Shown: one piece after another, positions 1-64,000 of the stretch
How the letters are laid out: each line of letters opens with the position of its first letter
How positions within the stretch are numbered: position 1 is the first letter of the stretch
Virus record (IMG/VR): IMGVR_UViG_3300045988_037736
Location: 32,001 to 96,000 of that record
Reading direction: 5' to 3' (one strand)
DNA: 64,000 bases
Source of the DNA: a virus
Program-made: the position numbers and the translations under genes
The notes under the pieces: model-generated
Told to the model about the DNA's origin: nothing
Databases searched by the model: none
The model's input: only the letters and a program-made list of their open reading frames with translations

Positions 1-3000
1 GAAAGTGTTACTGCAAACCTTGCAGAAGAAGCGGGTCACTTTGTTATAGGTGCACTAGGAGAATCTCCCTTAGTAAAAAGACTTATGGAACTTCTTACCC
101 CAGAGGTACAAAGGGAAGCATTAGGTGATGAACTTGATGATAAGGTTCTTGGTCCTGATGGAAGGAGAGAAGTTGCAGGTGCCTTAGTAGGTAAGGCTCT
201 GATGGGAGGAGTTGATAATGAGAAGCCTTGGCAAAGAATGGTTCATAGAATTGTTAACTTAGCCAAGAGAGTCTTCTCCACTTTTAGTAAAGGAGATAAT
301 GCAGCTTACAGAGCTACACTTGAAGCAAAAGAAATAGCTGATAAACTTGTCAGTGACTTTATGTCAAGTAACTTTAGCGGTTCAATTGAGAATGCTCTTA
401 ACACAAGAGAAACTCTCTATAGTGCACATAGTTCTACTAATACAAAGCTATACAGAGAAACTGTCAATAGATTAAGTCTTGCTGTATCAGAACTCAGGAA
501 CATAGACAATAATGTTTTCACTGAAAGAATGATGGGCATTCTTGGTGTAACTGAGGCAGGAAGGACTAATCAAATCAATGCTAATACCTTCCTATCTGAT
601 AGCATTGCTCTTGATGGCATTACTGAGGCACTCAGTCTTATCTCTGACATGATGGGTCAAGGGAAAGAGATAGATACTCTTCTAAAATCTATTGACTTTC
701 AGAATGTTGGAGACTTCATGTCTAACATGGCTGAGAATGGAAAGAAGCTAAGGCAGATACACTCCTTTGTTACTCTCTCTTATACTCTACAGGGTATCAT
801 AGAAGAAGCTTGTGTTGAGGTAGGTGGTGAAAGGAAACTGAAAGGCAATATTGACCATGTTCAGTTGACAGATAGTCTTGGTAATGTAGTCACAGTAAAT
901 CTAAACCAAGTACTAGACAATCTTGCTAAAGCTAATAAGACTCTTATGGCAGAGTTGTTCTCTAAAGAGAGACAGTTCTTCTGTAGATTCTGTGAGGACA
1001 CTTTAGGAAGTAAATATGTGCAGACTTCTGCAAGAGTATTGTTTAGCAAAGATGGTAGATGGGGTTTGTCCTTTGAAGGAGAGGGAAAGATAAATGTTTC
1101 AGATGCCTTGGAGCACATGGAAAGTGATATTACTTTCTTTGAGAGGTATCTTGCTTCTATGTCTAATAATTCTGACCTTATAGGTCAAATAGTAGACAGA
1201 GCTACAAAGGCTGCAAACAAAGCAGCAGATGACCTTACAAACCAATGTCAGGATGAATTAAGAATCCTTGAGGCAAGACTAAAGAAACTTGGATTGAAAG
1301 ATACAAGTATTCTCTTTGAGAGAAGCTCAAGGGATGGTCAGCTTACAGGTAATATCATGTCTGATGTAAATTGGGGTGACTATGAGAATGATTGGAAAGA
1401 GTTTAAGGAACAGGAGCTTGAAAACTTCAAGCAATCAATACCTAACTTAGACCAATTGACAGAGTTCGAGAAAGCTCTTCAGTGGGATATGTATTTCAGA
1501 CCTCTATCAAAGGCTTGGCATAAAACTCATAGTGACTATGACCAGAACTTACAAAGGTATGTTCCTAATAGTAACTATGCTAACCCTGACTTTGCTGACC
1601 TTATGTCTAAACATCCTGGTCTTCAAGGATGGTATAATGACTTCATGCAATTAAAGACAGGTCTTGATGCAAGACTTCCTGAAGGAAGTACACTTGCAGT
1701 AAGGATGCCTCAGTTCAAAGGAAGGTTTATCAATAGGGTAAAGAATCAAAACAAAGGTCTAACAAAGGCTGTAGGTCATGCTTTAAGAGGTAGTATCATG
1801 GACACCTTCTGTGAGAGTAGTGAAGATACAGACTTTGGAAGTAACCAAACTTATAACTCTGAGGATGAAGAACTATTTGCTAATGCTCTTGCCCATGAGA
1901 AAGAGAAGTTACATAGACTGCCTCTCTTTGGTATAAACAAGTTGCAGGATATGACAGAATTGTCAACTGACTTGTTCCAATCTACACTTGCTTATGCTGG
2001 AATGGCTAATAGTCATCTTGCAATGAGTCAGATAGTAGATACTCTTGAAGTAGGAAGTAATGTTCTTGCTAAGAGAAGTGTTGCTGGTCAAAGTACTGAG
2101 GAACAAAGGCAAGGTAATAAGTCTAAGGCTTACAATAGATACCTCAAGTTCCTTGATAAGCAGGTATATGGCATTGGTAACACAAAGCATAAGATAGGCA
2201 AGAAAGTAGTACTTGAGAAAGTGCTAGCAGCTCTATCAGGATTTGCAAGTAAGTATTTCCTAGGAGGTAATGTTGCTGGTGGTATGGTTAACACCATGAC
2301 TGGTTTCAATGAAATATTCAAAGAAGCCTTATCTGGGGAATACTATTCTCTGAAAGATTTCCAAAAGGCTAACAGACTTTACTTTGGGTCATTTGTCAAC
2401 AACTGGATGGACTATGGTAAAGATGTAAAGAGTGATAAGGTATCTCTACTTATAAGGCACTTTAACATTCTTGGAGACAGTAGACAGAGGCAAAGAGATT
2501 GGGAGAATGACAGAAATGGCTGGACCAGAATCTATAATAGGTTCAGTGAAAGCCTATTCCTTCCATATAAGTCTGGTGACCATTATATGTCAACTATATC
2601 CTATCTTGCACTTGCAAGTAAGACTATGCTATATGATGAGTATGGCACTAGAATATCTCTGTTTGATGCTTATAAAGTGGTTGACAATGAAGATACCTAT
2701 GGTAACAAGGCAGGAAAGACTTTATCTCTCGAAGGGACATTCTTCAAATCAGCAGATGGTAAGCAGGAATATGACATGGTAAATTCTATCATATCTCAGA
2801 TAGAAGCTGCTATGTCTAGTCCATTTGGAGCCTCAATCAATCTTACACAGGATGAGCAGGATTATCTTGCAAACAAGGGCTACAACCTCGCAGATACTGA
2901 AAATACTCTTGCTAATCTAAGGCAGGATGCTGAGAACCTTACTTGGAATGCTACTGATGAGACAGAGTTCATGGATAAAGCCAGGGAGATTAACATCAGA

Positions 3001-3768
3001 CTTCATGGTATTTATAATAACCAAGACAAGGTAGCTTTCTCTCAGAGCTGGTATGGTAATGCTGTGCTTGCTATGAGGGGTTATGCCCTTGGTATGATGG
3101 AAAGGAGATTTGGTGCTAATAAGTATAGTGTAGTTCTTGGACAAAATGTTGAAGGTTCACTCAATACTGTTGCTAAGGTGCTATTAAGCACATTTACTGA
3201 TAGAGGTGGCTTCAAACTTACAGCAAGAGCATTGTTACTTCCCTTTGGAAAGAACACAGCAAATGCTCTATATCAAGCTGGTTTCTCCTCAAATCAGGTA
3301 AGAAACCTTAAAAGAAATTGGGGTGACAACTTGTTGATTGGACTTTTATATCTGCTAAGATGTCTATCAAGTCTTGGAGATGATGACGATGATGATGAAA
3401 CCAATATAGCAATGGGTCTTACATATTACTTCTCAAATAGATTGTTCAGGGAGCAGGCAGCTTTCAACAATCCTATGGGTTGGTACTATGAGGCAAACAC
3501 TGTACTTGATATGATGCCTTCAGGGTTCAGTGCCCTGATGGATATTGGCAAGACAGGTTATCAACTTGCTGGTCAATCATTTGCTGATGAAGCTAATTCA
3601 ACTTTCTTCTATCAGTCAAGTAAAGAAGGATTCTATGAAGAGGGAGACTCAAAAGGATGGAATCATATGAAGAGAATGACTCCTTATTTAAGGAGTGTAT
3701 ATACATTCCAACATCCTTATGAAGCTGCTAAATCCTATGAGTATGGTAGAAATGTAAAGGCTAGATAA
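1..3768 (+). CDS. large hypothetical protein, 5'-partial (frame open from nt 1; tracked ORF 85-3768, >=1255 aa); acidic D6 tract
   Basis: No stop in frame 1 from nt 1 to the TAA at 3766-3768. Protein-like composition. No TAG in frame. No motif recognised. Confidence 0.6.
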   Translation, partial: ESVTANLAEEAGHFVIGALGESPLVKRLMELLTPEVQREALGDELDDKVLGPDGRREVAGALVGKALMGGVDNEKPWQRMVHRIVNLAKRVFSTFSKGDNAAYRATLEAKEIADKLVSDFMSSNFSGSIENALNTRETLYSAHSSTNTKLYRETVNRLSLAVSELRNIDNNVFTERMMGILGVTEAGRTNQINANTFLSDSIALDGITEALSLISDMMGQGKEIDTLLKSIDFQNVGDFMSNMAENGKKLRQIHSFVTLSYTLQGIIEEACVEVGGERKLKGNIDHVQLTDSLGNVVTVNLNQVLDNLAKANKTLMAELFSKERQFFCRFCEDTLGSKYVQTSARVLFSKDGRWGLSFEGEGKINVSDALEHMESDITFFERYLASMSNNSDLIGQIVDRATKAANKAADDLTNQCQDELRILEARLKKLGLKDTSILFERSSRDGQLTGNIMSDVNWGDYENDWKEFKEQELENFKQSIPNLDQLTEFEKALQWDMYFRPLSKAWHKTHSDYDQNLQRYVPNSNYANPDFADLMSKHPGLQGWYNDFMQLKTGLDARLPEGSTLAVRMPQFKGRFINRVKNQNKGLTKAVGHALRGSIMDTFCESSEDTDFGSNQTYNSEDEELFANALAHEKEKLHRLPLFGINKLQDMTELSTDLFQSTLAYAGMANSHLAMSQIVDTLEVGSNVLAKRSVAGQSTEEQRQGNKSKAYNRYLKFLDKQVYGIGNTKHKIGKKVVLEKVLAALSGFASKYFLGGNVAGGMVNTMTGFNEIFKEALSGEYYSLKDFQKANRLYFGSFVNNWMDYGKDVKSDKVSLLIRHFNILGDSRQRQRDWENDRNGWTRIYNRFSESLFLPYKSGDHYMSTISYLALASKTMLYDEYGTRISLFDAYKVVDNEDTYGNKAGKTLSLEGTFFKSADGKQEYDMVNSIISQIEAAMSSPFGASINLTQDEQDYLANKGYNLADTENTLANLRQDAENLTWNATDETEFMDKAREINIRLHGIYNNQDKVAFSQSWYGNAVLAMRGYALGMMERRFGANKYSVVLGQNVEGSLNTVAKVLLSTFTDRGGFKLTARALLLPFGKNTANALYQAGFSSNQVRNLKRNWGDNLLIGLLYLLRCLSSLGDDDDDDETNIAMGLTYYFSNRLFREQAAFNNPMGWYYEANTVLDMMPSGFSALMDIGKTGYQLAGQSFADEANSTFFYQSSKEGFYEEGDSKGWNHMKRMTPYLRSVYTFQHPYEAAKSYEYGRNVKAR

Positions 3769-3772
3769 ATAA

Positions 3773-3818
3773 AAAGGGTAGTGAGAATTAACTCACTACC
3801 CTATTTTTTTTTTTTTCA
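3773..3818. terminator. bidirectional intrinsic-terminator-like hairpin between convergent genes
   Basis: GGGTAGTGAG-aattaa-CTCACTACCC stem-loop followed by a 13-nt T run. It lies between the + gene ending 3768 and the - gene ending 3826. Confidence 0.6.
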
Positions 3819-3825
3819 ATTAGTT

Positions 3826-6800
3826 TTATAGACAACCAAGCTCTTGTTCCATCTCTTGGTCTTCCATCTGTGACCAAGACACTTCATCTATATGCTTGGC
3901 AGCAAGTCCATCTCTTTGCTCCTGTGTTAGATTATTCCACTGTAGATGGTGTGGAATAGGAGTTAATCTTCCTCCTAAATCCCAACCCATTCCTCCAGTG
4001 AAGTCATCTTCAAATAGACCCTCTCCTATGCTCATATCAACTGCTATTCCTAGAGTAGGGTCAACAGTCATATCAACAGAGTCTGCTACCTGAGCTTCTA
4101 TAGGAGTTACAGGTTCTACAGGAGCCTCTACAACACCAGTTCCTTCATTAAGAGTCTCTTCAATTCCTGAAACCATTGCCTTCTCAGCATCAGTAAGTCT
4201 ATCATAGACTATCCTTAATGGCTTGTAAGGAACTGCAATAGTCTCTTGGAGTACAGGATTTGCCTCTGTATATTCTCTACCATCTATAAGAAGTTGATTA
4301 TCCTTCTCAGGTGATACTGAATAGTCAGCAGTTCCATTTCTCCAACCTGCTGGTGCAGGATAGGAAACTCCAATAGGAATAATGTTGAGAGCCTTCACTT
4401 GTACACCATATTTTCTCTCAAGGAAATCTTTATAAAGAGACAACTGTCTAGCATACTTCTCCCTCTTATGTTGGTCAATCCCACTTCTATTAGTCTTCAT
4501 ATCGAAGATATAGAAGTTTCCCTTTCCATCATAGGCAAGAATGTCAAGTGTTCCTGCTACATTTATAGTATGGACTTTACCATTGCTGTCAGCAACTTCA
4601 ACCTGCCCTGTAACAGTTACATCCCTTGGAACAACTGTCAAACCATTTACCTCAAGGTTATTCTTGAGTACAGTGAGTTGTTCTGCAAACTTCTGTAAAG
4701 CTTCAGGAGTAGCATTAGGATACTTGCTAAAGTCAGTTGCCACACCTGCAAAGAAGTCTCTTACAAACTCATCAATACCAGTACCTATATTAGTAGAGGG
4801 TGTTACCCAAGGACTGTTAGGGTCAAACCTTTCTCCAGCCTCTTCATCAGCAGCTATTATTGAAGTAACTCTAGCATATCTAGTACCTTTACTATCAACA
4901 TAGCCTGAGCCATCATCAGCGAGAGTAATAGATTTAGAGTCATCTACAATCCTATCTACTATCTCCTTTGCTCTTTCAGCAGCAGGGTTAGCAGCAGGAG
5001 CAGACTCTCCCTGTACTACAGTTCCAGTGTCACTGTCTATTACTGTATCACCTCTTACAACCTGACCATTAGGTACTACTACTGGCTCATTAACAGGAGA
5101 TGCAGGTGAGGCATTAGTAGGGTTAGCTACTGTAGTATATACAGGACTTCCATCACTCTTGAAAGGACTCTGTAGTGCTATACCTTGGATGATATAATTG
5201 AATGATACATTAGTAGGACTTACCTCAAGGAAACCATCATCATATATATCTGATAGGTTCTTCTTGGCTGCATTGTCTCCTTCAGCAGCTCTCTCTACAT
5301 CAGAGAATGGAACTTGCCATTTGATAAATGAGTCTCTCTCATTAGCCATTCTAACTTCTCCACTTTCATCAGTAAGAAGATTCTTAAGGAACTCATGCTG
5401 AGCAGCCTTACTTGCCTCTTCTGTCATTCCCTGATATACAGTAGTAAGATGTATAGGGGTAATGGAGCCATCATCATTGACAAGGTCTATACTATATACC
5501 TTCTTACCATCTGCTACCTGGTCTGTAGCAGTGACAGAGTAATGCCATCCAGACTTTGAAGGAACATTCATGTAGTTACTTATTTGATTCTCAATAGTAT
5601 TAGCCATTGAGTTAAGTAACTTTTCAGTATCACCTAAAGGTACTACTTGACCACTAGAATCTCTTGTGAAACTCATCTCCTCATCTGAGAAAGTCTCAAT
5701 GAAGTTAGCTATAGTCTTGGCAGCTCTTCTGGTTCTACTGTTAAAGTTGATAAGTCCATCTACACTGTCTCTTACTTGGGAAACAGTCTGTCCTTCCTTG
5801 TTCTGAGTTCTTTGTACTGGAGCAATAAAGATGTCTATGGGCTGTGTTCCACCATTCAGTTTGTCTTGATGGAATACAATCTTCTTTCTATTGTCTCCCA
5901 CCTTAACTATACCAAGTCTCTTTAAGAAATTCCTCTTGGCTTTTTGATAGCCCATTGGAGTTCCCTTATCCTGTTCACTAAGGTCATTCTGTCCAACATC
6001 AAGTACATTATTATTCTCCTGTCCTCTTCTACTTGAGTCAAAGCTGGTTGCAGCTACAATAGGCTTAAGTAGTTTGGTTACAACAGGAGAACCATCAGTA
6101 TTCTTTACAAGGGATGTGCCAGTATTGCCTACTGCAAGGCTCCTTATAGGAGCCATGTTCTTGCTACCTGGACTATATTCAACTCCTGTAGCAGACATTA
6201 CACTAACTGGTTGGAAGTGCTTATCCTGACCATCAACATTGATAGTTATTGGACCATTAGAAGATTCAACAACTGCAATGATAGGTAGGTCATTTTCAGT
6301 ATATCCAAAGCCCTTAGATTCCATGTTGCTCTTAACCTCATCTGTAAGTGCATCATCTGTAATGAACATCACTTCAGAATCTCTAGTAAGAACTCCATCT
6401 CTTAGGGCATCCTCAATACCATACTTATCATAGTACCTTACTATAGGAGTATCAGGATGAGATTGCCTCAGATAAGCTATATTCATACTGGTAATCATAC
6501 CAGATTCTGGATTACCAACAATGAACTGATAGTTCATCTTCCTTGCTTGAGTTCTGATTGCTCTTCTTCTCTTATCAAAGAATGGAGATACAGGAGCATC
6601 TACCCTAGGAGAAGGAGTATCAATCTTCTTCTCATCTGACTGAGATTTAAGAACCTTAGCTACAACATGTCTTAGAAGGTCAGGTACTTGAGTTTCATTA
6701 GCTTCTGCTCTACCATCCATAGCATTTGCTCTTGCAGTAATAGCATCTGCAAACTCTTGTACAGTGTCAAAGCTATTGGCAGACAGTCCTTCTATAAGAG

Positions 6801-9800
6801 CCTTTACCTGCTCCTTTGCTTCAGCAGTAAATGAAGGTGCATTCTCTGCAACTCTTAAAGCTACTTCAGCGGCTTTACCAACCTCCTCATTGCTATTTTC
6901 AATGAATGTGTCTATAACAGAACTAGGTTGGGTTACTTCAATAGGAGTTTCTACAGGAGTAACAGGAGTTTCAACTTCACCCTGCTCAACCATATCAGAT
7001 ACTGTAGGACTTCCAACTCTTTCACCATCTTCAGTAATATGTCCTGCTTCAGGGGTACTACCTCCAATGTCAAATATAGTTGGACCAGATGGAGTAGGGT
7101 CAGGAATTGCAGCTGGCTCTGAGGCTTCAACAGGAGTTTCAGTTGGAACAACTTCCTCATTATTAAGGTCTCTTTGTTCTCTTTCTGAGTTATACCTGCC
7201 CATTATATCTCTATAGGTTTGAATGGTCTCTTCTATAGAGTTATAGCCTGTAATCTGCCCTTCAATAGGAGCCTTCTCATTTGCTCTTGCAAGATGCTGT
7301 TCAAAGTAAAGATTAACTTCTCCATCCTCAGCAGCATCCCTATCATAGTCAAGTAGCATTTCAGCACCTGCTTCAACATCAGTTACATCAACTCCACTAT
7401 TACTTAGATAGTCAAGAGTAGCTGCAAAAACATCAGCTCTTGGGTCATTCTCTTCAAAGACTCCATTCCTTTCAGCCCAATCATAAATCTCTGACTTTCT
7501 TTCATTCTCTCTAGAGTATCTTTCAAACATATCTCTAGCTTCCTGAGGGAAATCATACCATTTACCCTTGTAAGACTGATTGGTAAGCATATCTTCTACA
7601 GCAGCTATTTCAGCTTCATCCCCTCTATTATAAATATCATCAAGTCTTTCTGAGAATTGCCAATAGTTACCATTAGTTGCTATATCAAGGAGTTCCTCAT
7701 TTTTCTTCTGTAGCATTCTCTGTTGTGCTTGATGTTTAACCTTTGCCACATACCTATTGAGGGCTTTAGGGCTATACATAAGAGCAAACTGAGAGTTCAT
7801 AGCAGCTCTATAGTCTCTTTCAACTCTATTCCTATCTGCAATCTTCTTGGTAAAGTCTTGATGTATAGAAGTACCTACACTATTAACTTTATCAATTTCA
7901 GCTTGCTGTTCCTGACTATATCTATCTCTATGCTTTGGGTCAAGCATAAAGGCTCTATCACTTGCAGACAGAGACATAATCTCAGAAGCAGAAAGAACTG
8001 TAGTATCTACAGGGTCATTATATGTAACACCATCCCTCTCTACTGCCTGATGCTGAGCATTGAAACTGTAGTCTTCCTGAGCAGACTTTATAGACTTGAT
8101 GTTTCTATCAAGTTCTCTAGCATAGCTTTCAGCCATAGCAAGAGTAGCTTGGTCTTCCTGTGAAAGAGAACCTCTCTTCTGCTCTCTCTTCATCTCTCTT
8201 ACAACTTGGTCAAGTTCAGACTTCTGTTCTTCAAGTTTAGAGAGTTCAGTTACAGCATTACTTAGTGAGCCAAACCTTGCTATAAGTCTCCTTCCTTTAT
8301 TATTGAGAGCTGAGCTTGGAGTAGCATCTTCCTGTGAGTTAAGTTCAGTTGTTACCTCAGCTATTTCTTCATCAAGTTGACCTATCCTCTTCTTATAGTC
8401 CTCAATAACTACCTTATTAAATACCATACTTGCCTTAACATCCTGGTCAATATTCTCTCCAAATATCTTCTCAATAGACCTGGTTTCTTTTGAAACCATA
8501 TCCATCATGTCAAGCATTTCATTGGCATTTCTCTGTATAGTCTGAAGGGCTTCCTCTCTACTTATGTTCTGAGTTCTGTTCTGAGCTGATGCCATGAACT
8601 GTTCAACAGCCTTTGATTCCTCTGACTCAGGGTCTTGCAGATTCTGAGCATCAAAGTTTGCCCTTGCCTGTAGGTTAGCCATAACAGCTTCATGATAACC
8701 AGTACCTTCAAGGTCATTAAGAGTTATAATGTTACTAAACATTTGACCAACTCTTGCATCTCTTGCAGCCTTTTCATCATTACTTTCTATAGCCTCTTGA
8801 TATTGAGTAAGCCATTCAGCAGTACCTCCTGCATTAAATAATGCTCTCTGCATACTTTCATCAGAGAAGTAGGTATTAAAGTGTTCAGCCATCTTCTCCC
8901 TCTGCTGATTGACAGCATTGATTTCAGTATTTGAGAATAAAGGAGTAAAGGCACTTCTCCAAGTAATACCCTTTGCAGTCATATTACCATTAGCACCTTG
9001 TTTCATACCAATGTTAGGTCCACCCATTGCAGTGGATAAAGCACCATAGACACCACTCTTTATAGCATCAAAGGATATAGCTGTATTACCTGCTGCTTGT
9101 AGACCTGCTGCAAAGGATTGCCAGAAGTCATTCTGAGCTGCTGTAGCTCCAGGGTTTGCACCATATTTATTGTCAATATACTGTTGCATTTTGTCTTCAG
9201 CATATGCCTGACCAAATGCACTAGATATATCCTGTGTGTACTCTTCAAAGCCTTCACCTAAAGCCTCCTTAAGCCTACCCTTAAAGGCTTGACCCTTAGT
9301 CATCTGTCTTGCTTGAGCTACCCATCTATCTCCCTGTCTTGCTATATTAACTGCATCTCCTACAGAGTTATTTCCTCCTATACCAATCTTCCTAAGAGCA
9401 TTCTGAACTCTTGGAGCTTGCTGACCTGCCTGCCATGTAGCATTGACCATACCATTTATAACAGAGTTAGTCCAAAAGTCATAGTACATAGCTGTGTTGG
9501 CACTTTCCTCGGCAGCTTGTCTATCTGCTGCCATATCAGCAGCATACTTTCCTTCAAACTGTGCTCTAGCTTCAGGGTTGGACTTTAAGTAGTCTGCTTG
9601 TTCCTGAGACATATTATGCTCTCTAGCATAGGCATCAATATCAGCATCTACCTTAGAAGCATATCTATTCTGAATATCTGTTTCAAGACCTTTCAGAGTT
9701 TCCTGTTTGGTCATAGCAGCATTCATGCCACCTTCAACTGTGCCTACTGCACCTGGAACAAGAAGATTTCCTATGTTCCTTGCCTTAGTCACTCCTCTTA

Positions 9801-10998
9801 GGAAGGATACTCCTTTTGCTGAAGCATTAAGAGTCTTTCCTCCCATAGCTACTTTTCCTAGCCAAGCAGCTCCTTTAGTAGCTGCATTAACAGCAGCAGA
9901 GCTACCAAATGAGAGGATAGTAGAGGCAGCAGTAAAACCATACTGACCAAATAACTCAAAGGGTGTATTAGCTGAAAATAAGGAGTTCTGTTGCTCAACA
10001 GTATTAAAGATAGGATTGTCAGATAGTCCAAGACTCTCCAATCTCTCTTGCTCCGATGGTGACCATGAGTTAGTAGTTGCAACCCTGTCACCATATCTAG
10101 TTACAGCATTATCAATTACATTCTCAAGCCATGACTCATCATCTTCAAGACCTATACCTACAGCACCACCTATCATACCAGCAGCTCTGATAATCATACC
10201 AGCAGCACTGTCAATAAACTGAGCACCAGAGTTCCATGTTTTTTCAAGGAATGACTGATTGTTTGCTACTGTATTTTGATAGTAGTTACCAAGAGCCTTA
10301 GCAGCAAACTGACCTCCACCAACTGCTTCATTAGCAAGATAGGAGGCAAGAACCTGCTTTCTCTCCTCTGTAGACATTGATAGCTTATCTGTACCATTAT
10401 ACTCCTTATACATTGGAGAAATTTCTCCTGAGAAAGAATCAAGGTCAGTCAGGTACCTTTCTAGAGTCTCTGAGTCTAGGGCATTAAGCTGGTTATAGTA
10501 GGTATCATATAGTTGGGCAGACTTATTCTCAAGATAGGAAAAAGCCTGCTCCCTCATAGTATCTCCTCCTGTTAACTTAGCATCAATTAGGGCATACTTG
10601 TAATCAGGGTCAAACAGGAACTTCCACACAGAAGTGGAAGATTCCTGTAAATCACTCCTAGCATCAAGGTCAGATGCTAGAGCCTTCTTTGCTACATAGT
10701 CATCTCTCTGTCCTTTCGTAAGAGAGCTTCTGCTGTTGAATATCTGTTGGTCTTCTTCACTGTTACTATTGCCAAATATATCCATGAATACTGTGTTCCT
10801 AAAGTAGTTATCTTTTTGAACATCATCCATTCCTTGAATTTCTCTAGCATACTGCTTCTCCCATTCAGCCCTATCATCTGCACTAAGACCGGTCAGTCCC
10901 GAAAAGTAGGACTGATTATACCTTTGCTGTAGAGTCTGTTGTGACTTCTCTGAAGGAAGAGCAAACATTCCAGTGGGACCACCCGCTAATATAGGCAT
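3826..10998 (-). CDS. giant 2390-aa multidomain virion/ejected-type protein. Gly/Ala-rich N-terminal part, Pro/Thr/Val-rich linkers, C-terminal RecB-family PD-(D/E)xK-like motif set (D..FDMK..QLSLY).
   Basis: Single 7.2-kb ORF, TAA stop, no in-frame TAG. Motifs LDILAYDG / IFDMK / QLSLY lie near the C-terminus (nt ~4440-4560). Confidence 0.75.
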   Translation of the reverse strand: MPILAGGPTGMFALPSEKSQQTLQQRYNQSYFSGLTGLSADDRAEWEKQYAREIQGMDDVQKDNYFRNTVFMDIFGNSNSEEDQQIFNSRSSLTKGQRDDYVAKKALASDLDARSDLQESSTSVWKFLFDPDYKYALIDAKLTGGDTMREQAFSYLENKSAQLYDTYYNQLNALDSETLERYLTDLDSFSGEISPMYKEYNGTDKLSMSTEERKQVLASYLANEAVGGGQFAAKALGNYYQNTVANNQSFLEKTWNSGAQFIDSAAGMIIRAAGMIGGAVGIGLEDDESWLENVIDNAVTRYGDRVATTNSWSPSEQERLESLGLSDNPIFNTVEQQNSLFSANTPFELFGQYGFTAASTILSFGSSAAVNAATKGAAWLGKVAMGGKTLNASAKGVSFLRGVTKARNIGNLLVPGAVGTVEGGMNAAMTKQETLKGLETDIQNRYASKVDADIDAYAREHNMSQEQADYLKSNPEARAQFEGKYAADMAADRQAAEESANTAMYYDFWTNSVINGMVNATWQAGQQAPRVQNALRKIGIGGNNSVGDAVNIARQGDRWVAQARQMTKGQAFKGRLKEALGEGFEEYTQDISSAFGQAYAEDKMQQYIDNKYGANPGATAAQNDFWQSFAAGLQAAGNTAISFDAIKSGVYGALSTAMGGPNIGMKQGANGNMTAKGITWRSAFTPLFSNTEINAVNQQREKMAEHFNTYFSDESMQRALFNAGGTAEWLTQYQEAIESNDEKAARDARVGQMFSNIITLNDLEGTGYHEAVMANLQARANFDAQNLQDPESEESKAVEQFMASAQNRTQNISREEALQTIQRNANEMLDMMDMVSKETRSIEKIFGENIDQDVKASMVFNKVVIEDYKKRIGQLDEEIAEVTTELNSQEDATPSSALNNKGRRLIARFGSLSNAVTELSKLEEQKSELDQVVREMKREQKRGSLSQEDQATLAMAESYARELDRNIKSIKSAQEDYSFNAQHQAVERDGVTYNDPVDTTVLSASEIMSLSASDRAFMLDPKHRDRYSQEQQAEIDKVNSVGTSIHQDFTKKIADRNRVERDYRAAMNSQFALMYSPKALNRYVAKVKHQAQQRMLQKKNEELLDIATNGNYWQFSERLDDIYNRGDEAEIAAVEDMLTNQSYKGKWYDFPQEARDMFERYSRENERKSEIYDWAERNGVFEENDPRADVFAATLDYLSNSGVDVTDVEAGAEMLLDYDRDAAEDGEVNLYFEQHLARANEKAPIEGQITGYNSIEETIQTYRDIMGRYNSEREQRDLNNEEVVPTETPVEASEPAAIPDPTPSGPTIFDIGGSTPEAGHITEDGERVGSPTVSDMVEQGEVETPVTPVETPIEVTQPSSVIDTFIENSNEEVGKAAEVALRVAENAPSFTAEAKEQVKALIEGLSANSFDTVQEFADAITARANAMDGRAEANETQVPDLLRHVVAKVLKSQSDEKKIDTPSPRVDAPVSPFFDKRRRAIRTQARKMNYQFIVGNPESGMITSMNIAYLRQSHPDTPIVRYYDKYGIEDALRDGVLTRDSEVMFITDDALTDEVKSNMESKGFGYTENDLPIIAVVESSNGPITINVDGQDKHFQPVSVMSATGVEYSPGSKNMAPIRSLAVGNTGTSLVKNTDGSPVVTKLLKPIVAATSFDSSRRGQENNNVLDVGQNDLSEQDKGTPMGYQKAKRNFLKRLGIVKVGDNRKKIVFHQDKLNGGTQPIDIFIAPVQRTQNKEGQTVSQVRDSVDGLINFNSRTRRAAKTIANFIETFSDEEMSFTRDSSGQVVPLGDTEKLLNSMANTIENQISNYMNVPSKSGWHYSVTATDQVADGKKVYSIDLVNDDGSITPIHLTTVYQGMTEEASKAAQHEFLKNLLTDESGEVRMANERDSFIKWQVPFSDVERAAEGDNAAKKNLSDIYDDGFLEVSPTNVSFNYIIQGIALQSPFKSDGSPVYTTVANPTNASPASPVNEPVVVPNGQVVRGDTVIDSDTGTVVQGESAPAANPAAERAKEIVDRIVDDSKSITLADDGSGYVDSKGTRYARVTSIIAADEEAGERFDPNSPWVTPSTNIGTGIDEFVRDFFAGVATDFSKYPNATPEALQKFAEQLTVLKNNLEVNGLTVVPRDVTVTGQVEVADSNGKVHTINVAGTLDILAYDGKGNFYIFDMKTNRSGIDQHKREKYARQLSLYKDFLERKYGVQVKALNIIPIGVSYPAPAGWRNGTADYSVSPEKDNQLLIDGREYTEANPVLQETIAVPYKPLRIVYDRLTDAEKAMVSGIEETLNEGTGVVEAPVEPVTPIEAQVADSVDMTVDPTLGIAVDMSIGEGLFEDDFTGGMGWDLGGRLTPIPHHLQWNNLTQEQRDGLAAKHIDEVSWSQMEDQEMEQELGCL

Positions 10999-11021
10999 AA
11001 TTTATAAATATTTTTAAGTTA

Positions 11022-12410
11022 TTACATACCACTAGATGCATCATCATCTGCTACTGTAGCAGGGGTTGATGAGCTACTCACCTTAGGAACAAGCCAGAAG
11101 TGGTCATCTACAGTTGTCTGTGTCTTCACAGCAATCTCTATCTCATTTACATCATAGCCAGTTCCTGCCAATCTTCTCCTTACATACTGTTGTTGAGTAG
11201 GACTCAACTGACTAAATTGTATATATTGGACATCTCCTGGGATAACATAACCTTCTTTATCCTCCTTATCCCCTCTAGAGTCAGGATTAGAAGCTTGTGC
11301 ATTATCTGCTCTCCAGTGAATGTTACCTAATGGCTTTCTTTGCGCTTTAGCTTTTGCAACTTCAGCAGCTGTTGGAGTAGGTGTTGGAGTAGGTGTTGTA
11401 GATTTCCATGTTACTCCATCAGACTGTAAAATTTCAGTCCATTGCAGCTTACCATTACTATAGAATTTAGTCTTGCCATCAGCAGAAATATAATAAGGTT
11501 TAGCTCCTGAAGCAATACTATCCTTCTCCTTAGCATACTCAAACTGGTCTCTTTGTAGCTGTACTGAGGCTGCTTGATTAGCAAGAGACTGTCTTTGTGC
11601 AGCATTGATATACTCGCCATTCTCAGTAAACTGATAGGTAGGCTTAGCAAGACCTGCATACATACCAGTAGTAACACTACTTAGAACTTGCTGTCTTGCA
11701 GCATCTCCCCAATCAGCAACATTGGCAAGTTCATCATCCATTATCTGTCTGAACCCTTGTAGCTTTGTTCTAAGAGCTTCTGATATATTTGGATTATTAA
11801 GCTGGTCATTTACTACAGCATAGAACATCTCAGGACTCATGCCATTCTGCTGAGTTATCTGATATTTCTGACCACCAAGAACTGTCTTAAATTCAGGGTC
11901 ACTGAATAATGACTTACCTAATGCTTCTGCTTTTGCAGATGTTCTTGCAAGTATATCCTTACCACTTACATAATCCTCACTTACTGTCTTTCCATGTAAG
12001 AAATCATCAAGGGAGAGATTCTCAACCTTGAATATAGCTGAGTTATCTCTTGCCCTTGTATCTCTCCTATATTTTATAGCTTCCTGTCTGGCAGCATCTG
12101 CTCTTGCAATAGGAGTAATCTCCTTTGCATATCTTCTTTTGAGACCAAGGAGCTGCCTTCTGTTAGCCATTGTCATTCCTCTACTGAAGTCATCAGTAAC
12201 AGTTTCTAAATCCTTAGCATATCTACTAAACATTGCATAGGCTTCAGGACTATTCTCCTGTGTTGCAATATCTCTGAATGCCTCAGTCTGAGTTGCAAGA
12301 TTTGCATACTGCTCTTCAGCTTCATTATAAGCTTTGGTGTAATCCTCTAGAGGCTTTACCAGCTGCTCATATGTAAAAGGATTAAACCTACTATTTACAA
12401 CTATATTCAT
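11022..12410 (-). CDS. hypothetical protein 462 aa (PTPTPT linker; structural module)
   Basis: Clean ORF with TAA stop. The start overlaps the upstream gene's stop region. Confidence 0.7.
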   Translation of the reverse strand: MNIVVNSRFNPFTYEQLVKPLEDYTKAYNEAEEQYANLATQTEAFRDIATQENSPEAYAMFSRYAKDLETVTDDFSRGMTMANRRQLLGLKRRYAKEITPIARADAARQEAIKYRRDTRARDNSAIFKVENLSLDDFLHGKTVSEDYVSGKDILARTSAKAEALGKSLFSDPEFKTVLGGQKYQITQQNGMSPEMFYAVVNDQLNNPNISEALRTKLQGFRQIMDDELANVADWGDAARQQVLSSVTTGMYAGLAKPTYQFTENGEYINAAQRQSLANQAASVQLQRDQFEYAKEKDSIASGAKPYYISADGKTKFYSNGKLQWTEILQSDGVTWKSTTPTPTPTPTAAEVAKAKAQRKPLGNIHWRADNAQASNPDSRGDKEDKEGYVIPGDVQYIQFSQLSPTQQQYVRRRLAGTGYDVNEIEIAVKTQTTVDDHFWLVPKVSSSSTPATVADDDASSGM

Positions 12411-12413
12411 ATG

Positions 12414-15104
12414 TTAGAATGTTAAACCTCTTTTCTTTCTTTTAATCTTACCACCATAAGCTTCCTTTTGAACAGGAGCATAAACTCCATGTCTACTAGC
12501 CCATGTTCTCCATTTTCTATCAACTTTCTCCCTACCAATATCTCCAAGAGAACTGAAGATGTTTGATAAGTTATCAGAGATAGCTTGTTCTCTTGCAAGT
12601 CTAGCTCTTGACCTTATATCAGCAGCAGCCATTGTACCTCTTAATGAGAAGTCTCTAGCTCTTGATAATGCTTCTTGGTTGGCTATATCAGCTTGCAGGA
12701 ATCCTTGGGAGTTCTGAATATTTGTACCTCTATTGAACTCTTCAACTTGATTCCTTTGAGCAAGGTTATATTCTTCAGCCTGTCTTGCTAAAGCACCAAG
12801 CTGGTTTAGATAGTTATTATCAGCAGCAAGAATGCCTGCCATTGCAGTGGCTCTGTTACCTCCTGAAGTATTTAGTAGAGACCTTCTTGAGGCACCTGCC
12901 TCTGCATTCATCTTGTTAATGTAGTAATCCCTATCAAATGGTCTATAAGTTAGGTAGTTACCAATAGGTCTATACCTTACAGGTCTGTAAGCACCTTTAC
13001 CACTGCTTGCTTCAAGTATGGCTGAGACATCACCATCATCAGGCTTTGTAAACAATGAAGTTCCAAGACCTATGGCAGAGCCTAAGATAGGCATATACCT
13101 CATCCAATTATCATAGTTGGGGTATTCACCTCCATTATCAGTAAGGTCAGGGGCTTTCTCATCAGTAGGAGCTACAGCAGGTCTTTCCTTATAGAATAGG
13201 TCTGTATAATCTGTATCTCCTTCACTACTTGTTCCTGTCCTTACATACTGATATGTTCCAGTTGTTGGGTCATAGTCAGGAATAAGTAGGTCTTCCAAAG
13301 GAGTGCCACTAGCATCTGTTCTTCCTGTAAGATACATCCTCTTACCAGTCTTTCTTGGAGCTACTGGAACTGGACTACCTGCAAGGTCTATTCCTGCGTG
13401 CATACCACCCCAACTCTTGTCAGCTGTCCTTGAAGAGAAGATGTCTTTGGTAAGACCCTCTAGAGTAAGAGGCACATATCCTCTTCTTCCTTCATTATAC
13501 CTATTAACTGATTCAACATACCTAGGTAGCCATTGATTTACCTCATCACTTCCCCAGTTATTGATGACATAGTTCCTTCTTGTCATAAATGGAGAGTTAT
13601 CTCCATACATAATATCCCAGTCAATAGAGCCATTTGACTTATAGGGATTGAATCCTTCTTGACCAAAAGTAAGACCTGGAGTAGAGTTATTATAATTGAG
13701 AGTCTGCATCCAGCTACCTGTTTCATACAGGTGACCTCCTCTCGCAAACTTTCTCTCTTCTTTTCTTTCCCTTACCTGCTCCTGTACTTCCATCAACTTA
13801 GACATGCTGTCTATCATTCCTGCCCTACTTATAGGGTCATTAGGCCTCTCTTCAGATTCTTTGCTCATTTGAATAGCAGCATCTGCAAAGGTGAGAGGTT
13901 TTGTTCCTCTTAGTTTATATTTCTTTCTTACTGCTTTTGGAACTCTTAGTCTGTTACTAAATACATAATCATTGAAGATAACTTCTCCCTCTTCTACAAG
14001 GTTAGGAATGCCTTCAGCATCCATTCCCATAGGAACTCCTTCATTAGGGTTTTCTTCATGTGTACCTCCATTACCCACAAGAACAAGTCCTGTATCAAAG
14101 TCAGCTCCATGTGTCATAAGGTCTCCTCCAAAGGCATGATGCCACTTAGCAGCGTTCTAAGCAAATATAGCTCTCTTTCTAGTTAAAGGATTTTTACTAT
14201 GGGTTAATTCCTCTGTAGTCTTTCCTGTTCTCTTCTTAGTAGCATTGAACTTACCTCTATTCTCTGGGTTAATATGTATTCCTCCACCTTCTGCAAAGTA
14301 CAATGGACCTCCATATGAGGCTATGTTTCTAAGTATATCCCTCTTCCTAGTCTATCCTATATTATACTGTGCATTTTCTAAAGAAGAACTAACATATTGC
14401 CTAGCAGTATCAGCTCTTTTGCTCATATCCTAATATAAATCATCTATATCATGACTAAATGCACCCTAACTGCCTAAATCATCATGATTAAAGTATCCAA
14501 CTGTTGGAGCAGTAGCCATCTCCTAAGCTAAAGCATCATAATCAGTAGCACTTGATTTAAACTGTCCAGCCTGGGATATTTGATTATTTAAAGAACTTAT
14601 AAGTTTTTCATTTCTTTCAGAACCAAATAAGTTATTAGTAACTCCTCCAAGTAGCTAACTTGCTCCCATTACTATACCCCCAACCATTGGGTTTACAGAC
14701 ATTAAGGCTCCACCTACAGTTGAGCCTATACTACTAATTCCATTTCCTACTGCACTAGACCTTTTTCCTCCAATTACATTACCTACAATTGAACCAGTTA
14801 AGGCACTTCCTAGTCCTATACCCTGTTTGCCCAATTGAGTAAGTCCTAAGGATGGATTAGTAGTTCCAGATGGTGGAAGAGGAAGGGTTGCTGAAGCAGC
14901 AGTTGGTTGAGTAGTTTTAGTAAGAGCTTGCAGCCCTGTTGATATAGCTTCTCCAGGCATAGTTTCTCTAATACCAGGCATAGAAAAAGCATCATCCATA
15001 CCTGGTATTCCAGCTAGATAATCAGGAGTACCTCCCCATGCAAAATAATTATTCCTCCCAAAAAGGAGTTTATTTGTTCTTTTTTTAATAAGTTTCTTTG
15101 CCAT
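12414..15104 (-). CDS. hypothetical protein ~896 aa, read through 6 in-frame TAG codons (all in the N-terminal third). C-terminal 567 aa is the TAG-free ORF 12414-14117.
   Basis: ORFs 14655-15104 and 12414-14117 are in the same frame. The intervening 540 nt translate cleanly if TAG is sense (TAGs at 14655, 14523, 14466, 14430, 14352, 14157). TAA stop at 12414. Confidence 0.55.
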
Positions 15105-15170
15105 CTAAATGAATTTTGTATGCAAATGTAGCAAAAATATCCCACTAATACAATAGTATAATACAATTAA

Positions 15171-15204
15171 TTAAAAAGGTGTAAGGTTTTTCTTACACCT
15201 TTTT
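15171..15204 (-). terminator. hairpin (AAAAGGTGTAAG / CTTACACCTTTT) immediately downstream of the giant recoded gene
   Basis: Perfect 12-bp inverted repeat 3 nt after the TAA at 15207. Flanked by A/T runs. Confidence 0.45.
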
Positions 15205-15206
15205 AA

Positions 15207-18200
15207 TTACATAGAGTACTTAGTAGATACATTATATATTGTCACTCTCTAGTTTTTATGTGAGGCACTCCCTAGAGTTATTTCACTCCATGGATTTCTA
15301 ATCCTTGCCCTACCATAGTGCCTTATAACATCTTTACCATCTTGTGCTACATAAGGAGACCTAGGAATATTAATCCTCCATATATTAAACTTCTTCCTTA
15401 TATCTCTACTATTAGTGAGGTCAGTATAAGCTTTCTAATAGTCATTCTCTGCTTGGATAAAATCAAATGGCTTATCAGAATTATCCTTTTGGTCAAAGTT
15501 CCGTACTTCAGCATTAACTTCCACTGTGTCAAAAATTTTTGTGTAAGGAGAATTACCATTAGATATATAAGTGAAACTAAATGGTTTAAAGTTACCATAG
15601 AACTCATTATATACCCCAGTGAAGTTCTCCCATAGCCTAACTTTATCCTATTCCTATTTTATAGAGTAAAAACCACCTTCAAAGTCAAACATACCTTCAG
15701 TTTCACCATAACTTAAAAAGGAAGTGAACTAGTTAAGCTTAGTTGAGAAACATAAAGCTTCTTCGCCATGAGCTGGAGAGAAATATACATCCCCATTCAT
15801 ATTATCAACAAAGCTTCTTACTCCCATTCCTGTAGGAGTCCACTCTGATAAGTCAACATCATTCTTAACCCACTAACTCATTCCTGAAAGCTCACTTACA
15901 TTTACTAATTCCTAACCATATCTATAAATACTTTTGGACTCGTTATCTATGAAGAATAGACCTGTTGAGGTAGGAATAATAGACCATTTATTAGCACATC
16001 CAATAGTAGAGGATAGAATCCTGAACCCATCTACTCTGTTTGAATTTCCTATCTCAATAGGTACTCCGTCTGTAGGATTGAGCTATACTCTAGAATTAAA
16101 CATAATCTAGCTAATAGATTTTTCCTAGAAGCCAATAAGAGTATCATTGATGGAGGTTAGACATGTTACAGACCCTTTATCAGCAGGAAGGTCTAAGGTA
16201 CTAGCTAAAGTGACATTAGTCCATGGGTCAATTATAGACTAGGGATTTTTCTTTAAGGACCATGCTACCTAGTAAGGAAATGTATCTATTTTATAATAGT
16301 CCTTGTCTAGTGTTCTGTAGTTAAAGAAGTTATCTAACTAAGAGTATACTTCATTTATCTTATAAGAGTCAGGAGTAATGTCGAAGTTGGATAGCTGCCC
16401 TCTTTTAGTATCGTATCTTCCATCAAGATTAATATGTGACTCAAGCATAAATGAACCTATTTCTACTATCTAATTAGTATCATCATCTGCAAAAGGATAA
16501 GTCTTTACACAATCATATCTTGTACACCATGTATCCCCATAGGCATAAGGAATCGTAATTATCTTATGTGGAGTTGATACAAGAGGAACTGACTCACTAC
16601 TTGGAACCCATAAGTTATTTTTGATAGCTTCATCCGATTTACCTCCAAACCTAGTGTCTGGGTCAACCCACTATGTTAATTCAGCTATAGGTAATGTGGG
16701 GGAATAATCTTTATCCTCTTCAAGTAACTACAGAGTGCTATTCTGGATGGTAAACGTATTATCTGTATTATCTGTAGATGGCTCTGAATACATTTTATAA
16801 GATGTAATACCAACTATATTTCCGAGAGATACCTTTAAGTTTAATAATACCTAATCCCCAAGATACTAAAAGTTATCATGACCATCCTGTAAGTTTTCAA
16901 AAGGACCCCATTTTATTGGCCCCGCATTCTGAAGAACTCCTACCCACTCACCATTTACATAGTGATGATAGATTATACATCCTTTCTTCACTAAAACAGT
17001 CACTTTAGTTCCTGAGTTTTGTACCTGCCAATACCCTACTTCTCCTATCTTTACCCTTTTAACCAATACACGCTTAGCTATGGGTCCAATGTAAGCCATT
17101 ACAATCTGATAGGTTCCTAGAGCAGTCACACTTGTATCGTCAACATCTAGTACTAAGTTCCCCTCTTTGTTATAAGTCCCATAAAAGGTTTTTGAGCCTA
17201 TAAATGAAAGGATAGGATATGAAGTACTGGTAGAAGTATTATTCTCCCATCCAGAGGGGGTATACTATGAAGTTATAGTCTCACCAGTAACAGAAGTGTA
17301 TGGTAGTACTGGAATAACCTTAGGGTTATCCTCATCATATAAAGAGAATACTAAGTGAGGAGATGATTTATACTTCATTCTTACTGACTCCCCAGAAGTA
17401 GGTACATTAGTAGGGGATACTTGTGAAATACTATCATCAGTACCAGCATAAATAGGATAAGCTGATGTGGCTGATACAATATCATCTACATTTCCAAAGT
17501 ATAGTACATCCTAGTCTAAATGTGGAACACGAACAGTTAAGCCTGTAACCTCTTTAGAAGAGAATAACTTAGGAGTTGTAATTTTAATATTGTGGTTATT
17601 AGAGTTAAAAAAAGTTGACTTACTTTCAAAATACTTTAAATTGGAAATAATCTTCCATTTTAGTATAGCTGTTCTATTTCCGGATTTCTCTATAATCTCA
17701 GGAGACCTGACAATATCATTATTTAGTGAGCCTGTTCTATGCCAAGGATAAACTAAATATTTAACAATACCTGTCTTATCATCATCTAAAAAATCCCCTC
17801 TTAGTATTTTATCTTCAAAACAACATGATGATACAAATCCTCCATTAACAGTAGTATTAGGAGTAGTACAGTTCACTGGAAATCCTACAGGATGATGTAT
17901 AAATCCTCCAGCCTGAGAACTAGCTTTAGAGGTCACTGCTAAATCTATATCTCCATACAATCCATGTAGGCTAGCGGCTCCAACAATATTTAGCCTTGCT
18001 CCTTCTAATTGAGTAGTATTTATATAGGACCCATACTCAATTTCTGGGGAATGTAAAGTAACTAAGTTACTATCAACAGCAAAAGTTGAATAATGAGACT
18101 TTATACCATCAGAGGGAGAAATAATTTCCTATATTGACTTATTGGAATCTCCTGGCAGAGATGACTATATTTCAGCACTTCTATTACCTCCACTGAAAAG

Positions 18201-19955
18201 TGTATAATTATGTTTATACTAAATAGTCGACCCCTAATCTATCGAGGTAGAGGTTTCTTTTGGCTTTCCATCTACATATACAGGAGATGGCCTAAAGAAC
18301 CAAGATGACATTGCATATGGGTTATTCATGTGCCTTCCTCTCACACTGTAGACAGTAGGATTTAAAACTCCCTAACATATAATATTTCTCTCCGCTGGCT
18401 TAGGGAAAACAACACAAGTTCTAGCCCTTCTTACTCCAGCTTTTAATAATGAGGCAGTTGCATTAGGGAATAACTAAAGTTCCTTAGTATCCACCCCGTC
18501 AGTAGTGCCCCAAAAATATGAATTATTTAACTCTACATCAAGAAAACCATCACCATCACCATCACTATTCCTTATGACTTTGTTTAATGGAATAGGTTCT
18601 GACCATTCTCCAGTCTTAAACTAAAATTGAACTCCTAATCTATATGTTTCTCCTGCCTTAAAATGACCAGGCTTAAACTATGGTAGATAAGGATAGTATT
18701 TATTTATACCCTAATTATCATAAGTATCTTCGGCTAAAAAACAATCTGTTAACCCTAAAGAGTCCCCATTTTCAGCCTCTTCCTATTGAAGTAATGTAGT
18801 TAGTTCTTTAGTATTTTTCTGAACAGTAATGTTTCCATAAAACATCACTCCTTCTTTGCTAGTGATAGTTCCAGCTAATATTGTTTGTCCCCCAGTATAT
18901 AATAGTTTAGCAGGGTCTTCTATTGAACCAGTAAGACCAGTATCTGTATATTCAATTGTTTTTACCAGCTAATCCTCAGAACCAAACACATCATACCAGT
19001 ATTCTCCTTCAGCACTTTCCTCCTAGCAATCTTTTAAGTCTAAGTCAGCTACAATCTTAACTGTAGGCTATGCGTCTAGTGAAGTTCTATGTATAGAATA
19101 AACCCTTATATAATCAAAGTTATCAACATTTTCTACTTTAATTGTGAAAGAAGTTATAACCTTCTCTTCTGGATTACCAGCTCTATCATAATTCCTTATA
19201 TACTATATGGGAGATACATAGAATATGTTACTTTCTTGCCCATACTTATTAAAGTATGTAAGAGCATATTGAATTACTCCAGGAGAAAATTCTCCATGAC
19301 TGGAACTTCTACCTACCAGTACTCTTTCTTTTAACTATAGGTTCTATACAAAATCAAATGGAGACTCAGCTCTGTATATCCAATTTCCTTTTTCATACCA
19401 CTTTTCTAGATTTTCTATAACTTCCTAGGAAACTCCCTCACTTTTCTATGGATTTGAGAAATTAACTCCGTCTACTATAACTTTACTAGCTATATCTTCA
19501 GGAAGTTTCAACTCTGGGGCAGTTATATTAATAACTCTAGGCTGGTTAATTCCATCTGTCCAATACAACTTATTCACAAGAACTGACTCACTATCCCCTA
19601 ATATTTCTAGAGGGTGATTAGCATCAAGACCTAGCACTCCTTCAAATAGAGTAACTTTAATCCACTCCCCTTTATCTTCATGGAGTCTATATATTCTAGA
19701 TACTTCCTGAGTGTCATTCTAACTTACAGTAAATACTACTAAGTATCTATTAAGCACACAATGTCCTACGTACTACCCATCAAAAACAACACCAGTGTCC
19801 GTATTTCCCTTCTCATTAGTGATAGAAAACCCAGTATCACTATCCCTATTAGTAAGTCTCACATTTAAAGCATCCCATAAAAAAGACTCATCTTGTCTTG
19901 ATGGGTGAACATCTCTCCTTAGGCCTTTAAATATATGATTATCTGAATACATCAT
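15207..19955 (-). CDS. giant (~1582 codons) tail-fibre/tail-like protein encoded with dozens of in-frame TAG codons
   Basis: Five tracked minus ORFs in this span (ending at 16866, 17511, 19446 and 19773, plus the start MMYSD at 19955) share one frame. Each ends in CTA (=TAG on the minus strand). The first TAA in that frame is at 15207-15209. No other frame has ORFs >=60 aa across 5.7 kb. Confidence 0.55.
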
Positions 19956-19965
19956 GTTAATATAA

Positions 19966-20664
19966 TTAATGAAGTTTGATATACTCCTTAGAACCAAGAG
20001 TTTTAAACCCTTTGCTATGCTCATTAGTCCTGGAGATTAAAGTATTCCAAGAATTAGTGAAAGATTGGAGTTGGTCAATAGAGGGCCTAACAAGGTCAGA
20101 CTGAGCTTGACCCACTGCCCAAGCATATTGTTGTTCTGCGTGTTGCAGAACCTGTTGAGTTATCCTACCAAGCTCAAACTGAACTGTAAAATGTTTTACC
20201 TTTATAAATAGCTCAAGTGCTTCCTCAAAAGAACCATTCTCTGGTATGAGAGGGAATCCTTCTTCATCTGTCGAGAAAGCTCTATAAGCTACTTCTATAG
20301 TTCCTTCCTTCATAGAAGTAAAAATACAACTTCCCTGTAGTTTATAGGTAAGGTCATTATCTCTTGTCTTATCAGGACTCATATGAAATGAATCAGTAGA
20401 GTATCTGAATACTTCATGAAGTACTCCATTACAGTTATGACCAACTGCTCTTACCTGTATCATTTCATAGAAGTCACAAGGTAGCTTACCTCTATAATTC
20501 TCTATCTCAACCTTCTCTGTTTTCTCAAGGAATATTGAGGGCATACCTACCTTCTGTATGAACCTGACAGCATAATTGACTGCCCTTTCTAAAGATAAAT
20601 CTTGTAGCAAGGGATTATCCATCAGGTTATCAAGAACTTGTCTTATGCTTATATATTTTGTCAT
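19966..20664 (-). CDS. hypothetical protein 232 aa
   Basis: Clean ORF, TAA stop 10 nt upstream of the next gene's start. Confidence 0.65.
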   Translation of the reverse strand: MTKYISIRQVLDNLMDNPLLQDLSLERAVNYAVRFIQKVGMPSIFLEKTEKVEIENYRGKLPCDFYEMIQVRAVGHNCNGVLHEVFRYSTDSFHMSPDKTRDNDLTYKLQGSCIFTSMKEGTIEVAYRAFSTDEEGFPLIPENGSFEEALELFIKVKHFTVQFELGRITQQVLQHAEQQYAWAVGQAQSDLVRPSIDQLQSFTNSWNTLISRTNEHSKGFKTLGSKEYIKLH

Positions 20665-21185
20665 ATCTTAAAAGCATCAAAGTTACCACTTTTAATTCTT
20701 TGCTTCAATCTCCTTTTAAGGTCTCTGTTCACTACAAATTCATAGAGGGATTTATTGTTGTAGTCTGCATCAATCCTGTTATAGTAGACCTTGAAGATTT
20801 CTTTTTCCTCCATTTTAATGAGTGTTCTTTCCTTATAGGCTTCCTCATCTTCTGACCATAGTTTAAGTGTTCTATCCCAGTCAATAGGAAGATTAGTCTT
20901 TACCTTTCCCTTCTCAACTGAGATTCTTACATCATACTTCCTTATCTCTATAGTACCCATTCCACATGGTAACTTTATATCATGGCCATGTATAAGTGAC
21001 TCGGCAAGAAGATTATTTATCCTTCTTATAATAGAGTAGAACTGATGTTCTGTAATAGGCTGTCCTATATCAAACCATTTGTTCTTTCTGATATACTTGT
21101 AGGCATCATATACTCCATATGAGTTATTCACTCTATAGACTCTTGACTCACTTACTTTAAGTACCTTCTTTCTGAACTCCTCCAT
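20661..21185 (-). CDS. hypothetical protein 174 aa
   Basis: Clean ORF, TGA stop. Confidence 0.6.
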   Translation of the reverse strand: MEEFRKKVLKVSESRVYRVNNSYGVYDAYKYIRKNKWFDIGQPITEHQFYSIIRRINNLLAESLIHGHDIKLPCGMGTIEIRKYDVRISVEKGKVKTNLPIDWDRTLKLWSEDEEAYKERTLIKMEEKEIFKVYYNRIDADYNNKSLYEFVVNRDLKRRLKQRIKSGNFDAFKI

Positions 21186-21864
21186 ATTTGAACTTGTATC
21201 CTCTGCAAAGCTTACCAGTCCTGCAACACTTACTTAACCATGATTTATCTACTCCTAGAGCTAAGGCTGCTTCTGTAGCTGATTTGTACACAGCTAGTAC
21301 TTCTCCCTCCCTATCAAGCATTTGTACAATCTTAGACATTGGTGAGTTCTCAGATATTTTCAACCTTTCACACATAGGTCTTTTCCTACCAAGATTTACT
21401 TGTCTAAGACATTCCTTTTGTTTCTCACTCATTTTCCATCCAGAACCTCTAGATGATTTTCCTCTATGGGCTATACTCAACTTCTTCTTATGAGATTCTG
21501 TAAGAGTACATCCCCTTCTCTTATTGGATTTTTCATAAGGAATCTTAATTCCTTTATTCCATGGGACATTCCCTGTGCATCCCTCCCCTCCATCTGTAAT
21601 ATTGAGACTAATCCCTAAATTCTTGTAATAGGCTATATATTGTTTCTCTCTATTTATAGCGTCTTGTTCTGTCATTCCAGTATAAAGTATTTCATGAGTT
21701 ATATTGTCCCATCCATACTTTATTATACTATTCTTAAATGGAGAGTTCTTACAATTAAAATACCCTTTACCATTATTCCATCTATGAAGAGGATTTTGGC
21801 TAGTTATGCCTATATATACTTTGCCAGATGGAGTAGTATGTTTATACAAACAATATTCTTTCAT
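21157..21864 (-). CDS. GIY-YIG homing endonuclease
   Basis: N-terminal YxxxxPSGKVYIGIT...R...H motif with a basic C-terminal DNA-binding region. Confidence 0.75.
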   Translation of the reverse strand: MKEYCLYKHTTPSGKVYIGITSQNPLHRWNNGKGYFNCKNSPFKNSIIKYGWDNITHEILYTGMTEQDAINREKQYIAYYKNLGISLNITDGGEGCTGNVPWNKGIKIPYEKSNKRRGCTLTESHKKKLSIAHRGKSSRGSGWKMSEKQKECLRQVNLGRKRPMCERLKISENSPMSKIVQMLDREGEVLAVYKSATEAALALGVDKSWLSKCCRTGKLCRGYKFKYGGVQKEGT

Positions 21865-22592
21865 CAGTCCTCTAGCTGTTTTTGGAAATTACCCTTCATA
21901 TTTCTTTTAATAAAGGTTGCTATATCAGATAAATCATCTGACGCATTGTTGTCAGTGTCCTTTCCCCTATAGACTGCACCAGAGAGATACTTGACTACAA
22001 GTTCAATCAGTGTAGATGCAAGTCCTTCTTCAAGAGGGAACTCCCTGTCTAGTACATCACATTTCTTATCACCTGAGTCACACTCAAGTTCTGCTGCTTT
22101 GTCAGGGTCTTCAAAGATGCCTGTCATTCTTACCTTTTCAAGGTATAGGAACTGGGGGTTACTTGACTTGAAATATAGGTAATCATCTGGGCCTTTCGAT
22201 ACATAGATAATATTCTTAAGCCATTTATTTTCACCCACATATCTCATTCTTTCCCTACTTACATAAGTAATATGGGTACCTTGATAGAAGTCTACAGGAT
22301 ACACTGTGTTTGTACCTATAGACATAGTTGAAGGCACTTTCTTCTCACTCCTAAGATATGTACCACCCTCACAAGGTTCTCCTGCAATAGCAGGTACTTG
22401 TATAAGGTCTAAACAGATAGTTTGGTAGTTACTTTGGGGTATCTCTTTCTTTATATCAGAATATCTTTGCTTCAGTATTAAAGCTCTTAACTTTGATACA
22501 AGAAATAGGACATGCTCCAATGTTATGTATGAGTCATCAGATACTGCTTTCAAAGAATCTAGACACATATAACACACTTCTCTATACGTCAT
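21864..22592 (-). CDS. hypothetical protein 242 aa
   Basis: Clean ORF, TGA stop. Confidence 0.6.
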   Translation of the reverse strand: MTYREVCYMCLDSLKAVSDDSYITLEHVLFLVSKLRALILKQRYSDIKKEIPQSNYQTICLDLIQVPAIAGEPCEGGTYLRSEKKVPSTMSIGTNTVYPVDFYQGTHITYVSRERMRYVGENKWLKNIIYVSKGPDDYLYFKSSNPQFLYLEKVRMTGIFEDPDKAAELECDSGDKKCDVLDREFPLEEGLASTLIELVVKYLSGAVYRGKDTDNNASDDLSDIATFIKRNMKGNFQKQLED

Positions 22593-22617
22593 ATATTTAT
22601 GATATTTATAAGTTTAT

Positions 22618-23286
22618 TTAACTACTATATTTCCATATAAACCCGCCAGAGGTTTTGTGCTCCCCATTTAGGCATTTATACAAGGAAGCTTCAGCTATAC
22701 CAGTACATAAACTAGCTTCCTTAACTGAAGGAAAGGACTGTATCAACTCTTCTTCTAAAGAAAACTGTAGTACGCCCTTTATGGTTTTAGCCTTTATTAT
22801 CTTATCAGACCAAGTACAGGGTCTTCCTTTCAGAGACTTACTGATATTATTTCTCCATTCTTCTGTAAGCTTTACTCCCCTACGAACTAATGATAGCTTC
22901 TTTTTAACCTCATCAGTTCTCTTCTTTCCTCTGTTAGCTATAGAAATTCTATTTTTGGACTCTGTAGAAAATTTGTAGCCAACGGTGGAGTCCCCTCCTA
23001 TTGTGCAATTATATCCATGCACATAAGAGTTATATAGTCCTATGTAATATACTTCCAGCTTGTCAAGTTCTTCTTTAGCCTGCTTTTTAGAACTAAATAT
23101 TCTCTTTTCTAAAACTTCATATTTGAAGGACTCCAAACCATATTTAATTCTAGCCCTATTTATTTTAATTCCAGCATATGGCCCGACAGTGTTCCAATGC
23201 TCCCTTCGTATTTTCTCGTTAGTAGTCTGACCTATGTAAGATTTTCCACTTGGAGAAACATATCTATATATAACACCTTCAACCAT
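22618..23286 (-). CDS. GIY-YIG homing endonuclease (paralog)
   Basis: GVIYRYVSPSGKSYIGQT motif. Confidence 0.75.
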   Translation of the reverse strand: MVEGVIYRYVSPSGKSYIGQTTNEKIRREHWNTVGPYAGIKINRARIKYGLESFKYEVLEKRIFSSKKQAKEELDKLEVYYIGLYNSYVHGYNCTIGGDSTVGYKFSTESKNRISIANRGKKRTDEVKKKLSLVRRGVKLTEEWRNNISKSLKGRPCTWSDKIIKAKTIKGVLQFSLEEELIQSFPSVKEASLCTGIAEASLYKCLNGEHKTSGGFIWKYSS

Positions 23287-23363
23287 ATTCTGTATAATTA
23301 AAATGCTCCTGCAAAGGTAAGCATTTTTTACTTATCCTGCAAGAGCATAATAATTTTTATTTT

Positions 23364-23609
23364 TTACTGTATACAAGTTCCTTTACATGAATCATAAGGA
23401 ATGAGGCAGCTTCCTTGTAGGCAAGAAAGTGCTCTCTCTATAATATACTTCTGTTCAGAAGTTAAAGAGGTCTCCTTACTCAGCTCTGTAATATAAGTCA
23501 GTACTAGAACAGAGAATGTGTCACTATCAGGAATATAACCTACTTGAGACAATCTCTTAAAGTACCTGTTGAGAGTGTCATATAGTTTATTATCTTCCAT
23601 TGCATCCAC
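23364..23609 (-). CDS. hypothetical protein 81 aa
   Basis: ORF; overlaps the next gene's start. Confidence 0.45.
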   Translation of the reverse strand: MDAMEDNKLYDTLNRYFKRLSQVGYIPDSDTFSVLVLTYITELSKETSLTSEQKYIIERALSCLQGSCLIPYDSCKGTCIQ

Positions 23610-24105
23610 ATCCTTTTAGAGTTGTTCCTTTTACCATTGTGAGCATCTTCCAGTACTTAATAGCAGTACTATAGTTGCAAGTAGCTATAGCCATATCAAG
23701 AGCATATCTGTTAAGTATGAAATCAACAAAGCCCCTTGATATTTCACAGGTATCCCCAAGCTCTTTAAGGTATCCAAGCCCCTTATCTATCAAGATATTT
23801 CTATCATAAATAGCTGCCATATCAATGACATCAGCTCCACAAGGAGTATCAGGAGGAAGAGATATGTGGACTATAGGAGTGATGATAAGAAGTTCTTTCT
23901 TGGCATCTGGGATAAAGATTTCTGTCGTATACTGAGTTACATCGTCTCCATCACAGAGATGATATGGAGTATCAGTTCCATAGGTGAGAGGAGTGTCAAC
24001 CCTGACACCTTTTATACTTAGATTGCTATAGTAAGGCTTATCTTCTATCTCAAAGTCTATTATGAGCTTGTTACCATCTATCTGTAGCTTATTATACTTT
24101 ATCAT
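23590..24105 (-). CDS. hypothetical protein 171 aa
   Basis: ORF, TAA stop. Confidence 0.55.
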   Translation of the reverse strand: MIKYNKLQIDGNKLIIDFEIEDKPYYSNLSIKGVRVDTPLTYGTDTPYHLCDGDDVTQYTTEIFIPDAKKELLIITPIVHISLPPDTPCGADVIDMAAIYDRNILIDKGLGYLKELGDTCEISRGFVDFILNRYALDMAIATCNYSTAIKYWKMLTMVKGTTLKGCGCNGR

Positions 24106-24116
24106 AGTGTATAAAA

Positions 24117-24145
24117 TAAAAAAGGGAGGCTTTTGACCTCCCTTA
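24117..24145 (-). terminator. strong rho-independent terminator (GGGAGG-tcaaaag-CCTCCC + T7) after the 346-aa gene
   Basis: Read on the minus strand the hairpin is followed by TTTTTTTATTTT. This implies a highly expressed upstream gene. Confidence 0.6.
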
Positions 24146-24148
24146 TGA

Positions 24149-25189
24149 TTAGGCTAGTTCTGCAACCTGTACCTTAGAGGCTTCAGCAAACTGACCAATG
24201 AGCTTGTTTAGCTGTGCCTTGTCAGCACATACAATAGTGATGTCCTTCTCTGACCTTTGTGGTCCTTCATTGGGACCTACATAAGCATAGTGGATTTCAA
24301 GAACATTGTATGCAGTGTCAGGGTCAACAAGATACTTGGTTGGAATACTGTTAGGCCATCCAATATTTCTGTATTGGTCACCTCTTTCACCCATGCAGAA
24401 GTACTCAAGGTCTGCAATTATTCTACCATTGTTTCTTACAGTAGTGGAGTCACTTACTGTTACTGCACCCCACTTAACTTCTTCACCATCAAAGGTTACT
24501 GTAGTAGGAGTAACTGTGAAGTTAACTTTAGTCTGTTCCTTGATACCAAGAGTCCAGTCCTGCTCTACTTCTGTGATAGTAACACCATCAGCATAATCTT
24601 CAGCTACTGTGATAGCTGCACCAGTAGTGTCAATAAGAGTTTCCTCACCATTAACATCTGTCTTTACTCTACCTACAACCTTTCCAGCTATAGTGAACTC
24701 AAGCATCTTGCCAAGTTCTCTGCTGAAATTCTTGTAGAGAGAAGCTGCAAGCTTAGTATAGAACTGGGCAGGAGTCATAGTTCTTGTAGCATGAACAGCA
24801 CCATACTTGAAGTAGGGTTCCCCATCTGACATTCCTACATAAGGATTGATACAGATTCTAAGGATATAGTCCTGACCTCCAATAGGATTGCCTTCATTGA
24901 CACTAGCATCAAGCTTAACTACAGCCTGCTTAAGTGCATACTTCTGAGTAGCAGCCTCTGCACTTACAGCTTTGGCATAGAGAATATTGTCTATGTTGAT
25001 GAGGTCACTCCTCATAAGGTTATCAGCCCCCTTATACTGGAAGTATAAGTTCTTACCTTCAGCATCAGCCTTGAGAGCAATGGTACCAGCAGCATCTGAC
25101 TCACTCACCTTACCATCTGTCTTCTTTGCAGTACCTTGAACTGCTGTGACTACATAAAGTTGTCTTACTTGGTTAGTTGAAAATACCAT
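24149..25189 (-). CDS. 346-aa virion structural protein candidate (tail tube/sheath or capsid-associated)
   Basis: Clean ORF followed by a strong terminator. Beta-rich composition. No TAG. Confidence 0.5.
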   Translation of the reverse strand: MVFSTNQVRQLYVVTAVQGTAKKTDGKVSESDAAGTIALKADAEGKNLYFQYKGADNLMRSDLINIDNILYAKAVSAEAATQKYALKQAVVKLDASVNEGNPIGGQDYILRICINPYVGMSDGEPYFKYGAVHATRTMTPAQFYTKLAASLYKNFSRELGKMLEFTIAGKVVGRVKTDVNGEETLIDTTGAAITVAEDYADGVTITEVEQDWTLGIKEQTKVNFTVTPTTVTFDGEEVKWGAVTVSDSTTVRNNGRIIADLEYFCMGERGDQYRNIGWPNSIPTKYLVDPDTAYNVLEIHYAYVGPNEGPQRSEKDITIVCADKAQLNKLIGQFAEASKVQVAELA

Positions 25190-25208
25190 AATTTATTTTA
25201 TTAAGTTT

Positions 25209-25904
25209 TTACTTACCTGCACTGGCTCTACTCTTCAAGGCAAGGCTAACTGCCATTTCTAGTATCACTCTATGTATTGCAGGGTTTAATTTACATTCAG
25301 TTGCTTTTGTTAATCCATTGATAGAAAGACCTTCAGGTAAATCAATAAGGATGATAGGTTCTGGCTTTGACAGGTATCTAATCTGGTACTCATCTATGTT
25401 GAATGCTGAGATAAGTTCAACTGTATATCCTTCAATATCAAGCCTTAATACTCTCCTCTTGTTGGGCATTCTGAATGGATTCCTTTTGGTTTTATAGAGT
25501 TCATCTTGAGTGACAGGAACTACTTCCATTATAGAACCTTTAGCACAACCTAACTTAACATCTTGAGATGTTACAGCCTCATAGGTTATAAACCAGGTAT
25601 CTTCAGGAATATTGAAGAAGTATGAGTCTCTTGTAAGACCTTCCCCTTCCACCTTGTCAGTGGTGGAGTAGGTCTTTACAAGACTGCTCAAATATCTTCT
25701 GAGTTCCTCTGTCTTCTCGAATGAATCTCCTGTAAGGTTTCCATTGTAGAGTGATATGACTATACTCTCTTGTGCCTTTGTAAGGAACATTGACTTTTCA
25801 TATTCATCAAACTCCAATGGCATAGAGTCTACACCAAATGGCTTGATGATGGAGTTGCTGTTGACTAGATTGTCAAATTCATTTGAGAACTCTTCGTTTG
25901 TCAT
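25209..25904 (-). CDS. hypothetical protein 231 aa
   Basis: ORF, TAA stop. Confidence 0.6.
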   Translation of the reverse strand: MTNEEFSNEFDNLVNSNSIIKPFGVDSMPLEFDEYEKSMFLTKAQESIVISLYNGNLTGDSFEKTEELRRYLSSLVKTYSTTDKVEGEGLTRDSYFFNIPEDTWFITYEAVTSQDVKLGCAKGSIMEVVPVTQDELYKTKRNPFRMPNKRRVLRLDIEGYTVELISAFNIDEYQIRYLSKPEPIILIDLPEGLSINGLTKATECKLNPAIHRVILEMAVSLALKSRASAGK

Positions 25905-25906
25905 AA

Positions 25907-26700
25907 TTATCTACTTTGAGTTACAATACCCATATTAGTCTGTGATGTCTGACCAAGAGCAACCTGTGAAGTAAGGTCTCCAATATAAGCAGCCTTAGCT
26001 AGCTCACAAGCTCTTTGAATAATCTCTGGAAATAGTATTGGGTCAAGCTCACAACATTCCTCACTACTCTCACCTCCTATAGTAAGACCGTCAAATGTAC
26101 TTAGTCTAATAGCTTTAGGACGTCTAACAAATCTATAGGTATAACTAATTAAGGAATCCTAATATCCTAAAATTAATTCAACTTTCTTTCTATTACTGTC
26201 AGAAATAAGCAATCTCCAAGCTTGGTTTTTTAGAGGATATTTGTAAGGTTTGCTAGTGAGTCTATTATACTCCAAGTAACTAATAGGGATAACAGTTAAT
26301 CCAGTTTCGTTATTACCTCTCTAAACTGTAACATACTCGTTGATAAACATGAATATATCATCTTGAAGGATGATACTTTTACTGCTTTTTCTATTGTCAA
26401 AGTGTGCATCTAAAAAAGAGTCTGCATCTGCTATTGTACGGTCTCTCATGAGCATAGAGAAATCAATCTACCTTATCTCACTTCCGTCAAAACCTTCTTG
26501 AGACTTATTAGTTTTTGGACTAAAATAAGCTTTTACTACTTCATCTTGAGCCTTAGTTAGAAATACAGACTTCTCATATTCATCCAAACCAGGAGCCTGA
26601 TTACTTGTAATGCTGTTGTAAATTATATCAAACTCATTACTAAATTCCTAATTTCTTATTCTTCTTTCTTCCGCAGTCATAAGGTTTTCAATTTGCGACA
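25907..26700 (-). CDS. hypothetical protein ~263 aa encoded with 4 in-frame TAG codons
   Basis: No tracked ORF here. Manual translation from the ATG at 26700 (MSQIENLMTAEERRIRN...) runs cleanly to the TAA at 25907 if TAG is read as sense. Confidence 0.5.
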
Positions 26701-26719
26701 TGTAACTTAAAGATTAAAG

Positions 26720-27715
26720 TTACTGCCTTAACTTAGCCTCAAGAGAAAATTTAATTTCTTGATGCTTGGGATTATTAAGATACTTGGCTGCTATGTTGAG
26801 TGTAGGTTCTTCATTAGCTTCACATAATGGGGCATTATCACTCCTTAGATATAGATAATTTCCTCTATTAGAGATAAGACCTGCTTCAATAGCTTTCCTA
26901 ATAAGGACTTTGGTAGGAAGCATTGGGTCTGTAATAGCTCTAAGGAAGATTTTACTATCTGCTTGGATAAGGTCATTAGCCTTGGTCTGTAAGAACTCAA
27001 GCTTAGATGTAGAAGCAAGGGGTCTACCATCAATAGTTTCAATGATGACTCTCAGTGTATCTGCATCTTCCTCTATCTTACCAAACTCCTTATAGCACTT
27101 CATTGTAGTACTCATGTTAACCTTAGCATTCTTAGTTTCATCACCTTCAGAAATGATTACAAACTGATAGCTTGCCTTGGGAGCATCCTATAGTGCCTCA
27201 AGTGAGGGAGCAATATAGTTCTTATTAGCTAGAAGAATCTTATATCTGATATAATCTTCTGGGTCTGCCAGATTAAAATAATTATCTTGCTTGGTAAGTC
27301 TTACCCTTGAGATACCCTTATCATTTGTGTCATCCCAGAAGTTATCTGTTTTTCTATAGATAGATAGAGCATTTACCTCAAGTCTCATGATATGTTCAAG
27401 GAAAGCCTTTTCATCATCTGTCAGTACATTCACGTACATACCTGAGCTTAACCTAGGTACTGTAAATGTCTTGGTAGCATTCTCGGCCATACCTCCATAG
27501 AGTATATGTTTGGGATTAGTAATCATACCACCAAGCTTGGGTATATGTCTCACAATGATTCTTTCATTTCTTAAGCAGTTTATTAGCTGCTTTGGTGCTC
27601 TTCTTGCGGGCTGTTCCTCAACTATAGGAACAACTTTTGGCACCTCTTGTAGAGGCAACTCATCAGATAGGTCAATCTGAGCTACATCTATTTCTTCCAT
27701 ATTTTTCTTTGCCAT
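26720..27715 (-). CDS. hypothetical protein ~331 aa (ORFs 27188-27715 + 26720-27115 joined through one TAG)
   Basis: Same frame. ORF 27188-27715 ends in TAG (CTA at 27188-27190). The 72-nt linker contains no TAA/TGA. Confidence 0.55.
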
Positions 27716-27740
27716 ATCTTCTCCTTATGAAGTTAAAGAA

Positions 27741-27770
27741 AGGGGAAGAGAGAATTGCTCTCTCCCCCTT
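27741..27770 (-). terminator. hairpin (GGGGGAGAGAG/CTCTCTTCCCC) just after the capsid-like gene
   Basis: Inverted repeat directly downstream of the TAA at 27778. Confidence 0.4.
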
Positions 27771-27777
27771 ATTTTGT

Positions 27778-29292
27778 TTAGCCCTGTAGTATAGCAGGGA
27801 TAAGTGACATTGTTCTAGTTGGGTCAAGAACACAAATACCAAGAGTAGCCATCCTATGGAAGGTAGCTGAATCTTCATCATATGACATGAATTGATTACC
27901 AAGCTGACCTGTGAAAGGATTTCTCAATCCCCATTGATAACCTCTGAACTCCTCTTGTCCCTTAATCTTACACTTGAAGATATTGGGCTGGTCCATAGTA
28001 CCAATGTACATGATGTCATACCTGTAAGAGAAGGCAGGTCCACCATCAGGGTGTTGTACCTTGTTTCTTATTGGGTCATCATAGTATGGGTCAACATCAA
28101 GCTTCACTCTTACACCATTAGGTGCCCTGTACTCTACAAACTGGAAGCCAGCTGCAAGAGCATTAGTATGAAGATTGCTTTGTGTCTTCTCAACAACATT
28201 CAGAGCATCACCATTAAGTGTGAACTGAGTCCATCCACTTACAGTCTGAAGTACAGCCTTATGGAATTGTATAGCACCTCTTTCACCTGTCTTAATGACG
28301 AAGTACCTATCACCAAAGTCAAGCTTGGATGCAGACAGTTCATATAGGGCATCTTCAAGAAGTTTCAGGCTGAACTTGTTGTAGTACTGAGTATTAGCTA
28401 CCTCCATCTGTTCAAACAGACCAGCACCCATCTTAATAACTTCACCTGACTTACCAAAGTTCAGATACTCTCCATTGTTGTTTCTGTTGCTTCTACCAAA
28501 GGCAAGAATGTTATTCTTGTATTCAGAGAATGTCTGTTCAACTTCCCAGTCAACATAGTGCATCCACATGTTAACTACAGACTTAGTGTAACCTGTAGGA
28601 GTTTCCTTTGTTACAGGAATACCACATGCAAGTTTCTTGTTGAGCATATTGCCAGGCACCTTATGTTGGATTCTGATGGTAGACCATTCATTTCTCATAG
28701 ATACAGGAGAAGTGAATCTAACATCACCAACTTTCCTTGAAAGTGCTCTTTCTACAGGAGCATATTCATAGCTGAATCTTTCTCCTGGAAGGAGTCTTTC
28801 AGCAGGAATACCTTGGGTAATACCACCCATTAGCTCTACCTTGTAAACTGCATTAGTACCTTCCATTCTCGGATTACCAAGAATCCTCATGGGATATACT
28901 TCATTCAGATTACCTACAATTACTTCACCATCAGCAAACCAGTCCTCAGGGAAGACAAGCTCAAACACAGCTGTACCAACACCTACATTGGCAGTAGTTG
29001 CTGCGGTTACTACATTGCCATTCTCATCTCTTGCCTCAAGCAGAGGAATATTCCTTCTGGTAGAGCCAATTACATCCCAGTAATATTCTGAGTCATCTTC
29101 AAACTCTTTTGTAGGGAACTGGCTTAGGAAGGTATCAAGAGTCTTACCTCTGTACCAAGCTAATAGCTGTACCATTAGGTTAGTTGCCTTCTGTGGAGCA
29201 AGCTGGAAGATTTGACCAAGGTGGTTGTCCTTTGTCAGACCTTTCCAGTGAGAAAAGCCAATCATTTGGAACTTATTCAGTTTTCCAGCCAT
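27778..29292 (-). CDS. major capsid protein candidate (504 aa, HK97-fold-like by size and position)
   Basis: Follows the acidic scaffold-like gene and is followed by a terminator. No TAG. The assignment is positional and compositional inference. Confidence 0.5.
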   Translation of the reverse strand: MAGKLNKFQMIGFSHWKGLTKDNHLGQIFQLAPQKATNLMVQLLAWYRGKTLDTFLSQFPTKEFEDDSEYYWDVIGSTRRNIPLLEARDENGNVVTAATTANVGVGTAVFELVFPEDWFADGEVIVGNLNEVYPMRILGNPRMEGTNAVYKVELMGGITQGIPAERLLPGERFSYEYAPVERALSRKVGDVRFTSPVSMRNEWSTIRIQHKVPGNMLNKKLACGIPVTKETPTGYTKSVVNMWMHYVDWEVEQTFSEYKNNILAFGRSNRNNNGEYLNFGKSGEVIKMGAGLFEQMEVANTQYYNKFSLKLLEDALYELSASKLDFGDRYFVIKTGERGAIQFHKAVLQTVSGWTQFTLNGDALNVVEKTQSNLHTNALAAGFQFVEYRAPNGVRVKLDVDPYYDDPIRNKVQHPDGGPAFSYRYDIMYIGTMDQPNIFKCKIKGQEEFRGYQWGLRNPFTGQLGNQFMSYDEDSATFHRMATLGICVLDPTRTMSLIPAILQG

Positions 29293-29320
29293 AAATAAAT
29301 TGATTATTGGTTATATTTTA

Positions 29321-30475
29321 TTAAGCATCAATGGTCCAGCCCTTACCTATGAAGGATTCTGAATCAACTCCACTTGCATAGTTAAGATTACCATCTGAGG
29401 TTCTAGCAGTATTGTTTAGAGTATTTTCCAGTTCTCTGAACCCTCTCTTTACTTCTTTTCTTACTTTACCTTTTACAAGTCCATCAAGATTCTTGAAGCC
29501 ATCTGTAAGTGTGAATATAAGACCAAGGTTCTTTAAGAACTCTGTCCTATGTTCCATTTCATATCTCTAAATGGCAGTAAGCATTTCTCCTGTCTCAGGG
29601 TCTTTATATACAGGCTTGGCAAGATTGTCATATATTCTTTGTCTTGTTGCCTTGTCAACTTCTACATCACCAAAGACTTTCTTCTCAGTGAGAATAGATG
29701 TTCTCAGCTTCTCAGCCTGTTCCTTCCTCTTTGCTACTTCTGCCTCTTCCTCTTTCTTGGCATCTTCAATTACTTCCTCATATTTGGACTTGAAGTATTC
29801 CTTGTTGCTTTTCAAAGCCTCTCTTGCATCATCTACATCAGTACCTCCATTAAGGGATTTCTGAACTTCTCTTGAAGCTCTTTCCTTACTGTAACCCCTA
29901 TTAATGAAGTCCTGATATATTAGCTGTTTCCTCAGCTTCTCTCCTTCATCAGTCTCAGCTGCAATAGAGTCATCCTTGATACTGTCAAGATAGTTGATGG
30001 CACCTTCATACTGCCTGATAGTATCAGGTTCCACTCCAACATTGAGAGCCTCATCAATCCTCTTCTGTCTTTCATCAAGACCAGCTTTAATCTGTTGCTC
30101 TACAAGCTCTCTTAAGTCTTCAGGAGTTTCTACTTTAGAAATGGCTTCTTCATCAAGGTCTGGGAAGATACCTTCCTCTGCAAAGGCTTTGGCAATGGAA
30201 GAGTAAATTTTGGGAGAAGTACTGCCTTTGTCAGGGTCAGTATCTTCCTTTTCCTCTGTATCTCCACTACCTACGCTCTCTGGTTTGTCTGTAAACAAGG
30301 AGTCTACATTAACCTCAGTAGTTTCTTTTTCTTTCTTTTCTTTGCCCTCTACGAGCTCATCTTCTTTTTCTTTACCTGTATCATCAGGTGCAGGCTCCTG
30401 TGATGTGTCATCATCTATGAACAGGTTCTCTACCTCAGAGCCTGTCAGAATGTTATCTAGTGATAGTTCTTCCAT
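29321..30475 (-). CDS. acidic coiled-coil scaffold-like protein ~384 aa (ORFs 29567-30475 + 29321-29557 joined through one TAG)
   Basis: ORF 29567-30475 ends in TAG (CTA at 29567-29569). The next ORF is in the same frame. D/E/K-rich sequence. Confidence 0.5.
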
Positions 30476-30610
30476 ATTAACTTCTCATTATTAAACTTCG
30501 CTGCAAAGGTAGAAAAAGTTCCTGTATTGTACAATAGTCTAAATAAAAATATTAAGGAAGTATAAATGAAAATGTAAAAATAAAGGGAGACAGTAGTGTC
30601 TCCCTTCGTA

Positions 30611-31012
30611 TTATAGCTCAGCTATATTATAGAGTGCTTCATTGAGTATCTGCATAGCTGTTTCACCACTAAGTATTGCAGCTTCCTCAGAGTAAGGATT
30701 AATGTCAAGAGCCTCACATATGTGCATTTCAAGATGATTCTTTTCATGCTCAAAGGTGTTAACAAATTCTCCTACACTCGAAGCCTTATGTATGACTATA
30801 AGTGAGAACTTCTTATAGAAGCTTGAGTATATGAAACCTGTATCAAGTTCCGAGTTCATCAAGTTCCTTTCCAGTTTCTCAAAGGTTTCTTTGTCAGGCT
30901 GAAGCTCTTTAAGTTCAGTGACTATCTCAGTCTTCTATTTCTCATCTACAGTGTAATATATTACTACATCCCAGTCATACTTCCTTATCTTGAACTGCTG
31001 CCTGAGACCCAT
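30611..31012 (-). CDS. hypothetical protein ~133 aa with one in-frame TAG
   Basis: Upstream extension of ORF 30611-30862 (MGLRQQFKIRKYDWDVVIYYTVDEK-TAG-KTEIV...). Its start overlaps the TGA of the upstream gene. Confidence 0.4.
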
Positions 31013-31013
31013 A

Positions 31014-31244
31014 TCATCTATATTTTTCTTTGAGTTTTTCAATCTTTTCCTCAAAGCCTTCTCTATAGCTTCCTCTATAAAGACCACCTCTCCTTTCATC
31101 AAAGCCTGCTTCTCTCATAGCTTTCTTATAGCCATGTTCACAACCTTCCTTGAAAGCCTTTTCAAGCATATAGTCTTCATCCTCCCTCCTAGAGCCTCTG
31201 CCACCTCTTTCATCTTCATCCATTATTTGATAAATTCTTCCCAT
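31014..31244 (-). CDS. small R/E/G-rich protein 76 aa
   Basis: ORF, TGA stop. Confidence 0.4.
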   Translation of the reverse strand: MGRIYQIMDEDERGGRGSRREDEDYMLEKAFKEGCEHGYKKAMREAGFDERRGGLYRGSYREGFEEKIEKLKEKYR

Positions 31245-31249
31245 AGTTT

Positions 31250-31762
31250 TTATGATTTAGTTGTGCTTTCCTTTGACTTAAGCTGAGCCATTAATTCTTT
31301 CATATCTGTCATCATTTCAGACATCTGAGACTTCAGCATATCTATCTCTTGCTTTTGTTGTTTCTGTTCTGCAAACTCTGGATTTAATCTTTGAAGTAAT
31401 ACTTCACAATCTTGAACTATTTTCTTATGATAATCTACACTATTAAGGATGCCAAGACTCTTCTGTCTGAGTGAATCTACCTCTGCATTCATAGCTTCTC
31501 TTGATGTAGTTATAACCAAAGCTCCGTTAGAAGTTCCTTGGTCTGCAACATCAAGGTTTGCAGGAAGCTTCTGCAATGTAACATCATTACCATTTATCCT
31601 CACTACAACATCTACTACGAGTTCTTGAGGGTTCATGAAGTTAGCCACTGGGAATCTAGGCTGAGGTTGTGAAACACTCAGTACTTGACCCACTTCAACA
31701 TAGGGGGTAGATTCTTTGTGCAGTATGTATATTTGACTGTTAGTTCTTAAGTTGGAAAACAT
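31250..31762 (-). CDS. hypothetical protein 170 aa
   Basis: ORF, TAA stop. Confidence 0.55.
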   Translation of the reverse strand: MFSNLRTNSQIYILHKESTPYVEVGQVLSVSQPQPRFPVANFMNPQELVVDVVVRINGNDVTLQKLPANLDVADQGTSNGALVITTSREAMNAEVDSLRQKSLGILNSVDYHKKIVQDCEVLLQRLNPEFAEQKQQKQEIDMLKSQMSEMMTDMKELMAQLKSKESTTKS

Positions 31763-31788
31763 ATTGTTTATAATTTAGTTGGTTAAAT

Positions 31789-32220
31789 TTATGCCGCTGA
31801 TGCAGCAGGTGGTGTTATAGCAAGAGTCAGAGAGTCATTTATTGTGTATGAGAAAGCACATCCACAATTTATATTAGACCCAAACTGGTCTCTTCCCACA
31901 TTGGTAAGTGTTACTGTTGTAGGTAGAGCAGTCTGACCCTGGAATGCAACTACAAAGTTTTCAGTAAATAGCTGAGTATGTGCATTGCAACCACACTGAC
32001 TATTCTGAGTTACAACTGTTATCACTGCCTTGACAGGGATAAAGACAGTTGTCTCAACCAACCTTGGGGTACCTGTAGTATAAACTACAGATACCTGAGG
32101 TTGTATAGTTGAATCTACACAGAACGGACGGCATAGCTTTTCCTTGTAAGTAGCCATGAAGGCTAACTCATTAGCCACTGGAGCAGTGGCTAATCCTACT
32201 GGTGAAACTGTTACTGCCAT
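31789..32220 (-). CDS. hypothetical protein 143 aa
   Basis: ORF, TAA stop. Confidence 0.55.
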   Translation of the reverse strand: MAVTVSPVGLATAPVANELAFMATYKEKLCRPFCVDSTIQPQVSVVYTTGTPRLVETTVFIPVKAVITVVTQNSQCGCNAHTQLFTENFVVAFQGQTALPTTVTLTNVGRDQFGSNINCGCAFSYTINDSLTLAITPPAASAA

Positions 32221-32238
32221 AATTGTATACTTTAGAAA

Positions 32239-33138
32239 TTAACAATTGCATCCATTAGTATAAGGGCTACCACAGTTACAATAAGGATTTGCAACTACAT
32301 AAGCAGGAGTTGGGGTAGGTCTTACTTGACTAATGATATTAGCAGTTTGTGCTTGCTGAGAAGCAGCTAGAGCTAATTGGCTGTTCTCCTGTCTTAGAGC
32401 ATCAATCTTATTCTGCATTTCTCTCATTTCTAGCTGACAGAACTTATCATTAATAAGTGTGGTCTGTTGTGCAATAGCATTCTTTAGGTCACAAGTCTGC
32501 TGTGCAGTAGCATAGGCTGTAGATGAGAACCCTCTCTCCACTGAACTATTAACAAAGTTAATAGCATTCTGTAGAGTGTTGGTTTGATTTACATTAGAAA
32601 GTTGGCTCTCATAGTTAGTCCTAGTGATGGCATCTTGAATATTGCAGCAGCACTGGGCCATTTGATTACCTAACTGACAGTTACCTTGCTGAATAGAGTT
32701 GATAACTTGCTGACCTGTCATACCAAGCTGACTAGCTACAGATTGTACAGAGTTCTGTACATTGCCTATAGCACCTTGTAGGGCATTAACATCACAATTA
32801 AGAGTTGTGGCAAGTTGTGAAACTGCCTGACCATTACCATTGATAGCTTGAAGAAGTACTTCTCTACCCCAATCATTATTAAGCTGATTAGGAATACCAT
32901 CAGCAGCACCATTACCAAACATACCATTTCTACCATTTCCACCCCATAGCCAGAACATAATGATTACCCAAATCCACCACATTCCTCCACCTCCCCAAGC
33001 ATCTTGGTTCTTGGAGCCATTAGTGAGCATAGCCATTAGATTAGGGTCTACACCTCTGTTACCCATTAGACTTGCTAAGAGTGCAGTAGAATCAAATCCA
33101 CCTCTGTCGGCAGTGTCAAAAACATAAGTTTTTTCCAT
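32239..33138 (-). CDS. Gln/Asn-rich coiled-coil protein 299 aa with Cys-rich C-terminus (fibre/needle-like)
   Basis: Clean ORF with low-complexity Q/N repeats. C-terminus ...CNCGSPYTNGCNC. Confidence 0.55.
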   Translation of the reverse strand: MEKTYVFDTADRGGFDSTALLASLMGNRGVDPNLMAMLTNGSKNQDAWGGGGMWWIWVIIMFWLWGGNGRNGMFGNGAADGIPNQLNNDWGREVLLQAINGNGQAVSQLATTLNCDVNALQGAIGNVQNSVQSVASQLGMTGQQVINSIQQGNCQLGNQMAQCCCNIQDAITRTNYESQLSNVNQTNTLQNAINFVNSSVERGFSSTAYATAQQTCDLKNAIAQQTTLINDKFCQLEMREMQNKIDALRQENSQLALAASQQAQTANIISQVRPTPTPAYVVANPYCNCGSPYTNGCNC

Positions 33139-33211
33139 AATTGTTAGATTATTTGATTGGTTAACTTTGTTGTTATTGTAAGCTTACAGAGGATAAAATT
33201 ATAAATAAAAA

Positions 33212-33240
33212 GTGGTAACACCTAACAGTGCTACCACTCA
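33212..33240 (-). terminator. hairpin AGTGGTA..TACCACT followed (minus strand) by a U-rich tract
   Basis: 7-bp inverted repeat ~130 nt downstream of the HTH gene. Confidence 0.45.
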
Positions 33241-33368
33241 CATAATTTACTGAAAACCAGCCAACATCTTTAGCATTATTATGCTAAGTATATCCAAATA
33301 AATCCATCATATATTCTACTAGTAGGAGAATTTACCACTTTTATCTAGTCTTCCCCTACAATACCCAA

Positions 33369-33665
33369 TTATTTTCTATTCTCCCTTATAATAGAATCAA
33401 GTTCTTTCTTAGACCATGATAATTCTTTGAAACCTGCCTGATGTTTACCTCTAGGCAATCTGCCTGCTCTGACATAATTATCAAATGTAGCTCTACTTAT
33501 ATTAAGGTATCTACAGGCTTCATACTTACTGAGTCTCTGTTTCTTATCAACAAATCCTTGAATAGCCTCCACAACCTGCATAGTCTCTTCATGGTTAGAA
33601 CTAATGGAACCTTCATCAATTCTATCGGCTATACGTCTTAATAGATTGCTTATTATGTTTAACAT
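33369..33665 (-). CDS. small helix-turn-helix DNA-binding protein 98 aa
   Basis: LSKYEACRYLNISRATFDNYVRAGRLP resembles an Xis/MerR-type HTH. Confidence 0.5.
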   Translation of the reverse strand: MLNIISNLLRRIADRIDEGSISSNHEETMQVVEAIQGFVDKKQRLSKYEACRYLNISRATFDNYVRAGRLPRGKHQAGFKELSWSKKELDSIIRENRK

Positions 33666-34029
33666 ATAGATATAATATTGTGAATAATGTCAGTCCTGTT
33701 ATGACACTGTGAATCATCATTAAATTAAAGTCTGATATAGGTATTCCTACATAATAATCAACTATATTCAGTATGTCTATGACAAGTATATAGTACAGAA
33801 ACATTCTATGATATGCACAAAATCTGAATACTATAGAGGCTAAGTAAATGAATACCCATGTAAACAAAGACATCCCAGCGAGGTTACTCAACACTGGAAT
33901 GTCAATATCTATATATGCAAGTGCTGTGTTTAACATATAGCACATTGCTATCAGCATTGGTATAATCTTTAAGGAGCCTAAAAGTACCTTATACAGGACT
34001 TCACTTCTTAAGACATCCTCCTTTGCCAT
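33616..34029 (-). CDS. multi-pass membrane protein ~136 aa (holin-like candidate)
   Basis: Three to four hydrophobic segments. The tracked ORF ends in TAG, followed by one codon and then TGA. Confidence 0.45.
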
Positions 34030-34086
34030 ATCTTTTCTTTTTAAGTCCAGCTTTAGGGGACATAGGTTTTGCTCTTCTAGCCATAG

Positions 34087-34341
34087 TTATTCTTCTTTAG
34101 AGTTAGTTACTTCTTCTTTCTTGGGTTCCTCACTGATTACTTGAGTGGTCTCAGATTCAGGAGGAGTAGGTTGCATATAATCCACTGATACTAGATAAGG
34201 TTCCCAAGTCTTGGTCTTAACATTGTACCTGTGGATTGCCCTAATGTCCCCAGTTGATTCATCCCTATCTACCCATAAAATCTTGATGTCTGTAGGGGGA
34301 TAAGGGGACTCATATAGGTTATTCAGATTTACTTTCTTCAC
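34087..34341 (-). CDS. hypothetical protein 84 aa
   Basis: ORF, TAA stop. Confidence 0.45.
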   Translation of the reverse strand: MKKVNLNNLYESPYPPTDIKILWVDRDESTGDIRAIHRYNVKTKTWEPYLVSVDYMQPTPPESETTQVISEEPKKEEVTNSKEE

Positions 34342-34678
34342 GTTTGAATGTATCTAAGTTTGTAAGTTCCCTTCTTCTTATTTGACAAGAGAGGTCAGTA
34401 CAGATAGAACTCATAAGGCTGAATAGCTGTGCCCTTAGTTCTCTAACCTCATCTTCCAAGTCTTCATTTCTCTTCAGAACCTCTTCCAGCCTTGCCCTAT
34501 TATCATCGGACAACTTCTTGTAAAAGTCTAGAGATTCTTGCATATTTTGTATTAGGTTATTATCTACCTCACTGTTATATTTCTTCCTGGCAAATACCCA
34601 AGAAGCCCAAGCACTAACAACAGTAGTCAGTAACCCTATACCTCCAGTTATGAGTGTTTCCATTCCAATCATTTCCAT
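34319..34678 (-). CDS. N-terminal TM + coiled-coil protein 119 aa (i-spanin-like architecture)
   Basis: A TM helix is followed by an EEVLKRNEDLEDEVRELRAQL coiled coil. Confidence 0.4.
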   Translation of the reverse strand: MEMIGMETLITGGIGLLTTVVSAWASWVFARKKYNSEVDNNLIQNMQESLDFYKKLSDDNRARLEEVLKRNEDLEDEVRELRAQLFSLMSSICTDLSCQIRRRELTNLDTFKREESKSE

Positions 34679-34858
34679 ATGTTGATTTTCAATTTGAGTT
34701 CTGTTCTTTCAAGCAAACAACACTTGAAAGATTTGAGCAAGCCTAAATTAGCATTCGAGTTACTGTACTCATACCTAGAGTTGAAGTTACTGAGACTATC
34801 GTAGTACCTGTAGTCATTGAAACTACTGACTAAGAGGTTTATTTAGGCTAACAACTAG

Positions 34859-35284
34859 TTAGTTGCTCTTATTAAAAATGGTTCTCCCAAAGTTAATAGC
34901 CTTATAAAGTAGGATAAGGATAAAGCCAAATCCAAAGCACATAAGAAATGATTGATAGCCCTTTAACTTATTGACTTCCTTTATTTCAGTTGTCTTTACT
35001 TCAACAGGGACTTCTATACTATCAGTCTTAACTATAGTGTCTGTTCTGTTCAGATACTTATATATGTACTTGTATTTATACTGATACACAGTATCTCCTG
35101 AAATATATCTATCAATACTATCATGTATAAATATGCTATCTTTATAAAGCTAGTTGATATATTCAGTCTTTGTAGTCTCGATGTAAACAGGAACTTCAAC
35201 CTCTCTTGTAGTTGTGCAGGATATTAAGCTTGATGAAAGTATACTTGCTATTACTATTATCCAACAAATTATATATTTTTTCAT
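34859..35284 (-). CDS. lipoprotein-like protein ~141 aa with internal repeats, C-terminal TM and one in-frame TAG
   Basis: MKKYIICWIIVIASILSSSLISC signal/lipobox. EVPVY/EVPVE repeats. Joins ORF 34859-35089 through a TAG. Confidence 0.45.
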
Positions 35285-35357
35285 CGCACAAAGTTAAAAC
35301 AATAAATCTACTTACACAATAGAATAAGTAGATTTATTGTGATTAGAAAAATTATAT

Positions 35358-36311
35358 TTACGTACCACTCAGCTAATCTTCTAAGGCTGTAATTCTCTTG
35401 TCTAAAGTAGATATCATATCTATAATCTATATATAATAAGGGGACATCTAATAAAGTGAAACACCTATTGGTGTATTTCCGTGAGAAGACCTAGTTATAA
35501 TCAGCTCTGAATTCTGGTTTTGAGCATTAGGTAATGCTGGTATAATAAGATTAAAATATTGGCTATACCTAGTTGTATACTGAATGTTGTCCACTAGAAG
35601 TTTTAATTCGCCAGTTGTGCCATTATTATATGTAACGCTTACACCGTACCTCATATTACTATTTTGATTGGCATATTCCAGTCTAAGTACAAGAGGAAAA
35701 GAAGTATAAGTCTGGGGTGATGTAGGAATTCTAATCTCCGTTTTGTCTCCAAATGAATGACTGCTTAATTTAGTTAGTACCACCCCCTCAGGCATATCGT
35801 TCCGTATTTCTTGTATCTATGGCAGATAGGCAGGGATTTTGGCCTCCACCATGTACTTAGTCCCAGCTGTTCTAGAGAAAGAAATTACTAATGTAGAAGA
35901 AGTACTATCGTCAGTGGTATACTGTTGTCCCTCTTCCCAGGAACTGTTAGTGCTGTAGCCCCCTACAAATCCCGTTTCTAAAAATTCACTAGCTGTTACG
36001 TCCTATGTGGACTCTTCAAAGTGCCAGCCATCATTGTCATTGCCAACAGCTCTCTGTACGAATAATTTTCCAACGAAATTCTTATTTAAGAGCTGTAAAG
36101 AAATTTTGCTTGGTGTTACCCCGCCAACATCATTTTCAGGTCTAACCCTTATGTTAATGCTGCCTTTTATTGGAAACGCCCCTCCGGCCGATGCTAGTAG
36201 TTCAATAACATCAGTTGGTAGTATCGTAATACTATTCTCATCTTCTATAAGAACGTCCTCTCCATCTAGAGATTGAGCCTGTGGATTAAGTTTCATTCCC
36301 TCAACTAGCAT
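35358..36311 (-). CDS. hypothetical protein ~317 aa with ~5 in-frame TAG (ORFs 36003-36311 + 35448-35795 joined)
   Basis: Both ORFs share a frame. Each ends in CTA (=TAG). Hand translation of the linkers shows no TAA/TGA before 35358. Confidence 0.4.
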
Positions 36312-36412
36312 AGTTGAAGTAATGTCATAGAATGTACTCTGTGAATTAAGGTACAGGAGCTAGTTCTATACTTCATCAAAAAACTTTTCACCTAAATATT
36401 TGAGATTCATAT

Positions 36413-37516
36413 TCAAAATTCATTTATCTTTTTAACTATTTCAGTTGCTTCAATCTCCTGCAAGTTAGTATAATGGCCGTCTCCCTCACCTTCAGTAAGT
36501 GTAATGGTTACTTGTTTAATAGGATACTTTACTATAAGCATCCTACCACCTACCCCAAAAGTTGGCTTATAACATTTAATACAAAGGTAATAAATGTTTA
36601 TTGCATCCTCACCAACATCAATATATTTACCTGTAAGAATAGACCAGTCATAGCCATCCTTATGAAGAGAACATAAGAATCTGAAACCAGTATAAGGACT
36701 TCCTACCTAAGTTTTAGATGGGACAATAGTACATAGCACAGTCCTATTATCCCTCTATTCTAGTATCTCTATAAATTTGAAATAATTTTTATTAGAAGGC
36801 TATAAAGTTTCCTGTTTGAAAGTTGTTTCTCCTTGACTTACTAAATCTAGTTCTATTATTCCTGCATCATAAGGAACCCTACTGTCAAGAGTATCTATTC
36901 TCTCATGAAGTCCACTTAAGTCATAGTCAATGAAGTTCTAATTACCCCTGAGAATCTAGTCATAAACAATCTTCCTATACTTAGGTACACCATTATTCTG
37001 TAGAACTGTAAATATTATTGGTCTATGGTCATAACCATCAGCATAGTCATACTCTTCTTCCAGAAGCTATTCAAAAGTTCTATAATCATTTTCTGATACA
37101 GTTATTTCTAATTCAAGTGCATTAGAAGAAGGTCTACTTGTATAGAAATTAATAATTCTAGAATTTACATTAGACTGTGCACTAGTAGAATTATTAACCA
37201 GTGTTTCTACCTAACTAGGCAAAGAATTCAAGGTCTAGTTGACTCTCTATACAGCACTGTTAGCATTAGCTCCAGCAATCATACATTGCTAAGATGCACT
37301 AAGTGCAGACTGAGCAGCTGCATTAGCTTCATCTGAGGCTTCTTTAAGAGCACTGGAAGGAATGGTTACTAGCTCCTTAGAGTCTTTCTTATATGCAGGA
37401 AAACTATTCACATCATCTAAGCTGTTGGCCTCTGGAAGGTCTTCAACACTTACTGAAGACTTAGAGAGAAAAGCTAGCAACTCATTAAATAGTTCATCCT
37501 TTTCCTATTTAGTCAT
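36413..37516 (-). CDS. hypothetical protein ~367 aa with ~10 in-frame TAG
   Basis: Manual translation from the ATG at 37516 (MTK-TAG-EKDELFNELLAFLSKSS...) is protein-like down to the TGA at 36413. It contains tracked ORF 37289-37480. Confidence 0.4.
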
Positions 37517-37523
37517 ATCTACA

Positions 37524-38318
37524 TTATTTATTAATTAAACTTTCTGGCTTGAGATGAAGGGTCCTAGCCTCATTCATTCTCATATTTAACCCCTTTATCC
37601 TTACATCAGCATTTAAATTAAACCTTATTCCTTTATACCTATCAAGTAAAAAAGTAGTTTTATATATGTGCCATTTATTATCAGGTTCTATTCTCAAAGT
37701 ATCTTTTATTTCAATAGACTCACCATCCTAATCTACGGTAGCTATTTCTATATTACCAAATGAAGTTCCTTTAAATTTGAATGTTAAAGTAACATAGAAT
37801 GGGAATTTATAATCAGGGTCTATTGCTTCTAGATTTAAAAATGGGAAGGGCTAAGTAAGAGTACAAGGGATAGTGGAACCATTTACAGCTAATACAGGAA
37901 CTCCGTCTTCTCTGATTACAGCAGCTTTAGCTCTCTATTTGGATAAGAACCCTCTTCCTACCTTAATAAACTTAGGTCCTACTGTAAAAGGTTGGAGAAT
38001 TTCAGATAACCAATATTTAGTGCTGTCAATAAAAAATGAATTAGTGAGAATATTATCAGCTTCAATTACTGTAAAAGCATTCTCTATTTTCCATTGATTA
38101 CTTATAACTATTTCAAGTAATGCCCTTAGTACCTCATCTACATTATCTTTATTATCAAAAAAGATAGACTCAAATTTTATATCTGAAGCTTTAATATTGG
38201 TATGAAATGGTTCCCAACCTCCATTATTCCAGTATAGTAGATTACCCTTCCAATACCATAAGACTTCATGGTCCTATGGTTCTTTTGGAGTTTGTACTAT
38301 TGCTCTAAACTTTCTCAT
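37524..38318 (-). CDS. hypothetical protein ~264 aa with 4 in-frame TAG
   Basis: Start MRKFRAIVQTPKEP overlaps the preceding TGA (ATGA). Manual translation runs to the TAA at 37524. Confidence 0.45.
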
Positions 38319-39274
38319 TGCATTGCCTCAATAGTGATTAATACTTTGCTTGGGTCAGTTTGGATGTTAGCTATTATCTTAAGATAATTCCAACTATCTT
38401 CATTACCAGCTACAATGCTAGGACTATTAAATGTCTTTTGAATAGGACCCATTGAAACCTGAGGGCAATTAACTTCAAAATCTCCATTTGAAGTGTGAAC
38501 AGTCAGAACTACATTCGAAGCTTTTTTGAACTGAGCCACCCCTACAGAGTCAGTTATCTCTTTATTTATTATAGTTGTAGAAGTTATTTCAGCTAAGTTA
38601 ATAACCCCTAAATCATAAAATAATTCAGAATGGTCAAAGTGGTCAGCATCCCTTCTACAAGCTCCATCCGCAGTTAATATGTAATGCACTCTGTTACCTG
38701 ATGCTGTAGTGATGGTAGCTTCTCCACCTGCATTAGGATGCCAAGAACCTACTCCAATGCCATAGTCAGCATGAACAAGGAACTATGTTCCTGCCACCCT
38801 AGACAGCTGTTCTCTATTATATGCTTCAATCTCAGGAGAGTCACCTAGTTCAAGGTCAACATAGGTAGGAAGTAGAGTAAGGTCAATAACTCTAGTCTAC
38901 TTTACAAGCCAATTCTCATTGTAGTCTACATTGAAAATAATAGCCTTGCCATCGGCAATTGCTGTTACTTGACCATTATAAAACGTTGCTAAAATTTTGA
39001 GTGGCGCGTCGCGGTCTCTATTTACAAGTATAACAGGTACATAGTCATGTAGGGGACTCAGTTCTCTCTCTTCAAACTTTAACTTAGCCTCTGGATTGTC
39101 TTCTCCTATCGTTAATATTATATCAGTTATCTCCTCCTAGCCATCTTGTATCACCGAACTTACTATATCAGTCCATTTGCCATTGTTATGGTATTGAAGT
39201 TTGTCATTATGGAGCCACAGACTATTGGTAGGAGGGGCTGAATTTGAATGTATTATATTATCAAATTTTCTCAT
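38315..39274 (-). CDS. hypothetical protein ~319 aa with 3 in-frame TAG (C-terminal part = ORF 38315-38689)
   Basis: Start MRKFDNIIHSN overlaps the portal TAA (TAATG). Frame is continuous if TAG is sense. Confidence 0.5.
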
Positions 39275-41673
39275 TACTTACTAGTATTTGGTTTCTTATT
39301 AATCTATTTTCTTTTGAGTTCAGCATCAGTTTGAGCTTTCTTCTTATCAAAGGCTAACCTTTCTCTGTCAAGTTTGAGCCTCTCATCAAACTCTCTCATC
39401 TTTTCAAACAGATTAGCTCTTGCCTCTTCAGAAAACTCCTGCTCTTGGATGCCATCTTCCTGACTTTGAGAACCTATACCTGCTATAAGTATCTTAGTCT
39501 CATTATCTCTCTGATTCATTGTATCTTTGAGCTGCATTTCAGCTTCCCTTATCTGAGCTTCCATCTGAGCCTATTGTTGCTGAGCCTGTAATTGCTGCTG
39601 TTGAGCTTCCTGCTGTCTTTGCATAAGCTCCTGTTCATTCTTCTCAACCATTCTCTGTTTTTCAGCAAGAGAAGAGCTATTATAGAGCTTCATGATAGTG
39701 GAGAAGGTAAGAGTCTGATTCTGCAAAGCTGCCTGAGCAAGCATATCCATCTTCTGCTGTAACTCCTGTAGTCCATTACTATTATCTACAACAAGGCCAT
39801 AATCATTTTCAGAGAACTCATCTCCATCTATGTCCATAACCTTACTTGAATTATCAGAAAGAATATACTGGAACTTCTTACTTCTGCCTCTTAAAGCTAT
39901 CTTAGCTGTTTCAAGGAATGCCTCAAGAACCCTCTTCTTTACATCATCATGTATGATAAAGAGCCATTCAGTTATATGAGAAGATTGTAAGGTAGCTCTT
40001 TCGACACCACCAACAGTCTCTCTATTACTTATCTGACCTTCTCTTTGCCTAGAAATACCAGCCACATCAGACATTTCCATCTTGATAAACTCAAGAAGAT
40101 TGGTATATTGCTGTATAGTATTACCAAGTTCAGCATTGACAACTCCAGAACTTGCATTGTTAAGAGCACCTGCAAGCTTACCTGTAGCAGCACCAATATT
40201 GCCTTCCTTAAAACTATCTGTAACTACAATACCATTAGTCTTAGCAAAGTACATCCATTTCTCTATCTCCCATCCTTTAGGAACCTTAGCAAGGTCAAGG
40301 TTAATAAGCATACCCCAGTTTCTTGAGATTAGCTTGTTGAGCCTATCATGAATTGTATCATAGAGATAGTTATAGGGCTTCATCATATCAACAAGAGAGA
40401 AAGGCTTGTTGTCATTAAGGTTATAGATAGAACCTATAATACCAAAATGGCACCTTGAAGGATTGGATAGTCTGTTATACTGAACTACTCTAGGTCTCAT
40501 GTTGACATAGATGTCATTACCTATCTTTGTCCCTTCCCAGGCTTCATTGATATATAATATCTTTTCCTCCTCACCTTTGTCCTTATCTATAACGTAAGTT
40601 TCTGGGTAGAGATTAAATACCTCTTCACCTGTCTGAGGGTCGTAAGACTTAACTTTCTTAATTCTCCTTCTTGATTTCCAGTAAACTCTAAGTACCCTTA
40701 TATTTCCTGCAACATCAAAAGGAAGAAGTGAAGTGCCTACACCATCTGTCATTCCTATGGGGTCCCAGAAGAAACCTTCCTGAGAAGTAAATTCTTCCCC
40801 TATCATGTGCCCATTTACAAACCCCATTCTATCATCTATGTTATCCATAGAGTCAGTTACTTGGTCTGTGTTATTGGGCATCTTTTCTATGTACTCCATG
40901 TCCTTTTTGGTAAGGACATCATAATAAGTGTCTATGATTTTACCAGGACTCCAATAGTCCTCAAGTACAATCATATCAGCATCCTCAATCCTGTTACTAT
41001 ATCCTGACTTGAATACTCTGACTTTAAGAGGATTTAGTCTTTCTATGATAGGTTCACCACCTACAATATCACATTGGTAAATCTCTTCACCTACTGCCAT
41101 TGCATCAGTGAAACCTTGATTAAAGAGGAAGGGGAAGTTGAGTTCCTTGGAATAGTGGTTAAGGAGAGCATTAGCTCTCACTTCTCTCATATCTTGCCAC
41201 TCAAATGTAAAGAAGTCATTGAGCTTCTCTAGCTCTGCATTGAACTCTTCCTCTGACTGAGTCTCTTCAGATAACAGTTGCTGTACTCTTGCAAGTAGTT
41301 CCTGCTTCTTGTTGTTCTCTATTTCAGAGATAGCATTTGGATTAGTTACAACTACCCTATAGTCAAATACTCTCTTGGACTCTTCTCCCCTAAGAACATT
41401 TAATTTACTATTCATTATAGGGTAATGCTGAATCCTTTCAGGTATGTAACCTGCCTTTATATTATCAGGGTTCAATACCATTGCAAGGTCACTCATGTGA
41501 AGCCTACCATTAAGTAAATCATAGTTGATTTTCTTATGTATCACACTCTTCCTTACCAAAGAATAGTTGAAAAATGTCTTAGAGTCAGCCCAGTCAAGGT
41601 GCTTCTTTCTCCAAGCCTTATTCTTTCTGGAGAATGGCAGTTGTTGTGGGGGTAAATTTGTGAAATCACTCAT
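39274..41673 (-). CDS. portal protein candidate (~799 aa; ORFs 39571-41673 + 39304-39564 + tail joined through 2 TAG)
   Basis: 700-aa ORF immediately downstream of the terminase. First TAG sits inside a poly-Gln run (QQQQLQAQQQ-TAG-AQMEAQ). True TAA at 39274-39276. Confidence 0.5.
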
Positions 41674-41773
41674 ATATTCTTCAACTTAAATGTGCTGCAA
41701 AGGTAAGCAAAACCTTTAACTTGTGCAAGCCCATAAGTAAAATATTAAGTCTTAGTACTCTTTTTTGCTAAAT

Positions 41774-44700
41774 TTACTGTATATACCCTTGGGAGTAATT
41801 CCTTTGGAAGAAAGAATCATTGCCTAAGTATGAACTACTGACTTCCTCCTGTGCCTTAGCATTAAGATTATCTCTATACAGTATAATCTTCTCTTGTCTA
41901 TACAGCATAACCATACCTAATGCCCTGATTCTATCCACATTAAGTTCAGGAGTGTAGGAAATTAACTCTTCAAGTAATGCTCTATTTCTTAGAGAATAGA
42001 GCCTTGGAATATTGACCTCTTTCTCTTCTCCATCCTCCTTTATTATAGTTGGAACTGGCTGAAGTAGCCAATCCCTTATCAGGTTATTAGCATAATTGTT
42101 GATAGTAGCATTCGCATTGATACCTTTTGCATTTGAGCCAAAGGCAGAATACTTAATCATCTGTTTGTCTCTTAAATATTCAGGAGTATCTGCCAGTAGG
42201 TGTGTGCATTCCATTCTGCTAAAGTAACCATACAGGCCCTTCTTATTGGATTCATACATGCACTTGGCATTATAGAATAGACACAGCATTCTTACTATCT
42301 CAAAGTTATCATCTGCAAATGCCTGCCTACCAGTGTATTCTGCTACAATTCTGTCAGTAAACAGGTCAAGTACAAAGGTTGAAGAAAGAGAAGAAGACTC
42401 TGCCTAATCATTATCCACAGGGTCATGGCCTATAATATATCTCATATTGAAATCATCCCCATTTGCTTGTTTCTCAGGCATTTCAAATATCTCAATAGCA
42501 CCTACTGTTGAATTGTCAACTCCATACTTTCTGATAGGCACATCATTACCTATTCTAAACTCTACCTTATTACCACTTGCTAGGGCAAGATTACCTATGT
42601 AAACATCATCAAAAGCATGAGGGTCTGAGTCAAGTTGAGCCAATCTCTCAGTAAGAGCTACTGTAGGAAAGTAGGCAGCCTTCACTTTAATGATAGCTTC
42701 AGCTGGTGTAATTGGGTCCTCGGCAATAACTCTTAATACTGACTTAGGGTCAGCAGAATATTTAGCTTTGTGTCTTGCCAACAGAATTTCTATGAGAGCC
42801 TTTGTTACATCAGAAACACCATCCTTGTTGTAACATCCTGCCCTATTTACATAAGAAGGAAAGAAAAATCCAAAGGTAGGCTTTCCTTGCTTAGGTCTGT
42901 CATAGACATTCTCAATAGCCAGAATATTGTAACCATCTGGATTGTAAAGAAGAGTTTTTGCCGAACTGAAGTCTGACTCATCCTCAGCAGCAGTATTATG
43001 AGTTACTATATTGTTAGCCAAGTAGGTATGACTTAATCCAGCAGTTAAATTATATACTTCTTGTTCACCTATCTCTTCTACAGAAGTAACTTTGTGAACT
43101 ATTATATCCTCTGGATATTTTTGAGCCTTCATACTCGGATTGCTATTATAATAGTCCATTATCCTTTTAAGGCAATCTCTCTTGTGCGGAACAAGAAGTT
43201 GAAGCACACCACACACTCTTGTACAATTATGTCTCCCTGATATAGATAGAGTAAACCAAGAATTTCTATCTTTCCTATCAGAACATAGTTTTGGCTTAGT
43301 CTCCACAATAGTGCCAACTACTCCAAATTTTCTCCACAGTACTTTAACTTGCTCTAATATTTTCCTATTGCTTTGAGTTAAAGATATATATCCGTCTCTA
43401 TTAAAGCTTATACTACCATCAGTATCATATAATCCAGATAGCAATAGTGAGGTATCATCTCTTGTAAGAGTCTAATAGTTGATAGGAAGCCTTTTATTGG
43501 ATTTTACTTGCCCCTAAATACCTAATTCTCTTAATTTATTACAAATACCTTTAATTCTTATATCCTCGTATATTTTTCCTTTCTTGGTAATATGAGTAGC
43601 AGATAATGACCATTCATATCTATGCTTTACATAGTCTAAAAGCTCTTTATCCTCAGAACTATACTTGGGGGATTGCCTTAATCCATAAGAACCATCTCCA
43701 ATAAGCATACCTACTAATCTAGGGTCAAACATGGTATCTGTCCCAAATATTGGAACTTCCCTACTCTCTATAATTCTATCTCCTACACTTAAAGCTCCAG
43801 CATTTTTGAATACTTCTTCATAATACCTTATAGACCCATTATGATTCATTCTTTGTTTCTGAGTAAGAATTGGATGGTCTGTAGAGCATCTAAGTTCATT
43901 TCCATTACTCAGTTTAATAAGTACACATGGTTTTTTAGCAATACTTATAGAACTCATTATAGGTTCTTTGGTAATCCCTCTTGTGAGGTGAATATTAGGT
44001 TCAGTACCTGACTCAAAGGAGTCTGTAAATCCTATGATACCATCCTCTCTCTTTAAATCCTCTATATTGATATTCCTGCCATCTAATGTCCATACCTTAG
44101 TACCAGCACATACACAACCTACAAGGTACATTGTAGCAAATGTATAGTCACCATCTTCTACAGACTTTCTTGTGATGTCATACAGGGATAGAAGTCCCTT
44201 AAATGAACCCATCTCCTCGAATAGAATCCAACCTCTCTTACCTCTTAACTTCTCTGAGTCATCCTTTGCAGAAACAGCAAGCACCTGATTCAATGACCCA
44301 CTTTCAATACCAAACTCATCCTTGTAGCCCATCTGCCATGCCATCTCATTAGGAGAGTTCTTTAACATGAGCCTAGGGAATGGAGTATTTTTGAAGGAGA
44401 AGTTAATTCCAGGTTTGAACTTAGAGAGTGTGCCATCCTTACTGTCACTAAGATACTCTTTCTGATAAGCAGTAAGTACAGTAATAACCCTCCTCTTTAC
44501 TTCAGTAGATTCACCAAGTATAAGGTTGTGAGACATTATACTTGCAAGACTATATGACTTTGCACAATTATGAGTAGTTATAAAGTCCCCTACTAAATAA
44601 CAGGAGTCTTTAGAGTCTACAGTAACACATTTACAAGGAGATACCCCAGCATACTCAATATTGACTATGGCAGTTTTGTTCTTTCTTGATAAAGCATTGG

Positions 44701-46180
44701 TGCTACTATAATGTACACCACTCTTCTTCCTTGGCAAATTAAACAGTTCTTCTCCACCATATACTGCTATTTCATAGCAATCAGAGCATTGTATGTAACC
44801 ATTAAAAGCTTTATACCTTGCTCTGCTCTTAGATATCTTGGTGTTATATCCAAGACTTCTAGCTATAAAATCCACATCTTCGATTAGTCTTTTTGAAATA
44901 GAATTTAGTGTAGGTACTCCTCCATGTATAGAGCCATCTGTATCAAATAGCCCTTTTAGGACTTTTAATCTTACATCCCTTGAGTTGTACTTGTATTCTT
45001 CAGGAATAAACTTATCTATAGATTTTGCATTATTCAGTCCATAAGACTGCAGGATACTATTCCAATTAGGAATATGTACTCTATAAGAATATTTACCTGC
45101 CCACTTAGTATATTTGTAGGGAATATAGTTCTTTTCTATATCAAAGTCCTTATCTATTTGGGTAAAATAGCAAGAACCATGCCTAAAGCACCCATCCCCT
45201 AATAGAAGTCCAAATGTATAAGGTTCTACCAGAGTATCTTTATATGGCAAGTTTATTCCTTCATTCCCAGGAATGAAACAGTTATATTCAATACCAGAAG
45301 GAATCCTATAAGAGGGAGTTCTATTAGTCTTGTAATTAGACAATAGCCAAGCTGTATTGACTGTCATATTCTTCCCCTTCCTCTCTATATTCCATAAGTG
45401 GTCATCAGTAGCAAACACCGTTCTGCCATCCCTAAGAGTTATCTTGTAGTAAGGAGAGACTTGGTCGTAAGGTATATCTATAACAGTACAGACAGAATTA
45501 TCTGTAGCATATAATTTATCTCCTATCTTAATATCCTTCCACAGCTTCCATCCTTCTGGGGTAAACACCTTCTGGAAATAGGGGTGAGCACCCCTCTTTG
45601 CAAGTTCTATGGCATGTTTACCAGCCTCTCTTGCTTGATGAAGATAGTGAAATCTCCAATAGATTCCTTCAAAGAAGAAGGGGAAAGACTCAACTCTGAC
45701 AGCTTTCCTTGTGCCAGAAATTACCTTATTTACCATCATGGGACAGTAATTAAGAAACCAATAAAGGAATCCTGTGACCCATTCTCCATCACTCTCCCTT
45801 ACATAACCCTCTCTACATCTCCTCATCTCCTCATCCCAGTGCTTTCTGTATTCACTGTTAGGATTAGAATTTGGTCTTAGAAAAGTATAGCAGCCATGCT
45901 TCATAAAGTGTAAGGCTGGTTGTCTGAAATAATCCATATCCTCAAGTATATGAGGATTGGCAAGGTCTACTATAATCCTTCCTTGCTCATCTCTTGGTCT
46001 ATCCTTAGCATATACCCTATTAGGAGAGATAAGTCTTTTTATAAGTTCTACACTATTTATAGTGTCCAATAACTCCTCCTTGACCTCCTCAGGTAAAGAC
46101 CCAAGGAGTTCATCAGTCAAGGGGGTCTGGTACTCATTCATTTCAATAGCCGAGGTATTCTCCATAGATAATATCTTCAA
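41774..46180 (-). CDS. terL: terminase large subunit interrupted by two inteins, each carrying a LAGLIDADG homing endonuclease. 3 in-frame TAG (two inside intein 2, one in the C-terminal extein).
   Basis: Three same-frame ORFs (43514-46180, 42404-43444, 41774-42289) are separated only by CTA (=TAG). Intein 1 runs ...AHPYFQKVFTPEGW...ATDDHLW...LLLGDGCF...LKGLFDTDGSI...VGDFITTHN|C. Intein 2 runs CVCAGTKVWTLDG...STDHPILT...LVGMLIGDGSY...LSGLYDTDGSI...NNIVTHN|T. C-terminal nuclease motif YIIGHDPVDND. Walker-B-like ILFEEMG. Confidence 0.65.
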
Positions 46181-46556
46181 GTATTGTTCTGTCTTTGTTG
46201 TTAAATGACTTGCCGTCTATAATAAGACTGAATAGTCCTGTAACAAATTCAGACTCTATATCCTTAATAAAACTTTCCTGTACATTAGGAGGAATGTTAC
46301 TTATATTGACCTGCTTGGTCAAAGTGAGAAGTCTATGCTTCGAGTTATTACCAACTACCCATAGTATATATTCATATCTCCTATATGACTTAAAGGTAGG
46401 ATGAGGTTCTATAACTCTCTGTAGAACAAGATGTTCTTGATTACTTGGAATAACCTGAAGGTCTCTCCTCTTATTGAATATATGCACATTAAGTGACTCA
46501 ATTACATCTTCAAGTGTCATATTACAAATCTTCATACATTGCTTTTTCCTGAGCAC
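46143..46556 (-). CDS. hypothetical protein 137 aa (possible small terminase by position)
   Basis: ORF directly upstream of terL. Function is positional guess only. Confidence 0.35.
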   Translation of the reverse strand: MLRKKQCMKICNMTLEDVIESLNVHIFNKRRDLQVIPSNQEHLVLQRVIEPHPTFKSYRRYEYILWVVGNNSKHRLLTLTKQVNISNIPPNVQESFIKDIESEFVTGLFSLIIDGKSFNNKDRTILEDIIYGEYLGY

Positions 46557-47064
46557 CTCTTACCTTATTGCTCTGAGCAATTTCCTTGGCAATAGCTGCT
46601 TCAGCTTCATTCAAATCTTTCACAAGAGTAGGAATCTGCTTGATAGTTGCAGTGATAGTATTGAGAGTATAGATAGGTTTACCCTTATCATCAAGGGCAC
46701 CAAGGTCTATTTCCCTCAATAGAGTCCTCAGCTTATCAACTGCCACTCTGGTATCTTCAAGAAGTAATGCAGATGCTGGCTTGAAAGTCTTATAGAACTC
46801 CATTGCCTCAAGTACAAGGTTATCAGGCTCCCAGTCATTAGGTAAGCCTTCACCTTCCTTAATAGAAGCCTTCCTACTTTCCTCATCTATAATGTACTGA
46901 TAGTCACTTCTTGGGTCAGCCATAAAATATATGTAGGAAATCTCGGCTATTGCTCTATTTTTGTTTGCAGACCTGTCCCTGTTCCATATCTTCTTAAAAG
47001 GAGTTAATGCTAAAGCTTCAGGAGATATGATTACCTTATAACCTTCAAATTTAAGTAGTTTCAT
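46522..47064 (-). CDS. hypothetical protein ~180 aa (internal start MKLLKFEG preferred over the tracked start at 47160)
   Basis: The tracked N-terminus overlaps the GIY-YIG gene by 110 nt. The internal ATG removes the overlap. Confidence 0.5.
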   Translation of the reverse strand: MKLLKFEGYKVIISPEALALTPFKKIWNRDRSANKNRAIAEISYIYFMADPRSDYQYIIDEESRKASIKEGEGLPNDWEPDNLVLEAMEFYKTFKPASALLLEDTRVAVDKLRTLLREIDLGALDDKGKPIYTLNTITATIKQIPTLVKDLNEAEAAIAKEIAQSNKVRGAQEKAMYEDL

Positions 47065-47716
47065 TTTTATATTTCCATTTATAACCTCCAGCTGATGGTC
47101 TTTTACCTCTAGCACATCTTGATATGTGAGTCTCCAAAACTCCAGTATCTCTAGCTGCATCAGCTATTGATGGGTATGTACAAATTATATTTCCTTCTTT
47201 ATCACATTTAACTATTTCAATTAAGTCATGATAACTGTGATTAAGTCTCATCTTAAGCTTAGCCTCTTCAGACTTAGGCTTTCCTTGTAAGGATAAACTT
47301 ATCTTTAATTTATGCTCTATTGTGAGAGGAACACCTTTGAATCTGGAACTTACTAAGAGCTTAACATGCTCAGGTATCTTTTTACCTTTGCCTTTAACAC
47401 TCATTTTTCTTCTAGTCTCTTCAGAATGCCTATATCCAAGAGACCCTTCCCCGCCATCAGTTATATTATAAGATATGCCTAGCTCCTTATATTCTTTAAT
47501 TAAGGTTATCTCTAACAGATTAGCTTCCTCTTTAGTTAGTCCTTCTTTTATTATATCATGCTTAAAGTTATCCCACCCATACTTTTCTATGGCTCTCTTA
47601 AAGATACCTGTTTTGTATCCTCTCCCCTCTTTCCATCTCTTTCCCACATTAAAAGAGGTCTGACCTATGTAGACCTTGCCATTAACTTTATTGGTGTGTT
47701 TATATACTGTGTACAT
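47051..47716 (-). CDS. GIY-YIG homing endonuclease (third copy)
   Basis: MYTVYKHTNKVNGKVYIGQT motif. Confidence 0.75.
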   Translation of the reverse strand: MYTVYKHTNKVNGKVYIGQTSFNVGKRWKEGRGYKTGIFKRAIEKYGWDNFKHDIIKEGLTKEEANLLEITLIKEYKELGISYNITDGGEGSLGYRHSEETRRKMSVKGKGKKIPEHVKLLVSSRFKGVPLTIEHKLKISLSLQGKPKSEEAKLKMRLNHSYHDLIEIVKCDKEGNIICTYPSIADAARDTGVLETHISRCARGKRPSAGGYKWKYKNETT

Positions 47717-47766
47717 ATCAAAAAAAAATAGCCTGTACAGAACTTAATCTATACAGGCTTAGATTA

Positions 47767-48189
47767 TTAGATTATGATGTCAGGAGGAGCTGTTACCAGA
47801 TTGGATTTCTTAGGTTCCTCAATCTCATCATACTCTTCAATAATGAATTGAATATCTCTATCTTGAAGAAGCATGTAACTCTTACCATCCATCTCTACAA
47901 TATCAAACCTGTATTCAAGGATTGGATTGCCTCCTTCAATGTCAGTCTTTATTGAGTTATCTTTATGCTTCTTTACGGCAAATCTTGTAGCATCTATGCA
48001 AACCAAGTCACCTGCCTTGATACCTCTGACTGAGTCACCAACTGCAACTACCTTCTGATACTCCTTTACAGTACCTTTCTGCTTTGTAGAGTCAATGATA
48101 CCTCCAGAAGTGAGAGAGTCTGTCTCATACAAGTCCATTGTTGTAATGAGAGCAGTGAACATTGGCTTTATTTTCTTTACTTTAATCAT
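47767..48189 (-). CDS. GroES/Cpn10-like co-chaperonin (phage gp31-like)
   Basis: SGGIIDSTKQKGTVKEYQKVVAVGDSVRGIKAGDLV matches the GroES mobile-loop/core pattern. Confidence 0.5.
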   Translation of the reverse strand: MIKVKKIKPMFTALITTMDLYETDSLTSGGIIDSTKQKGTVKEYQKVVAVGDSVRGIKAGDLVCIDATRFAVKKHKDNSIKTDIEGGNPILEYRFDIVEMDGKSYMLLQDRDIQFIIEEYDEIEEPKKSNLVTAPPDIII

Positions 48190-48454
48190 TCTTCTCCCTT
48201 AAATTTCTTATGTATTTATATCTTTCTTTTACCCTTTTAACTCTATCATAAGTACATGATAACTTACCAAGAGAGGGTATATTGAAGTTTGTCCTTAGTT
48301 TCTGAAACTCCTCTTCAGAAATATCCTCTTTAAGAGGTAGTCCTTGAATAGAATCCCTTATAAACTTCCAATAAGACTTGTATACTTTATCCACTACTCT
48401 AGGTGGTAAGTTAAGTTCTTTAGATAATTGAGTTACAAGGTCATTGTAGTTCAT
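48182..48454 (-). CDS. hypothetical protein 90 aa
   Basis: ORF. Confidence 0.5.
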   Translation of the reverse strand: MNYNDLVTQLSKELNLPPRVVDKVYKSYWKFIRDSIQGLPLKEDISEEEFQKLRTNFNIPSLGKLSCTYDRVKRVKERYKYIRNLREKND

Positions 48455-48837
48455 CAGCTGAGTTCAAAATTAAGAAGTAACCTGAAAGAACCTTGTTCTT
48501 CTGTGAGGTTTGGAATGAACTTTGGATTGATTCTGCCCTCAAGGATGACCTTGTTCTTTCTGAGTTTCCCCATTATTACTTGAAAGTGGGGGAGAGAGAT
48601 GTTACACCCCTCTCTCACCACTTTCTTTGTATCTTCACTCATCACAACCTTATCAAGGATGTCTTCATCATGGATGACTTTACTAAGCTCATATCTCCTC
48701 TTAAGTAAGGAGGAAGCTACCTGCATCTCTCTGTCAGTAAGATTGTGAAAAGGTCTAAGGAACTCAAACCAAAATCTAAAGAAACCTGTGCTTAATGAAG
48801 TGGGGATTCTAATAACATTGTTCATTTTCCCCATCAT
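48454..48837 (-). CDS. hypothetical protein 127 aa
   Basis: ORF. Confidence 0.5.
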   Translation of the reverse strand: MMGKMNNVIRIPTSLSTGFFRFWFEFLRPFHNLTDREMQVASSLLKRRYELSKVIHDEDILDKVVMSEDTKKVVREGCNISLPHFQVIMGKLRKNKVILEGRINPKFIPNLTEEQGSFRLLLNFELS

Positions 48838-48842
48838 AGCTT

Positions 48843-49142
48843 TTACTCCTTTTCAAGTTCTTCCTCTGTAGGTGTGGGAGTAGGAGGAGTCATAAGTTCC
48901 TCAATTTCCTTGGCACATCTTTCTACAAAATCAGGGCTAAACATAGCAGCAGACAGAGTAGGAGCAACTTCAAGTACCTTGAAGCAGTAGTCCAGTCTCT
49001 TGAACATATTGAACATATTAGCTTCCTGGAGCCTTGCTCCGAGCTGTTGTACCTGAGTGCTTAGATTACTTGCAATCTGCTCAAGTTGTTCATAAGTAAA
49101 TCCCGTAGGCTGTTCAGCCATTTTTTCATTCTTCTCTTCCAT
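48843..49142 (-). CDS. hypothetical protein 99 aa
   Basis: ORF. Confidence 0.5.
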   Translation of the reverse strand: MEEKNEKMAEQPTGFTYEQLEQIASNLSTQVQQLGARLQEANMFNMFKRLDYCFKVLEVAPTLSAAMFSPDFVERCAKEIEELMTPPTPTPTEEELEKE

Positions 49143-49154
49143 TTTTATTTTGTA

Positions 49155-49584
49155 TTATAAACCCTTATCTAAAAACTTAAATCCATATTTCTCTTTGTAC
49201 ATCTTCTCCCATTCTTCTATACTTGTTGAAAGGACATCAGCTGAGCCACAGTCATCACAGTAAAGTAGGTCAGGAAGACCAGCATCTCTTATTTTAAGAG
49301 ATAGGCAATGTTTGCAATAGAATACTGGTTCATTATTATATTTAGACTGCAAGTCTGCCTTTATCTCTGAGTTGCCCATATATCTCCTTTCTAAGTTCAT
49401 TAAAGGGCCTGCTGTTCTTTCTTGATGTCCTGTTATTGAAAGGTCTCTTTGGGTAAATGAACCCATAAATTGAAACATGACCTCTTCTCCAAGCCCTCTT
49501 TACAGATTTGAACTTTGACACTGCCTCAAACCTAAGTAGTGTGAGTTCCTTTACATTCTCTTTGTTCTCTTCCATGTTGTTCAA
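49155..49584 (-). CDS. Two ORFs in different frames overlap by 137 nt (49342-49584, 80 aa; 49155-49478, 107 aa with a CxxC...CxxC zinc ribbon). Possible single frameshifted gene.
   Basis: Both frames stay open across the overlap. The downstream frame carries CKHC...CDDC. Confidence 0.4.
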
Positions 49585-49742
49585 TAGTAGTAAACCATTA
49601 CATATCCTTCTCTTGAAGGAAGGATTGAAACCACATCCTCCCTAGGTATCTTATAATCATTGGCAAAATCTGCTAGCTCCCTGATAGTCTGAGCTTCAAC
49701 AGCATTCATTATCTTTCCGTTCTTATACATATCTTCTCCCAT
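49575..49742 (-). CDS. small protein ~55 aa (MGEDMYKNGKIMNAVEAQTIRELADF...)
   Basis: Short ORF below the 60-aa cut-off between the Zn-ribbon gene and the first tRNA. Confidence 0.3.
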
Positions 49743-49757
49743 AATATTTCGATTTAG

Positions 49758-49830
49758 TTGCGGGAGGAGGACTCGAACCTCCGACCTTCAGGTTATGAGC
49801 CTGACTAGCTACCACTGCTAACACCCCACA
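49758..49830 (-). tRNA. tRNA-Met/Ile2 (anticodon CAT)
   Basis: Cloverleaf by hand: T-arm GGAGG-TTCGAGT-CCTCC, anticodon loop CTCATAA. Confidence 0.6.
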
Positions 49831-49836
49831 ATATAG

Positions 49837-49907
49837 AGCAGGATAGGAGAATCGAACCCCCAAATCCACTTTGGAAGAGTGGCATTTTACCATTAAACTA
49901 ATCCTGC
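49837..49907 (-). tRNA. tRNA-Gly (TCC)
   Basis: Perfect 7-bp acceptor GCAGGAT/ATCCTGC. Anticodon loop CTTCCAA. Confidence 0.7.
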
Positions 49908-49916
49908 ACTTACTTG

Positions 49917-49989
49917 AGCTTCCTAGAGGACTCGAACCCCTGACATACTGAGTACAAAACAGTAGTTCTACCAGCTGAACTAAGGAAGC
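49917..49989 (-). tRNA. tRNA-Thr (TGT)
   Basis: Acceptor GCTTCCT/AGGAAGC. T-arm AGGGG-TTCGAGT-CCCCT. Anticodon loop TTTGTAC. Confidence 0.65.
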
Positions 49990-50313
49990 TTTCCTAAAGA
50001 TTACTCAGGATTAATAAGTTTATTAAGTTCTTCTTTAAAAGTTTTGAGCCACTCTTTGTCTTGGTTGTTGGGGCTATTAAGAATAATTTTAGTCTGTGTT
50101 AGCACCATCCTAGCAATAGGGTGTGGTATCTTTACCTGTTCCATAATTATATTTTTTTTTATTTTCTAACACTTATTTCATTTAATTTATCATAAAAATC
50201 AAGAACAAACTGTTCATCCTGCAACAGTGAGTTACTTACCTCTTTGTCAATCTGCTCTAGCTAGAGCATTACATTGGACATAAACCATTTTAAAGCTTCC
50301 TTATTCATTGTGA

Positions 50314-50385
50314 TTAAAGTTAGTCGCCCCACTCTGGCTCGAACAGAGACCAAAGGATTTAGAGTCCTCTGTGCTAACCATTACA
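50314..50385 (-). tRNA. amber suppressor tRNA-Sup (anticodon CTA), built on the tRNA-Gln scaffold
   Basis: TGCCTCA-TG-GTGT-AATGGTTA-GCAC-A-GAGGA-CTCTAAA-TCCTT-TGGT-CTCTG-TTCGAGC-CAGAG-TGGGGCG-A. Anticodon 34-36 = CTA with U33/A37. Positions 8-26 are 18/19 identical to tRNA-Gln(TTG) at 54395-54466. Confidence 0.75.
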
Positions 50386-50890
50386 CCATGAGGCAATATT
50401 TTATTAACAATGCAAAGGTATGAAAAATAATTTAAATTACCAAATAAATTGATAATAAATTTTTAATAAAAGTGTAAATAAAATGGAGATAATATAGCAT
50501 AAGCTACGGTCATATACCAAGATTGATTAGACTCCAGGTCTACACTAGCAGTTCTTTCTTTTTGAACACCAAGAGAATATAATAAATTGTGAGTTCTCCA
50601 TTCATTAAGTAAGCTAAACATAGTTCTGTTATTAATAGAACTGTATGGGTAAAATCTAGCTTTTAAATGAATGAGAAACTACTTCATATCAGATAATGAA
50701 GTGATTTTATAGGAATCATAAATAGCTATATTATTATCAGATATGTCTACTTGATATTTCTGTTTATTATACTAAACTGTGTATTTCATACTTTTACAAA
50801 TAGTAAAGGGGTTATGATAACATGAATTACGCCACCTGAATATTTACAGTAAAACTCAATGTTATATAAATACTTAATTTCTTATTTCAG

Positions 50891-50977
50891 TACCCCCTGA
50901 GAGACTCGAACCCTCACACTACTATTACTTCATACTGGTTCCTAAGACCAGCGTGTCTACCATTCCACCAAGGGGGC
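50891..50977 (-). tRNA. tRNA-Leu (TAG), type II
   Basis: Anticodon arm CTGGT-CTTAGGA-ACCAG with a long variable arm. Confidence 0.6.
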
Positions 50978-50981
50978 ATTG

Positions 50982-51063
50982 TACCTCTGGAGGGATTTGA
51001 ACCCTCAAGGATTAAATCCGAGGGATTTTAAGTCCCTTGTGTTTACCATTTCACCACAGAGGC
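50982..51063 (-). tRNA. tRNA-Leu (TAA), type II
   Basis: Anticodon arm AGGGA-CTTAAAA-TCCCT. Variable arm GGATT/AATCC. Confidence 0.65.
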
Positions 51064-51078
51064 TTATTGTCTCTCTTT

Positions 51079-51678
51079 TTAGAGAGAAGTATATTCTGCT
51101 TTAGCATCAAAACTTGGACATGCTTTATTTGCAAACTCCCTATGGCCATGTATTGTAGCATTAGGGTACTTTGCTTTAAGCTGTTTAAGAAGCTGTACTA
51201 GAGCAGCTTTTTGAGCTTCAGTTCTAGTATCTTTTGGAGTTTTTCCATCCTTGGCACATCCTCCGATATAGCATACTCCAATAGACATTGTATTGTGCCC
51301 AGTACAGTGTGCTCCAGATATAGCCTCTGGTCTACCAGCATGTATTGACCCATCTCTATAGATTACATAATGATAACCTATATCAGAGAAACCTCTTTGA
51401 AGGTGCCATTGCTTAATCTGCGCAGTAGTAAAGTCCTCACCTTCAGGAGTAGCAGAACAATGAACTATAATTTCCTTTATATTCCTCTTGTTCTGAGTTA
51501 CATTCAGCTTAGACCATGTGTTATTTCCCACTATGCCATCTACAACAAGACCATTAGCCTTCTGAAATTCTTTGACTGCTTCTTCTGTGAGAGGTCCAAA
51601 TATTCCATCATCTTTCAGATTAAGCTTCCTCTGAAGGAGCTTTACATTAGGACCTTTATCCCCTCTTTTTATTACCAT
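51079..51678 (-). CDS. endolysin: N-acetylmuramoyl-L-alanine amidase (Amidase_2/PGRP) with an N-terminal peptidoglycan-binding repeat
   Basis: GDKGPNVKLLQRKLNL..DGIFGPLTEEAV..ANGL is a PG_binding_1-like domain. HCSAT...AHCTGHN...IGVCYIG is the amidase core. It is embedded in the tRNA array. Confidence 0.7.
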   Translation of the reverse strand: MVIKRGDKGPNVKLLQRKLNLKDDGIFGPLTEEAVKEFQKANGLVVDGIVGNNTWSKLNVTQNKRNIKEIIVHCSATPEGEDFTTAQIKQWHLQRGFSDIGYHYVIYRDGSIHAGRPEAISGAHCTGHNTMSIGVCYIGGCAKDGKTPKDTRTEAQKAALVQLLKQLKAKYPNATIHGHREFANKACPSFDAKAEYTSL

Positions 51679-51701
51679 ATCTTTCTCTTTTTACTATGTA
51701 G

Positions 51702-51775
51702 TGGAACCTCAGGGAGTCGAACCCCAGCCCTCAGAGCTTCAATCTGATGTGACAAACCATCTACACCAAAGTTCC
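51702..51775 (-). tRNA. tRNA-Phe (GAA)
   Basis: Acceptor GGAACTT/AGGTTCC. Anticodon arm TCAGA-TTGAAGC-TCTGA. Confidence 0.65.
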
Positions 51776-51840
51776 AATATTATCTATTCAGGTCTCTACC
51801 CCTGTCAGGCTTATAGATAAAAGCCAAAGTTCTATTGAAG

Positions 51841-51921
51841 TGGGAGCAAAAGGACTCGAACCTATGAACTCTTAGAGGGTTGATTTACAGTCAACTGCGA
51901 TTGCCGCTACGCGATACTCCC
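51841..51921 (-). tRNA. tRNA-Tyr (GTA), type II
   Basis: Anticodon arm GTTGA-CTGTAAA-TCAAC with a long variable arm. Confidence 0.65.
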
Positions 51922-52104
51922 ATATTTATTATCAAATAACTTGTCAGAGAGGAAGGAGGAACTATCCTTAAGGGACAGGTATAAATACATCACCTGTACA
52001 CCTTATAGAATAGTTCTCAGCAGTCATTCTAAAATAAGCTTTGACTGCTTTCTTAATAAATCTAAGTACTCTCATAACACTGTTATTTAATTAAAATGTT
52101 ATGT

Positions 52105-52176
52105 CTTCCTACAAGGATTTGAACCTTGAACCTTCTGATTAAGAGTCAGTAGCTCTACCATTGAGCTATAGGAAGT
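52105..52176 (-). tRNA. tRNA-Lys (CTT)
   Basis: Acceptor TAGGAAG/CTTCCTA. T-arm CAAGG-TTCAAAT-CCTTG. Anticodon loop CTCTTAA. Confidence 0.6.
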
Positions 52177-52288
52177 GGTAGAAGGGTATTTGTTAAGGAG
52201 TTATTTATCCCTTCCTTCTCCTTAGTAGTCAATTGTAGCTGTTTTTACGGAGGTTTTTCCATGGATAGACTACCTGCTCCTCCAAGGA

Positions 52289-52360
52289 CTCTAGGGTGGG
52301 AATTGAACCCACAAATACTGGTTTTGCAGACCAGCTCCTAACCATTCGGAATCCTAGAGA
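52289..52360 (-). tRNA. tRNA-Cys (GCA)
   Basis: Acceptor CTCTAGG/CCTAGAG. T-arm GTGGG-TTCAATT-CCCAC. Anticodon arm CTGGT-CTGCAAA-ACCAG. Confidence 0.7.
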
Positions 52361-52426
52361 TATAGACATAGCAGTTTGAAACCACCCCAGGGACTACTAT
52401 GCCACTCATGAGTATTGTATGGATGG

Positions 52427-52496
52427 CAGGGCTTGAACCTGCGTGTGACCAACTACCCTTTCTAGTGTGTATAAGACACAGGGGATACATCCATAT
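52427..52496 (-). other. atypical tRNA-like element/pseudogene. Good acceptor and T-arm plus a perfect TGTGT-CTTATAC-ACACA hairpin (anticodon TAT would be Ile/AUA), but no D-arm.
   Basis: Acceptor ATGGATG/CATCCAT and T-arm GCAGG-TTCAAGC-CCTGC are present. The core cannot be folded into a canonical cloverleaf. Confidence 0.3.
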
Positions 52497-52502
52497 GTTG
52501 GG

Positions 52503-52573
52503 GTGCTAGGTGAGAATTGAACTCACATCTTCCACATTCACAGTGTGGTGCTTTACCATTAAGCTACTAGTAC
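52503..52573 (-). tRNA. tRNA-His (GTG)
   Basis: T-arm GTGAG-TTCAATT-CTCAC. Anticodon arm CCACA-CTGTGAA-TGTGG. Discriminator C. Confidence 0.7.
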
Positions 52574-52576
52574 AGT

Positions 52577-52650
52577 TGGGATAGTAGGACTTGAACCTAC
52601 GGTCTTCTGAATATCAGTCAGATGCTTTAACCATCTAAGCTATATCCCAA
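52577..52650 (-). tRNA. tRNA-Ile (GAT)
   Basis: Acceptor TGGGATA/TATCCCA. Anticodon arm TCTGA-CTGATAT-TCAGA. Confidence 0.7.
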
Positions 52651-52653
52651 TGT

Positions 52654-52729
52654 GGCAAAGGTGGAAGGAATCGAACCCTCACTTGTGAATTTGGAGTTCA
52701 CTGTGCTACCATTAACACTACACCAATGA
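52654..52729 (-). tRNA. tRNA-Trp (CCA) with two U-U mismatches in the acceptor stem and a genomically encoded 3' CCA
   Basis: Anticodon arm GTGAA-CTCCAAA-TTCAC. T-arm GAGGG-TTCGATT-CCTTC. 3' ...CACCTTTG-CCA. Confidence 0.5.
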
Positions 52730-52736
52730 GTAATGA

Positions 52737-53213
52737 TTATTTTCTTTTGTTTTTACCTGCGTATGTACTTGTCTGTGAATGACAGTTAGGGCATAAGAAT
52801 CTTAAATTCTCTAATCTATGGTCATTATTTATACCATTTATGTGGTCTAGATGTAGAGATAGTGGCTGACCATTCCACGAGGATATACCACATTTACTGC
52901 ATTCATATTTTAGCAACTTATTGTCTATAAGCCTTCTTTTAAGTGAAGCTATATTAGCATAGCTACTATTCTTTACTAGTATGTTCTCAATGGGATATAC
53001 TTGCGTTGGAGATTTTATGCTTACATCTCCAAAGTGAGATGTTGAACATCCTAGTTCTTGGATTCTTCTTTTCAAGACATCTTGTGAAGAATCCCCTTTA
53101 GTAGTTAGTCCTAATGCTCTCAGGGTATCAGAGTAACTATTAACTCTATTTATTAAATTTATAAACTCCTTATCAGAGATACTATATACTTTACTTGTAC
53201 CTTTTCTTCTCAT
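52737..53213 (-). CDS. HNH homing endonuclease
   Basis: C-terminal HLDHINGINNDHRLENLRFLCPNCHSQ motif. Paralog of the plus-strand HNH at 61700-62116. Confidence 0.8.
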   Translation of the reverse strand: MRRKGTSKVYSISDKEFINLINRVNSYSDTLRALGLTTKGDSSQDVLKRRIQELGCSTSHFGDVSIKSPTQVYPIENILVKNSSYANIASLKRRLIDNKLLKYECSKCGISSWNGQPLSLHLDHINGINNDHRLENLRFLCPNCHSQTSTYAGKNKRK

Positions 53214-53215
53214 AG

Positions 53216-53258
53216 TGGTAGGTAAAAGAATCGAACTTTTACTAGTACCATACCTACC
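53216..53258 (-). other. tRNA minihelix-like element (acceptor stem + T-arm only, 43 nt) directly upstream of the HNH gene
   Basis: GGTAGGT-ATGGTACTAGT-AAAAG-TTCGATT-CTTTT-ACCTACC-A. Perfect 7-bp acceptor and 5-bp T-stem with a canonical T-loop. No D-arm or anticodon arm. Confidence 0.45.
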
Positions 53259-53374
53259 AGTTGCTACCTTTAACCACCCCCTGTAGCTAGGTTGAGTTAT
53301 ACGACACTCAGAACAGAGCTAATATCTGAACATGTTACGTTGAGTCTTACACTAGTACTATTCTCTTTATTAGG

Positions 53375-53444
53375 CTGGGATAGAGAGAATCGAACTCTCA
53401 CCAAGAGATTAACAGTCTCACGCTCGACCTTCGAGCTATATCCC
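53375..53444 (-). tRNA. tRNA-Asn (GTT)
   Basis: Acceptor TGGGATA/TATCCCA. T-arm GAGAG-TTCGATT-CTCTC. Anticodon loop CTGTTAA. Confidence 0.65.
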
Positions 53445-53530
53445 AAAGTGGGCAGTTTCTTTATCCTCTAACTGCCGAAAAGAGGGACTAACAACAGTCC
53501 TACAATTTTATGAAAACATGAAAAACAAAG

Positions 53531-53604
53531 TGGACAATGAGGGACTTGAACCCTGAACTTCTCCTTGCAAAGGAGATGTGTTAGCCAATTACACCACAAC
53601 GCCC
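53531..53604 (-). tRNA. tRNA-Ala (TGC) with an imperfect acceptor
   Basis: Anticodon arm TCTCC-TTTGCAA-GGAGA. T-loop TTCAAGT. Acceptor has one U-U mismatch and two G-U pairs. Confidence 0.5.
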
Positions 53605-53610
53605 ATTAAG

Positions 53611-53683
53611 TAGAGTAGACAAGACTCGAACTTGCAGTATCACTTCATCCCAAATGAAGGGGGTTACCTATTACCCTACTACT
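53611..53683 (-). tRNA. tRNA-Pro (TGG)
   Basis: Acceptor AGAGTAG/CTACTCT. T-arm GCAAG-TTCGAGT-CTTGT. Anticodon arm CTTCA-TTTGGGA-TGAAG. Confidence 0.6.
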
Positions 53684-53691
53684 CTATGTTG

Positions 53692-53777
53692 AGGAGAGCA
53701 TTGGACTCGAACCAAAGCCAAATTAATGACCACACTATTTAGCAGATAGGTTTATCACCTTGATAAATTACTCTCCA
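53692..53777 (-). tRNA. tRNA-Ser (GCT), type II, unusual D/variable arms
   Basis: Perfect acceptor GGAGAGT/GCTCTCC. T-loop TTCGAGT. Anticodon loop CTGCTAA. Its 5' end overlaps the last 10 nt of the FTR-like CDS. Confidence 0.45.
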
Positions 53778-53965
53778 AGTTTCTTATATAAACCGCAGCA
53801 ACAGTGGTCTAGTACTCTGTAGTTTGAGCAAGGACAGTGCTTATCTTCAGAGTTATTCTGACAAGGACACAGTCCATTGTTCTGTTCAACTCTTTTAAGT
53901 ATTGAGTTGACTACTTTATCATTAGGGTTGAGCACCCACCCTTCTTTTCTCAGAATTGTTATCAT
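53768..53965 (-). CDS. ferredoxin-thioredoxin-reductase catalytic-subunit-like Cys-rich protein (65 aa from the internal ATG; the tracked ORF starts at a TTG inside tRNA-Ser)
   Basis: CPC-x11-CPC-x10-HCCC spacing (LCPCQNNSEDKHCPCSNYRVLDHCCCG) resembles the FTR catalytic-chain CPC...CPC...CHC signature. Confidence 0.45.
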   Translation of the reverse strand: MITILRKEGWVLNPNDKVVNSILKRVEQNNGLCPCQNNSEDKHCPCSNYRVLDHCCCGLYKKLGE

Positions 53966-53967
53966 AG

Positions 53968-54054
53968 AGGAAGCCTGAGGACTCGAACCCCACCCACTTT
54001 CACATGAGCATTCAGTTTTCAAGACTGCTTCTATCCCTGATAGATTAGACTTCC
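53968..54054 (-). tRNA. tRNA-Ser (TGA), type II
   Basis: Acceptor GGAAGTC/GGCTTCC. T-arm TGGGG-TTCGAGT-CCTCA. Anticodon arm CAGT-CTTGAAA-ACTG. Confidence 0.5.
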
Positions 54055-54088
54055 ATTTGGCTCCTCTGAGCCTTTGTTACATAGCCAG

Positions 54089-54162
54089 CAGCCCATGGGG
54101 GAATTGAACCCCATCCCTCACATTGACAGTGTGATATGCAAAACCATTACACTTCATGAGCT
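54089..54162 (-). tRNA. tRNA-Asp (GTC)
   Basis: Acceptor AGCTCAT/ATGGGCT. Anticodon arm TCACA-CTGTCAA-TGTGA. Confidence 0.6.
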
Positions 54163-54170
54163 ATATATTG

Positions 54171-54243
54171 TAGTGCCACTGGGGTTTGAACCCAGATTAC
54201 TGCCTTGAAAGGGCAGTTTCCTGACCATTTAGAAGATGGCACC
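54171..54243 (-). tRNA. tRNA-Glu (TTC)
   Basis: Good cloverleaf: D-arm TTCT/GGAA, anticodon arm CTGCC-CTTTCAA-GGCAG, T-arm CTGGG-TTCAAAC-CCCAG. Confidence 0.7.
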
Positions 54244-54318
54244 ATGCACCCTACTTGCACCTTCACAGGCTAGGTAGGTAATGATTCTCACTTCTTTGCC
54301 ATTTACATTCTTTTCACG

Positions 54319-54390
54319 AACAAGTTTGTACTCCCTGTAAGACTCGAACTTACAACTTAGGGCTTAGAAGACCCTTGTTCTTCCATTGAA
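54319..54390 (-). tRNA. tRNA-Arg (TCT)
   Basis: T-arm GTAAG-TTCGAGT-CTTAC. Anticodon arm AGGGT-CTTCTAA-GCCCT. Confidence 0.7.
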
Positions 54391-54394
54391 CTAA

Positions 54395-54466
54395 GGGAGC
54401 ATAGTTGCCACTAAAGGACTTGAACCCTTACACTCAGAACCAAAATCTGATGTGCTGACCATTACA
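54395..54466 (-). tRNA. tRNA-Gln (TTG)
   Basis: TGCCACT-TG-GTGT-AATGGTCA-GCAC-A-TCAGA-TTTTGGT-TCTGA-GTGT-AAGGG-TTCAAGT-CCTTT-AGTGGCA-A. Same architecture as the CTA suppressor. Confidence 0.75.
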
Positions 54467-54701
54467 CCAAGTGGCAATGTTCTCTTGAATTACAGTGCAA
54501 AGTTAGGTAAAATTTTTGATATATGCAAATTTTTAGACAGAAAAAAAAGGAGAATCACCACACTCGACGCGTCGGGTACAGGTGGCACGTTCTCCTTCTC
54601 TTTTTTTTTTATTTTGTTAAAATTTTGTGTTGGCTTATGTTTTTTATAAAATACCTGCGAAAATCCTCCTGAGAGACAGGAGTCTATCTGCTTTTATAGG
54701 C

Positions 54702-55283
54702 CTAGTTAACAACATAGGTATTTCTAGTAAATAGATACTTAGCATGTTGTATTACCCCATTATCTACTTCATAACGGCCTCCATTAGCTGGGACCTCTCC
54801 AACATAGACTTCTTTATTCTTAATAATTGCCTGGCGAATGCTTTGAAGATAAGTAGGTCCTATAGAACCTGCTATCACAGTTCCATCTACATAACACATT
54901 TCTTCAGCTAGGAAGGTTCTAACCTAATTATCTATATTTTTTATTTTAAAGTTAGCTTTCCACCTCCATTCTCTGAATGACCCATCTAATAAAGATTTCT
55001 ACTCCTCAAGTTCCTCTTTCTGTGTAAACGCAGGAAGAAATTCTAAGTTTGCATCTAGAATATGATAATCGTCTGTATTAGCAGTTAATTTAATTAAACC
55101 AAGAATTCCTCTAGATTTTTGGCGTATTATAGATGGAATATAATTGGCTGTATATAGGTCCTCGACAAACGCATCCTTAGTTATTATATTAAGGACGTCT
55201 TGTATATTATGTATTTTATTTAATTCTTGCAACTCCAGCAAATGGGAGTTGTCGACTGTTCTTAATCTCGTAAGAACAGCCAC
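54702..55283 (-). CDS. hypothetical protein ~193 aa (ORFs 54999-55283 + 54702-54899 joined through 2 TAG)
   Basis: Same frame. CTA at 54999-55001 and 54924-54926. No TAA/TGA in the 100-nt linker. Confidence 0.5.
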
Positions 55284-55337
55284 TTCTTCCTCATCGAGGG
55301 AGTAGTCTCCCCAAAAAGGAAATGAAAATAAAAAATA

Positions 55338-55643
55338 CTATATATTTTTTCCATTTCTTTTTAATGGTGGAGCGTCTATAACTATGGTATACGCAGTGTC
55401 AGTAGGTACCATGTTTCCTGGGTTCATATGACATGAGAAATTAGCCCAATAAACCTCTAAATAATCTTTAGGTGCAGGTTTATTACTTTCAGGAGTTAAT
55501 AACACAAGTTTACCATTATCACTTCTCTCATATAACTCAACTTCATTCCCAACTTCTTTTACAAGTATTTCATCTTTGGTAACTAGATTAGGGTCTCCCG
55601 ACACTAATCTCTTACCTAGTATAGTCTCTTTTCTAGTTTTCAT
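55338..55643 (-). CDS. hypothetical protein 101 aa
   Basis: ORF. Confidence 0.5.
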   Translation of the reverse strand: MKTRKETILGKRLVSGDPNLVTKDEILVKEVGNEVELYERSDNGKLVLLTPESNKPAPKDYLEVYWANFSCHMNPGNMVPTDTAYTIVIDAPPLKRNGKNI

Positions 55644-55774
55644 TTATTCTTATATATAATGCAAAGTTACATAATAGCCATGATGTATCCAATAGGCTAA
55701 GTGTTTTTTTTTAGCTTATATAATAAAATAATTTATCTATGGCTTTTATATTACCATAGATAAATTATCACACT

Positions 55775-56353
55775 TTATACCATTCCAATAAAATCAATCA
55801 ACATCCAATCCTTACTATCTCTATGCTTTTCTAGATTCTTCTTATTGAAGAACCTTGCATATAGCCAAGGCCACCAATCATCTAGTACTGTACCAGTCAT
55901 GGAGGAGATTTTCTGAACAAGCTCTATATCATCTAGTTCAAACTTATATAACTGAACCCAATCAAATTTTCTTCTTCCGCAGAAAAATTTAATATGGGTA
56001 TATGTCTCAGCCCATCTCTTACAATCATTAATAAACAGTCTTTCTTTATCTTCCCTGTTCTTAGTATTCTTTGACACTTCTAGAATTAATCTTACATAGA
56101 TAGCTCTATTACGACTATTCAAATATTTAAATACTCCTTCTACATCTCCTTCAAATGCCATAGAGCCATGTCTAAATTCAGCTTCTCCATACTTATTATA
56201 AGAGACTCTTATATCAAACATTCTAGCACCTAGCTTGTACTAATGGTCTATATGTCTACTTTGACATTTAGCTATGAAGTGAAAAGGTCTCATCCACCAT
56301 CTTTTAGGTTTGAGATAAGACATTGAATTATGCGTGCCCAGTTTCATATTATA
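55775..56353 (-). CDS. hypothetical protein ~192 aa with one in-frame TAG (N-terminal MKLGTHNSMSYLKPKRWW... extension of ORF 55775-56221)
   Basis: In-frame continuous translation from the ATG at 56353 through one TAG. Confidence 0.45.
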
Positions 56354-56701
56354 TTATTTTTTCTTTATATCCTTAACTTGCTCTATGTCAAGTACTTTTT
56401 GGTCGAGCAAATGCTTGGTACATCTTGCTAACCATTCAACAAAAGGCTCATCATCTGTTGAATGTAGGTACTGACCCTCTGCTAATATTGCATGAAATAG
56501 TTCATGCAATAGGTATAGTTCCATCTCCTGTCTTGATGCAGGTTTACCTTCTCTATTGAGATACCTTATCTTTATTGTCTTTAGATTGAAGTCAGTCTCT
56601 CCCATAGTAGTTCTATCAGGGTTATCTGTCTCAATGTTATCAACATAAAGTATCTTATAGGTAGAGTTGAATATCTTTATTGTTCTGTTCTTATATTTCA
56701 T
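56354..56701 (-). CDS. small HExxH zinc-metallopeptidase-like protein 115 aa
   Basis: LLHELFHAIL motif. Confidence 0.45.
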   Translation of the reverse strand: MKYKNRTIKIFNSTYKILYVDNIETDNPDRTTMGETDFNLKTIKIRYLNREGKPASRQEMELYLLHELFHAILAEGQYLHSTDDEPFVEWLARCTKHLLDQKVLDIEQVKDIKKK

Positions 56702-58263
56702 TCTGGAAGTTGTTGTACTGTATTTAGTAGAGCATCTGTACCAAACACAGTATAGGGATTAACCAAATTAGTCATGTCCATAGGAATACTATATGATTCT
56801 GTTGCAACTCTTCTAACTCCTCTTCCCCTCTTTAGAGGAGCTAAAGTTCTTTGTTCCCTAAGGGCATCTTGTAAATCATTATAGGTTCTTCTTGCTATTC
56901 TTCTAGTACCTTTAGTAGGATTTATAGTTGCAGCATGTCTTGCCCTTTGATAAGATTTTTCAGCTAACTCTACGCTATTAACTGCCTTAGTTGCTTTTGC
57001 AGCTAACTTTCCTGTCTTTGTGGCTCCCTTGATGAGGGAGCCTCCAAATAAATCAGCTCCTAAACTTAAAGCAGCCCATCCTATATTTCCCCAGGAAGGA
57101 TTTCTAATAGCTTCCTCTATATCCATGGCGGACCCTACAAATGGTACAAAGGATAGAGCCACATCTCCATACTCATTTCCTGTAGATATTAGTCTATCAG
57201 TATCACCACCATCTCCATACTTATTTTTTTTTGACTTTCCAGTATACCTATAATATCTGTGCACTCCTGAAAAGTCCCCTCCTGACCTATTAGGGTCATC
57301 AAATCTAGGTAGAGGGCCTTGAAGTCTGTAGTCCCCCTTATTTCTTCCTCCATTAGAGTAGTTTACTAAGGTATCTCCCATTTCAATTGGGTAATCATTA
57401 TGTATACCTTCTCCTTCAGCTACACTGTCAAACATTACAGCATGAGTTGGATGATTATCACTATTTGAAAGTATAATAATATCTCCAGGAACTGCCTCAG
57501 GTTGTGGTACCTCCTTATACCCAAAATCTTCAGGTCTAGCTGCCATATTGGCATTGGATGCCACGGTATTAGTAGGGTCATAGAATCCTGTTACTGTATT
57601 GAGGCAAGTGTGAGCGTTAGTGCCTATAATAGGCACTCCTACCAGCCAATTAGCTCCAAACTGCTGTGTTCCAGTCATGTCTTGAGCACTGCTAAAGTCA
57701 GCATTTGGACTTGTTGCTCTCCTACTCCTATTTAATGCAGAAGATTGAGGTGTGACTTCTACACTTCTCAGTACTTTAGAACCATCTGGTCCATATAATA
57801 CAGGTGGTCTACTTTCTTGACCAAAGTAGTCCAGAGTCCTATCTGTATCCCAGTCTGTATTGAGTTGGTCTTCTGACATTTGGTAAGCATAATCATCGTG
57901 CCAGTGTCCTCCTCTTATACCTGTAGGGTTGTACTTATTTACAGTACCAGAGTACTGTGACTCATCTGAAAATGATGGGTGTAAGACAGTCTTGAACCTA
58001 TCAGTAAAGTGTGCATTACTGTCCTTATCAAGCATACTCCATGCAACATCAGGGTTTTCATCATAAAAACCTCTATAATCATAGGTAGGGTCATTATCTA
58101 TGTCAATACCCTTATGTGCTTTTATCCTTTCCTTCCACTTTGTATAGCCACCCCTAGCAAAGCTATTATAAGCTTTATGAATCCTGTTAAGGTCCATTAT
58201 ACCTGATTTAACAGCCAGCTGTATTACTTTGGCTCTATCAGCCATTGATAAGTCTTTCCACAT
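56698..58263 (-). CDS. hypothetical protein 521 aa (possibly virion-associated; no motif recognised)
   Basis: Clean ORF. First gene of the minus-strand block after the divergent region. Confidence 0.6.
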   Translation of the reverse strand: MWKDLSMADRAKVIQLAVKSGIMDLNRIHKAYNSFARGGYTKWKERIKAHKGIDIDNDPTYDYRGFYDENPDVAWSMLDKDSNAHFTDRFKTVLHPSFSDESQYSGTVNKYNPTGIRGGHWHDDYAYQMSEDQLNTDWDTDRTLDYFGQESRPPVLYGPDGSKVLRSVEVTPQSSALNRSRRATSPNADFSSAQDMTGTQQFGANWLVGVPIIGTNAHTCLNTVTGFYDPTNTVASNANMAARPEDFGYKEVPQPEAVPGDIIILSNSDNHPTHAVMFDSVAEGEGIHNDYPIEMGDTLVNYSNGGRNKGDYRLQGPLPRFDDPNRSGGDFSGVHRYYRYTGKSKKNKYGDGGDTDRLISTGNEYGDVALSFVPFVGSAMDIEEAIRNPSWGNIGWAALSLGADLFGGSLIKGATKTGKLAAKATKAVNSVELAEKSYQRARHAATINPTKGTRRIARRTYNDLQDALREQRTLAPLKRGRGVRRVATESYSIPMDMTNLVNPYTVFGTDALLNTVQQLPE

Positions 58264-58660
58264 AATATATTAATCCTAATTCCTAGCTACCATAATCAAC
58301 CTATTCACTTAAAGATATAAAGAGACCTAGAGCAATTCACCAATTAAGCTCTCTGGTATAGTATTAAGATAGCATTGAAGGCGTTTATATACTATTAGTT
58401 CTTCTCTTCTTATCTCTAGCTCCAATTACCTCTGCCCTACTTATGGTATCCTTTACTTTCCCATGTTGGCTTGGAGACTTCTCAACTATCTTAACCTCTT
58501 CAACCTTAGTAGGTTGGCTATGTAGCCTAGTACTTGTTCTGTCCTAGTGGGTGCAAAGTTAGTAAAAATATCTGACATATGCAAGAGGATAAGGAAAATT
58601 TTTAATTTTTTTTTTGAAAAATTTTTGTAGATTGTCGTGAGTGTGGTATAATATACCAAA

Positions 58661-58688
58661 TACTCCTCCCTTGCCTTTGACATTGGGA
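58661..58688 (+). repeat. repeated ~28-bp motif copy 1 (TACTCCTCCCTTGCCTTTGACAT)
   Basis: One of five related copies upstream of plus-strand small genes. Contains a TTGAC(A) core. Confidence 0.5.
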
Positions 58689-58713
58689 TGGTACCCCCTG
58701 GCTTCGCCAGGTG

Positions 58714-58743
58714 TTGCTAATTATTCATCCCTTGCATTTGATA
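58714..58743 (+). repeat. repeated motif copy 1b (GCTAATTATTCATCCCTTGCATTTGATAAC)
   Basis: Degenerate copy ~50 nt downstream of copy 1. Confidence 0.4.
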
Positions 58744-58763
58744 ACACAAATTCATAGAATCAC

Positions 58764-59027
58764 ATGAAGAAGACAACCCTTCTTGCTGCACTCACTGCCA
58801 TAGCAGCCTTTGCAGCAGGCTACTTCACTTGCCTCAAAGTGAACACAGACTCTGTCGAAGCTCACAGCTTCAAACTCCAACTCATTGATGCACAGAATGC
58901 TGCACTTGAGAAGGCAGAGATTGTCATGGACAATAATGACCTATGGGATGCTGATGGGTCTGATGACATGGCAGACTATCTTGAACTCTGCTGTGAGGTA
59001 GACAGCCTCTGGAAAACTCAGCTCTAA
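58764..59027 (+). CDS. small secreted/lipoprotein-like protein 87 aa (GC-richer codon usage)
   Basis: MKKTTLLAALTAIAAFAAGYFTC signal peptide. GC ~46% versus ~33% for the phage core. Confidence 0.55.
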   Translation: MKKTTLLAALTAIAAFAAGYFTCLKVNTDSVEAHSFKLQLIDAQNAALEKAEIVMDNNDLWDADGSDDMADYLELCCEVDSLWKTQL

Positions 59028-59034
59028 GAGCTAA

Positions 59035-59060
59035 TCACTCCTCCTCTCCTCTTGACAAAC
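59035..59060 (+). repeat. repeated motif copy 2 (CACTCCTCCTCTCCTCTTGACAAAC)
   Basis: Upstream of paralog 1. Confidence 0.45.
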
Positions 59061-59107
59061 TAAACTAACCAGTCAGCTAAAGACTAAGGAACCCCTGCTG
59101 ACTTTTA

Positions 59108-59404
59108 ATGGGGCTTGAGAGTATGAATATTTTCGCAAATCTCCGTGTGTATGCAGGTAAGTGGCAGATAAAGGAAAGCAGAGCTTTCCTCCCTGAGGAG
59201 AAATCTGCTGTCATTCAGGCAGTAGTAGTTCCCTCACAGTATGGGAACTCTGTTCAGTTCACCATGCAGGGTGGTGGGCTGACCTACATACCTCTGTCTC
59301 AGAACTCTACACTTGGTGTAGGTGAAGTTGTGGACCTTGATAAGGCACAGCTTGTCACACTCTGTAAGAGTGGTGAGGCAGACATCTACAGAGTAGAACT
59401 CTAA
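59108..59404 (+). CDS. small protein 98 aa, paralog 1 of a tandem pair (MNIFANLRVYAGKW...)
   Basis: ~55% identical to 59772-60071 over its whole length. The upstream region is also duplicated. Confidence 0.6.
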   Translation: MGLESMNIFANLRVYAGKWQIKESRAFLPEEKSAVIQAVVVPSQYGNSVQFTMQGGGLTYIPLSQNSTLGVGEVVDLDKAQLVTLCKSGEADIYRVEL

Positions 59405-59590
59405 CTCATTGGCAGGTAAGAGAGGACTTTGTCCTTTCTTCCTGCCTTTTCTTTTTCTCTCTACTAGTAGAAGCAATAGGTCATGTGTTGAAGCAAGGTC
59501 TCATGTGTAGAAGCAACAGTACTAGAGTTATAAAGTATGGTGAGATGTAGAATCAACTGTCATAATATACTTGCTATAAGTTTGGCTAAT

Positions 59591-59616
59591 TACTCCTCCT
59601 TCGCTCTTGGCAATGG
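59591..59616 (+). repeat. repeated motif copy 3 (TACTCCTCCTTCGCTCTTGGCAATGG)
   Basis: Preceded by GCTAAT, as is copy 4. Confidence 0.45.
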
Positions 59617-59668
59617 TCGGGTGATGATTGTTATAAGCTATTAGACTTGTCTTATCAGCTTTGCTAAT

Positions 59669-59694
59669 TACTCCTCCTTTGCCTTTGACTACAC
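59669..59694 (+). repeat. repeated motif copy 4 (TACTCCTCCTTTGCCTTTGACTACAC)
   Basis: Best match to copy 1. Upstream of paralog 2. Confidence 0.5.
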
Positions 59695-59771
59695 TCAACA
59701 GTCATAATTCAACAATCAACATTCATCAAACAACAGTTGGCATAAAGACTCAGGAACCCCTTGCCAACTTA

Positions 59772-60071
59772 ATGTGGGGATATGGAGATATGAATATCTT
59801 TAATTCACTCCGTAAGTATGCTGGTAAATGGGCAGTTATTGCCTCTCGTGCATTTTCTGCTGAAGAGCAGAGTGCAGTCACCTCTGCAACTGTGGTTGCC
59901 TCTCAGTATGGCAACTCTGTCTGCTTCATGATGGTAGGAGGAGGTCAGACCTTCATTCCTCTGTCACAGAACAGCAGCAAGGCAGTGGGTGATACCATTG
60001 ACCTCAGCAAGGCACAGCTTCTCACTCTTGCGAAAGATGGAGAAGACAACATCTACAGAGTAGAGGCATAA
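59772..60071 (+). CDS. small protein 99 aa, paralog 2 (MWGYGDMNIFNSLRKYAGKW...)
   Basis: The tracked ORF starts at 59661. The start is re-set to the ATG aligned with paralog 1, because the upstream part overlaps the repeat motif. Confidence 0.55.
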   Translation: MWGYGDMNIFNSLRKYAGKWAVIASRAFSAEEQSAVTSATVVASQYGNSVCFMMVGGGQTFIPLSQNSSKAVGDTIDLSKAQLLTLAKDGEDNIYRVEA

Positions 60072-60288
60072 GTCTCTGACTGTAAGAGAAATAGGAAGAG
60101 AGTGTAGGGCTATCATTAACCCTACCTCTTTTCCTCTCTTTTATATGTCTCATGCAGAAGCCACATCTGTAATGTATAACTGTTCTTACTGAAGAAGCAA
60201 TGGAGAACTTAGACCTAATTATAGGCACAGCCATACTATTTTTCATCTTTTTCCTACTGATAAAATACTCAGAATACAAGCACAAACA

Positions 60289-60582
60289 ATGAAAAAGCTC
60301 ATAATCTGCTTACTCCTGTCCATATTTGCAGTAACAGGATATGCAGAAGTCAAAAGAGAAGGTGACACCTTCAAGGTTGAACAAACCAAATCTACTGCAA
60401 ATGATACTCAGACCAAGTATATTTGGGAAGACAAACAAGGTAACAAGTATCCTATCTTTATCACTAAGAAAGGTGCTTGTTATGTCAAGAGAGTATCAAA
60501 GAAGACAGGCAAGGAATATAAGTATTATCTGCCTAAAGAAGTACAGACCCAAATCAAACAAGAGTTAGGTATCAATGAATAA
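60289..60582 (+). CDS. small Lys-rich secreted protein 97 aa
   Basis: MKKLIICLLLSIFAVTGYA signal peptide. Confidence 0.55.
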   Translation: MKKLIICLLLSIFAVTGYAEVKREGDTFKVEQTKSTANDTQTKYIWEDKQGNKYPIFITKKGACYVKRVSKKTGKEYKYYLPKEVQTQIKQELGINE

Positions 60583-60587
60583 ATCAA

Positions 60588-60953
60588 ATGACACAGCAAG
60601 AACAAGTTGTTGAAAGATTATCCTGGTTCAATAACTTAAGCTTCACCAAGAAGCAATGGGATATAATCCTCAAAGGGTGTGGCTGTCCAAAGTCACCCCA
60701 TTTCTGGGCTGCTCTTAAAAGGAACAATCTTGTCAAATACTCAAAGATATTTACCTTAGTAGATATGGATATACACAGTTATGCTATAATATTTGAGGAG
60801 TATAGCACAGCTAATAGAACTGCTGTGAAAAAGGCTTATGACAAAGCTAAGGCAATGAAACAGGCAAGAGAGAGAAGGAAATCATTTAAAGGCATTACCT
60901 TCTATATGGTAGGTGGTGCACTCACAACAGAAAAACCAGAAAGAGACATATGA
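60588..60953 (+). CDS. hypothetical protein 121 aa
   Basis: ORF, TGA stop overlapping the next start. Confidence 0.5.
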   Translation: MTQQEQVVERLSWFNNLSFTKKQWDIILKGCGCPKSPHFWAALKRNNLVKYSKIFTLVDMDIHSYAIIFEEYSTANRTAVKKAYDKAKAMKQARERRKSFKGITFYMVGGALTTEKPERDI

Positions 60954-61177
60954 AGACAATAAAACTCACCCTTAAAGGAATAATGCTCTATGCCACAATG
61001 CTGACAACTATGGTATATATAGCAGGCATAGACAGTATCTATGACAATGGACACTTCCTTCTTGCAACAAGTATTGTGGCATTACCTATATATATATGCT
61101 ACAAGACCATCACAGGGGAGGAATTCAACATACTATCAGGTAACAAACTATGGGGAATACCTGATGATGAATCGTGA
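60950..61177 (+). CDS. small two-TM membrane protein 75 aa
   Basis: Two hydrophobic segments. Confidence 0.5.
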   Translation: MKTIKLTLKGIMLYATMLTTMVYIAGIDSIYDNGHFLLATSIVALPIYICYKTITGEEFNILSGNKLWGIPDDES

Positions 61178-61269
61178 TTTTGTGTTTTTTTAAGGTAAGG
61201 ATGATTAATTTTAGGATGACGTCGGTAACACTTCACATAGTCTGTGAAGATAATGTGGAGTTTTTACTT

Positions 61270-61343
61270 GCCCTCATAGCTCATCAGGATAGAGCAACAG
61301 TTTCCTAAACTGTAGGTGGAAGGTTCGAGTCCTTCTGGGGGTA
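61270..61343 (+). tRNA. tRNA-Arg (CCT)
   Basis: GCCCTCA-TA-GCTC-ATCAGGATA-GAGC-A-ACAGT-TTCCTAA-ACTGT-AGGTG-GAAGG-TTCGAGT-CCTTC-TGGGGGT-A. Confidence 0.7.
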
Positions 61344-61368
61344 CTAAACAATTAAAGTAAGAAGGAAA

Positions 61369-61506
61369 ATGAAAACAGAAACAATGGAGAAAGCAATACT
61401 GATTTTTCAGTGCATAGCAATTACTGTAGCCAGCCTATTCTATTTGATAGGTATGACACTTGATGCCATATATCTAGTAGCATTAGCAATATACGTAAAG
61501 AAGTGA
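61369..61506 (+). CDS. small hydrophobic protein ~45 aa (MKTETMEKAILIFQCIAITVASLFYLIGM...)
   Basis: Short ORF between tRNAs. Below the tracking cut-off. Confidence 0.3.
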   Translation: MKTETMEKAILIFQCIAITVASLFYLIGMTLDAIYLVALAIYVKK

Positions 61507-61513
61507 TGCAAAT

Positions 61514-61552
61514 GGTTCCATAGCTCAAATGGATAGAGCAACAGACTTAAGA
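61514..61552 (+). other. 5' half of a split or disrupted tRNA (acceptor GGTTCCA, D-arm, anticodon stem ACAGA + loop CTTAAGA; anticodon TAA)
   Basis: D-arm TAGCTCAAATGGATAGAGC is near-identical to tRNA-Arg(CCT). The acceptor pairs perfectly with the 3' half at 62118-62152. Confidence 0.4.
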
Positions 61553-61606
61553 TACTTTAACTCTAAGGATTTCATAGTATAGAAATTTATTACTAACTTT
61601 GCATAA

Positions 61607-61679
61607 CTCCCCTTAGTTCAGCGGATAGTAACAATGGTCTTCTAAACCATAAACCCCAGTTCGAGTCTGGGAGGGGAGA
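61607..61679 (+). tRNA. tRNA-Arg (TCT), second copy, on the plus strand
   Basis: Acceptor CTCCCCT/AGGGGAG. Anticodon arm ATGGT-CTTCTAA-ACCAT. T-arm CCCAG-TTCGAGT-CTGGG. Confidence 0.65.
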
Positions 61680-61699
61680 CTAAAATAAATTTATATATT

Positions 61700-62116
61700 A
61701 TGAATCCAAAGAGAAGAAGTAATTGTATCTGCGTAAATTGTGGTGATGAATTTTATCCAGCATATAATATGTCTGGAAAGTATTGTTCAAATAAATGCCA
61801 GATGGAATACCAATCCAAGCAAAAATACCAAAGATATTTACAACATCCCGAAGAGTATGAAGGACAGAGTAATATGTTTTGGGTAAAGAAACATATCCTA
61901 AAAGAACAAGAACATAAATGTTCTATTTGTGGATGTGTTGATACTTGGAATAATAAACCATTAGTATTTATACTTGACCACATTGATGGTCATGCTAACA
62001 ACAATATTAGAACTAATCTTAGACTTGTTTGCCCTAATTGTGACTCACAGTTAGACACATACAAAAGCAAGAATAAGAATAGTGATAGAATTTATCATCA
62101 TAATCATCACAGATAA
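61700..62116 (+). CDS. HNH homing endonuclease (paralog of 52737-53213)
   Basis: ILDHIDGHANNNIRTNLRLVCPNCDSQ with N-terminal CxxC pairs. Confidence 0.8.
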   Translation: MNPKRRSNCICVNCGDEFYPAYNMSGKYCSNKCQMEYQSKQKYQRYLQHPEEYEGQSNMFWVKKHILKEQEHKCSICGCVDTWNNKPLVFILDHIDGHANNNIRTNLRLVCPNCDSQLDTYKSKNKNSDRIYHHNHHR

Positions 62117-62117
62117 A

Positions 62118-62152
62118 TCTGTAGGTTGTGAGTTCGAGTCTCACTGGAATCA
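62118..62152 (+). other. 3' half of the split/disrupted tRNA (anticodon stem TCTGT, variable AGGTT, T-arm GTGAG-TTCGAGT-CTCAC, acceptor TGGAATC-A)
   Basis: Pairs with the 5' half at 61514-61552. Together they give a canonical 72-nt cloverleaf. Confidence 0.4.
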
Positions 62153-62297
62153 CTATTATTATTAGATGGTCATGACCTTCGACCGAAAAAAGGCAGTACC
62201 CTGCATACTCTAATGTAGGCTTCTGAATAGGATAAGTTGTGCCGAGTTGAAACCATAAAGAAGAGAAACTAAAGGTTGGACAAATGAATGAGGCTAA

Positions 62298-62332
62298 AAA
62301 CAAAACTTGCTTCGGAGTTTTGTTATAAATAC
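62298..62332 (+). terminator. terminator-like hairpin (ACAAAACT-tgcttcgg-AGTTTTGT) followed by a T-rich tract
   Basis: 8-bp inverted repeat followed by TATAAATACATTTTTG. Confidence 0.4.
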
Positions 62333-62353
62333 ATTTTTGAAGAAGCAACATCT

Positions 62354-62748
62354 GGGGCATATCTGGTATTTGATTGCAAATTATTAGGTAAGAGAACATG
62401 CAAGAGGGCATACTCTATAAATAGCAAGTAAACTTAGATGCAGAAGTTGATGAAACTCCTGTGAGAATGGCTGCATAAGCTTGACTCTGAGCAGCACTTG
62501 CTTGGAAACAGAAAGGTGCAAAAGTCTGAAAGGAAACTAAGACTGGCAGTCCGAGGTCCTAGTGCTTAATTAGCTCTGATATGCACGGAGAAGGTAAGCC
62601 AACTTTTTCTCTGTTTATGGACAATAAAACAGAGTGGTGGAAAGACAACTAGTCAACCCTGTGAAGAAAACACTCCAAATTGAAAAGCATGTACAATTCT
62701 CTTATGTGAAGTTTGTAAGACGAGGGTTCGACTCCCTCATGCTCCACT
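62354..62748 (+). ncRNA. ssrA: tmRNA (ssrA-like) candidate, ~395 nt, 3' CCA not encoded
   Basis: 5' GGGGCATATCTGGTATTTGATTGC and 3' GACGAGGGTTCGACTCCCTCATGCTCCA-A resemble tmRNA ends (GGGGCUGAUUCUGGAUUCGAC... / ...GGGUUCAACUCCCGCCAGCUCCA). Perfect 7-bp acceptor pairing between the two ends. Candidate tag frame ...AEVDETPVRMAA-stop at ~62435-62473. Confidence 0.55.
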
Positions 62749-62770
62749 AATTAAAACCCAAGATTAACAA

Positions 62771-63385
62771 ATGGAAACAAGAAATGTAACACTGACTCTT
62801 GACAAGGCTAAAGAGTTCTATAACAGTGGCAATGATGCTCTCAGAGAGGTAGCATTGCAAGCCTTCACAGAGAATGAACTCAAGGAAGTACACTACACTG
62901 ACATCAAGACCTTTGAGGATGCTTGCAAGGCTCTTGGTCTTAGTGAAGGCAATGTAAACTATGACATAGAGAGAATAGAAGAGGCAGAGTGTGGACTTGG
63001 CAAGCACCTTATAGCCATCTACAAACTGGACATCATCCGCAAGGCTCTTAATGGAGGTTGGGAGCCTAAACTCACCAAGGGAGACATCTACTATAGCTGG
63101 GTAAGGTTCTATCTTCCTAACAAGAAACCTTCTGACAAGAAGACCATTGCAACACTCAAAGCTGATGGTCAGAAGTACCTTCTGGTTTGCAGTTGTGGTG
63201 GCTACGGGTCCTGCGCTGGTCTCGGTTTCTTCGACTCTGGGTGTGGGTGTGGTAACTCGTATGCTTTTTTGGGCTTGCTCTGTTGCAAAAGCAGAGAGAT
63301 AGCTCAGTATATGAGTACACAGTTCGGTGAATACATCTTTGATGCTTGCTATGCTCAGCATCTAGGTGCATATGAGTGGGTATGA
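62771..63385 (+). CDS. hypothetical protein 204 aa with a Cys/Gly-rich C-terminus (CSCGGYGSCAGLGFFDSGCGCG...LLCC)
   Basis: Clean ORF, GC-richer, TGA stop. Confidence 0.55.
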   Translation: METRNVTLTLDKAKEFYNSGNDALREVALQAFTENELKEVHYTDIKTFEDACKALGLSEGNVNYDIERIEEAECGLGKHLIAIYKLDIIRKALNGGWEPKLTKGDIYYSWVRFYLPNKKPSDKKTIATLKADGQKYLLVCSCGGYGSCAGLGFFDSGCGCGNSYAFLGLLCCKSREIAQYMSTQFGEYIFDACYAQHLGAYEWV

Positions 63386-63517
63386 AGCCTAAGACAAAAG
63401 GTAAAAATCATTATGGCAGTGGCTGCACTTTGTTGTAGTCATTGTCATTAATTCTCTCAATCCTGCTCAGAGTATGGCTTAACAAATTATACTTTAACTG
63501 GCTAATAAAGTAGACAA

Positions 63518-63958
63518 ATGGCAAAAATAAACTTTACACAAGAACATTTTGCTCAGATGCAGCATCTCCTCCTTGGAATGCTCATGAGCAATACAACTAT
63601 CACTACCAAATTGGGTGGTGAACTTAATGTGGTAGAACTCCTTCACACTACCACAATCAACACTCTCAACTCTATCAGGCTGAGCTTGGCTAAGCACATA
63701 GAAAACCTTGAGAGCAAGGATGAATGGATTGCAGACAATGCAAGCCAGGAAGCCCTTGACAAAGCAAAAGCTCAGAAGGAGCTTGTAAACCTTATCATAG
63801 GTTACAAGAGGTATGTGCTGGAAAAGGAAGAGACCAAGAGGAAGAAGCTTGCACTTGAGGCAAAGCTTGCTGAACTCAAAGAGTCTCAGAAGACTCCTGA
63901 AGACAAGATTAAGGAGCTTGAAGCTGAGCTTGCTGGTCTTGACAGCACAGAGTTTTAA
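63518..63958 (+). CDS. coiled-coil protein 146 aa
   Basis: ORF with K/E-rich heptad-like C-terminal half. Confidence 0.5.
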   Translation: MAKINFTQEHFAQMQHLLLGMLMSNTTITTKLGGELNVVELLHTTTINTLNSIRLSLAKHIENLESKDEWIADNASQEALDKAKAQKELVNLIIGYKRYVLEKEETKRKKLALEAKLAELKESQKTPEDKIKELEAELAGLDSTEF

Positions 63959-64000
63959 GGAAATGTAGGAGACCAAGGTAATATAGTTCAAAGTACAAGA

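Follow-up and report, generated by a model that had tools for sequence, protein, structure and literature searches.

Two inteins, one with a class 3 signature, and reassigned TAG codons in the terminase gene of a crAss-like gut phage

[quoted passage not shown] 2021 (PMC7886860). This combination is thus already published, and no new mechanism is presented here. Class 3 inteins have been defined and their preference for P-loops has been reported (PMC2807308, PMC5050341); most of them are followed by Ser or Thr at the +1 position (PMC2807308). The terL gene described in this study is located in a window of 64,000 nucleotides (positions 32,001 to 96,000 of IMG/VR record IMGVR_UViG_3300045988_037736). 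A frame scan of the window revealed that 41774..46180 (-) forms one frame of 1468 sense codons followed by TAA, in which three TAGs at codons 889, 903, and 1259, counted from 46180, are the only in-frame stops. The features of the gene, together with the tRNA relevant to its translation, are as follows.

41774..46165 (-), TerL precursor gene, with ATG 46165 as the probable start and the stop TAA at 41774-41776
45590..46165 (-), N-extein, aa 6-197, ending in ELAKRG, the first half of the Walker A motif (P-loop), and aligning to crAss001 through KRG
44567..45589 (-), intein 1, aa 198-538, 341 aa, AHPYFQKV...GDFITTHN, then C
45392-45400 (-), block B His261/Trp263 of intein 1
44627-44629 (-), block F Cys518 of intein 1
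44567-44575 (-), block G Thr536-His537-Asn538 of intein 1
44117..44566 (-), middle extein, aa 539-688, from Cys539 (+1, P-loop CAKS) to MYLVG
44213-44233 (-), Walker B motif GWILFEE within the middle extein
42995..44116 (-), intein 2, aa 689-1062, 374 aa, CVCAGTKV...NNIVTHN, then T
43514-43516 (-), TAG codon 889 in the intein 2 endonuclease, between LRELGI and GQVK
43472-43474 (-), TAG codon 903 in the intein 2 endonuclease, between PINY and TLTRDD
41777..42994 (-), C-extein, aa 1063-1468, nuclease domain, holding TAG codon 1259
42404-42406 (-), TAG codon 1259 in the C-extein, between DPVDND and AESS
42236-42262 (-), site d, CMYE/SNKKG, in the C-extein, empty here and occupied by an intein in relative L060
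42116-42148 (-), site c, FGSN/AKGIN, in the C-extein, empty here and occupied by inteins in relatives L003 and L033
50323..50395 (-), suppressor tRNA with anticodon CUA, reading TAG (ARAGORN), in an array of 21 tRNAs

The joined exteins comprise 753 aa. In tblastn, they matched a crAss001-type TerL in a single piece that covers 99% of the joined product with 79-80% identity, and amino acid identities to crAss001 gp19 and its relatives ranged from 78.8 to 79.8% at a coverage of 98-99%. PHROG 6681 (TerL) was hit in a single stretch (3e-94). Since a Pfam search of the joined exteins gave no family at E <= 0.1, the name TerL was taken from PHROGs. In a megablast search of the whole terL against GenBank phages, the C-extein alone was matched (77%). 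As in crAss001, the portal gene is located directly downstream. Judged by these comparisons, the gene is assigned as the terminase large subunit of a Kehishuvirus-like (Steigviridae, 'beta' crAss-like) Bacteroides gut phage. This agrees with a sequence-only reading of the locus, which had proposed a crAss-like TerL: the spliced exteins align contiguously, in a single piece, and without the insertions the protein is 79% identical to crAss001 gp19. The same reading had placed the start at the in-frame, upstream TTG 46180. Because codon 4 is TAA in the close relatives L051, L003, and L033, translation probably begins at codon 6 (ATG) instead.

Pairwise alignment to the crAss001 TerL (762 aa), which served as reference for the insertion boundaries, resulted in exactly two gap blocks, both clean and in-frame, at the places where two Hint-domain insertions had been suspected. 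The insertions are missing in crAss001 and about 65 related loci. Their junctions are LAKRG/AHPY...TTHN/CAKS for intein 1, which interrupts the ATPase P-loop, and MYLVG/CVCAG...VTHN/TAAE for intein 2. Both end in His-Asn followed by a +1 nucleophile (THN/C and THN/T, respectively), an arrangement conserved in the homologues. The N-extein shares 91-97% amino acid identity with L002, L051, and L060, and the middle extein is 91% identical to that of crAss001 and 100% identical to those of L002 and L060. Each insertion contains two LAGLIDADG motifs, as first recognized in the sequence-only reading, namely GLLLGDG and GLFDTDG for intein 1 and GMLIGDG and GLYDTDG (aa 913-924) for intein 2. Pfam LAGLIDADG_3 matched intein 1 with 5.5e-10 and intein 2 with 5e-16, and Hom_end was found with 7e-6. 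The two insertions are therefore classified as presumably splicing inteins with double-motif LAGLIDADG homing endonucleases, which look intact and are predicted to cleave DNA.

Of the Hint domains expected in the two insertions, Pfam recognized that of intein 2 (Intein_splicing, 46.3 bits, cut-off 35.8), whereas Hint on intein 1 stayed below significance (E = 0.086). Among the NCBIfam intein models, TIGR01445 detected intein 2 (26.2 bits, cut-off 24.5), and the splicing domain of intein 1 was not detected. An AF2 model of intein 1 reached a pLDDT of 94 and a pTM of 0.91. A Foldseek search with this model returned PI-SceI as top match (5e-18, TM 0.66-0.71); other intein endonucleases, I-DmoI, and the class 3 MsmDnaB1 intein 6BS8 were also matched. 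On the sequence level, three mini-inteins (6BS8, 6RIX, and 6QAZ) are similar to the splicing domain, and 6BS8 is the best solved structure in phmmer (8.5e-7). Aligned residues shared with 6BS8 are the block B His/Trp, the catalytic Cys within 'rCVeVD', and 'tHN'. Since the high-confidence model matches PI-SceI and since mini-inteins are matched as well, intein 1 is recognized as an intein despite the weak Pfam Hint score.

In the alignment to crAss001, intein 1 begins with Ala198 (45587-45589), which substantiates the initial impression of an Ala in place of the usual Cys or Ser. The WCT triplet is complete, with Trp263 (B:12), Cys518 (F:4), and Thr536 (G:5). Conservation was assessed in 147 cluster representatives, those with the greatest similarity to intein 1, with denominators varying by position. 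Ala occupies position 1 in 65 of 69, B:12 is Trp in 133 of 142, F:4 is Cys in all 141, and G:5 is Thr in 139 of 141. The terminal Asn is invariant (140/140), and +1 is Ser in 69, Thr in 55, and Cys in 16 of 140. Hence, Cys539 of the window represents a minority state in its family (16/140 versus 124/140 for Ser or Thr). The combination of Ala1, Trp B:12, Cys F:4, and Thr G:5 identifies intein 1, as far as its residues tell, as a class 3 intein. Its Ala1 would then be no oddity but part of the class 3 signature. The intein belongs to a large class 3 family among the inteins of crAss-like TerL proteins, and members of this family occupy at least four TerL sites. Intein 1 contains no TAG codons.

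The catalytic residues of intein 2 are Cys689, block B His769 (STDHP), His1061-Asn1062, and Thr1063 at +1. Homologues retain Cys1 and the block B His in 37 out of 37 cases and the terminal Asn in 14 out of 14, with Thr (12) or Ser (2) at +1. Block F position 4 is Asn, not the usual Asp, and this Asn is kept in 15 out of 15 homologues. By its motifs, intein 2 is classified as a canonical class 1 intein.

Evidence for a reassigned code extends well beyond terL. The closest match of the tRNA-CUA is a tRNA of the phage itself, tRNA-Gln(UUG), with 67% identity and a near-identical D-arm. In a genome-wide tally against crAss001, covering coding-strand ORFs only, 10 of the 18 TAGs at well-conserved positions were aligned with Gln, compared to a Gln background of 3.2%. 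Codon 1259 is Gln in crAss001, L002, L051, L003, and L033, the TAG at portal codon 705 is Gln in four close relatives, and TAG18 of L060 corresponds to CAG in the window. In-frame TAGs also occur in the portal and many other genes, 40 of them in a single gene. The Gln-like tRNA-CUA and the alignment of TAG with Gln in relatives assign TAG to Gln in this phage, which bears out the earlier suggestion that intein 2 itself is written in a reassigned code. Two of the three terL TAGs are indeed located in the intein 2 linker, 10 and 24 codons ahead of the second LAGLIDADG motif. Only codon 903 occupies a Gln position; it is CAA in L069, L070, and L074, and homologues have Gln there more often than any other residue (8/25). 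Codon 889 falls on a conserved Tyr (26/31 homologues), encoded by TAC/TAT in L071/L074, and corresponds to TTA in L069/L070. An enrichment of TAGs in intein 2 was considered and rejected, as two of three TAGs are expected from length alone with P = 0.16.

Under the standard code terL falls into three ORFs, and public gene callers end homologues such as P0028 at these very TAGs. Taken at face value, the TAGs would be real stops, and terL would be broken or split. The insertions might also be lost at the RNA level, as introns. Both readings are extremely improbable. The three pieces share one frame, and the C-extein, which is located downstream of the intein 2 TAGs, shares 84.7% nucleotide but 94.3% amino acid identity with L002, indicating that it is under purifying selection. 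The Gln at position 1259 in five relatives, the tRNA-CUA encoded nearby, and the gene with 40 in-frame TAGs likewise argue against termination. An Rfam scan of 41000-48000 found no intron, and the insertions show intein folds and splice-junction residues. A different reading concerns the chemistry of intein 1. Ala1 plus Cys at +1 is the arrangement of the class 2 (KlbA-type) inteins; on their route, Cys539 would directly attack the N-terminal junction and the block F Cys would be no obligate first nucleophile. In the 2009 survey one WCT intein alone had Cys at +1, its mechanism being untested at that time (PMC2807308). However, KlbA inteins lack the WCT triplet and have Asp at F:4, whereas the triplet of intein 1 is complete and near-invariant in its family. 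Furthermore, the nearest solved relatives are class 3 inteins, and relatives at other sites carry Ser or Thr at +1 on the same core, which points to one common class 3 mechanism. A class 2 route is therefore improbable.

A reading in which splicing is retained while at least one endonuclease decays, with intein 2 as a fixed resident and TAG889 as its first lesion, is rather unlikely. If read as Gln, TAG889 replaces the strongly conserved Tyr by a residue found there in no other homologue, and the intein 2 endonuclease may thus be impaired. Intein 2 with the same TAGs is common to two recoded genomes, the window and L060, and was not seen in 95%-identical non-recoded relatives. In the homologue P0038 half of the endonuclease is deleted. 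On the other hand, both LAGLIDADG acidic residues of intein 2 are intact and invariant in its family (36/36 and 22/22), and the Leu of L069/L070 at the position of codon 889 indicates that change is tolerated there. Moreover, its 374 codons contain neither frameshifts nor TAA or TGA stops. Gain and loss of intein 1 family members between genomes of about 99% identity, together with the substitution pattern described below, suggest ongoing activity.

Mobility was assessed by comparison of 78 related IMG/VR TerL loci and crAss001. Inteins of the intein 1 and intein 2 families are present in 11 of these 79 sequences and occupy four sites; close relatives carry between zero and two per TerL. The 95%-identical L002 and L051 have none of them. 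L060 differs by its inteins from the window, to which its exteins are about 99% identical on the nucleotide level: intein 1 is absent, intein 2 is common to both with 99.7% nucleotide identity, and a further class 3 intein is located at site d. Of the 28 nucleotide differences between L060 and the window, 16 are found no more than 46 nt from site d, a cluster that probably represents a co-conversion tract. The absence of intein 1 from so similar a genome and this putative tract at another site suggest that homing was recent. An exact search for the empty site-a junction matched L060's contig only, and that for the occupied junction had no match in IMG/VR or JGI metagenomes. The public protein P0028 is encoded on L060's contig (IMG/VR).

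The reading that very probably accounts for this locus is a TerL precursor of about 1463 aa that matures by two independent splicing reactions, one of class 3 and one of class 1, with LAGLIDADG-driven homing and TAG read as Gln. Since intein 1 begins with Ala, we infer that the block F Cys518 acts as first nucleophile and would attack the Gly197-Ala198 bond, resulting in a branched thioester. Transfer of the N-extein to Cys539 and cyclisation of Asn538 would follow, and an S-to-N shift would rebuild the P-loop KRG/CAKS. Intein 2, about 30 residues past Walker B, would follow the order Cys689, Thr1063, Asn1062. A ligated junction peptide such as ...DGDYTFATMYLVG-TAAEDESDFSSAK would be expected from TerL splicing. 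The three TAGs of the precursor would be sense codons decoded as Gln by the phage tRNA-CUA, two of them probably gained by intein 2 while it resided in the recoded lineage. Both endonucleases presumably cut intein-less terL during co-infection, whereupon repair would copy the intein in.

Thus, a Steigviridae case, crAss001-like and near culturable phages, joins the published Delta and Zeta cases. Standard-code gene callers fragment the essential terL, with public homologues ending at the same TAGs, and the splicing domain of the class 3 intein 1 escapes standard HMM libraries. Hence, both a code 15-type translation and intein-aware models are required for such genomes. The near-isogenic intein-plus and intein-minus terL alleles are usable for measuring homing in gut phages. 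It is conceivable, though speculative, that class 3 inteins are now moving among near-identical gut phages and that recoding acts as a firewall, which confines intein 2 and is crossed by the TAG-free intein 1: due to its TAGs, intein 2 would leave a functional terminase only in TAG-suppressor recipients. In that case recoding would turn a nonsense change (TAY to TAG at a conserved Tyr) into a tolerated missense, and the lineage would provide a natural experiment on the spread of selfish elements under an altered genetic code.

The closest counterpart is the TerL of the Delta-group cMAG OBYQ01000140 (Nat Commun 12:1044, Fig. 7b, PMC7886860), which likewise consists of three in-frame parts and two inteins with Hint and endonuclease domains. 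That phage belongs to the Delta group (Suoliviridae), whereas the window phage is of the beta group (Steigviridae). Compared by published description, its terL contains 'multiple' TAGs and that of the window three. Intein classes were not assigned in PMC7886860, while class 3 and class 1 are proposed here. In the same study, the beta-group cMAG OFRY01000050 shows the pattern that distinguishes the window and L060 from L002, L051, L003, and L033. The suppressor tRNA of OFRY01000050 is of bacterial source according to PMC7886860, in contrast to the tRNA-CUA of the window with its only 67% identity to the phage's own tRNA-Gln.

With the class 3 references, namely the mycobacteriophage Bethlehem DnaB intein, M. 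smegmatis DnaBi1 (6BS8), and mycobacteriophage TerL1-c/d/e (PMC2807308, PMC6195587, PMC5050341), intein 1 shares the absence of an N-terminal nucleophile, the WCT triplet, insertion into an ATPase P-loop, and phage terminases among the hosts. It differs by Cys instead of Ser or Thr at +1 and by its distinctive AHPY N-terminus, and it resides in a Bacteroides phage, whereas the references come from actinobacteriophages or actinobacteria. Furthermore, MsmDnaBi1 is a mini-intein, but intein 1 contains a complete LAGLIDADG endonuclease. M. smegmatis DnaB (PMC6195587) resembles the TerL of this study in combining a P-loop class 3 intein with a class 1 intein plus endonuclease at a second site, but it is a cellular helicase and not a phage terminase, and here both inteins carry endonucleases. 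In M. smegmatis DnaB, splicing has been documented to be under redox or zinc control (PMC6195587). PI-SceI, the VMA1 intein, has the same overall architecture as intein 1, in which a double-motif LAGLIDADG endonuclease is inserted into the Hint domain. In contrast to intein 1, to which it is only about 14-15% identical in sequence, PI-SceI is a class 1 intein (Cys1) with an additional region for DNA recognition.

The terL gene at window positions 41774..46180 (minus strand) forms a single frame of 1468 sense codons followed by TAA, in which three TAGs (codons 889, 903 and 1259) are the only internal stops. Under the standard code it is split into three co-linear ORFs. Translation probably starts at codon 6, an ATG (window 46165), since three close relatives carry TAA at codon 4. 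Alignment of the full translation, with TAG as Gln, to the reference TerL crAss001 gp19 (762 aa) resulted in two gap blocks and no others:

44567..45589, minus strand: insertion 1 (intein 1), aa 198-538, 341 aa, flanked by LAKRG and CAKSYS
42995..44116, minus strand: insertion 2 (intein 2), aa 689-1062, 374 aa, flanked by MYLVG and TAAEDES

The former breaks the Walker A/P-loop (AKRG/CAKS; slashes mark insertion points), and the latter is located about 30 residues past Walker B (GWILFEE). The spliced product of 753 aa matched the TerLs of crAss001 and PhiCrAssBcn/Kehishuvirus as one tblastn piece over 98-99% of the length with ~79% identity, and PHROG 6681 (TerL) with 3e-94. The exteins thus align contiguously to TerL, contrary to the refuting condition set with the sequence-only reading. 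That reading, which had proposed a TerL with two LAGLIDADG inteins and TAG codons, was correct in observation and interpretation. Splicing out of an intein would leave the ligated junction peptide DGDYTFATMYLVGTAAEDESDFSSAK.

In intein 1, standard HMMs detected the endonuclease alone (LAGLIDADG_3 5.5e-10, Hom_end 7e-6), with E = 0.086 for Hint. An AlphaFold2 model with 27 homologues as input (pLDDT 94, pTM 0.91) gave PI-SceI (5e-18, TM 0.66-0.71), the TliVMA and PhoVMA inteins, and PI-PfuI as best PDB matches, and the mini-inteins gp41-1, MchDnaB-1, and 6BS8, the class 3 DnaB intein of M. smegmatis, were also matched. When the splicing domain alone (N-terminal 110 and C-terminal 42 residues) was used as phmmer query, 6BS8 was the top solved sequence (8.5e-7). 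This alignment pairs DDHLW with AQHQW and CKCVTVD...TTHN with VRCVEVD...PTHN. Intein 1 thus starts with Ala and carries Trp, Cys, and Thr at B:12, F:4, and G:5, respectively. This WCT signature defines class 3 inteins (PMC2807308, PMC5050341). In these inteins the Cys of block F must act as the first nucleophile, and the usual insertion point is the P-loop of an ATPase (DnaB, RecG, SNF2, or a phage terminase). Judged by alignment and model, intein 1 is predicted to be a class 3 intein.

The signature characterises the intein 1 family. In the 147 cluster representatives closest to intein 1, Ala occupied position 1 in 65 out of 69, Trp B:12 in 133 out of 142, Cys F:4 in 141 out of 141, and Thr G:5 in 139 out of 141, and the terminal Asn was found in 140 out of 140. 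The sole atypical feature of intein 1 is Cys at +1, shared by 16 out of 140 family members, the others having Ser or Thr. Because of this Cys, there is a small possibility that intein 1 splices by a class 2-like direct attack.

Intein 2 carries a LAGLIDADG endonuclease and is predicted to belong to the canonical class 1 inteins. It scored 46.3 bits with Pfam Intein_splicing (curated cut-off 35.8), 26.2 bits with TIGR01445 (curated cut-off 24.5), and 5e-16 with LAGLIDADG_3. In its homologues (37 database proteins) Cys1, the block B His, and both LAGLIDADG Asp residues are invariant; at the C-terminal end, the terminal Asn is present in 14 out of 14, the penultimate His in 13 out of 14, and the +1 residue is Thr in 12 and Ser in 2. 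Position 4 of block F is Asn rather than the usual Asp, and this Asn is conserved across the whole family. Homologues of intein 2 (CVCxGTKV...THN/T or S) are also inserted in five database proteins (P0043-P0046 and P0053) that are Gly-rich, of unknown function, and not terminases; hence, this family is not confined to TerL.

TAG is a sense codon in this phage and is read as Gln. The tRNA genes of the window and the portal gene are located as follows:

50323..50395, minus strand: suppressor tRNA with anticodon CUA, within the 21-tRNA array, labelled 'Pyl' by ARAGORN
49757..54476, minus strand: array of 21 tRNA genes including tRNA-CUA and tRNA-Gln(UUG)
61270..61680, plus strand: two further tRNA-Arg genes
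39274..41685, minus strand: portal gene, standard-code ORF ending at TAG codon 705, where four close relatives have Gln

Among the other tRNAs of the window, the phage tRNA-Gln(UUG) is nearest to tRNA-CUA, with nearly identical D-arms. Read-through of the portal TAG adds ~100 residues, in line with the 806-aa crAss001 portal, and under TAG as Gln the peptide YIIGHDPVDNDQAESSSLSSTFVLDLFTDR would carry Gln at the TAG position. Compared with standard-code crAss001, Gln was opposite window TAGs in 15 out of 47 cases overall and in 10 out of 18 in well-conserved context (background Gln 3.2%). At TerL codon 1259 crAss001 and four related loci (L002, L051, L003, and L033) have Gln, and codon 18 is CAG in the window and TAG in the related locus L060. 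In-frame TAGs are present in many coding-strand genes, with 40 in the 1610-codon ORF at 15207..20036 (minus strand). The long ORFs at 3826..11001 (minus strand), 1..3768 (plus strand), and 11022..12413 (minus strand), of 2392, 1256, and 464 codons, are free of TAG. This highly uneven use fits recoding limited to part of the genome.

As noted from the sequence alone, two TAGs (codons 889 and 903) are located between the LAGLIDADG motifs of intein 2. Codon 903 is CAA (Gln) in the related loci L069, L070, and L074, and Gln is the most frequent residue there among homologues. Codon 889 (window 43514..43516, minus strand) corresponds to Tyr in 26 out of 31 homologues ('GIYGQ') and to Gln in none; its counterparts are TAC/TAT in L071/L074 and TTA in L069/L070. 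The simplest reading of these codons is a single TAY-to-TAG change, which, since the genome suppresses TAG, would be a Tyr-to-Gln missense rather than a nonsense mutation. Either recoding has made the change tolerable, or the endonuclease has started to decay. An enrichment of TAG in intein 2 (two thirds of the terL TAGs) was considered and dropped (P = 0.16); intein 1 contains no TAG. In the heavily recoded relatives L071 and L074, homologous inteins contain 9 and 6 TAGs, respectively, at densities similar to their exteins. The idea of an intein written in the reassigned code thus holds for intein 2 and is general in recoded crAss-like phages.

We compared 79 TerL sequences, comprising 78 related IMG/VR loci and crAss001. 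Most were intein-free, and 11 IMG/VR loci hold members of the two intein families. Insertions occur at four sites:

Site a, KRG/CAKS: window, L044, L047, L052
Site b, YLVG/TAAE: window, L060, L069, L070, L071, L074
Site c, FGSN/(A to C)KGIN: L003, L033
Site d, CMYE/(S to C)NKKG: L060

L002 and L051, with ~95% amino acid identity to the window, have no intein. The exteins of L060 (IMGVR_UViG_3300045988_064014) are ~99% identical to those of the window at the nucleotide level, and its intein 2, with the same TAGs, is 99.7% identical. Site a of L060 is empty, and a different class 3 intein of 335 aa (locus 8908..9912) occupies site d, where the native +1 Ser is now Cys. The two genes differ at 28 nucleotides. 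Sixteen of these are no more than 46 nt from site d, and another is 3 nt away from site a. Such clustering at site d is the pattern expected from co-conversion in homing, and intein mobility in TerL appears to be recent. GC3 of the inteins (0.30 and 0.24) is below that of the exteins (0.32-0.38). L003 and L033, whose TerL has no TAG, carry a 333-aa class 3 intein at site c that belongs to the same AHPY family as intein 1 (locus ~7906..8904), with the native +1 Ala now Cys. In a representative library of 1.8 billion proteins, intein 1 matched 678 clusters (E <= 1e-30); P0076 there is a TerL precursor with the same a+b architecture, and P0077 is one with three inteins.

The insert in L056 (IMGVR_UViG_3300045988_055643) is unrelated to both families. 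It comprises 774 bp (locus 7585..8358), is out of frame at IIGVDP/.../DNDQAES, encodes a 165-aa HNH-like ORF, and gave no intron match in Rfam; an unrecognised intron and a gene-splitting endonuclease are both possible. A free-standing GIY-YIG and NUMOD homing-endonuclease ORF (window 47051..47716, minus strand, 221 aa) is located two genes upstream of terL, and in crAss001 the gene immediately upstream of terL is an 'intron endonuclease'. Hence, the terL neighbourhood draws several kinds of homing elements.

The main value of this locus lies in its near-isogenic alleles with and without inteins and in a possible code-dependence of the spread of intein 2. Phages of the crAss001 type can be grown on Bacteroides intestinalis. 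The predicted mechanism, class 3 and class 1 splicing with LAGLIDADG homing and TAG-to-Gln suppression, is ordinary for inteins. [quoted passage not shown] The beta-group OFRY01000050, in contrast to its nearest relatives, gained a TAG-suppressor tRNA and began accumulating TAGs in TerL (Yutin et al. 2021, PMC7886860). The Kehishuvirus-like window phage repeats both observations; the combination of two inteins and TAGs in TerL is already published for related phages. In the literature searched, no paper was found that assigned crAss-like TerL inteins to the class 3 mechanism, and this assignment is a modest addition rather than a new kind of system. Class 3 inteins were already known from phage terminases, and DnaB of M. 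smegmatis, like the window TerL, combines a class 3 P-loop intein with a class 1 intein within one ATPase.

Follow-up and report, generated by a model that had tools for sequence, protein, structure and literature searches.

The amber suppressor supE of E. coli (glnV) is a glutamine tRNA body carrying a CUA anticodon; it inserts glutamine at UAG, and GlnRS tolerates its A36. The suppressor is one anticodon base from its parent, and the discriminator of E. coli tRNA-Gln is G73. Suppressor tRNAs of crAss-like phages that use genetic code 15, in which TAG encodes glutamine, have been described by Yutin et al. 2021 (PMC7886860), by Borges et al. (10.1101/2021.08.26.457843) and by Peters et al. 2022 (PMC9523058), who also report proteomics showing that TAG is glutamine in crAss-like phages. 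Two of the genomes treated by Yutin et al. are relevant here. In OKSC01000115, an alpha-group crAss-like phage, a tRNA-Gln(UUG) gave rise to a UUA suppressor by point mutation (Supplementary Fig. 10; PMC7886860). In OFRY01000050, a crAss-like phage of the beta group, TAG codons have started to build up after the gain of a TAG suppressor (Supplementary Fig. 11).

The stretch of DNA analysed here, referred to as the window, covers 64 kb of a ~99-kb genome and is from a Steigviridae-like (beta-group) crAss-like phage of the gut. ARAGORN and Rfam find 23 tRNAs in the window, 21 of which form an array that includes both a tRNA with a CUA anticodon and an ordinary tRNA-Gln. The CUA tRNA is probably a phage-encoded, glutamine-type amber suppressor, a member of a family that is widespread in TAG-recoded crAss-like phages. 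The phenomenon itself is already known as genetic code 15, and the suppressor of the window belongs to a known class. A preliminary description of this DNA was right that both tRNAs exist, but it placed them 10 nt too low and omitted that they lie on the minus strand. The array and its interruptions are as follows:

49757-54476, minus strand: array of 21 tRNA genes (ARAGORN and Rfam), syntenic with the array of crAss001
50324-50395, minus strand: putative amber suppressor tRNA, anticodon CUA, glutamine-type body (ARAGORN; Rfam RF00005, 55 bits; cloverleaf segmentation)
54405-54476, minus strand: resident tRNA-Gln(UUG), the first gene of the array (ARAGORN; Rfam, 62 bits; cloverleaf segmentation)
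50463-50843: small ORF interrupting the array
51079-51690: amidase gene interrupting the array
52737-53216: HNH endonuclease gene interrupting the array

The CUA tRNA has a U1.G72 pair, G2:C71, C3:G70, G10, the D arm GUGUAAUGGUUAGCAC, the anticodon loop CUCUAAA, a 4-nt variable loop and A73, and its gene does not encode CCA. ARAGORN labels it 'Pyl', a label derived from the anticodon alone. In the alignment of the CUA tRNA family, 98.5% of cells are paired and 15 of 21 pairs have changed on both sides, which none of 500 shuffles equals. All 16 members have U.G, U:A or no proper pair at 1:72, and C32, A36, A37 and A38 are invariant across the family. From the loop of tRNA-Gln (U35, G36, the G37 of the host and U38), only U35 is retained; the remodelling extends beyond position 36 to the whole anticodon arm. 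The same anticodon arm is also found on unrelated CUA tRNA scaffolds, and at least 80 IMG/VR contigs contain a CUA tRNA bearing the D arm of this suppressor.

Outside the anticodon arm, the body of the CUA tRNA (U1, a weak 1:72 pair, the G2:C71 and G10 of the tRNA-Gln body, the D arm, the 4-nt variable loop and A73) matches the tRNA-Gln of Bacteroidales and of phages; all 13 Bacteroidales Gln sequences have U1:A72 and A73. A home-made naive-Bayes isotype classifier, from which the anticodon was left out and which has a leave-one-out accuracy of 82%, ranks Gln first, 6.7 nats ahead of Arg (-63.5 and -70.2, respectively), in agreement with the isotype proposed in the preliminary description. The joint signature of a D region matching at 16 or more of 19 positions, U1 and A73 occurs in 5 of 21 Gln tRNAs and in 3 of 941 others (Fisher p = 1.6e-7). 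In a BLAST search against 50,697 phage genomes, every annotated tRNA match is 'tRNA-Gln'. The top two matches are the CUA tRNAs of cr53_1 and cr60_1, which RefSeq annotates as tRNA-Gln and each of which lies immediately upstream of a TAG-containing TerL gene. The CUA tRNA of the window is identical to these two at 55-56 of 72 positions and shares their anticodon, D arm, U1 and weak pairing at 1:72. The differences are that cr53_1 and cr60_1 are Suoliviridae rather than Steigviridae-like, that the anticodon stem is not the same, and that the suppressor of the window is one of 21 tRNAs in an array where a normal tRNA-Gln is also present.

Other isotypes are disfavoured by the structure: the lack of a long variable arm speaks against the Leu, Ser and Tyr types, and the lack of G-1/C73 against His. 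Whole-molecule identity, a crude measure, does not by itself single out Gln, as the nearest neighbour is a Leu(UAA) tRNA (49/69), owing to its similar anticodon arm, and the best Gln scores 48/69. The G3:C70 identity element of E. coli, which had been ascribed to both tRNAs of the window, is absent from both, each having C3:G70 instead; Bacteroidales Gln tRNAs mostly have U3:A70, so the E. coli 3:70 rule may not hold in the host. A point against glutamine is that A36, A37 and A38 replace the G36, G37 and U38 of the host Gln loop, which would weaken anticodon-loop recognition by GlnRS. In Bacteroidetes, GlnRS is present and GatCAB is mostly absent (PMC3927822).

The resident tRNA-Gln(UUG) has a U1:A72 pair and the loop UUUUGGU, like the tRNA-Gln of Bacteroidales hosts. 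It is orthologous in position and sequence (58-61 of 73) to the first array tRNA of the relatives L326-L328 and, by position, to the tRNA-Gln of crAss001. The preliminary description regarded the CUA tRNA as a near-copy of this gene, duplicated and mutated in its anticodon as in supE. Much of what it cited in the 5' portion of the molecule is upheld by alignment. Cloverleaf segmentation gives both tRNAs the same arm lengths (7/2/4/8/4/1/5/7/5/4/5/7/5/7+1), positions 8-26 are identical at 18 of 19, and U1, G2:C71, G10 and A73 are shared, with pair 1:72 being U.G in the suppressor versus U:A in tRNA-Gln. Over positions 1-26, with 1-4 and 8-26 nearly identical, 23 of 26 agree, the highest value among 253 pairwise comparisons of the tRNAs of the window (mean 13.7, sd 3.1). 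The D-arm motif by itself is not unique to Gln. When gaps are allowed, 18 of its 19 positions are matched by the tRNA-Phe of this phage and 17 by its tRNA-Ala, and in cellular genomes the exact motif is carried not only by Bacteroidales tRNA-Gln but also by the tRNA-His of Saccharibacteria, Patescibacteria and Pelagibacter.

The 3' two-thirds of the two tRNAs, in which the anticodon stem, variable loop and T arm were correctly described as diverged, are at background similarity. Only 19 of the other 43 comparable positions are identical, fewer than the average of 22.7 (sd 4.0) for non-cognate pairs, and with 44 of 73 positions identical overall and 28 of 72 different, the term near-copy overstates the likeness. 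The resident gene is also not the closest relative of the suppressor. Its identity to the CUA tRNA is 0.61, compared with a mean of 0.73 (maximum 0.81) for the CUA tRNAs of other phages, a mean of 0.64 (maximum 0.75) for other phage Gln tRNAs with the same D arm and an average of 0.66 for Bacteroidales Gln tRNAs with the same D arm (at most 0.70 among 13 Bacteroidales Gln tRNAs). In addition, the two genes are separated by 4 kb and 17 tRNAs.

Comparison with relatives provides further information on the origin of the suppressor, for which the following features are relevant:

49990-50398, minus strand: segment of ~409 nt, consisting of the suppressor tRNA and 334 nt downstream (global alignments with L326 and L327)
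50413-50444, minus strand: putative Bacteroides-type promoter, consensus TTTG-N20-TACCTTTG (pattern scan), ending 17 nt upstream of the suppressor
54498-54529, minus strand: putative promoter, second copy of the consensus, TTTG-N20-TAACTTTG (pattern scan), with 21 nt between its end and tRNA-Gln, where the array begins

The flanks of the ~409-nt segment are ~81% identical to L326 and L327, and the segment has no counterpart there; it reads as an insertion between the putative promoter and tRNA-Thr. The element at 50413-50444 aligns with an element upstream of tRNA-Thr in the suppressor-less relatives, and the promoter consensus has four matches across the window, a number not above chance (mean 1.84). 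The CUA tRNA is absent from the syntenic arrays of crAss001 and L326-L328, and the TerL genes of relatives (754-756 codons) contain no TAG. Among close relatives, the CUA tRNA and in-frame TAGs are present or absent together.

Taken with the background-level 3' portion, the closer similarity to other suppressors and the distance between the genes, the discrete insertion and the retention of a Gln orthologue by relatives that have no suppressor make it unlikely that the suppressor was made in this phage from its own tRNA-Gln(UUG). Such an origin does have a precedent in the conversion of a phage tRNA-Gln to a UUA suppressor by one anticodon mutation (Yutin et al., PMC7886860). A paralogue-like relationship is also seen in ~180-kb phages, in which suppressor and resident Gln share 53-54 of 69 positions and have nearly identical T arms. 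An old duplication of some phage tRNA-Gln may lie within the history of the suppressor family, because the tRNAs of these phages diverge fast; the tRNA orthologues that the window shares with crAss001 have an identity of only 63-86%.

Capture of the suppressor straight from a tRNA-Gln gene of a Bacteroidales host, followed by mutation of the anticodon arm, is similarly improbable. Positions 8-25, including U20, are the same as in tRNA-Gln of Prevotella, Prevotellamassilia and Bacteroidaceae, U1 and A73 match the host, the T arm is similar to that of L095 (17/21), and a bacterial source has been proposed for another beta-group TAG suppressor (Yutin et al., PMC7886860). The CUA tRNA is nevertheless less similar to the 13 Bacteroidales Gln tRNAs than to the suppressors of other phages, and it is these suppressors, not host Gln, that have its acceptor stem (UGCC../..GGGGCG) and its anticodon arm. 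Acquisition from another recoded phage, as opposed to recent duplication of the resident tRNA-Gln, would be the most likely origin of the gene.

In-frame TAGs number 105 in the ORFs of the window and are mostly in late genes, which include:

12414-15170, minus strand: late gene with 6-7 in-frame TAGs
15207-20024, minus strand: virion 'stabilization'/structural (tail) protein gene with 40 in-frame TAGs versus 22 CAA/CAG
35358-39277, minus strand: run of four adjacent late genes, which contain 7, 11, 4 and 3 in-frame TAGs
39274-46300, minus strand: portal gene (2 TAGs) and large terminase gene, downstream of the suppressor on the same strand

In the gene at 15207-20024, TAG is the major glutamine codon. 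The large terminase gene contains about 3-5 TAGs (5 in the ORF, which is approximately twice the normal length). As in other code-15 phages, the suppressor is upstream of TerL and late genes, TAG is concentrated in structural and tail genes, and early genes use the standard code. The earlier proposal that TAG is decoded as glutamine is supported by homologues of the one tail gene with 40 TAGs. Among 119 homologues, the fraction of Q is 35.4% at the 40 TAG columns, 39.2% at genuine CAA/CAG columns and 2.1% elsewhere, and at eight of the TAG columns Q is invariant or nearly so (118-119 of 119). By BLOSUM fit, a method that recovered all 20 residues on calibration, Q is the best residue at the TAG columns (1.45) and E the second (0.50). 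The orthologues of this gene in crAss001 and IAS virus have no in-frame TAG, and their Q residues therefore come from CAA/CAG. It is very improbable that the CUA tRNA delivers Leu, Trp, Tyr or Lys instead, or that TAG is read through by some other means, readings that the 'Pyl' label, the Leu(UAA) neighbour and the D-arm motif in tRNA-His might be taken to suggest. The TAG columns fit these residues poorly (L -2.0, W -1.9, Y -1.1, K 0.19), and the tRNA co-occurs with in-frame TAGs among close relatives.

With the CUA tRNA read as a glutamine-type suppressor, host GlnRS would charge it with glutamine and the charged tRNA would compete with RF1 at UAG, which would allow complete translation of those structural and tail genes that contain TAG and lie downstream of it on the minus strand. 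In the anticodon arm, C32, A37, A38 and the stem GAGGA/UCCUU would be tuned for UAG, with the Gln-identity parts kept. As in supE, a CUA anticodon is joined to a glutamine tRNA body, and insertion of glutamine at UAG would depend on a cellular GlnRS that accepts A36. Unlike supE, the tRNA of the window is separated by at least 17 of 69 positions from each of the Gln tRNAs compared, its anticodon arm has been rebuilt (C32, A37, A38 and a new stem), and its discriminator is A73 rather than G73. It shares with the suppressor of OKSC01000115 a phage tRNA-Gln body and the type of D arm; that suppressor is a single-base change of a resident gene, is for TAA and is not accompanied by recoding, whereas the suppressor of the window is a separate, diverged and inserted gene, for TAG, accompanied by recoding. 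This natural combination of a Gln-identity body with an anticodon arm tuned to UAG could serve as a model when efficient amber suppressors are engineered for use in Bacteroides.

More tentatively, the glutamine-type CUA tRNA might be a specialised, laterally mobile gene, in which Gln-identity parts (the weak U1:72 pair, G2:C71, the D arm and A73) are joined to a convergently optimised 'extended anticodon' arm (C32, A37, A38, stem GAGGA/UCCUU), and which travels from one crAss-like family to another and can insert downstream of a late-operon promoter that is already in place. If so, this phage and its suppressor-less, standard-code relatives would show, in nature, the states before and after a genetic-code switch.

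Existing knowledge of code 15 in crAss-like phages is unchanged by this locus, which adds a second clean beta-group example of how the code change starts. Similar to the phage of the window, OFRY01000050 is of the beta group, has closest relatives that lack a suppressor and use the standard code, and has TAGs that have arisen in TerL. It is a separate genome of 96.5 kb that encodes 8 tRNAs and whose TerL gene has 15 TAGs; the nearest full contig to the phage of the window is 98.8 kb, and the window has 23 tRNAs and about 3-5 TerL TAGs. In some tail genes of this phage, TAG is already the majority glutamine codon.

PHROG matches place genes for a portal protein, a major head protein and a virion structural protein on the minus strand of the window, and the major capsid protein is 78–80% identical to its counterparts in crAss001 and cr85_1 (Steigviridae, the "beta group"). 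By these protein matches the window comes from a crAss-like phage. A near-identical 98.8-kb contig is present in IMG/VR, and a megablast search of deposited phages with the tRNA region returned short tRNA matches only. ARAGORN identifies 23 tRNAs in the window, 21 of which form a minus-strand array at 49757-54476 that is supported by Rfam. The features needed here are as follows.

27778-29310, minus strand, major head protein gene (PHROG match)
39274-41685, minus strand, portal gene (PHROG match)
47051-47743, minus strand, GIY-YIG/NUMOD3 homing-endonuclease gene, upstream of TerL and beside the array
50324-50395, minus strand, tRNA with a CUA anticodon (the suppressor)
52737-53216, minus strand, HNH homing-endonuclease gene (PHROG 10822), within the array between tRNA-Asn and tRNA-Trp
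54405-54476, minus strand, tRNA-Gln(UUG) (the resident tRNA-Gln)
61270-61344 and 61607-61680, plus strand, tRNA-Arg(CCU) and tRNA-Arg(UCU), 7 kb away from the main array, which lies on the other strand

A relaxed ARAGORN threshold adds a tRNA-Ser(GCU)-like gene (53691-53776, minus strand) and a degenerate tRNA-like sequence (53215-53282, minus strand) to the array, and the 139 nt that separate tRNA-Cys from tRNA-His (52360-52498) appear tRNA-like by eye and are uncalled. A tRNA-Val, present at the corresponding place in crAss001 and in two relatives, is not among the calls in the window.

Many late ORFs become longer if TAG is read through. The window ORFs contain 105 in-frame TAG codons versus 678 CAA/CAG codons, with zero TAG in the RNA polymerase, capsid and amidase genes. 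TAG accounts for 65% of glutamine-type codons in the tail gene at 15207-20024 (minus strand) and for 57–58% in two genes at 36413-38327. The 1582-residue product of the tail gene, with X at 40 TAG sites, was aligned with 119 homologues. Glutamine makes up 35.4% of residues in the TAG columns, 39.2% in genuine CAA/CAG columns and 2.1% in other columns, and is invariant or nearly so (118–119 of 119) at eight TAG columns. The mean BLOSUM62 fit at the TAG columns is best for Q (1.45), followed by E (0.50) and K (0.19), with negative values for L, W and Y; as a control, the procedure identified each of the 20 residues correctly in its own columns. The crAss001 and IAS virus orthologues, for which the comparison rests on residue columns and TAG counts, contain no in-frame TAG, and their glutamines were therefore not introduced by gene calling under code 15. 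For the TAG-rich gene, IMG/VR offers a single close relative, which comes from the same phage (99.8% nucleotide identity), so that no TAG-to-CAA/CAG substitutions were available for a count. These data bear out the proposal in the preliminary description that TAG is decoded as glutamine, with which published proteomics on crAss-like phages agrees (PMC9523058).

In the portal gene, a second TAG lies 11 codons ahead of TAA and is readable as Gln or as a real stop. The large terminase ORF (41774-46300, minus strand) has ~1,504 codons, as compared with 754–756 in three close relatives of the phage (L326–L328), and contains intein-like blocks. Two of its TAGs lie inside the extra segments, which are probably two inteins by comparison with the annotation of TerL from cr60_1, a Suoliviridae phage.

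Both tRNAs in question are real, although the positions first assigned to them were exactly 10 nt too low and lacked the strand. As described, they have the same arm lengths in a cloverleaf segmentation, are identical at 18 of 19 positions from 8 to 26, and share U1, G2:C71, G10 and A73. The G3:C70 pair also attributed to them is C:G in both. Positions 1–4 are identical, and pair 1:72 of the suppressor is U·G. The 5′ third of the two molecules (23/26) is the most similar among all 253 tRNA pairs of the window. Overall identity is 44/73, and the other 43 comparable positions agree at 19, below the non-cognate mean of 22.7. The likeness is thus real yet limited to the D arm and the top of the acceptor, and "near-copy" is not an accurate term for it. 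Single-sequence MFE folding recovered the cloverleaf for neither tRNA; the fold is instead based on the covariance model and on family covariation.

The D arm is only suggestive of isotype, because the same motif also occurs in tRNA-His and because tRNA-Phe and tRNA-Ala of the phage have similar D regions if gaps are allowed. In a neutral scan of 120 cellular genome loci bearing the exact motif (TGGTGTAATGGTTAGCAC), 75 were tRNA-His and 33 tRNA-Gln, which rules it out as a Gln-exclusive marker. The tRNA-His genes are from Saccharibacteria, Patescibacteria and Pelagibacter/Pelagibacteraceae (among L082–L200), and the tRNA-Gln genes from Bacteroidales, mainly Prevotella, Prevotellamassilia, Alloprevotella and Bacteroidaceae. 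One "Tenericutes" MAG contig (L171) bears a phage-like CUA tRNA. Bacteroidales tRNA-Gln has U1:A72, G2:C71 and A73, and its segment 8–25 is identical to that of the suppressor. In an unbiased reference set, the D region together with U1 and A73 is found in 5 of 21 tRNA-Gln versus 3 of 941 others (p = 1.6e-7), a combination that, judged by these sequences, is strongly Gln-specific. An anticodon-blind naive-Bayes classifier, trained on 962 tRNAs not chosen by motif (leave-one-out accuracy, 82%) and right on 20 of the 22 other tRNAs of the window, places Gln 6.7 nats ahead of the next isotype for the CUA tRNA. In a BLAST search against 50,697 phage genomes, all annotated tRNA matches are "tRNA-Gln". 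The best two, CUA tRNAs of the Suoliviridae phages cr53_1 and cr60_1 annotated as tRNA-Gln by RefSeq, are identical to the suppressor at 55–56 of 72 positions and lie directly upstream of a TerL gene containing 13 and 7 TAGs, respectively. The nearest non-CUA neighbor is tRNA-Leu(UAA) at 49/69, with Gln at 48/69, in a test whose leave-one-out success for Gln is just 2/6; whole-molecule pairwise comparison with free end gaps gave aberrant alignments. The classifier, the joint signature and the BLAST matches support a Gln-type body.

Recoding of TAG to Gln with phage suppressor tRNAs is already established for crAss-like phages, and the window suppressor belongs to this known phenomenon. Conversion of tRNA-Gln to a suppressor by a single anticodon mutation was described by Yutin et al. 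(PMC7886860), as was the gain of a TAG suppressor by one phage of the beta group, OFRY01000050, but not by its relatives. The window is a different phage from OFRY01000050. Phage SUP-CTA tRNAs are also reported to be assigned to Gln by tRNAscan-SE (PMC10607447).

Of the supE-like scheme first proposed, glutamine decoding on a Gln-type body stands, and an origin as a near-copy or duplicate of the resident tRNA-Gln is not supported. The own tRNA-Gln is less similar to the suppressor than other suppressors are.

Identity of the suppressor to other tRNAs (69 positions, anticodon left out)
Other suppressors: mean 0.73, maximum 0.81
79 phage tRNA-Gln: mean 0.64, maximum 0.75
13 Bacteroidales tRNA-Gln: mean 0.66, maximum 0.70
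Its own tRNA-Gln: 0.61

The syntenic array of crAss001 reads Gln-Arg-Glu-Asp-Ser-Pro-Ala-Val-Asn-Trp-Ile...Phe-Leu-Leu-Thr-Gly...Met, followed by chaperonin, TerL and portal; a CUA tRNA is absent from it, and 5 nt separate Leu from Thr. The relatives L326–L328, located via an amidase gene inside the array (80–83% identical), have the same array with a Gln orthologue identical to that of the window at 58–61 of 73 positions, no CUA tRNA and zero in-frame TAG in TerL; one of their ORFs terminates in TAG. The amidase protein itself has exact matches on 85 public contigs. L329, retrieved as the locus of P0142, yielded no translation corresponding to the query and carries no tRNAs, and was left out of the comparison. 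Both L326 and L327 lack an equivalent of 49990-50398, which comprises the suppressor and 334 nt more; the flanks of this segment align at ~81%. By this alignment the suppressor is a lineage-specific insertion whose presence tracks recoding. Its identity to the cr53_1 suppressor (78%), from another family, exceeds that of most orthologous tRNAs of the window and crAss001 (63–86%, mostly <75%), which favors lateral acquisition from another recoded phage. Since tRNAs diverge fast here, it is still likely that the suppressor family arose long ago from a tRNA-Gln of a phage or of a host. In phages of ~180 kb, suppressor and resident tRNA-Gln are paralogue-like, with 53–54/69 identities overall and 18/21 in the variable loop and T arm.

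The 334 nt that arrived with the suppressor contain a perfect 14-nt palindrome (GCTCTAGCTAGAGC, 50254-50267). The tRNA-Met downstream of the suppressor (49757-49830, minus strand) is ~80% identical to that of cr60_1 (L324, 4217-4290), which also comes after the CUA tRNA; both lie upstream of TerL, and the two may represent a module that is conserved or was transferred as a unit.

Two minus-strand sequences of the window fit the promoter consensus of Bacteroides, TTTG-N18-22-TAnnTTTG; one ends 17 nt ahead of the suppressor and the other 21 nt ahead of tRNA-Gln, the head of the array. For a Bacteroidales phage, the sigma-70 promoter scan gave no useful information. The element before the suppressor (50413-50444, minus strand) aligns with that before tRNA-Thr in the suppressor-less relatives. 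Insertion behind it would have put the suppressor at the front of the Thr-Gly-Met unit, facing TerL, portal and the late genes rich in TAG, which lie on that strand too, if the element is a promoter and its transcript extends that far, as we infer.

Genomes of Bacteroidetes encode GlnRS but, for the most part, not GatCAB (PMC3927822), and direct charging of the suppressor by GlnRS is therefore expected, a route hypothesized by Borges et al. (10.1101/2021.08.26.457843). Pfam searches of eight ORFs close to the array gave no match to a release factor, an aaRS or an amidotransferase; the genome (IMGVR_UViG_3300045988_064014) extends ~35 kb beyond the window.

A pattern combining the D arm and the CUA anticodon loop matches at least 80 IMG/VR contigs of 95–190 kb. 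Sixteen distinct family members keep the cloverleaf, with 98.5% of cells paired and both-side changes in 15 of 21 pairs, a covariation equaled by 0 of 500 shuffles. Pair 1:72 is U·G, U:A or a mismatch without exception, and U1, the D arm and C32 U33 C34 U35 A36 A37 A38 are invariant. A36-A37-A38 is the MiaA substrate motif. The anticodon loop of the host tRNA-Gln and of the phage's own is UUUUGGU. The exact anticodon arm of the suppressor, GAGGA-CUCUAAA-UCCUU (GAGGACTCTAAATCCTT), is also found on CUA tRNAs with unrelated bodies (L330–L335), one of which has a long variable arm. The same arm on such different bodies points to convergent tuning for UAG, which matches the "extended anticodon" idea; TAG may encode other amino acids in other phages; alternatively, different tRNAs may have converged on an optimal arm.

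Seven IMG/VR contigs of 130–193 kb (L003, L004, L007, L013, L018, L039 and L044) carry a second, unrelated CUA scaffold (TCCCCATTAGTATAATGC...) besides the Gln-type one, and L003 and a few other loci of the pattern-match set have a UUA-anticodon tRNA of the TAA suppressor type. At five other loci (L006, L009, L024, L052 and L073), the CUA tRNA shares the Gln-type D arm but is 88–91 nt long in total; ~20 nt, either inserted or forming a long variable arm, separate its anticodon arm from its T arm.

Follow-up and report, generated by a model that had tools for sequence, protein, structure and literature searches.

The crAss-like phage DNA analysed here shows, between positions 61514 and 62152, two complementary fragments of a tRNA gene separated by an insertion, and the locus raises the question of whether they still yield a tRNA, by splicing or by assembly of the halves, or are what is left of a gene that the insertion has destroyed. 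The window, which is the whole stretch of 64,000 nucleotides analysed, is part of a crAss-like (Crassvirales) phage of Bacteroidetes, a gut phage. crAss-like phages are among the most abundant human gut viruses. In the window, a cassette of 565 nt (61549-62113) interrupts a tRNA-Arg(UCU) gene in the anticodon loop, after U34; the cassette contains, from left to right, a leader, an intact tRNA-Arg(UCU) and a gene encoding a 138-aa HNH endonuclease. The locus very probably represents a homing-endonuclease cassette that destroys its target tRNA-Arg(UCU) gene and brings a replacement, that is, a selfish insertion and neither a spliced nor a split tRNA.

The features of this locus are on the plus strand. 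The 5' remnant of the resident tRNA-Arg(UCU) (61514-61548) covers tRNA positions 1-34 and comprises the acceptor 5' strand, the D arm, the anticodon-stem 5' strand and the loop nucleotides C32-U33-U34; from 61514 it reads GGTTCCA TA GCTC ... GAGC A ACAGA CTT. The cassette leader (61549-61606) forms the left end of the insertion and shows a TAACTTTG box at 61594-61601. It is followed by the nested tRNA-Arg(UCU) (61607-61680), called Arg(tct) by ARAGORN and RF00005 by Rfam, and by the HNH-1 gene (61700-62116), which matches PHROG HNH families. The 3' remnant of the resident tRNA (about 62116-62152) comprises A37-A38, the anticodon-stem 3' strand, the variable loop, the T arm, the acceptor 3' strand and the discriminator A, and from the stem to 62152 it reads TCTGT AGGTT GTGAG TTCGAGT CTCAC TGGAATC A. 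The cassette ends lie in the loop as CTT|AAG...AGA|TAA: C35 is lost, and in the window U36 has either gone as well or been replaced by an additional A. The HNH-1 stop codon, TAA (62114-62116), overlaps the remains of the resident tRNA loop. The upstream neighbour is a tRNA-Arg(CCU) (61270-61344), found by both ARAGORN and Rfam, and the downstream neighbour is a tmRNA (62354-62749; Rfam RF00023, 70.2 bits). The first-pass annotation, made from the letters of the window, had described an insertion with a complete tRNA-Arg(TCT) and an HNH ORF at 61700-62116, which ARAGORN, Rfam and the PHROG profiles bear out. It had also bordered the tRNA pieces at 61514-61552 and 62118-62152; the outer ends of these pieces hold, and the inner ends do not, the tRNA-derived DNA being 61514-61548 and about 62116-62152.

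The two remnants pair with each other along the acceptor stem (7/7, including a G2-U71 wobble) and the anticodon stem (5/5), so the acceptor strands, which had been described as perfectly complementary, do pair throughout, although the wobble makes "perfect" too strong a word. The exact 27-mer TCTGTAGGTTGTGAGTTCGAGTCTCAC of the 3' remnant is present in 11 IMG/VR viral contigs and 26 metagenome contigs, and most of these are intact tRNA-Arg(TCT) genes. The intact orthologue sequence is ...GGATAGAGCAACAGA CTTCTAA TCTGTAGGTTGTGAGTTCGAGTCTCAC..., and the uninterrupted gene (ACAGA-CTTCTAA-TCTGT) is located in related crAss-like phages between tRNA-Arg(CCU) and tmRNA. Intact orthologues with the same body and the loop CTTCTAA were found in the loci L006, L008, L012 and L013 and in about 20 metagenome contigs. 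The 5' remnant matches the intact alleles L006, L008 and L013 at 32/35 positions and the 3' remnant matches intact alleles at 34/37; the same tRNA-Arg(CCU) precedes the intact tRNA-Arg(TCT) in L006 and L008, and a tmRNA also follows it in L008 and L013. Since the pieces match intact tRNA-Arg(TCT) genes to this extent and have the same neighbours, the data show that the interrupted gene is, as judged by sequence, a tRNA-Arg(UCU), orthologous to these intact genes. The comparison with relatives that do not carry the HNH insertion, which had been proposed as a check, thus finds an uninterrupted tRNA-Arg(UCU) at the same site, and confirms that the window contains two real tRNA halves whose resemblance to intact genes is far beyond chance. 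The anticodon UAA that had been assigned to the joined halves has to be abandoned, because it is obtained only when 7 nt are counted on from the stem, which takes the count into the cassette (CTT|AAGA). When the halves are joined in that way, ARAGORN calls Leu(taa), and it calls Arg(tct) when the missing CT is restored. An intact allele with the acceptor stem of the window itself (GGTTCCA/TGGAATC) was not found, and a search for the 5' junction in JGI metagenomes gave no matches.

The nested tRNA has a complete cloverleaf, with 56 bits for RF00005 against a gathering score of 29. Between the window and L007 it shows 1/74 differences, whereas the neighbouring leader and HNH gene show 12-13%; in its sequence it is as conserved as a working tRNA would be. 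A tRNA with exactly this T arm and acceptor was found only inside cassettes, and its anticodon stem differs from that of the interrupted tRNA. A gap of 5 nt separates the TAACTTTG box from the nested tRNA. The box persists in L007, L140 and L129, whereas the rest of the leader is 12% diverged, and an identical box (54498-54505, minus strand) precedes the main array, about 22 nt ahead of its first tRNA. We take the box to resemble TAnnTTTG, the -7 promoter element of Bacteroidetes, and infer that in the leader it is a putative element of this type. In L134-136, the nested tRNA reaches to 1 nt before the start codon of the HNH gene. The window shows a second HNH paralogue (52737-53213, minus strand; 43% identical over the HNH domain, E 5e-17), with a tRNA-like minihelix 2 nt before its ATG. 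These two spacings suggest that the nuclease mRNA is generated by tRNA processing. In the window, arginine is encoded by AGA (68%) and AGG (32%), with CGN at about 0, and since the phage uses only these two codons, it is plausible that the nested tRNA-Arg(UCU) compensates for the destroyed copy. The window contains a further tRNA-Arg(TCT) at 54328-54400, called by ARAGORN. Some HNH-1 cassettes, in L128 and in the cr53_1 type, do not contain a nested tRNA, and a rescue is therefore not obligatory.

The HNH-1 protein matches PHROG HNH families with E values of 3.6e-21, 9.7e-18 and 5.8e-15. It shows a DHxDG...N...NL motif like that of I-HmuI and two CxxC pairs, and the segment DHIDGHANNN..NLRLVCPNC aligns with the HNH regions of I-HmuI and Cas9. 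With the Pfam HNH models, HNH-1 is below threshold, and its homologue in the uncultured crAss phage cr116_1 nearly reaches HNH_3. The HNH-1 gene shows about 70% DNA identity to annotated HNH genes of cr116_1 and of another uncultured crAss phage, cr53_1. Between the window and L007, its differences are distributed over the three codon positions as 14/7/34, which indicates that the gene is probably under purifying selection. HNH-1 has 2347 homologues at E<=1e-10, and the context was read for 11 lineages, all of which have the gene either within a tRNA-Arg(TCT)-type gene or immediately next to one. The same cassette occupies alleles of the same tRNA in L005, L007, L140 and L141-143. A leader, a nested tRNA-Arg and an HNH gene are located in another tRNA-Arg allele (GAAGAAG..ACAGC / GCTGT..CTTCTTC) in L129 and L130, and a nested tRNA with an HNH gene is found in yet other alleles in L018, L137 and L134-136. 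The HNH gene is alone in the loop or stem in L128 and in the cr53_1 type, which includes L019-L026 and 10/50 contigs. L131 shows a tRNA-Arg, the HNH gene and only a T-loop remnant. In L133 a free-standing HNH gene is directly after a tRNA-Arg(TCT), in the tRNA array of a 212-kb contig, and in cr116_1 the gene is between tRNA-Leu and tRNA-Arg(TCT). An intergenic placement like that of SegB is thus seen in L133 and cr116_1, whereas in the window the gene is inside its presumed target.

The site is filled in the window, L005, L007 and L140, and it is empty in L006, L008, L013 and about 20 metagenome contigs. In L140 the cassette fills a common allele, GTCTCCA/TGGAGAC, which is abundant in its empty form. 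Two metagenome contigs, L140 and L141, show 0/566 differences in the cassette and 8/73 in the tRNA halves, and these eight differences include positions 31 and 39, which abut the loop. The data show, within what sequence comparison can say, that the cassette is much younger than its flanks and has moved horizontally into different alleles with the same ends, because identical cassettes occupy different tRNA alleles. A related HNH-1 cassette belongs to another tRNA-Arg(UCU) allele, for which 50 contigs were found: 37 are intact, 10 are filled, two have a truncated HNH gene and one has a deletion. Decay products are common and include truncated HNH genes (L027, L028, L045 and L048), deletions between homologous T loops (the loci with deletions are L031, L091, L096 and L117) and remnants (L131, where only the T-loop remnant is left, and L138). 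An invasion-decay-loss cycle can be read among the cassette loci. The empty sites in relatives, the HNH gene and the identical cassettes in different alleles support an endonuclease-associated disruption, which was one of the two explanations offered in the first-pass annotation.

The same tRNA is split by a second, unrelated HNH family (PHROG 2255), 6 nt upstream of the HNH-1 site. This gene is in the opposite orientation and its cassette also contains a nested tRNA-Arg(TCT); it was found in L009, L010, L085, L090, L102 and L117. No similarity was found between the PHROG 2255 HNH and HNH-1. The tRNA nested in the PHROG 2255-type cassette is also present as a stand-alone gene, in L086 and L093.

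Among the other explanations, a chance resemblance or an assembly artefact, in which a chimeric contig joins two tRNA fragments, has a negligible probability. Metagenome assemblies carry a general risk of mis-joins at repeated tRNA genes, and nothing more specific favours this reading, whereas the same architecture recurs with diverged sequences in independent samples and databases (L005, L007, L140, L141-143, L129/L130 and RefSeq cr53_1) and both halves are more than 90% identical to intact genes; the recurrence in independent assemblies refutes it as an artefact. A degenerate group I intron, whose HNH gene stayed after the loss of the ribozyme core and the gain of a tRNA gene, is an improbable origin, even though the anticodon loop of this tRNA family is a real intron site. 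In L113, a related tRNA that shares the 27-nt 3' core exactly has a group I intron in its anticodon loop, and L011 shows an insert of about 243 nt after U34 which is strongly structured (z -3.75) and has no Rfam match. The ends of the cassette have the precision of intron ends, with U as the last base of the 5' piece and a G 5 nt before the stem. However, no remnant of a core is detectable, the ORF and the tRNA leave room for only 77 nt of other sequence, the cassette shows no visible sequence similarity to the inserts of L011 or L113, and C35 has been lost. The insertion had been considered too short for a group I core, and this is borne out: Rfam scans were run at the gathering threshold and at E<=10, both without an intron or ribozyme, and the cmscan of 61000-62700 with E up to 10 gave only the two tRNAs and no intron or ribozyme family. 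The structure search of the insertion that had been suggested as a check therefore finds no intron RNA family over the insert, and the covariance models find no group I core (P3-P9) in 61000-62700. A comparably permissive scan, which served as positive control, recovered the group I intron of L113 (RF00028, 41.5 bits, E 3.7e-9). The leader RNA (58 nt) does not fold into a significant structure (z -0.73) and the split gene was not called by the intron mode of ARAGORN. Group I, group II and ribozyme readings are put out by the Rfam scans, the unstructured leader and the ARAGORN intron mode. Ligation of the exons would not restore a functional gene, C35 and U36 being absent at both junctions, and a join by the U-ending/G-ending rule gives an 8-nt loop, CTTATAAA. 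Even if true, a degenerate intron would explain only where the element comes from, and the present element would still be a non-splicing insertion.

It is very improbable that the halves yield a working tRNA, either through a protein-dependent cleavage and ligation (for example, by RtcB or a phage RNA ligase) or through pairing in trans as in Nanoarchaeum. This reading has in its favour the paired acceptor (7/7) and anticodon (5/5) stems, and also the conservation of the halves, which is that of real tRNAs: between the window and L007 they show 1/72 differences, and the leader 12%, the third codon positions 24% and the intergenic DNA 31%, so that neutral-looking DNA differs by 12-31%, a contrast that by itself would suggest purifying selection acting on the halves. 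Moreover, in nearly all copies the anticodon-stem strands that flank the cassette still pair, as in an intron, and the transcript would be severed between the halves when the nested tRNA is processed. Against it, C35 and U36 are missing and tRNA-Arg(UCU) cannot be restored. The 3' junction is one A longer in the window (AGATAAA|TCTGT) than in L007 (AGATAA|TCTGT), L140 and L141, so the length of the joined loop would differ, and across the family the joined loops give unrelated anticodons or none (CTTAAGA, TTATATA, TAACAG.. and CTTTTT..). The complete and conserved anticodon loop that both halves provide in archaeal split tRNAs is thus absent: the loops vary and none has an Arg anticodon. No ribozyme was found, and no tRNA splicing endonuclease is known in bacteria. 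The halves are mismatched or decayed in L018, L137, L085, L138 and L131. L018 shows two acceptor mismatches and L137 shows one, the pattern expected of chimeric arms from different alleles; L085 and L090 have an A31-G39 mismatch, attributed to co-conversion, and in L138 the D arm and the T loop are decayed. A cis- or trans-spliced split tRNA, the other explanation offered in the first-pass annotation, is consequently left unsupported by the absence of C35/U36, the variable junctions and the mismatched or decayed halves elsewhere. The spliced products tRNA-Leu(UAA), an ochre suppressor (UUA), tRNA-Ile(UAU) and tRNA-Lys(UUU) were considered by enumerating each join, and none holds for both the window and its closest relatives. 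The halves show compensatory changes in the acceptor stem (2:71, 3:70 and 4:69), the D stem (10:25) and the anticodon stem (31:39). These changes were rejected as proof of function, since the alleles concerned also occur without an insertion, and since different alleles can contain identical cassettes. Because the identical cassettes of L140 and L141 are located in different live alleles, the conservation of the halves can be explained without function: it would be that of the recipient sequence, a working tRNA until the invasion, reached by the horizontal movement of the cassette.

The reading as a selfish insertion can be set out as a series of proposed steps. The HNH enzyme, whose activity is putative, would attack the uninterrupted tRNA-Arg(UCU) genes that co-infecting relatives carry, cutting them within the anticodon loop or beside it, and the presumed substrates of HNH-1 are intact tRNA-Arg genes of the ACAGACTTCTAATCTGT type. 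The break would be repaired by copying the cassette of the donor genome, the two tRNA halves acting as homology arms, and this homing would proceed with little or no co-conversion, as for intron-encoded enzymes which cut their own insertion site. The interrupted gene would remain unspliced, a dead remnant that seems conserved because it was working until recently. The nested tRNA, with its different anticodon stem, is presumed to be resistant to cutting, although no clear rule for nuclease discrimination emerged from comparing the anticodon stems of nested tRNAs with those of interrupted ones. It would compensate for the loss of the tRNA in a phage which uses only AGA and AGG for arginine, and, together with the leader, it would probably supply a promoter and an RNase P/Z processing site for the endonuclease mRNA. 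More tentatively, the cassette may be a natural "cleave-and-rescue" drive acting on an RNA gene, a possible but rather doubtful extension, in which the nuclease would destroy the tRNA-Arg(UCU) of competitors and travel with a cleavage-resistant copy that provides both the rescue and the promoter/processing site. The competitors would be crAss-like phages that depend entirely on AGA/AGG decoding.

In setting, the closest known system is SegB of phage T4, whose endonuclease gene is located among phage tRNA genes, with a recognition site inside a tRNA gene of relatives without SegB, where it cuts, and which is inherited preferentially together with the neighbouring tRNA genes (PMC2330249). The free-standing HNH gene in the tRNA array of L133 has a comparable arrangement. 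However, SegB is a GIY-YIG enzyme, is located between genes and recognises the T-psi-C region, whereas the HNH gene of the window is inside the anticodon loop of its presumed target, which it would destroy, and its ends appear as precise as those of an intron. In architecture, the closest cases are mobE in nrdA of Aeromonas phage Aeh1 and mobA in gene 39/60 of T4, in which an intron-less HNH insertion splits a critical region of the gene (PMC2988022). The likeness consists in an HNH gene without an intron splitting a functionally critical part. In those genes the protein fragments reassemble and the gene stays functional, whereas the RNA gene of the window cannot rebuild its anticodon and the function would come instead from the second, intact copy in the insert. 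Group I introns in tRNA anticodon loops (tRNA-Leu(UAA), tRNA-Arg(CCU), tRNA-Ile and tRNA-fMet) have the same location and often an endonuclease ORF, but the cassette has no ribozyme core, its exons restore no anticodon loop, and it contains a complete tRNA gene and a putative promoter. Archaeal tRNAs which are split, as the halves of Nanoarchaeum equitans, or contain bulge-helix-bulge introns likewise show two halves with complementary stems that are apart on the DNA; they differ in having a full anticodon loop and complementary leaders and in needing a splicing endonuclease. No splicing endonuclease of this type is known from bacteria or their phages. In the synthetic "cleave and rescue" (ClvR) gene drive, a nuclease destroys a needed gene and is linked to a cleavage-resistant copy of it. 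The likeness to ClvR is one of logic only, since ClvR is an engineered element that is not itself copied into the site it cuts, and both the resistance of the nested tRNA and the need for it are presumed.

A search of the literature for a tRNA split by an HNH gene in phages or in Crassvirales found no specific description. The distinctive features are an intron-less insertion exactly in a tRNA anticodon loop with a second copy of the same isoacceptor, and the participation of two unrelated HNH families. The tRNA-Arg(UCU) genes of crAss-like phages thus appear as a battleground for homing endonucleases, and the HNH-1 family is large. If the nested tRNA is a true rescue copy, the cassette would be a natural pairing of a nuclease with a copy of its own target that resists it, and a solution to living inside an essential gene that is distinct from self-splicing. 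The cleave-and-rescue arrangement, if true, would then join introns and inteins as a third means by which a homing endonuclease can reside inside an important gene without killing the host, and at least two unrelated HNH families would have reached it independently. The ends of the cassette define the likely recognition site of a compact (138 aa) and putatively sequence-specific HNH enzyme. The analysis also corrects the tempting misreading of such loci as a split or intron-containing tRNA(UAA), and published genomes contain unannotated tRNA wreckage of this kind, as in RefSeq cr53_1.

Some alleles of tRNA-Arg(UCU), the gene split by the cassette in the window, are altered in the anticodon arm. 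Three contigs (L014, L015 and L105) contain a tandem 12-mer, ACAGACTTCTAA, comprising the 5' strand of the anticodon stem and the loop, inside this same tRNA: there are three copies in L014 (3360-3458) and L015 (7304-7402), and two copies around the match in L105. ARAGORN miscalls the genes containing the repeat as 99-nt tRNA-Leu(taa). These tandem repeats may have been left by repair at the nuclease target, or may make it resistant. Six other loci (L103, L106, L118, L056, L058 and L071) show a C35 to T change in an uninterrupted tRNA-Arg(UCU), in two different backgrounds of this tRNA, with CTTTTAA or TTTTTAA loops, so that a tRNA with an Arg body has the UUU anticodon of Lys. The base changed is exactly the one absent at the cassette junctions. 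The C35T alleles may mark the site of a lost cassette, confer resistance or reflect a true switch of anticodon.

The main tRNA array of the window contains a second HNH endonuclease paralog of 158 aa (52737-53213, minus strand), with 43% identity in the HNH domain (E 5e-17); tRNA-Asn lies on one side of it and tRNA-Trp on the other. A tRNA-like minihelix that consists of just an acceptor stem and a T arm (53216-53258, minus strand) lies directly upstream, 2 nt from the ATG of this gene. In cr53_1 (RefSeq NC_055889.1, L002), a gene annotated as "HNH endonuclease" is enclosed by a split tRNA-Arg-type gene (about 2358-2927), whose halves, AGTCCCTTAACTCAATTGAATAGAGTAACACA... and ...TGTGTAAGTTATGGGTTTGAATCCCATAGGGACTA, are both without annotation in the RefSeq record. 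cr53_1 is a published crAss-like reference genome.

Two relatives of the split tRNA, in other phage contigs, show non-coding inserts in the anticodon loop, both on the minus strand. The one in L113 (1767-1962) is a group I intron, recognised by RF00028 at E 3.7e-9, under the gathering score. The one in L011 (about 2190-2430) is about 243 nt long and strongly structured (z -3.75), with no Rfam family match. The main tRNA array of L007, a close relative with the same cassette, contains many odd elements (6140-7040, minus strand): tRNAs with 8-nt anticodon loops, to which ARAGORN assigns the anticodons "ttgg" and "ttct", internal inserts that lengthen tRNA matches to 119 and 136 nt, and several solitary tRNA 3' fragments, each preceded by a ACTTACAA motif.

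Downstream of the split tRNA, after 200 nt, the window shows a phage-encoded tmRNA gene (62354-62749, plus strand; Rfam RF00023, 70.2 bits), which was not called by ARAGORN. ARAGORN does call its orthologs in L007 and in L008 and L013, two relatives with an intact tRNA-Arg(TCT), with tag peptides ending in ..VRMAA or ..YRVAA. In cr106_1 (L001), the place equivalent to that of the split tRNA, flanked by tRNA-Arg(CCT) and the tmRNA, is occupied by an odd 88-nt gene annotated as tRNA-Ile(gat) (2581-2668), whose body looks atypical.

The window phage also appears to decode TAG as a sense codon: in the region 15210-20036 (minus strand), TAG occurs 40 times in frame over 1609 codons without TAA or TGA. 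A suppressor tRNA with a CTA anticodon (50323-50395, minus strand), labelled "Pyl" by ARAGORN, is part of the tRNA array. Other long ORFs contain no in-frame TAGs, and therefore the recoding looks gene-specific. Across the whole window, CpG is extremely depleted (observed/expected of 0.12, against about 0.92-0.98 for GC, TA and AT dinucleotides), and arginine is correspondingly almost never encoded by CGN (5 of 573 Arg codons).

Follow-up and report, generated by a model that had tools for sequence, protein, structure and literature searches.

At 62354-62746 (plus strand) the window, that is, the whole stretch of 64,000 nucleotides analysed, encodes a tmRNA (ssrA) of the standard one-piece form, which is probably functional. 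It is the gene of a crAss-like phage near Steigviridae and probably belongs to a phage tmRNA lineage that is passed on within such phages and is far diverged from the gene of Bacteroidota hosts. A tmRNA is an RNA that rescues stalled ribosomes. In phages such RNAs are nothing new: they have been known since those of mycobacteriophages were described, 79 unique phage sequences stand in the tmRNA database (PMC11915505), and examples occur in mycobacteriophages and Bacillus phage G (PMC4131195) and in huge phages (PMC7162821). A few crAss examples are annotated in GenBank, and the window gene alone is not surprising; our literature search found no paper discussing the tmRNAs of crAss-like phages. 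What the window gene does provide is a well-supported translation gene added to a crAss-like phage that also alters its genetic code. The more useful lead is the whole tmRNA family rather than the single gene: one phage lineage with one acceptor stem takes standard, circularly permuted, group-I-intron-split and tRNA-like-domain-only forms, and would serve as a compact natural system for studying tmRNA permutation and reduction and the advantage to a virus of having its own ribosome rescue.

The gene and its RNA

The initial annotation had proposed a phage-encoded tmRNA-like gene of about 395 nt at 62354-62748, and the proposal is borne out by a covariance model, by ARAGORN at 95% thresholds, by covariation and by a tag frame. 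Under the Rfam tmRNA model (RF00023), whose gathering score is 47, the stretch 62354-62749 reaches 70.2 bits (E 2.8e-25), far beyond chance, and the match spans the full model (positions 1-374); the gene itself is full-length, 393 nt up to the discriminator A73. ARAGORN, also recommended as a check, gave a divided answer: at default thresholds no tmRNA is called in the window, while at 95% thresholds (-ps95) one is called at 62354-62747 with the tag AEVDETPVRMAA and a TAA stop, so that the score must lie just under the default threshold. The default setting does call the copy in a relative, contig L011, which is 82% identical to the window gene and has the tag AEVDYTPVRMAA. This is of some practical consequence: ARAGORN at default is the tmRNA caller in the phage annotation pipelines consulted (e.g., Pharokka), and it misses the window subtype.

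The order of the parts is standard rather than permuted: the acceptor stem's 5' strand precedes its 3' strand by 385 nt, and the model for permuted tmRNAs (RF04321) scores 20.4 bits, below its gathering score of 47. The sequence starts with GGGGCATATCTGGTATTTGATTGC at 62354 and ends with ...GACGAGGGTTCGACTCCCTCATGCTCCA at 62746. CTA comes directly after, and the CCA end is thus not encoded; all 23 tRNA genes of the phage likewise lack an encoded CCA. The features of the RNA, all on the plus strand, are these:

62354-62360, plus: acceptor stem, 5' strand GGGGCAU (pairs with 62739-62745; all 7 pairs invariant in 17 of 17 relatives)
62374-62401, plus: helix P2, 5' strand (tmRNA 21-48; pairs with 62687-62718)
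62403-62416, plus: short hairpin AGAG-GGCAUA-CUCU at the usual place of PK1 (centroid fold)
62440-62478, plus: tag reading frame, resume codon GCA at 62440-62442, tag AEVDETPVRMAA, stop TAA at 62476-62478 (ARAGORN -ps95)
62470-62495, plus: Helix-5-type hairpin GCUGC/GCAGC (96.5% of cells paired, 17 sequences)
62496-62517, plus: conserved hairpin ACUU..UUG-GAAA-CAG..AAGGU (95.8% paired)
62523-62560, plus: H-type pseudoknot (S1, 62523-62527 with 62540-62544; S2, 62531-62534 with 62557-62560)
62609-62634, plus: conserved hairpin CUCUGU/ACAGAG of the 3' pseudoknot region (4 of 6 pairs compensatory, 90% paired)
62687-62718, plus: helix P2, 3' strand (tmRNA 334-365; covariation across 17 relatives)
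62722-62738, plus: T-arm GAGGG-UUCGACU-CCCUC (100% paired)
62739-62746, plus: acceptor stem, 3' strand AUGCUCC, plus discriminator A (sequence and 17-relative alignment)

The RNA thus shows all the sequence and structure features of a tRNA-like domain, together with P2, a resume codon and a 12-codon tag frame; the stop codon sits in a hairpin, there is at least one pseudoknot, and compensatory substitutions maintain these features. Over 17 relatives, 94% of the cells of the helix set are paired, and sliding the partners by 1-3 columns lowers this to 43-51%. Changes on both sides are seen in 17 pairs, a number that none of 500 shuffles attains; the shuffles give 5.1±1.8. The two ends pair 7/7, as the initial annotation had it: GGGGCAU/AUGCUCC is a 7-bp stem with G3·U70 which, together with A73, constitutes the identity features for AlaRS, and G3·U70 is invariant in the relatives. 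The T-arm, also foreseen (GAGGG-TTCGACT-CCCTC in the DNA), has a GUUCGANUC-type loop and stands directly before the acceptor 3' strand; two of its five pairs are compensatory, the window's GAGGG/CCCUC becoming AGGGG/CCCCU, with AAGGG/CCCUU and UUGGG/CCCAA in other relatives. P2 joins the 5' and 3' parts and closes the mRNA and pseudoknot domain; its 27 pairs are 99-100% paired, 3 of them with compensatory changes, and both the MFE and the centroid fold recover it. In the 62523-62560 pseudoknot all 4 pairs of S2 have changed on both sides, from AGGA/UCCU (window) to GUGG/CCAC (L011) and UGAAG/CUUUA (the L065 group).

(A technical note: column-wise enumeration of helices on alignment A2 was too noisy, with short G·U-rich helices, and RNAalifold and a named structure were used instead. 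A helix of 62562-62565 with 62583-62586 (GUGC/GCAC), paired in 56% across relatives, was dropped.)

Inspection of the pseudoknots and the resume codon, as had been advised, yielded the GCA codon and one covarying H-type pseudoknot but not the second stem of PK1: upstream of the resume codon nothing convincing was found, only a 4-bp hairpin, in a region where the Rfam alignment is weak. In relatives the hairpin at the PK1 position reads UGAUG/CAUCA or GUGUG/CAUAC, 4-5 bp. Posterior probabilities in the Rfam alignment are also low in the pseudoknot 2-4 region, the fold energy z-score of the window tmRNA is only -2.1, and its 82% identity to L011 is not above that of the flanks; the tRNA-like domain and P2 are where the conservation mostly lies.

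The tag frame (GCA GAA GTT GAT GAA ACT CCT GTG AGA ATG GCT GCA TAA) ends in VRMAA and a stop, as had been read from the sequence. Its GCA sits on the resume codon of the Rfam model with high posterior probability, and the stem of the Helix-5-type hairpin holds the last two Ala codons while the loop holds the stop codon. Between the window and L011 four codons of the frame have changed, three of them synonymously. Nearly all of the tag C-termini called in the family consist of a basic residue, a hydrophobic residue and two small residues, mostly AA, also VA and SA. Of 67 tag frames called in the family, 62 have TAA or TGA as their first stop and 3 have TAG.

"ORF-poor", the initial annotation's description of the segment, is only roughly right, as mechanical minus-strand ORFs overlap it. 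Could one of these be the gene? With TAG read through, a 244-codon minus-strand ORF (62019-62750) does exist mechanically across the tmRNA segment. Its standard-code part (62034-62411, 125 aa) has no Pfam match, relatives show indels of 1, 3 and 4 nt inside it and also differ there in blocks of ~50-90 nt, and the pattern of conservation is explained by the tmRNA model. On these grounds we reject it as a protein gene; the chance that it is one is minute.

A phage lineage of tmRNA genes

The major head protein (phrog_11589, E 1.6e-117; amino-acid identity 79% to cr85_1 and 78% to crAss001) places the window, by sequence, in a gut crAss-like phage (Crassvirales) near Steigviridae. The tmRNA gene lies in a plus-strand module of small standard-code ORFs that begins near 58.7 kb, with the following neighbours:

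61270-61344, plus: tRNA-Arg(CCT), first in a conserved block (tRNA call)
61607-61680, plus: tRNA-Arg(TCT), second in the block (tRNA call)
61700-62116, plus: HNH endonuclease ORF, between tRNA-Arg(TCT) and the tmRNA (phrog_10822, E 3.6e-21)
62771-63385, plus: downstream phage ORF, starting 25 nt past the tmRNA on the same strand (phrog_11581)

The order tRNA-Arg(CCT), tRNA-Arg(TCT), tmRNA recurs in six other crAss-size contigs (L011, L025, L065, L070, L085 and L088). No smpB or release-factor gene was found near the tmRNA, smpB having been sought, weakly, over 64 kb only. Promoters of Bacteroides and crAss phages are not of the sigma-70 type; a promoter/terminator scan, uninformative for that reason, gave counts no higher than shuffles. 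A T-arm-like stretch at about 62127-62146 belongs to no tRNA that Rfam (at E of 1 or below) or ARAGORN (same strand, even at 70% thresholds) would call, and is treated as a remnant or chance.

Is the gene the phage's own? tmRNA genes are commonly used as integration sites (PMC4383910), and some Bacteroidota-type tmRNAs have exactly the T-arm GACGAGGGTTCGACTCCCTC of the window gene. The segment might then be a host ssrA beside an integrated phage, a concern that the initial annotation had itself raised in proposing a comparison with host ssrA, or else an attP fragment that reproduces the 3' end of a host ssrA. Both versions are refuted, and we give them practically no weight: the gene is full length and no mere 3' fragment, phage genes lie on both sides, and its identity to Bacteroidota-type tmRNAs is only 53-58%, when those have a median of 74% among themselves. 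The 3' 28-mer, which includes the acceptor strand, is found in 59 viral contigs (the 5' pattern in 29) and, among 185,579 bacterial species genomes, in one contig only, of cov-1 and 99.5% identical to phage contigs, which we take for a contaminant. Since phage genes flank it, its synteny is kept in crAss-size contigs and no host ssrA matches, we regard the window tmRNA as a phage gene and not a host junction, as the initial annotation had claimed.

The same architecture is nonetheless recognizable in the Bacteroidota-type tmRNAs (standard, RF00023), which measure 392-400 nt to the window's 393, share the motifs GGUAAG..CAUGC and AAGCAUGUA, and do not encode a full CCA. They differ in having acceptor pairs 6-7 swapped (CUG/CAG, against CAU/AUG in the window) and tags of 9 aa ending in ALAA (GENNYALAA, GETNYALAA, GENNFALAA; in general GE[NT]N[YF]ALAA), against 12 aa ending in RMAA; in the window gene, moreover, only a hairpin is left at the PK1 position, and the gene is phage-encoded.

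A close annotated parallel is in cr106_1 (MT774378/NC_055871, 29657-29960, "transfer-messenger RNA, SsrA" in GenBank), which is of the same lineage: it has the identical acceptor stem GGGGCAU/AUGCUCC, the same P2 core GGUAAGAGAACAUGC...GCAUGU, a tag ending in R-[VM]-A-A, and the same place after the tRNA-Arg genes in a plus-strand small-ORF module. It is shorter (302 nt, with ~90 nt of the pseudoknot region missing), its tag is DNTYRVAA as against AEVDETPVRMAA, BLAST with it picks up only ~20-40% of the window gene, and its phage, unlike that of the window, is not TAG-recoded. Compared with cr106_1, the window type is rare and missed by ARAGORN at default. It comprises an identical copy in L025 and the 82%-identical one in L011, and no others were found: a scan of metagenome contigs for its tag region ACTCCTGTGAGNATGGCTGCNTAAGC gave 0 matches.

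The permuted two-piece tmRNAs (RF04321; "tmRNA*" of ARAGORN in cr125_1, NC_055900) share with the window gene, which is in standard order, an exact 28-nt stretch of T-arm plus acceptor 3' strand, common to ~50 permuted-order crAss-size contigs; their tags are GNTSYVTDYTRLVA and similar. Farther afield, the mycobacteriophage Bxz1 group, Bacillus phage G and huge phages resemble the window phage in combining a lytic habit and a large tRNA set with ssrA, presumably served by host SmpB (PMC4131195, PMC7162821, PMC11915505). The window phage differs from these in host phylum, in the independent origin of its gene, in genome size (~100 kb, not jumbo), and in that neither smpB nor another gene for a translation factor turned up near its tmRNA.

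At the reduced end of the series stands the relative in L077, 91-94 nt of tRNA-like domain only (RF00023, 47.3 bits), with the same design as the tmRNA of mycobacteriophage DS6A: acceptor, start of P2, and T-arm. For the DS6A RNA a decoy role has been proposed (PMC4131195, PMC11915505), and the window RNA might in the same way mainly soak up host SmpB or AlaRS and block host trans-translation, tagging being irrelevant; that its most conserved parts are the tRNA-like domain and P2 would fit. The window gene, unlike DS6A's, keeps a complete mRNA-like domain: its resume codon and tag frame are intact, as is the hairpin at the stop codon, and its pseudoknot covaries. The changes in its tag frame are mostly synonymous, and tag C-termini are conserved across the family; a decoy is accordingly a quite improbable reading of this copy. 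The tagging function can nevertheless be lost, since L077 exists and so does the copy of Kehishuvirus 'tikkala', whose 3' half is broken (T-arm and acceptor 3' strand disrupted).

The 'tikkala' copy, the PK1 position reduced to a hairpin, and a score under the ARAGORN default threshold could together also speak for a decaying relic, a gene captured from a host and devoid of function. We consider this very improbable: helices are kept by compensatory substitutions across lineages ~20% or more diverged, G3·U70 and A73 are invariant, the syntenic position is kept in dozens of contigs, and the gene, though only 53-58% identical to the host types, is matched by Rfam along the entire model, with tRNA-like domain and P2 conserved. 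A functional tmRNA remains the preferred reading.

The altered code and the proposed function

The window phage is TAG-recoded, as the initial annotation had recognized: reading through TAG lifts the coverage by ORFs of 200 aa or more from 53% to 78%, 40 in-frame TAGs occur in the gene of a virion protein, and there is a suppressor tRNA:

50323-50395, minus: suppressor tRNA, anticodon CTA (tRNA call)

The initial annotation had gone on to tie the tmRNA to recoding, through ribosomes stalled at unsuppressed TAGs. Worked out further, the proposal is that the tmRNA mainly rescues ribosomes stalled at late-gene TAGs during the stop-to-sense switch, for example when RF1 is blocked and suppressor tRNA limiting. 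It has some appeal: the phage combines TAG recoding with a tRNA(CTA), the tag frame ends at TAA, which is a stop in both codes, and unassigned UAG in RF1-deficient recoded E. coli is resolved partly through tmRNA rescue (PMC6207430). As a specific association it is not supported, because relatives that have the tmRNA are without suppressor tRNAs and the code of cr106_1 is the standard one: 1) relatives carry this tmRNA lineage at the corresponding locus, yet in all 8 of their loci examined that have at least 10 tRNAs, none of the tRNAs in the homologous array is a CTA, TCA or TTA tRNA; 2) cr106_1, a complete genome, has the tmRNA and no TAG read-through signal; 3) among viral contigs, no lineage but that of the window has its suppressor tRNA; 4) as long as host RF1 is active, TAG is an ordinary stop and no stall ensues; 5) no RF1 inhibitor or release factor was found near the tmRNA gene; 6) the tag frames of three relatives themselves end in TAG. 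A link to recoding is mechanistically possible and not needed to explain the gene; as the main role of the tmRNA it is unlikely.

Ribosome rescue of the ordinary kind would instead suffice, along the following lines. The gene is probably co-transcribed with its neighbours of the plus-strand small-ORF module, and the host enzymes that process phage tRNAs would cut out the tmRNA; the tRNA genes have a 3' context like its own, again lacking CCA. Completion of the 3' end would fall to the host CCA-adding enzyme, host AlaRS would charge it with alanine by way of G3·U70 and A73, and host SmpB (smpB was not found in the window) and EF-Tu would bind it. The charged RNA would then enter ribosomes stalled on broken or stop-less mRNAs, add (A)AEVDETPVRMAA, end at TAA and free the ribosome. 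Stalled ribosomes should be frequent in infection because of mRNA decay and host shut-off, and the likely benefit is that ribosome recycling is kept up while infection lasts. The R-M-A-A end, in place of the host's A-L-A-A, may change the protease or adaptor that sees the tagged products.

One can go a step further and speculate that the phage-specific tag (basic at -4, R-M-A-A versus host A-L-A-A) and the placement in a standard-code module suit the tmRNA to handling TAG-stalled ribosomes during the code switch, or give tagged products a different fate. Were this so, the tmRNA would be part of a phage code-switching toolkit, and more than a spare copy of a host function; we think it distinctly unlikely.

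The Arg codon of the tag (AGA/AGG) invites another connection, to the adjoining tRNA-Arg genes. A special link was rejected on the use of Arg codons: AGA or AGG accounts for 317 of 318 Arg codons in seven sampled phage ORFs, and the permuted relatives have CGC or CGT.

The tmRNA gene and its conserved structure

The gene begins at position 62354 with GGGGCATATCTGG... and ends at 62746 with ...GACGAGGGTTCGACTCCCTCATGCTCCA, followed by CTA. Its ends form a terminal 7-bp stem (GGGGCAU/AUGCUCC, the third pair G·U, then an unpaired A); the T-arm, GAGGG-TTCGACT-CCCTC, abuts the acceptor 3' strand on its 5' side; and the tag frame (62440-62478) reads GCA GAA GTT GAT GAA ACT CCT GTG AGA ATG GCT GCA TAA. 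This agrees with the initial annotation, which had described the paired ends, the T-arm and a candidate tag frame. Rfam model RF00023 matches at full length (62354-62749; 70.2 bits vs a gathering score of 47, E-value 2.8e-25). At default settings ARAGORN reports 23 tRNAs and no tmRNA in the window; with thresholds at 95% of default it reports a tmRNA (62354-62747) with the resume consensus and the tag peptide AEVDETPVRMAA followed by a stop. A relative that is 82% identical in its tmRNA (L011) is called at default (tag AEVDYTPVRMAA, then a stop). The tmRNA observation is confirmed, far above chance level; that the segment is a true tmRNA gene belonging to the phage is very likely.

A search with the 5' pattern yielded 29 viral contigs with one-piece relatives (301-444 nt), and the named structure was tested on an alignment of 17 of these. 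Standard pairs occupy 94% of the cells, vs 43-51% when the 3' partners are slid by 1-3 columns; pairs changed on both sides number 17, vs 5.1±1.8 in shuffles (0/500 shuffles reach 17). In this alignment the acceptor stem, including G3·U70, is invariant, and the 27 pairs of P2 are 99-100% paired, with 3 compensatory pairs. The T-stem varies from GAGGG/CCCUC to AGGGG/CCCCU and, in further relatives, to AAGGG/CCCUU and UUGGG/CCCAA. A hairpin near the tag end has the last two Ala codons in its 5' strand and the stop codon in its loop. An H-type pseudoknot at 62523-62560 is preserved across relatives with stems that differ in sequence and stay paired. At the PK1 position no more than a short hairpin was found, in the window gene and its relatives alike.

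Pseudoknot stems in the window gene and its relatives
S1: window AGUCU/AGACU; group of related locus L065 AGCCU/AGGCU
S2: window AGGA/UCCU; L011 GUGG/CCAC; L065 group UGAAG/CUUUA

Four codons of the tag frame differ between the window and L011, three of them synonymously (GAT/GAC, AGA/AGG, GCA/GCC). The C-terminus of most family tags runs basic, hydrophobic, then two small residues (mostly Ala-Ala, also Val-Ala or Ser-Ala; for example ...YRVAA, ...VRMAA, ...YTRLVA and ...YTRIAA), in contrast to the ...YALAA of Bacteroidota-type host tags; a few called tags depart from this ending. The window gene is a genuine phage-encoded tmRNA of the standard form, and probably functional.

A phage lineage and its gene forms

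By sequence comparison the window phage is crAss-like; its major head protein (27778-29310, minus strand; phrog_11589, E 1.6e-117) is 79% identical to that of cr85_1 and 78% to that of Bacteroides phage crAss001. The 28 nt at the tmRNA 3' end (T-arm and acceptor strand) recur in 59 IMG/VR contigs, mostly of ~100 kb, and occur once across 185,579 bacterial and archaeal species (one genome each), in a 2.7-kb, coverage-1 contig of the Thauera sp. 2A1 assembly (L063, NZ_SSXV01000068.1). Over 1.3 kb that contig matches viral contigs of crAss size at 99.5% identity, so it is probably a sequencing contaminant in a public genome. An identical host ssrA, which the initial annotation had regarded as the mark of a host junction, was not found among these species genomes, and its assignment of the gene to the phage stands.

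For comparison, a 5' pattern modelled on the B. thetaiotaomicron gene was searched for in metagenome contigs; it matched at least 120 loci, many of them on contigs 0.1-1.4 Mb long. ARAGORN finds in them 100 tmRNAs of 392-400 nt (commonest tags GENNYALAA, GETNYALAA and GENNFALAA), which we take to be Bacteroidota-type by their likeness to Bacteroides tags, not from an annotated record. The window RNA is 53-58% identical to these, vs a median of 74% among themselves. Some have a T-arm identical to that of the window gene, but their commonest acceptor stems are GGGGCUG/CAGCUCC and GGGGUUG/CAGCUCC in place of the phage's GGGGCAU/AUGCUCC, and the window tag is unlike theirs. The distribution of the 28-mer and this divergence therefore refute a host junction or attachment site. 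The window gene represents a long-diverged phage lineage, probably of Bacteroidota origin.

Phage tmRNAs are already established: in mycobacteriophages of the Bxz1 group and Bacillus phage G and, as a tRNA-like domain only, in DS6A (PMC4131195); in huge phages (PMC7162821); as 79 unique phage sequences in a 2025 tmRNA database (PMC11915505); and, in a paper on a marine methylophage (PMC9004378), as a two-piece tmRNA. To this known kind the window gene adds a new, rare subtype. A literature search found no paper on tmRNAs of crAss-like phages. Among these phages, the phage-collection records of cr106_1 and cr125_1 already include a 'transfer-messenger RNA, SsrA' feature; homologues are unannotated in the deposited genomes of cr128_1 (NC_055885, 7824-8253) and the cultured Kehishuvirus 'tikkala' (L003, OQ198717, 4001-4303). 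The latter is 97.6% identical to the cr106_1 tmRNA over 291 nt; its T-stem and acceptor 3' strands are replaced (…GTCCAACCATCCCCA), it has no Rfam match at the gathering score, and two annotated 'hypothetical protein' CDSs overlie it.

Standard, permuted and intron-split are the three gene forms named in PMC11915505. All of these, and a reduced form, coexist in a single phage lineage that has a single acceptor stem, since permuted contigs, an intron-split locus (L090) and a reduced locus (L077) are found. Circularly permuted (two-piece) genes in crAss-size contigs have the same 28 nt of T-arm and acceptor 3' strand as the window gene, without a mismatch: in ~50 of the 59 contigs with the 28-mer, the 3' piece comes first and the 5' strand (GGGGCAU...GGTTTTGACAGC) follows 93-194 nt downstream. 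ARAGORN calls ~40 of them 'tmRNA*' (tags include GNTSYVTDYTRLVA), and RF04321, whose gathering score is 47, gives L004 43.4 bits.

Permuted tmRNA genes
L004: 6108-6535
L002 (cr125_1, NC_055900): 3937-4386
In all, ~50 of loci L004-L062

L090 holds the 'intron form' in a crAss-phage: its tmRNA (13157 to ~13800) has the T-loop split (GGGTT|TAAGTG...) by a group I intron (13464-13710; RF00028, 88.3 bits). L077 (9457-9550) is a mini-tmRNA of 91-94 nt, with acceptor stem, P2 start and T-arm and no tag frame (47.3 bits on RF00023); it resembles the DS6A RNA. Several Hatchet ribozyme matches, together with RAGATH-9 and RAGATH-20, are found no more than a few kb from permuted tmRNA genes; the RAGATH-9 match of cr125_1 overlaps its annotated tmRNA by that gene's first 14 nt.

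Ribozyme matches near permuted tmRNA genes
L002: 3782-3950, 2423-2551
L004: 4507-4681, 166-328, 444-571, 3009-3143
L005 (a further permuted-gene locus): 13704-13805

TAG recoding and the probable role of the tmRNA

That the phage is TAG-recoded is upheld: reading through TAG lifts the coverage by ORFs of 200 aa or more from 53% to 78% (TGA 58%, TAA 63%), the gene for a 1,605-aa virion structural protein (phrog_28748 match) has 40 in-frame TAGs, and a CTA-anticodon tRNA is present (50323-50395). The initial annotation went on to propose that the tmRNA rescues ribosomes stalled at unsuppressed TAGs. This is mechanistically possible, because in RF1-deficient E. coli stalling at unassigned UAG is partly resolved by tmRNA (PMC6207430), but the distribution of the gene speaks against any specific association. 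No tRNA with a CTA, TCA or TTA anticodon is present in eight relatives that bear the tmRNA and have 10 or more tRNAs in the DNA examined. The complete genome of cr106_1 has its tmRNA at the corresponding position, lacks an annotated suppressor tRNA and gains only 3 points of ORF coverage with TAG read-through, less than with TGA or TAA; and among viral contigs the window's suppressor tRNA is found only in that of the closest relative, L025. The tmRNA is thus not confined to recoded phages, and its link to recoding is unsupported. The window tag frame stops at TAA, and both plus-strand ORFs of 150 codons or more that adjoin the tmRNA (61646-62116, 62768-63385) are free of in-frame TAGs.

A general role in ribosome rescue is the reading that we favor, and as a complete scheme we judge it likely. 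The tmRNA would be transcribed together with its plus-strand neighbors; in cr106_1 and the related locus L068, a tRNA gene lies ~10 nt upstream of it. Host RNase P and 3' processing enzymes would release it and the host CCA-adding enzyme complete it; none of the 23 phage tRNA genes encodes CCA, and most match its 3' context (discriminator, C, then T or A). Host AlaRS would charge it with alanine via G3·U70 and A73, and host SmpB would be its partner: no smpB or release-factor gene is among the neighbors, and tblastn of E. coli SmpB against the window, a weak test, found no smpB. On ribosomes stalled on truncated mRNAs it would add AEVDETPVRMAA and terminate at TAA, the plausible benefit being sustained ribosome recycling in infection. 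In one phage infection of Bacteroides fragilis, host SsrA was among the few late-enriched RNAs (PMC13139388); the pathway is therefore in play in this host group.

The genome neighborhood

Genes around the window tmRNA
61700-62116: HNH endonuclease ORF, directly upstream of the tmRNA, between tRNA-Arg(TCT) and tmRNA
62354-62746 (+): tmRNA
Start 25 nt downstream of the tmRNA: phrog_11581 phage ORF

The order tRNA-Arg(CCT), tRNA-Arg(TCT), tmRNA recurs in L011, L025, L065, L070, L085 and L088, and the window's tRNA array has its gene order in common with others, L088 and L090 among them. ORFs for three homing-type endonucleases, with PHROG matches of HNH and GIY-YIG-like type, are located within or beside the tRNA-tmRNA region (61700-62116, 52737-53366, 47051-47743), and an amidase/endolysin gene (51079-51690, minus strand; phrog_822, E 4e-62) is embedded in the tRNA array. 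Overlapping the end of the HNH ORF, a tRNA-like fragment (62082-62158) has a perfect T-arm (GTGAG-TTCGAGT-CTCAC) and complementary ends (AGTGAT/ATCACT); Rfam at E up to 1 and ARAGORN on that strand at 70% thresholds make no call, and it could be the remnant of a tRNA or a chance resemblance. In L025, ~355 nt of extra DNA (4747-5101) separate the tmRNA, identical to that of the window, from the downstream ORF; in the window the gap is 22 nt (62748-62769). AGA or AGG accounts for 317 of the 318 Arg codons in seven sampled ORFs (e.g., 3826-11001, 27778-29310, 41774-46300), and these codons are served by three tRNA-Arg genes of the phage, two with anticodon TCT and one with CCT.
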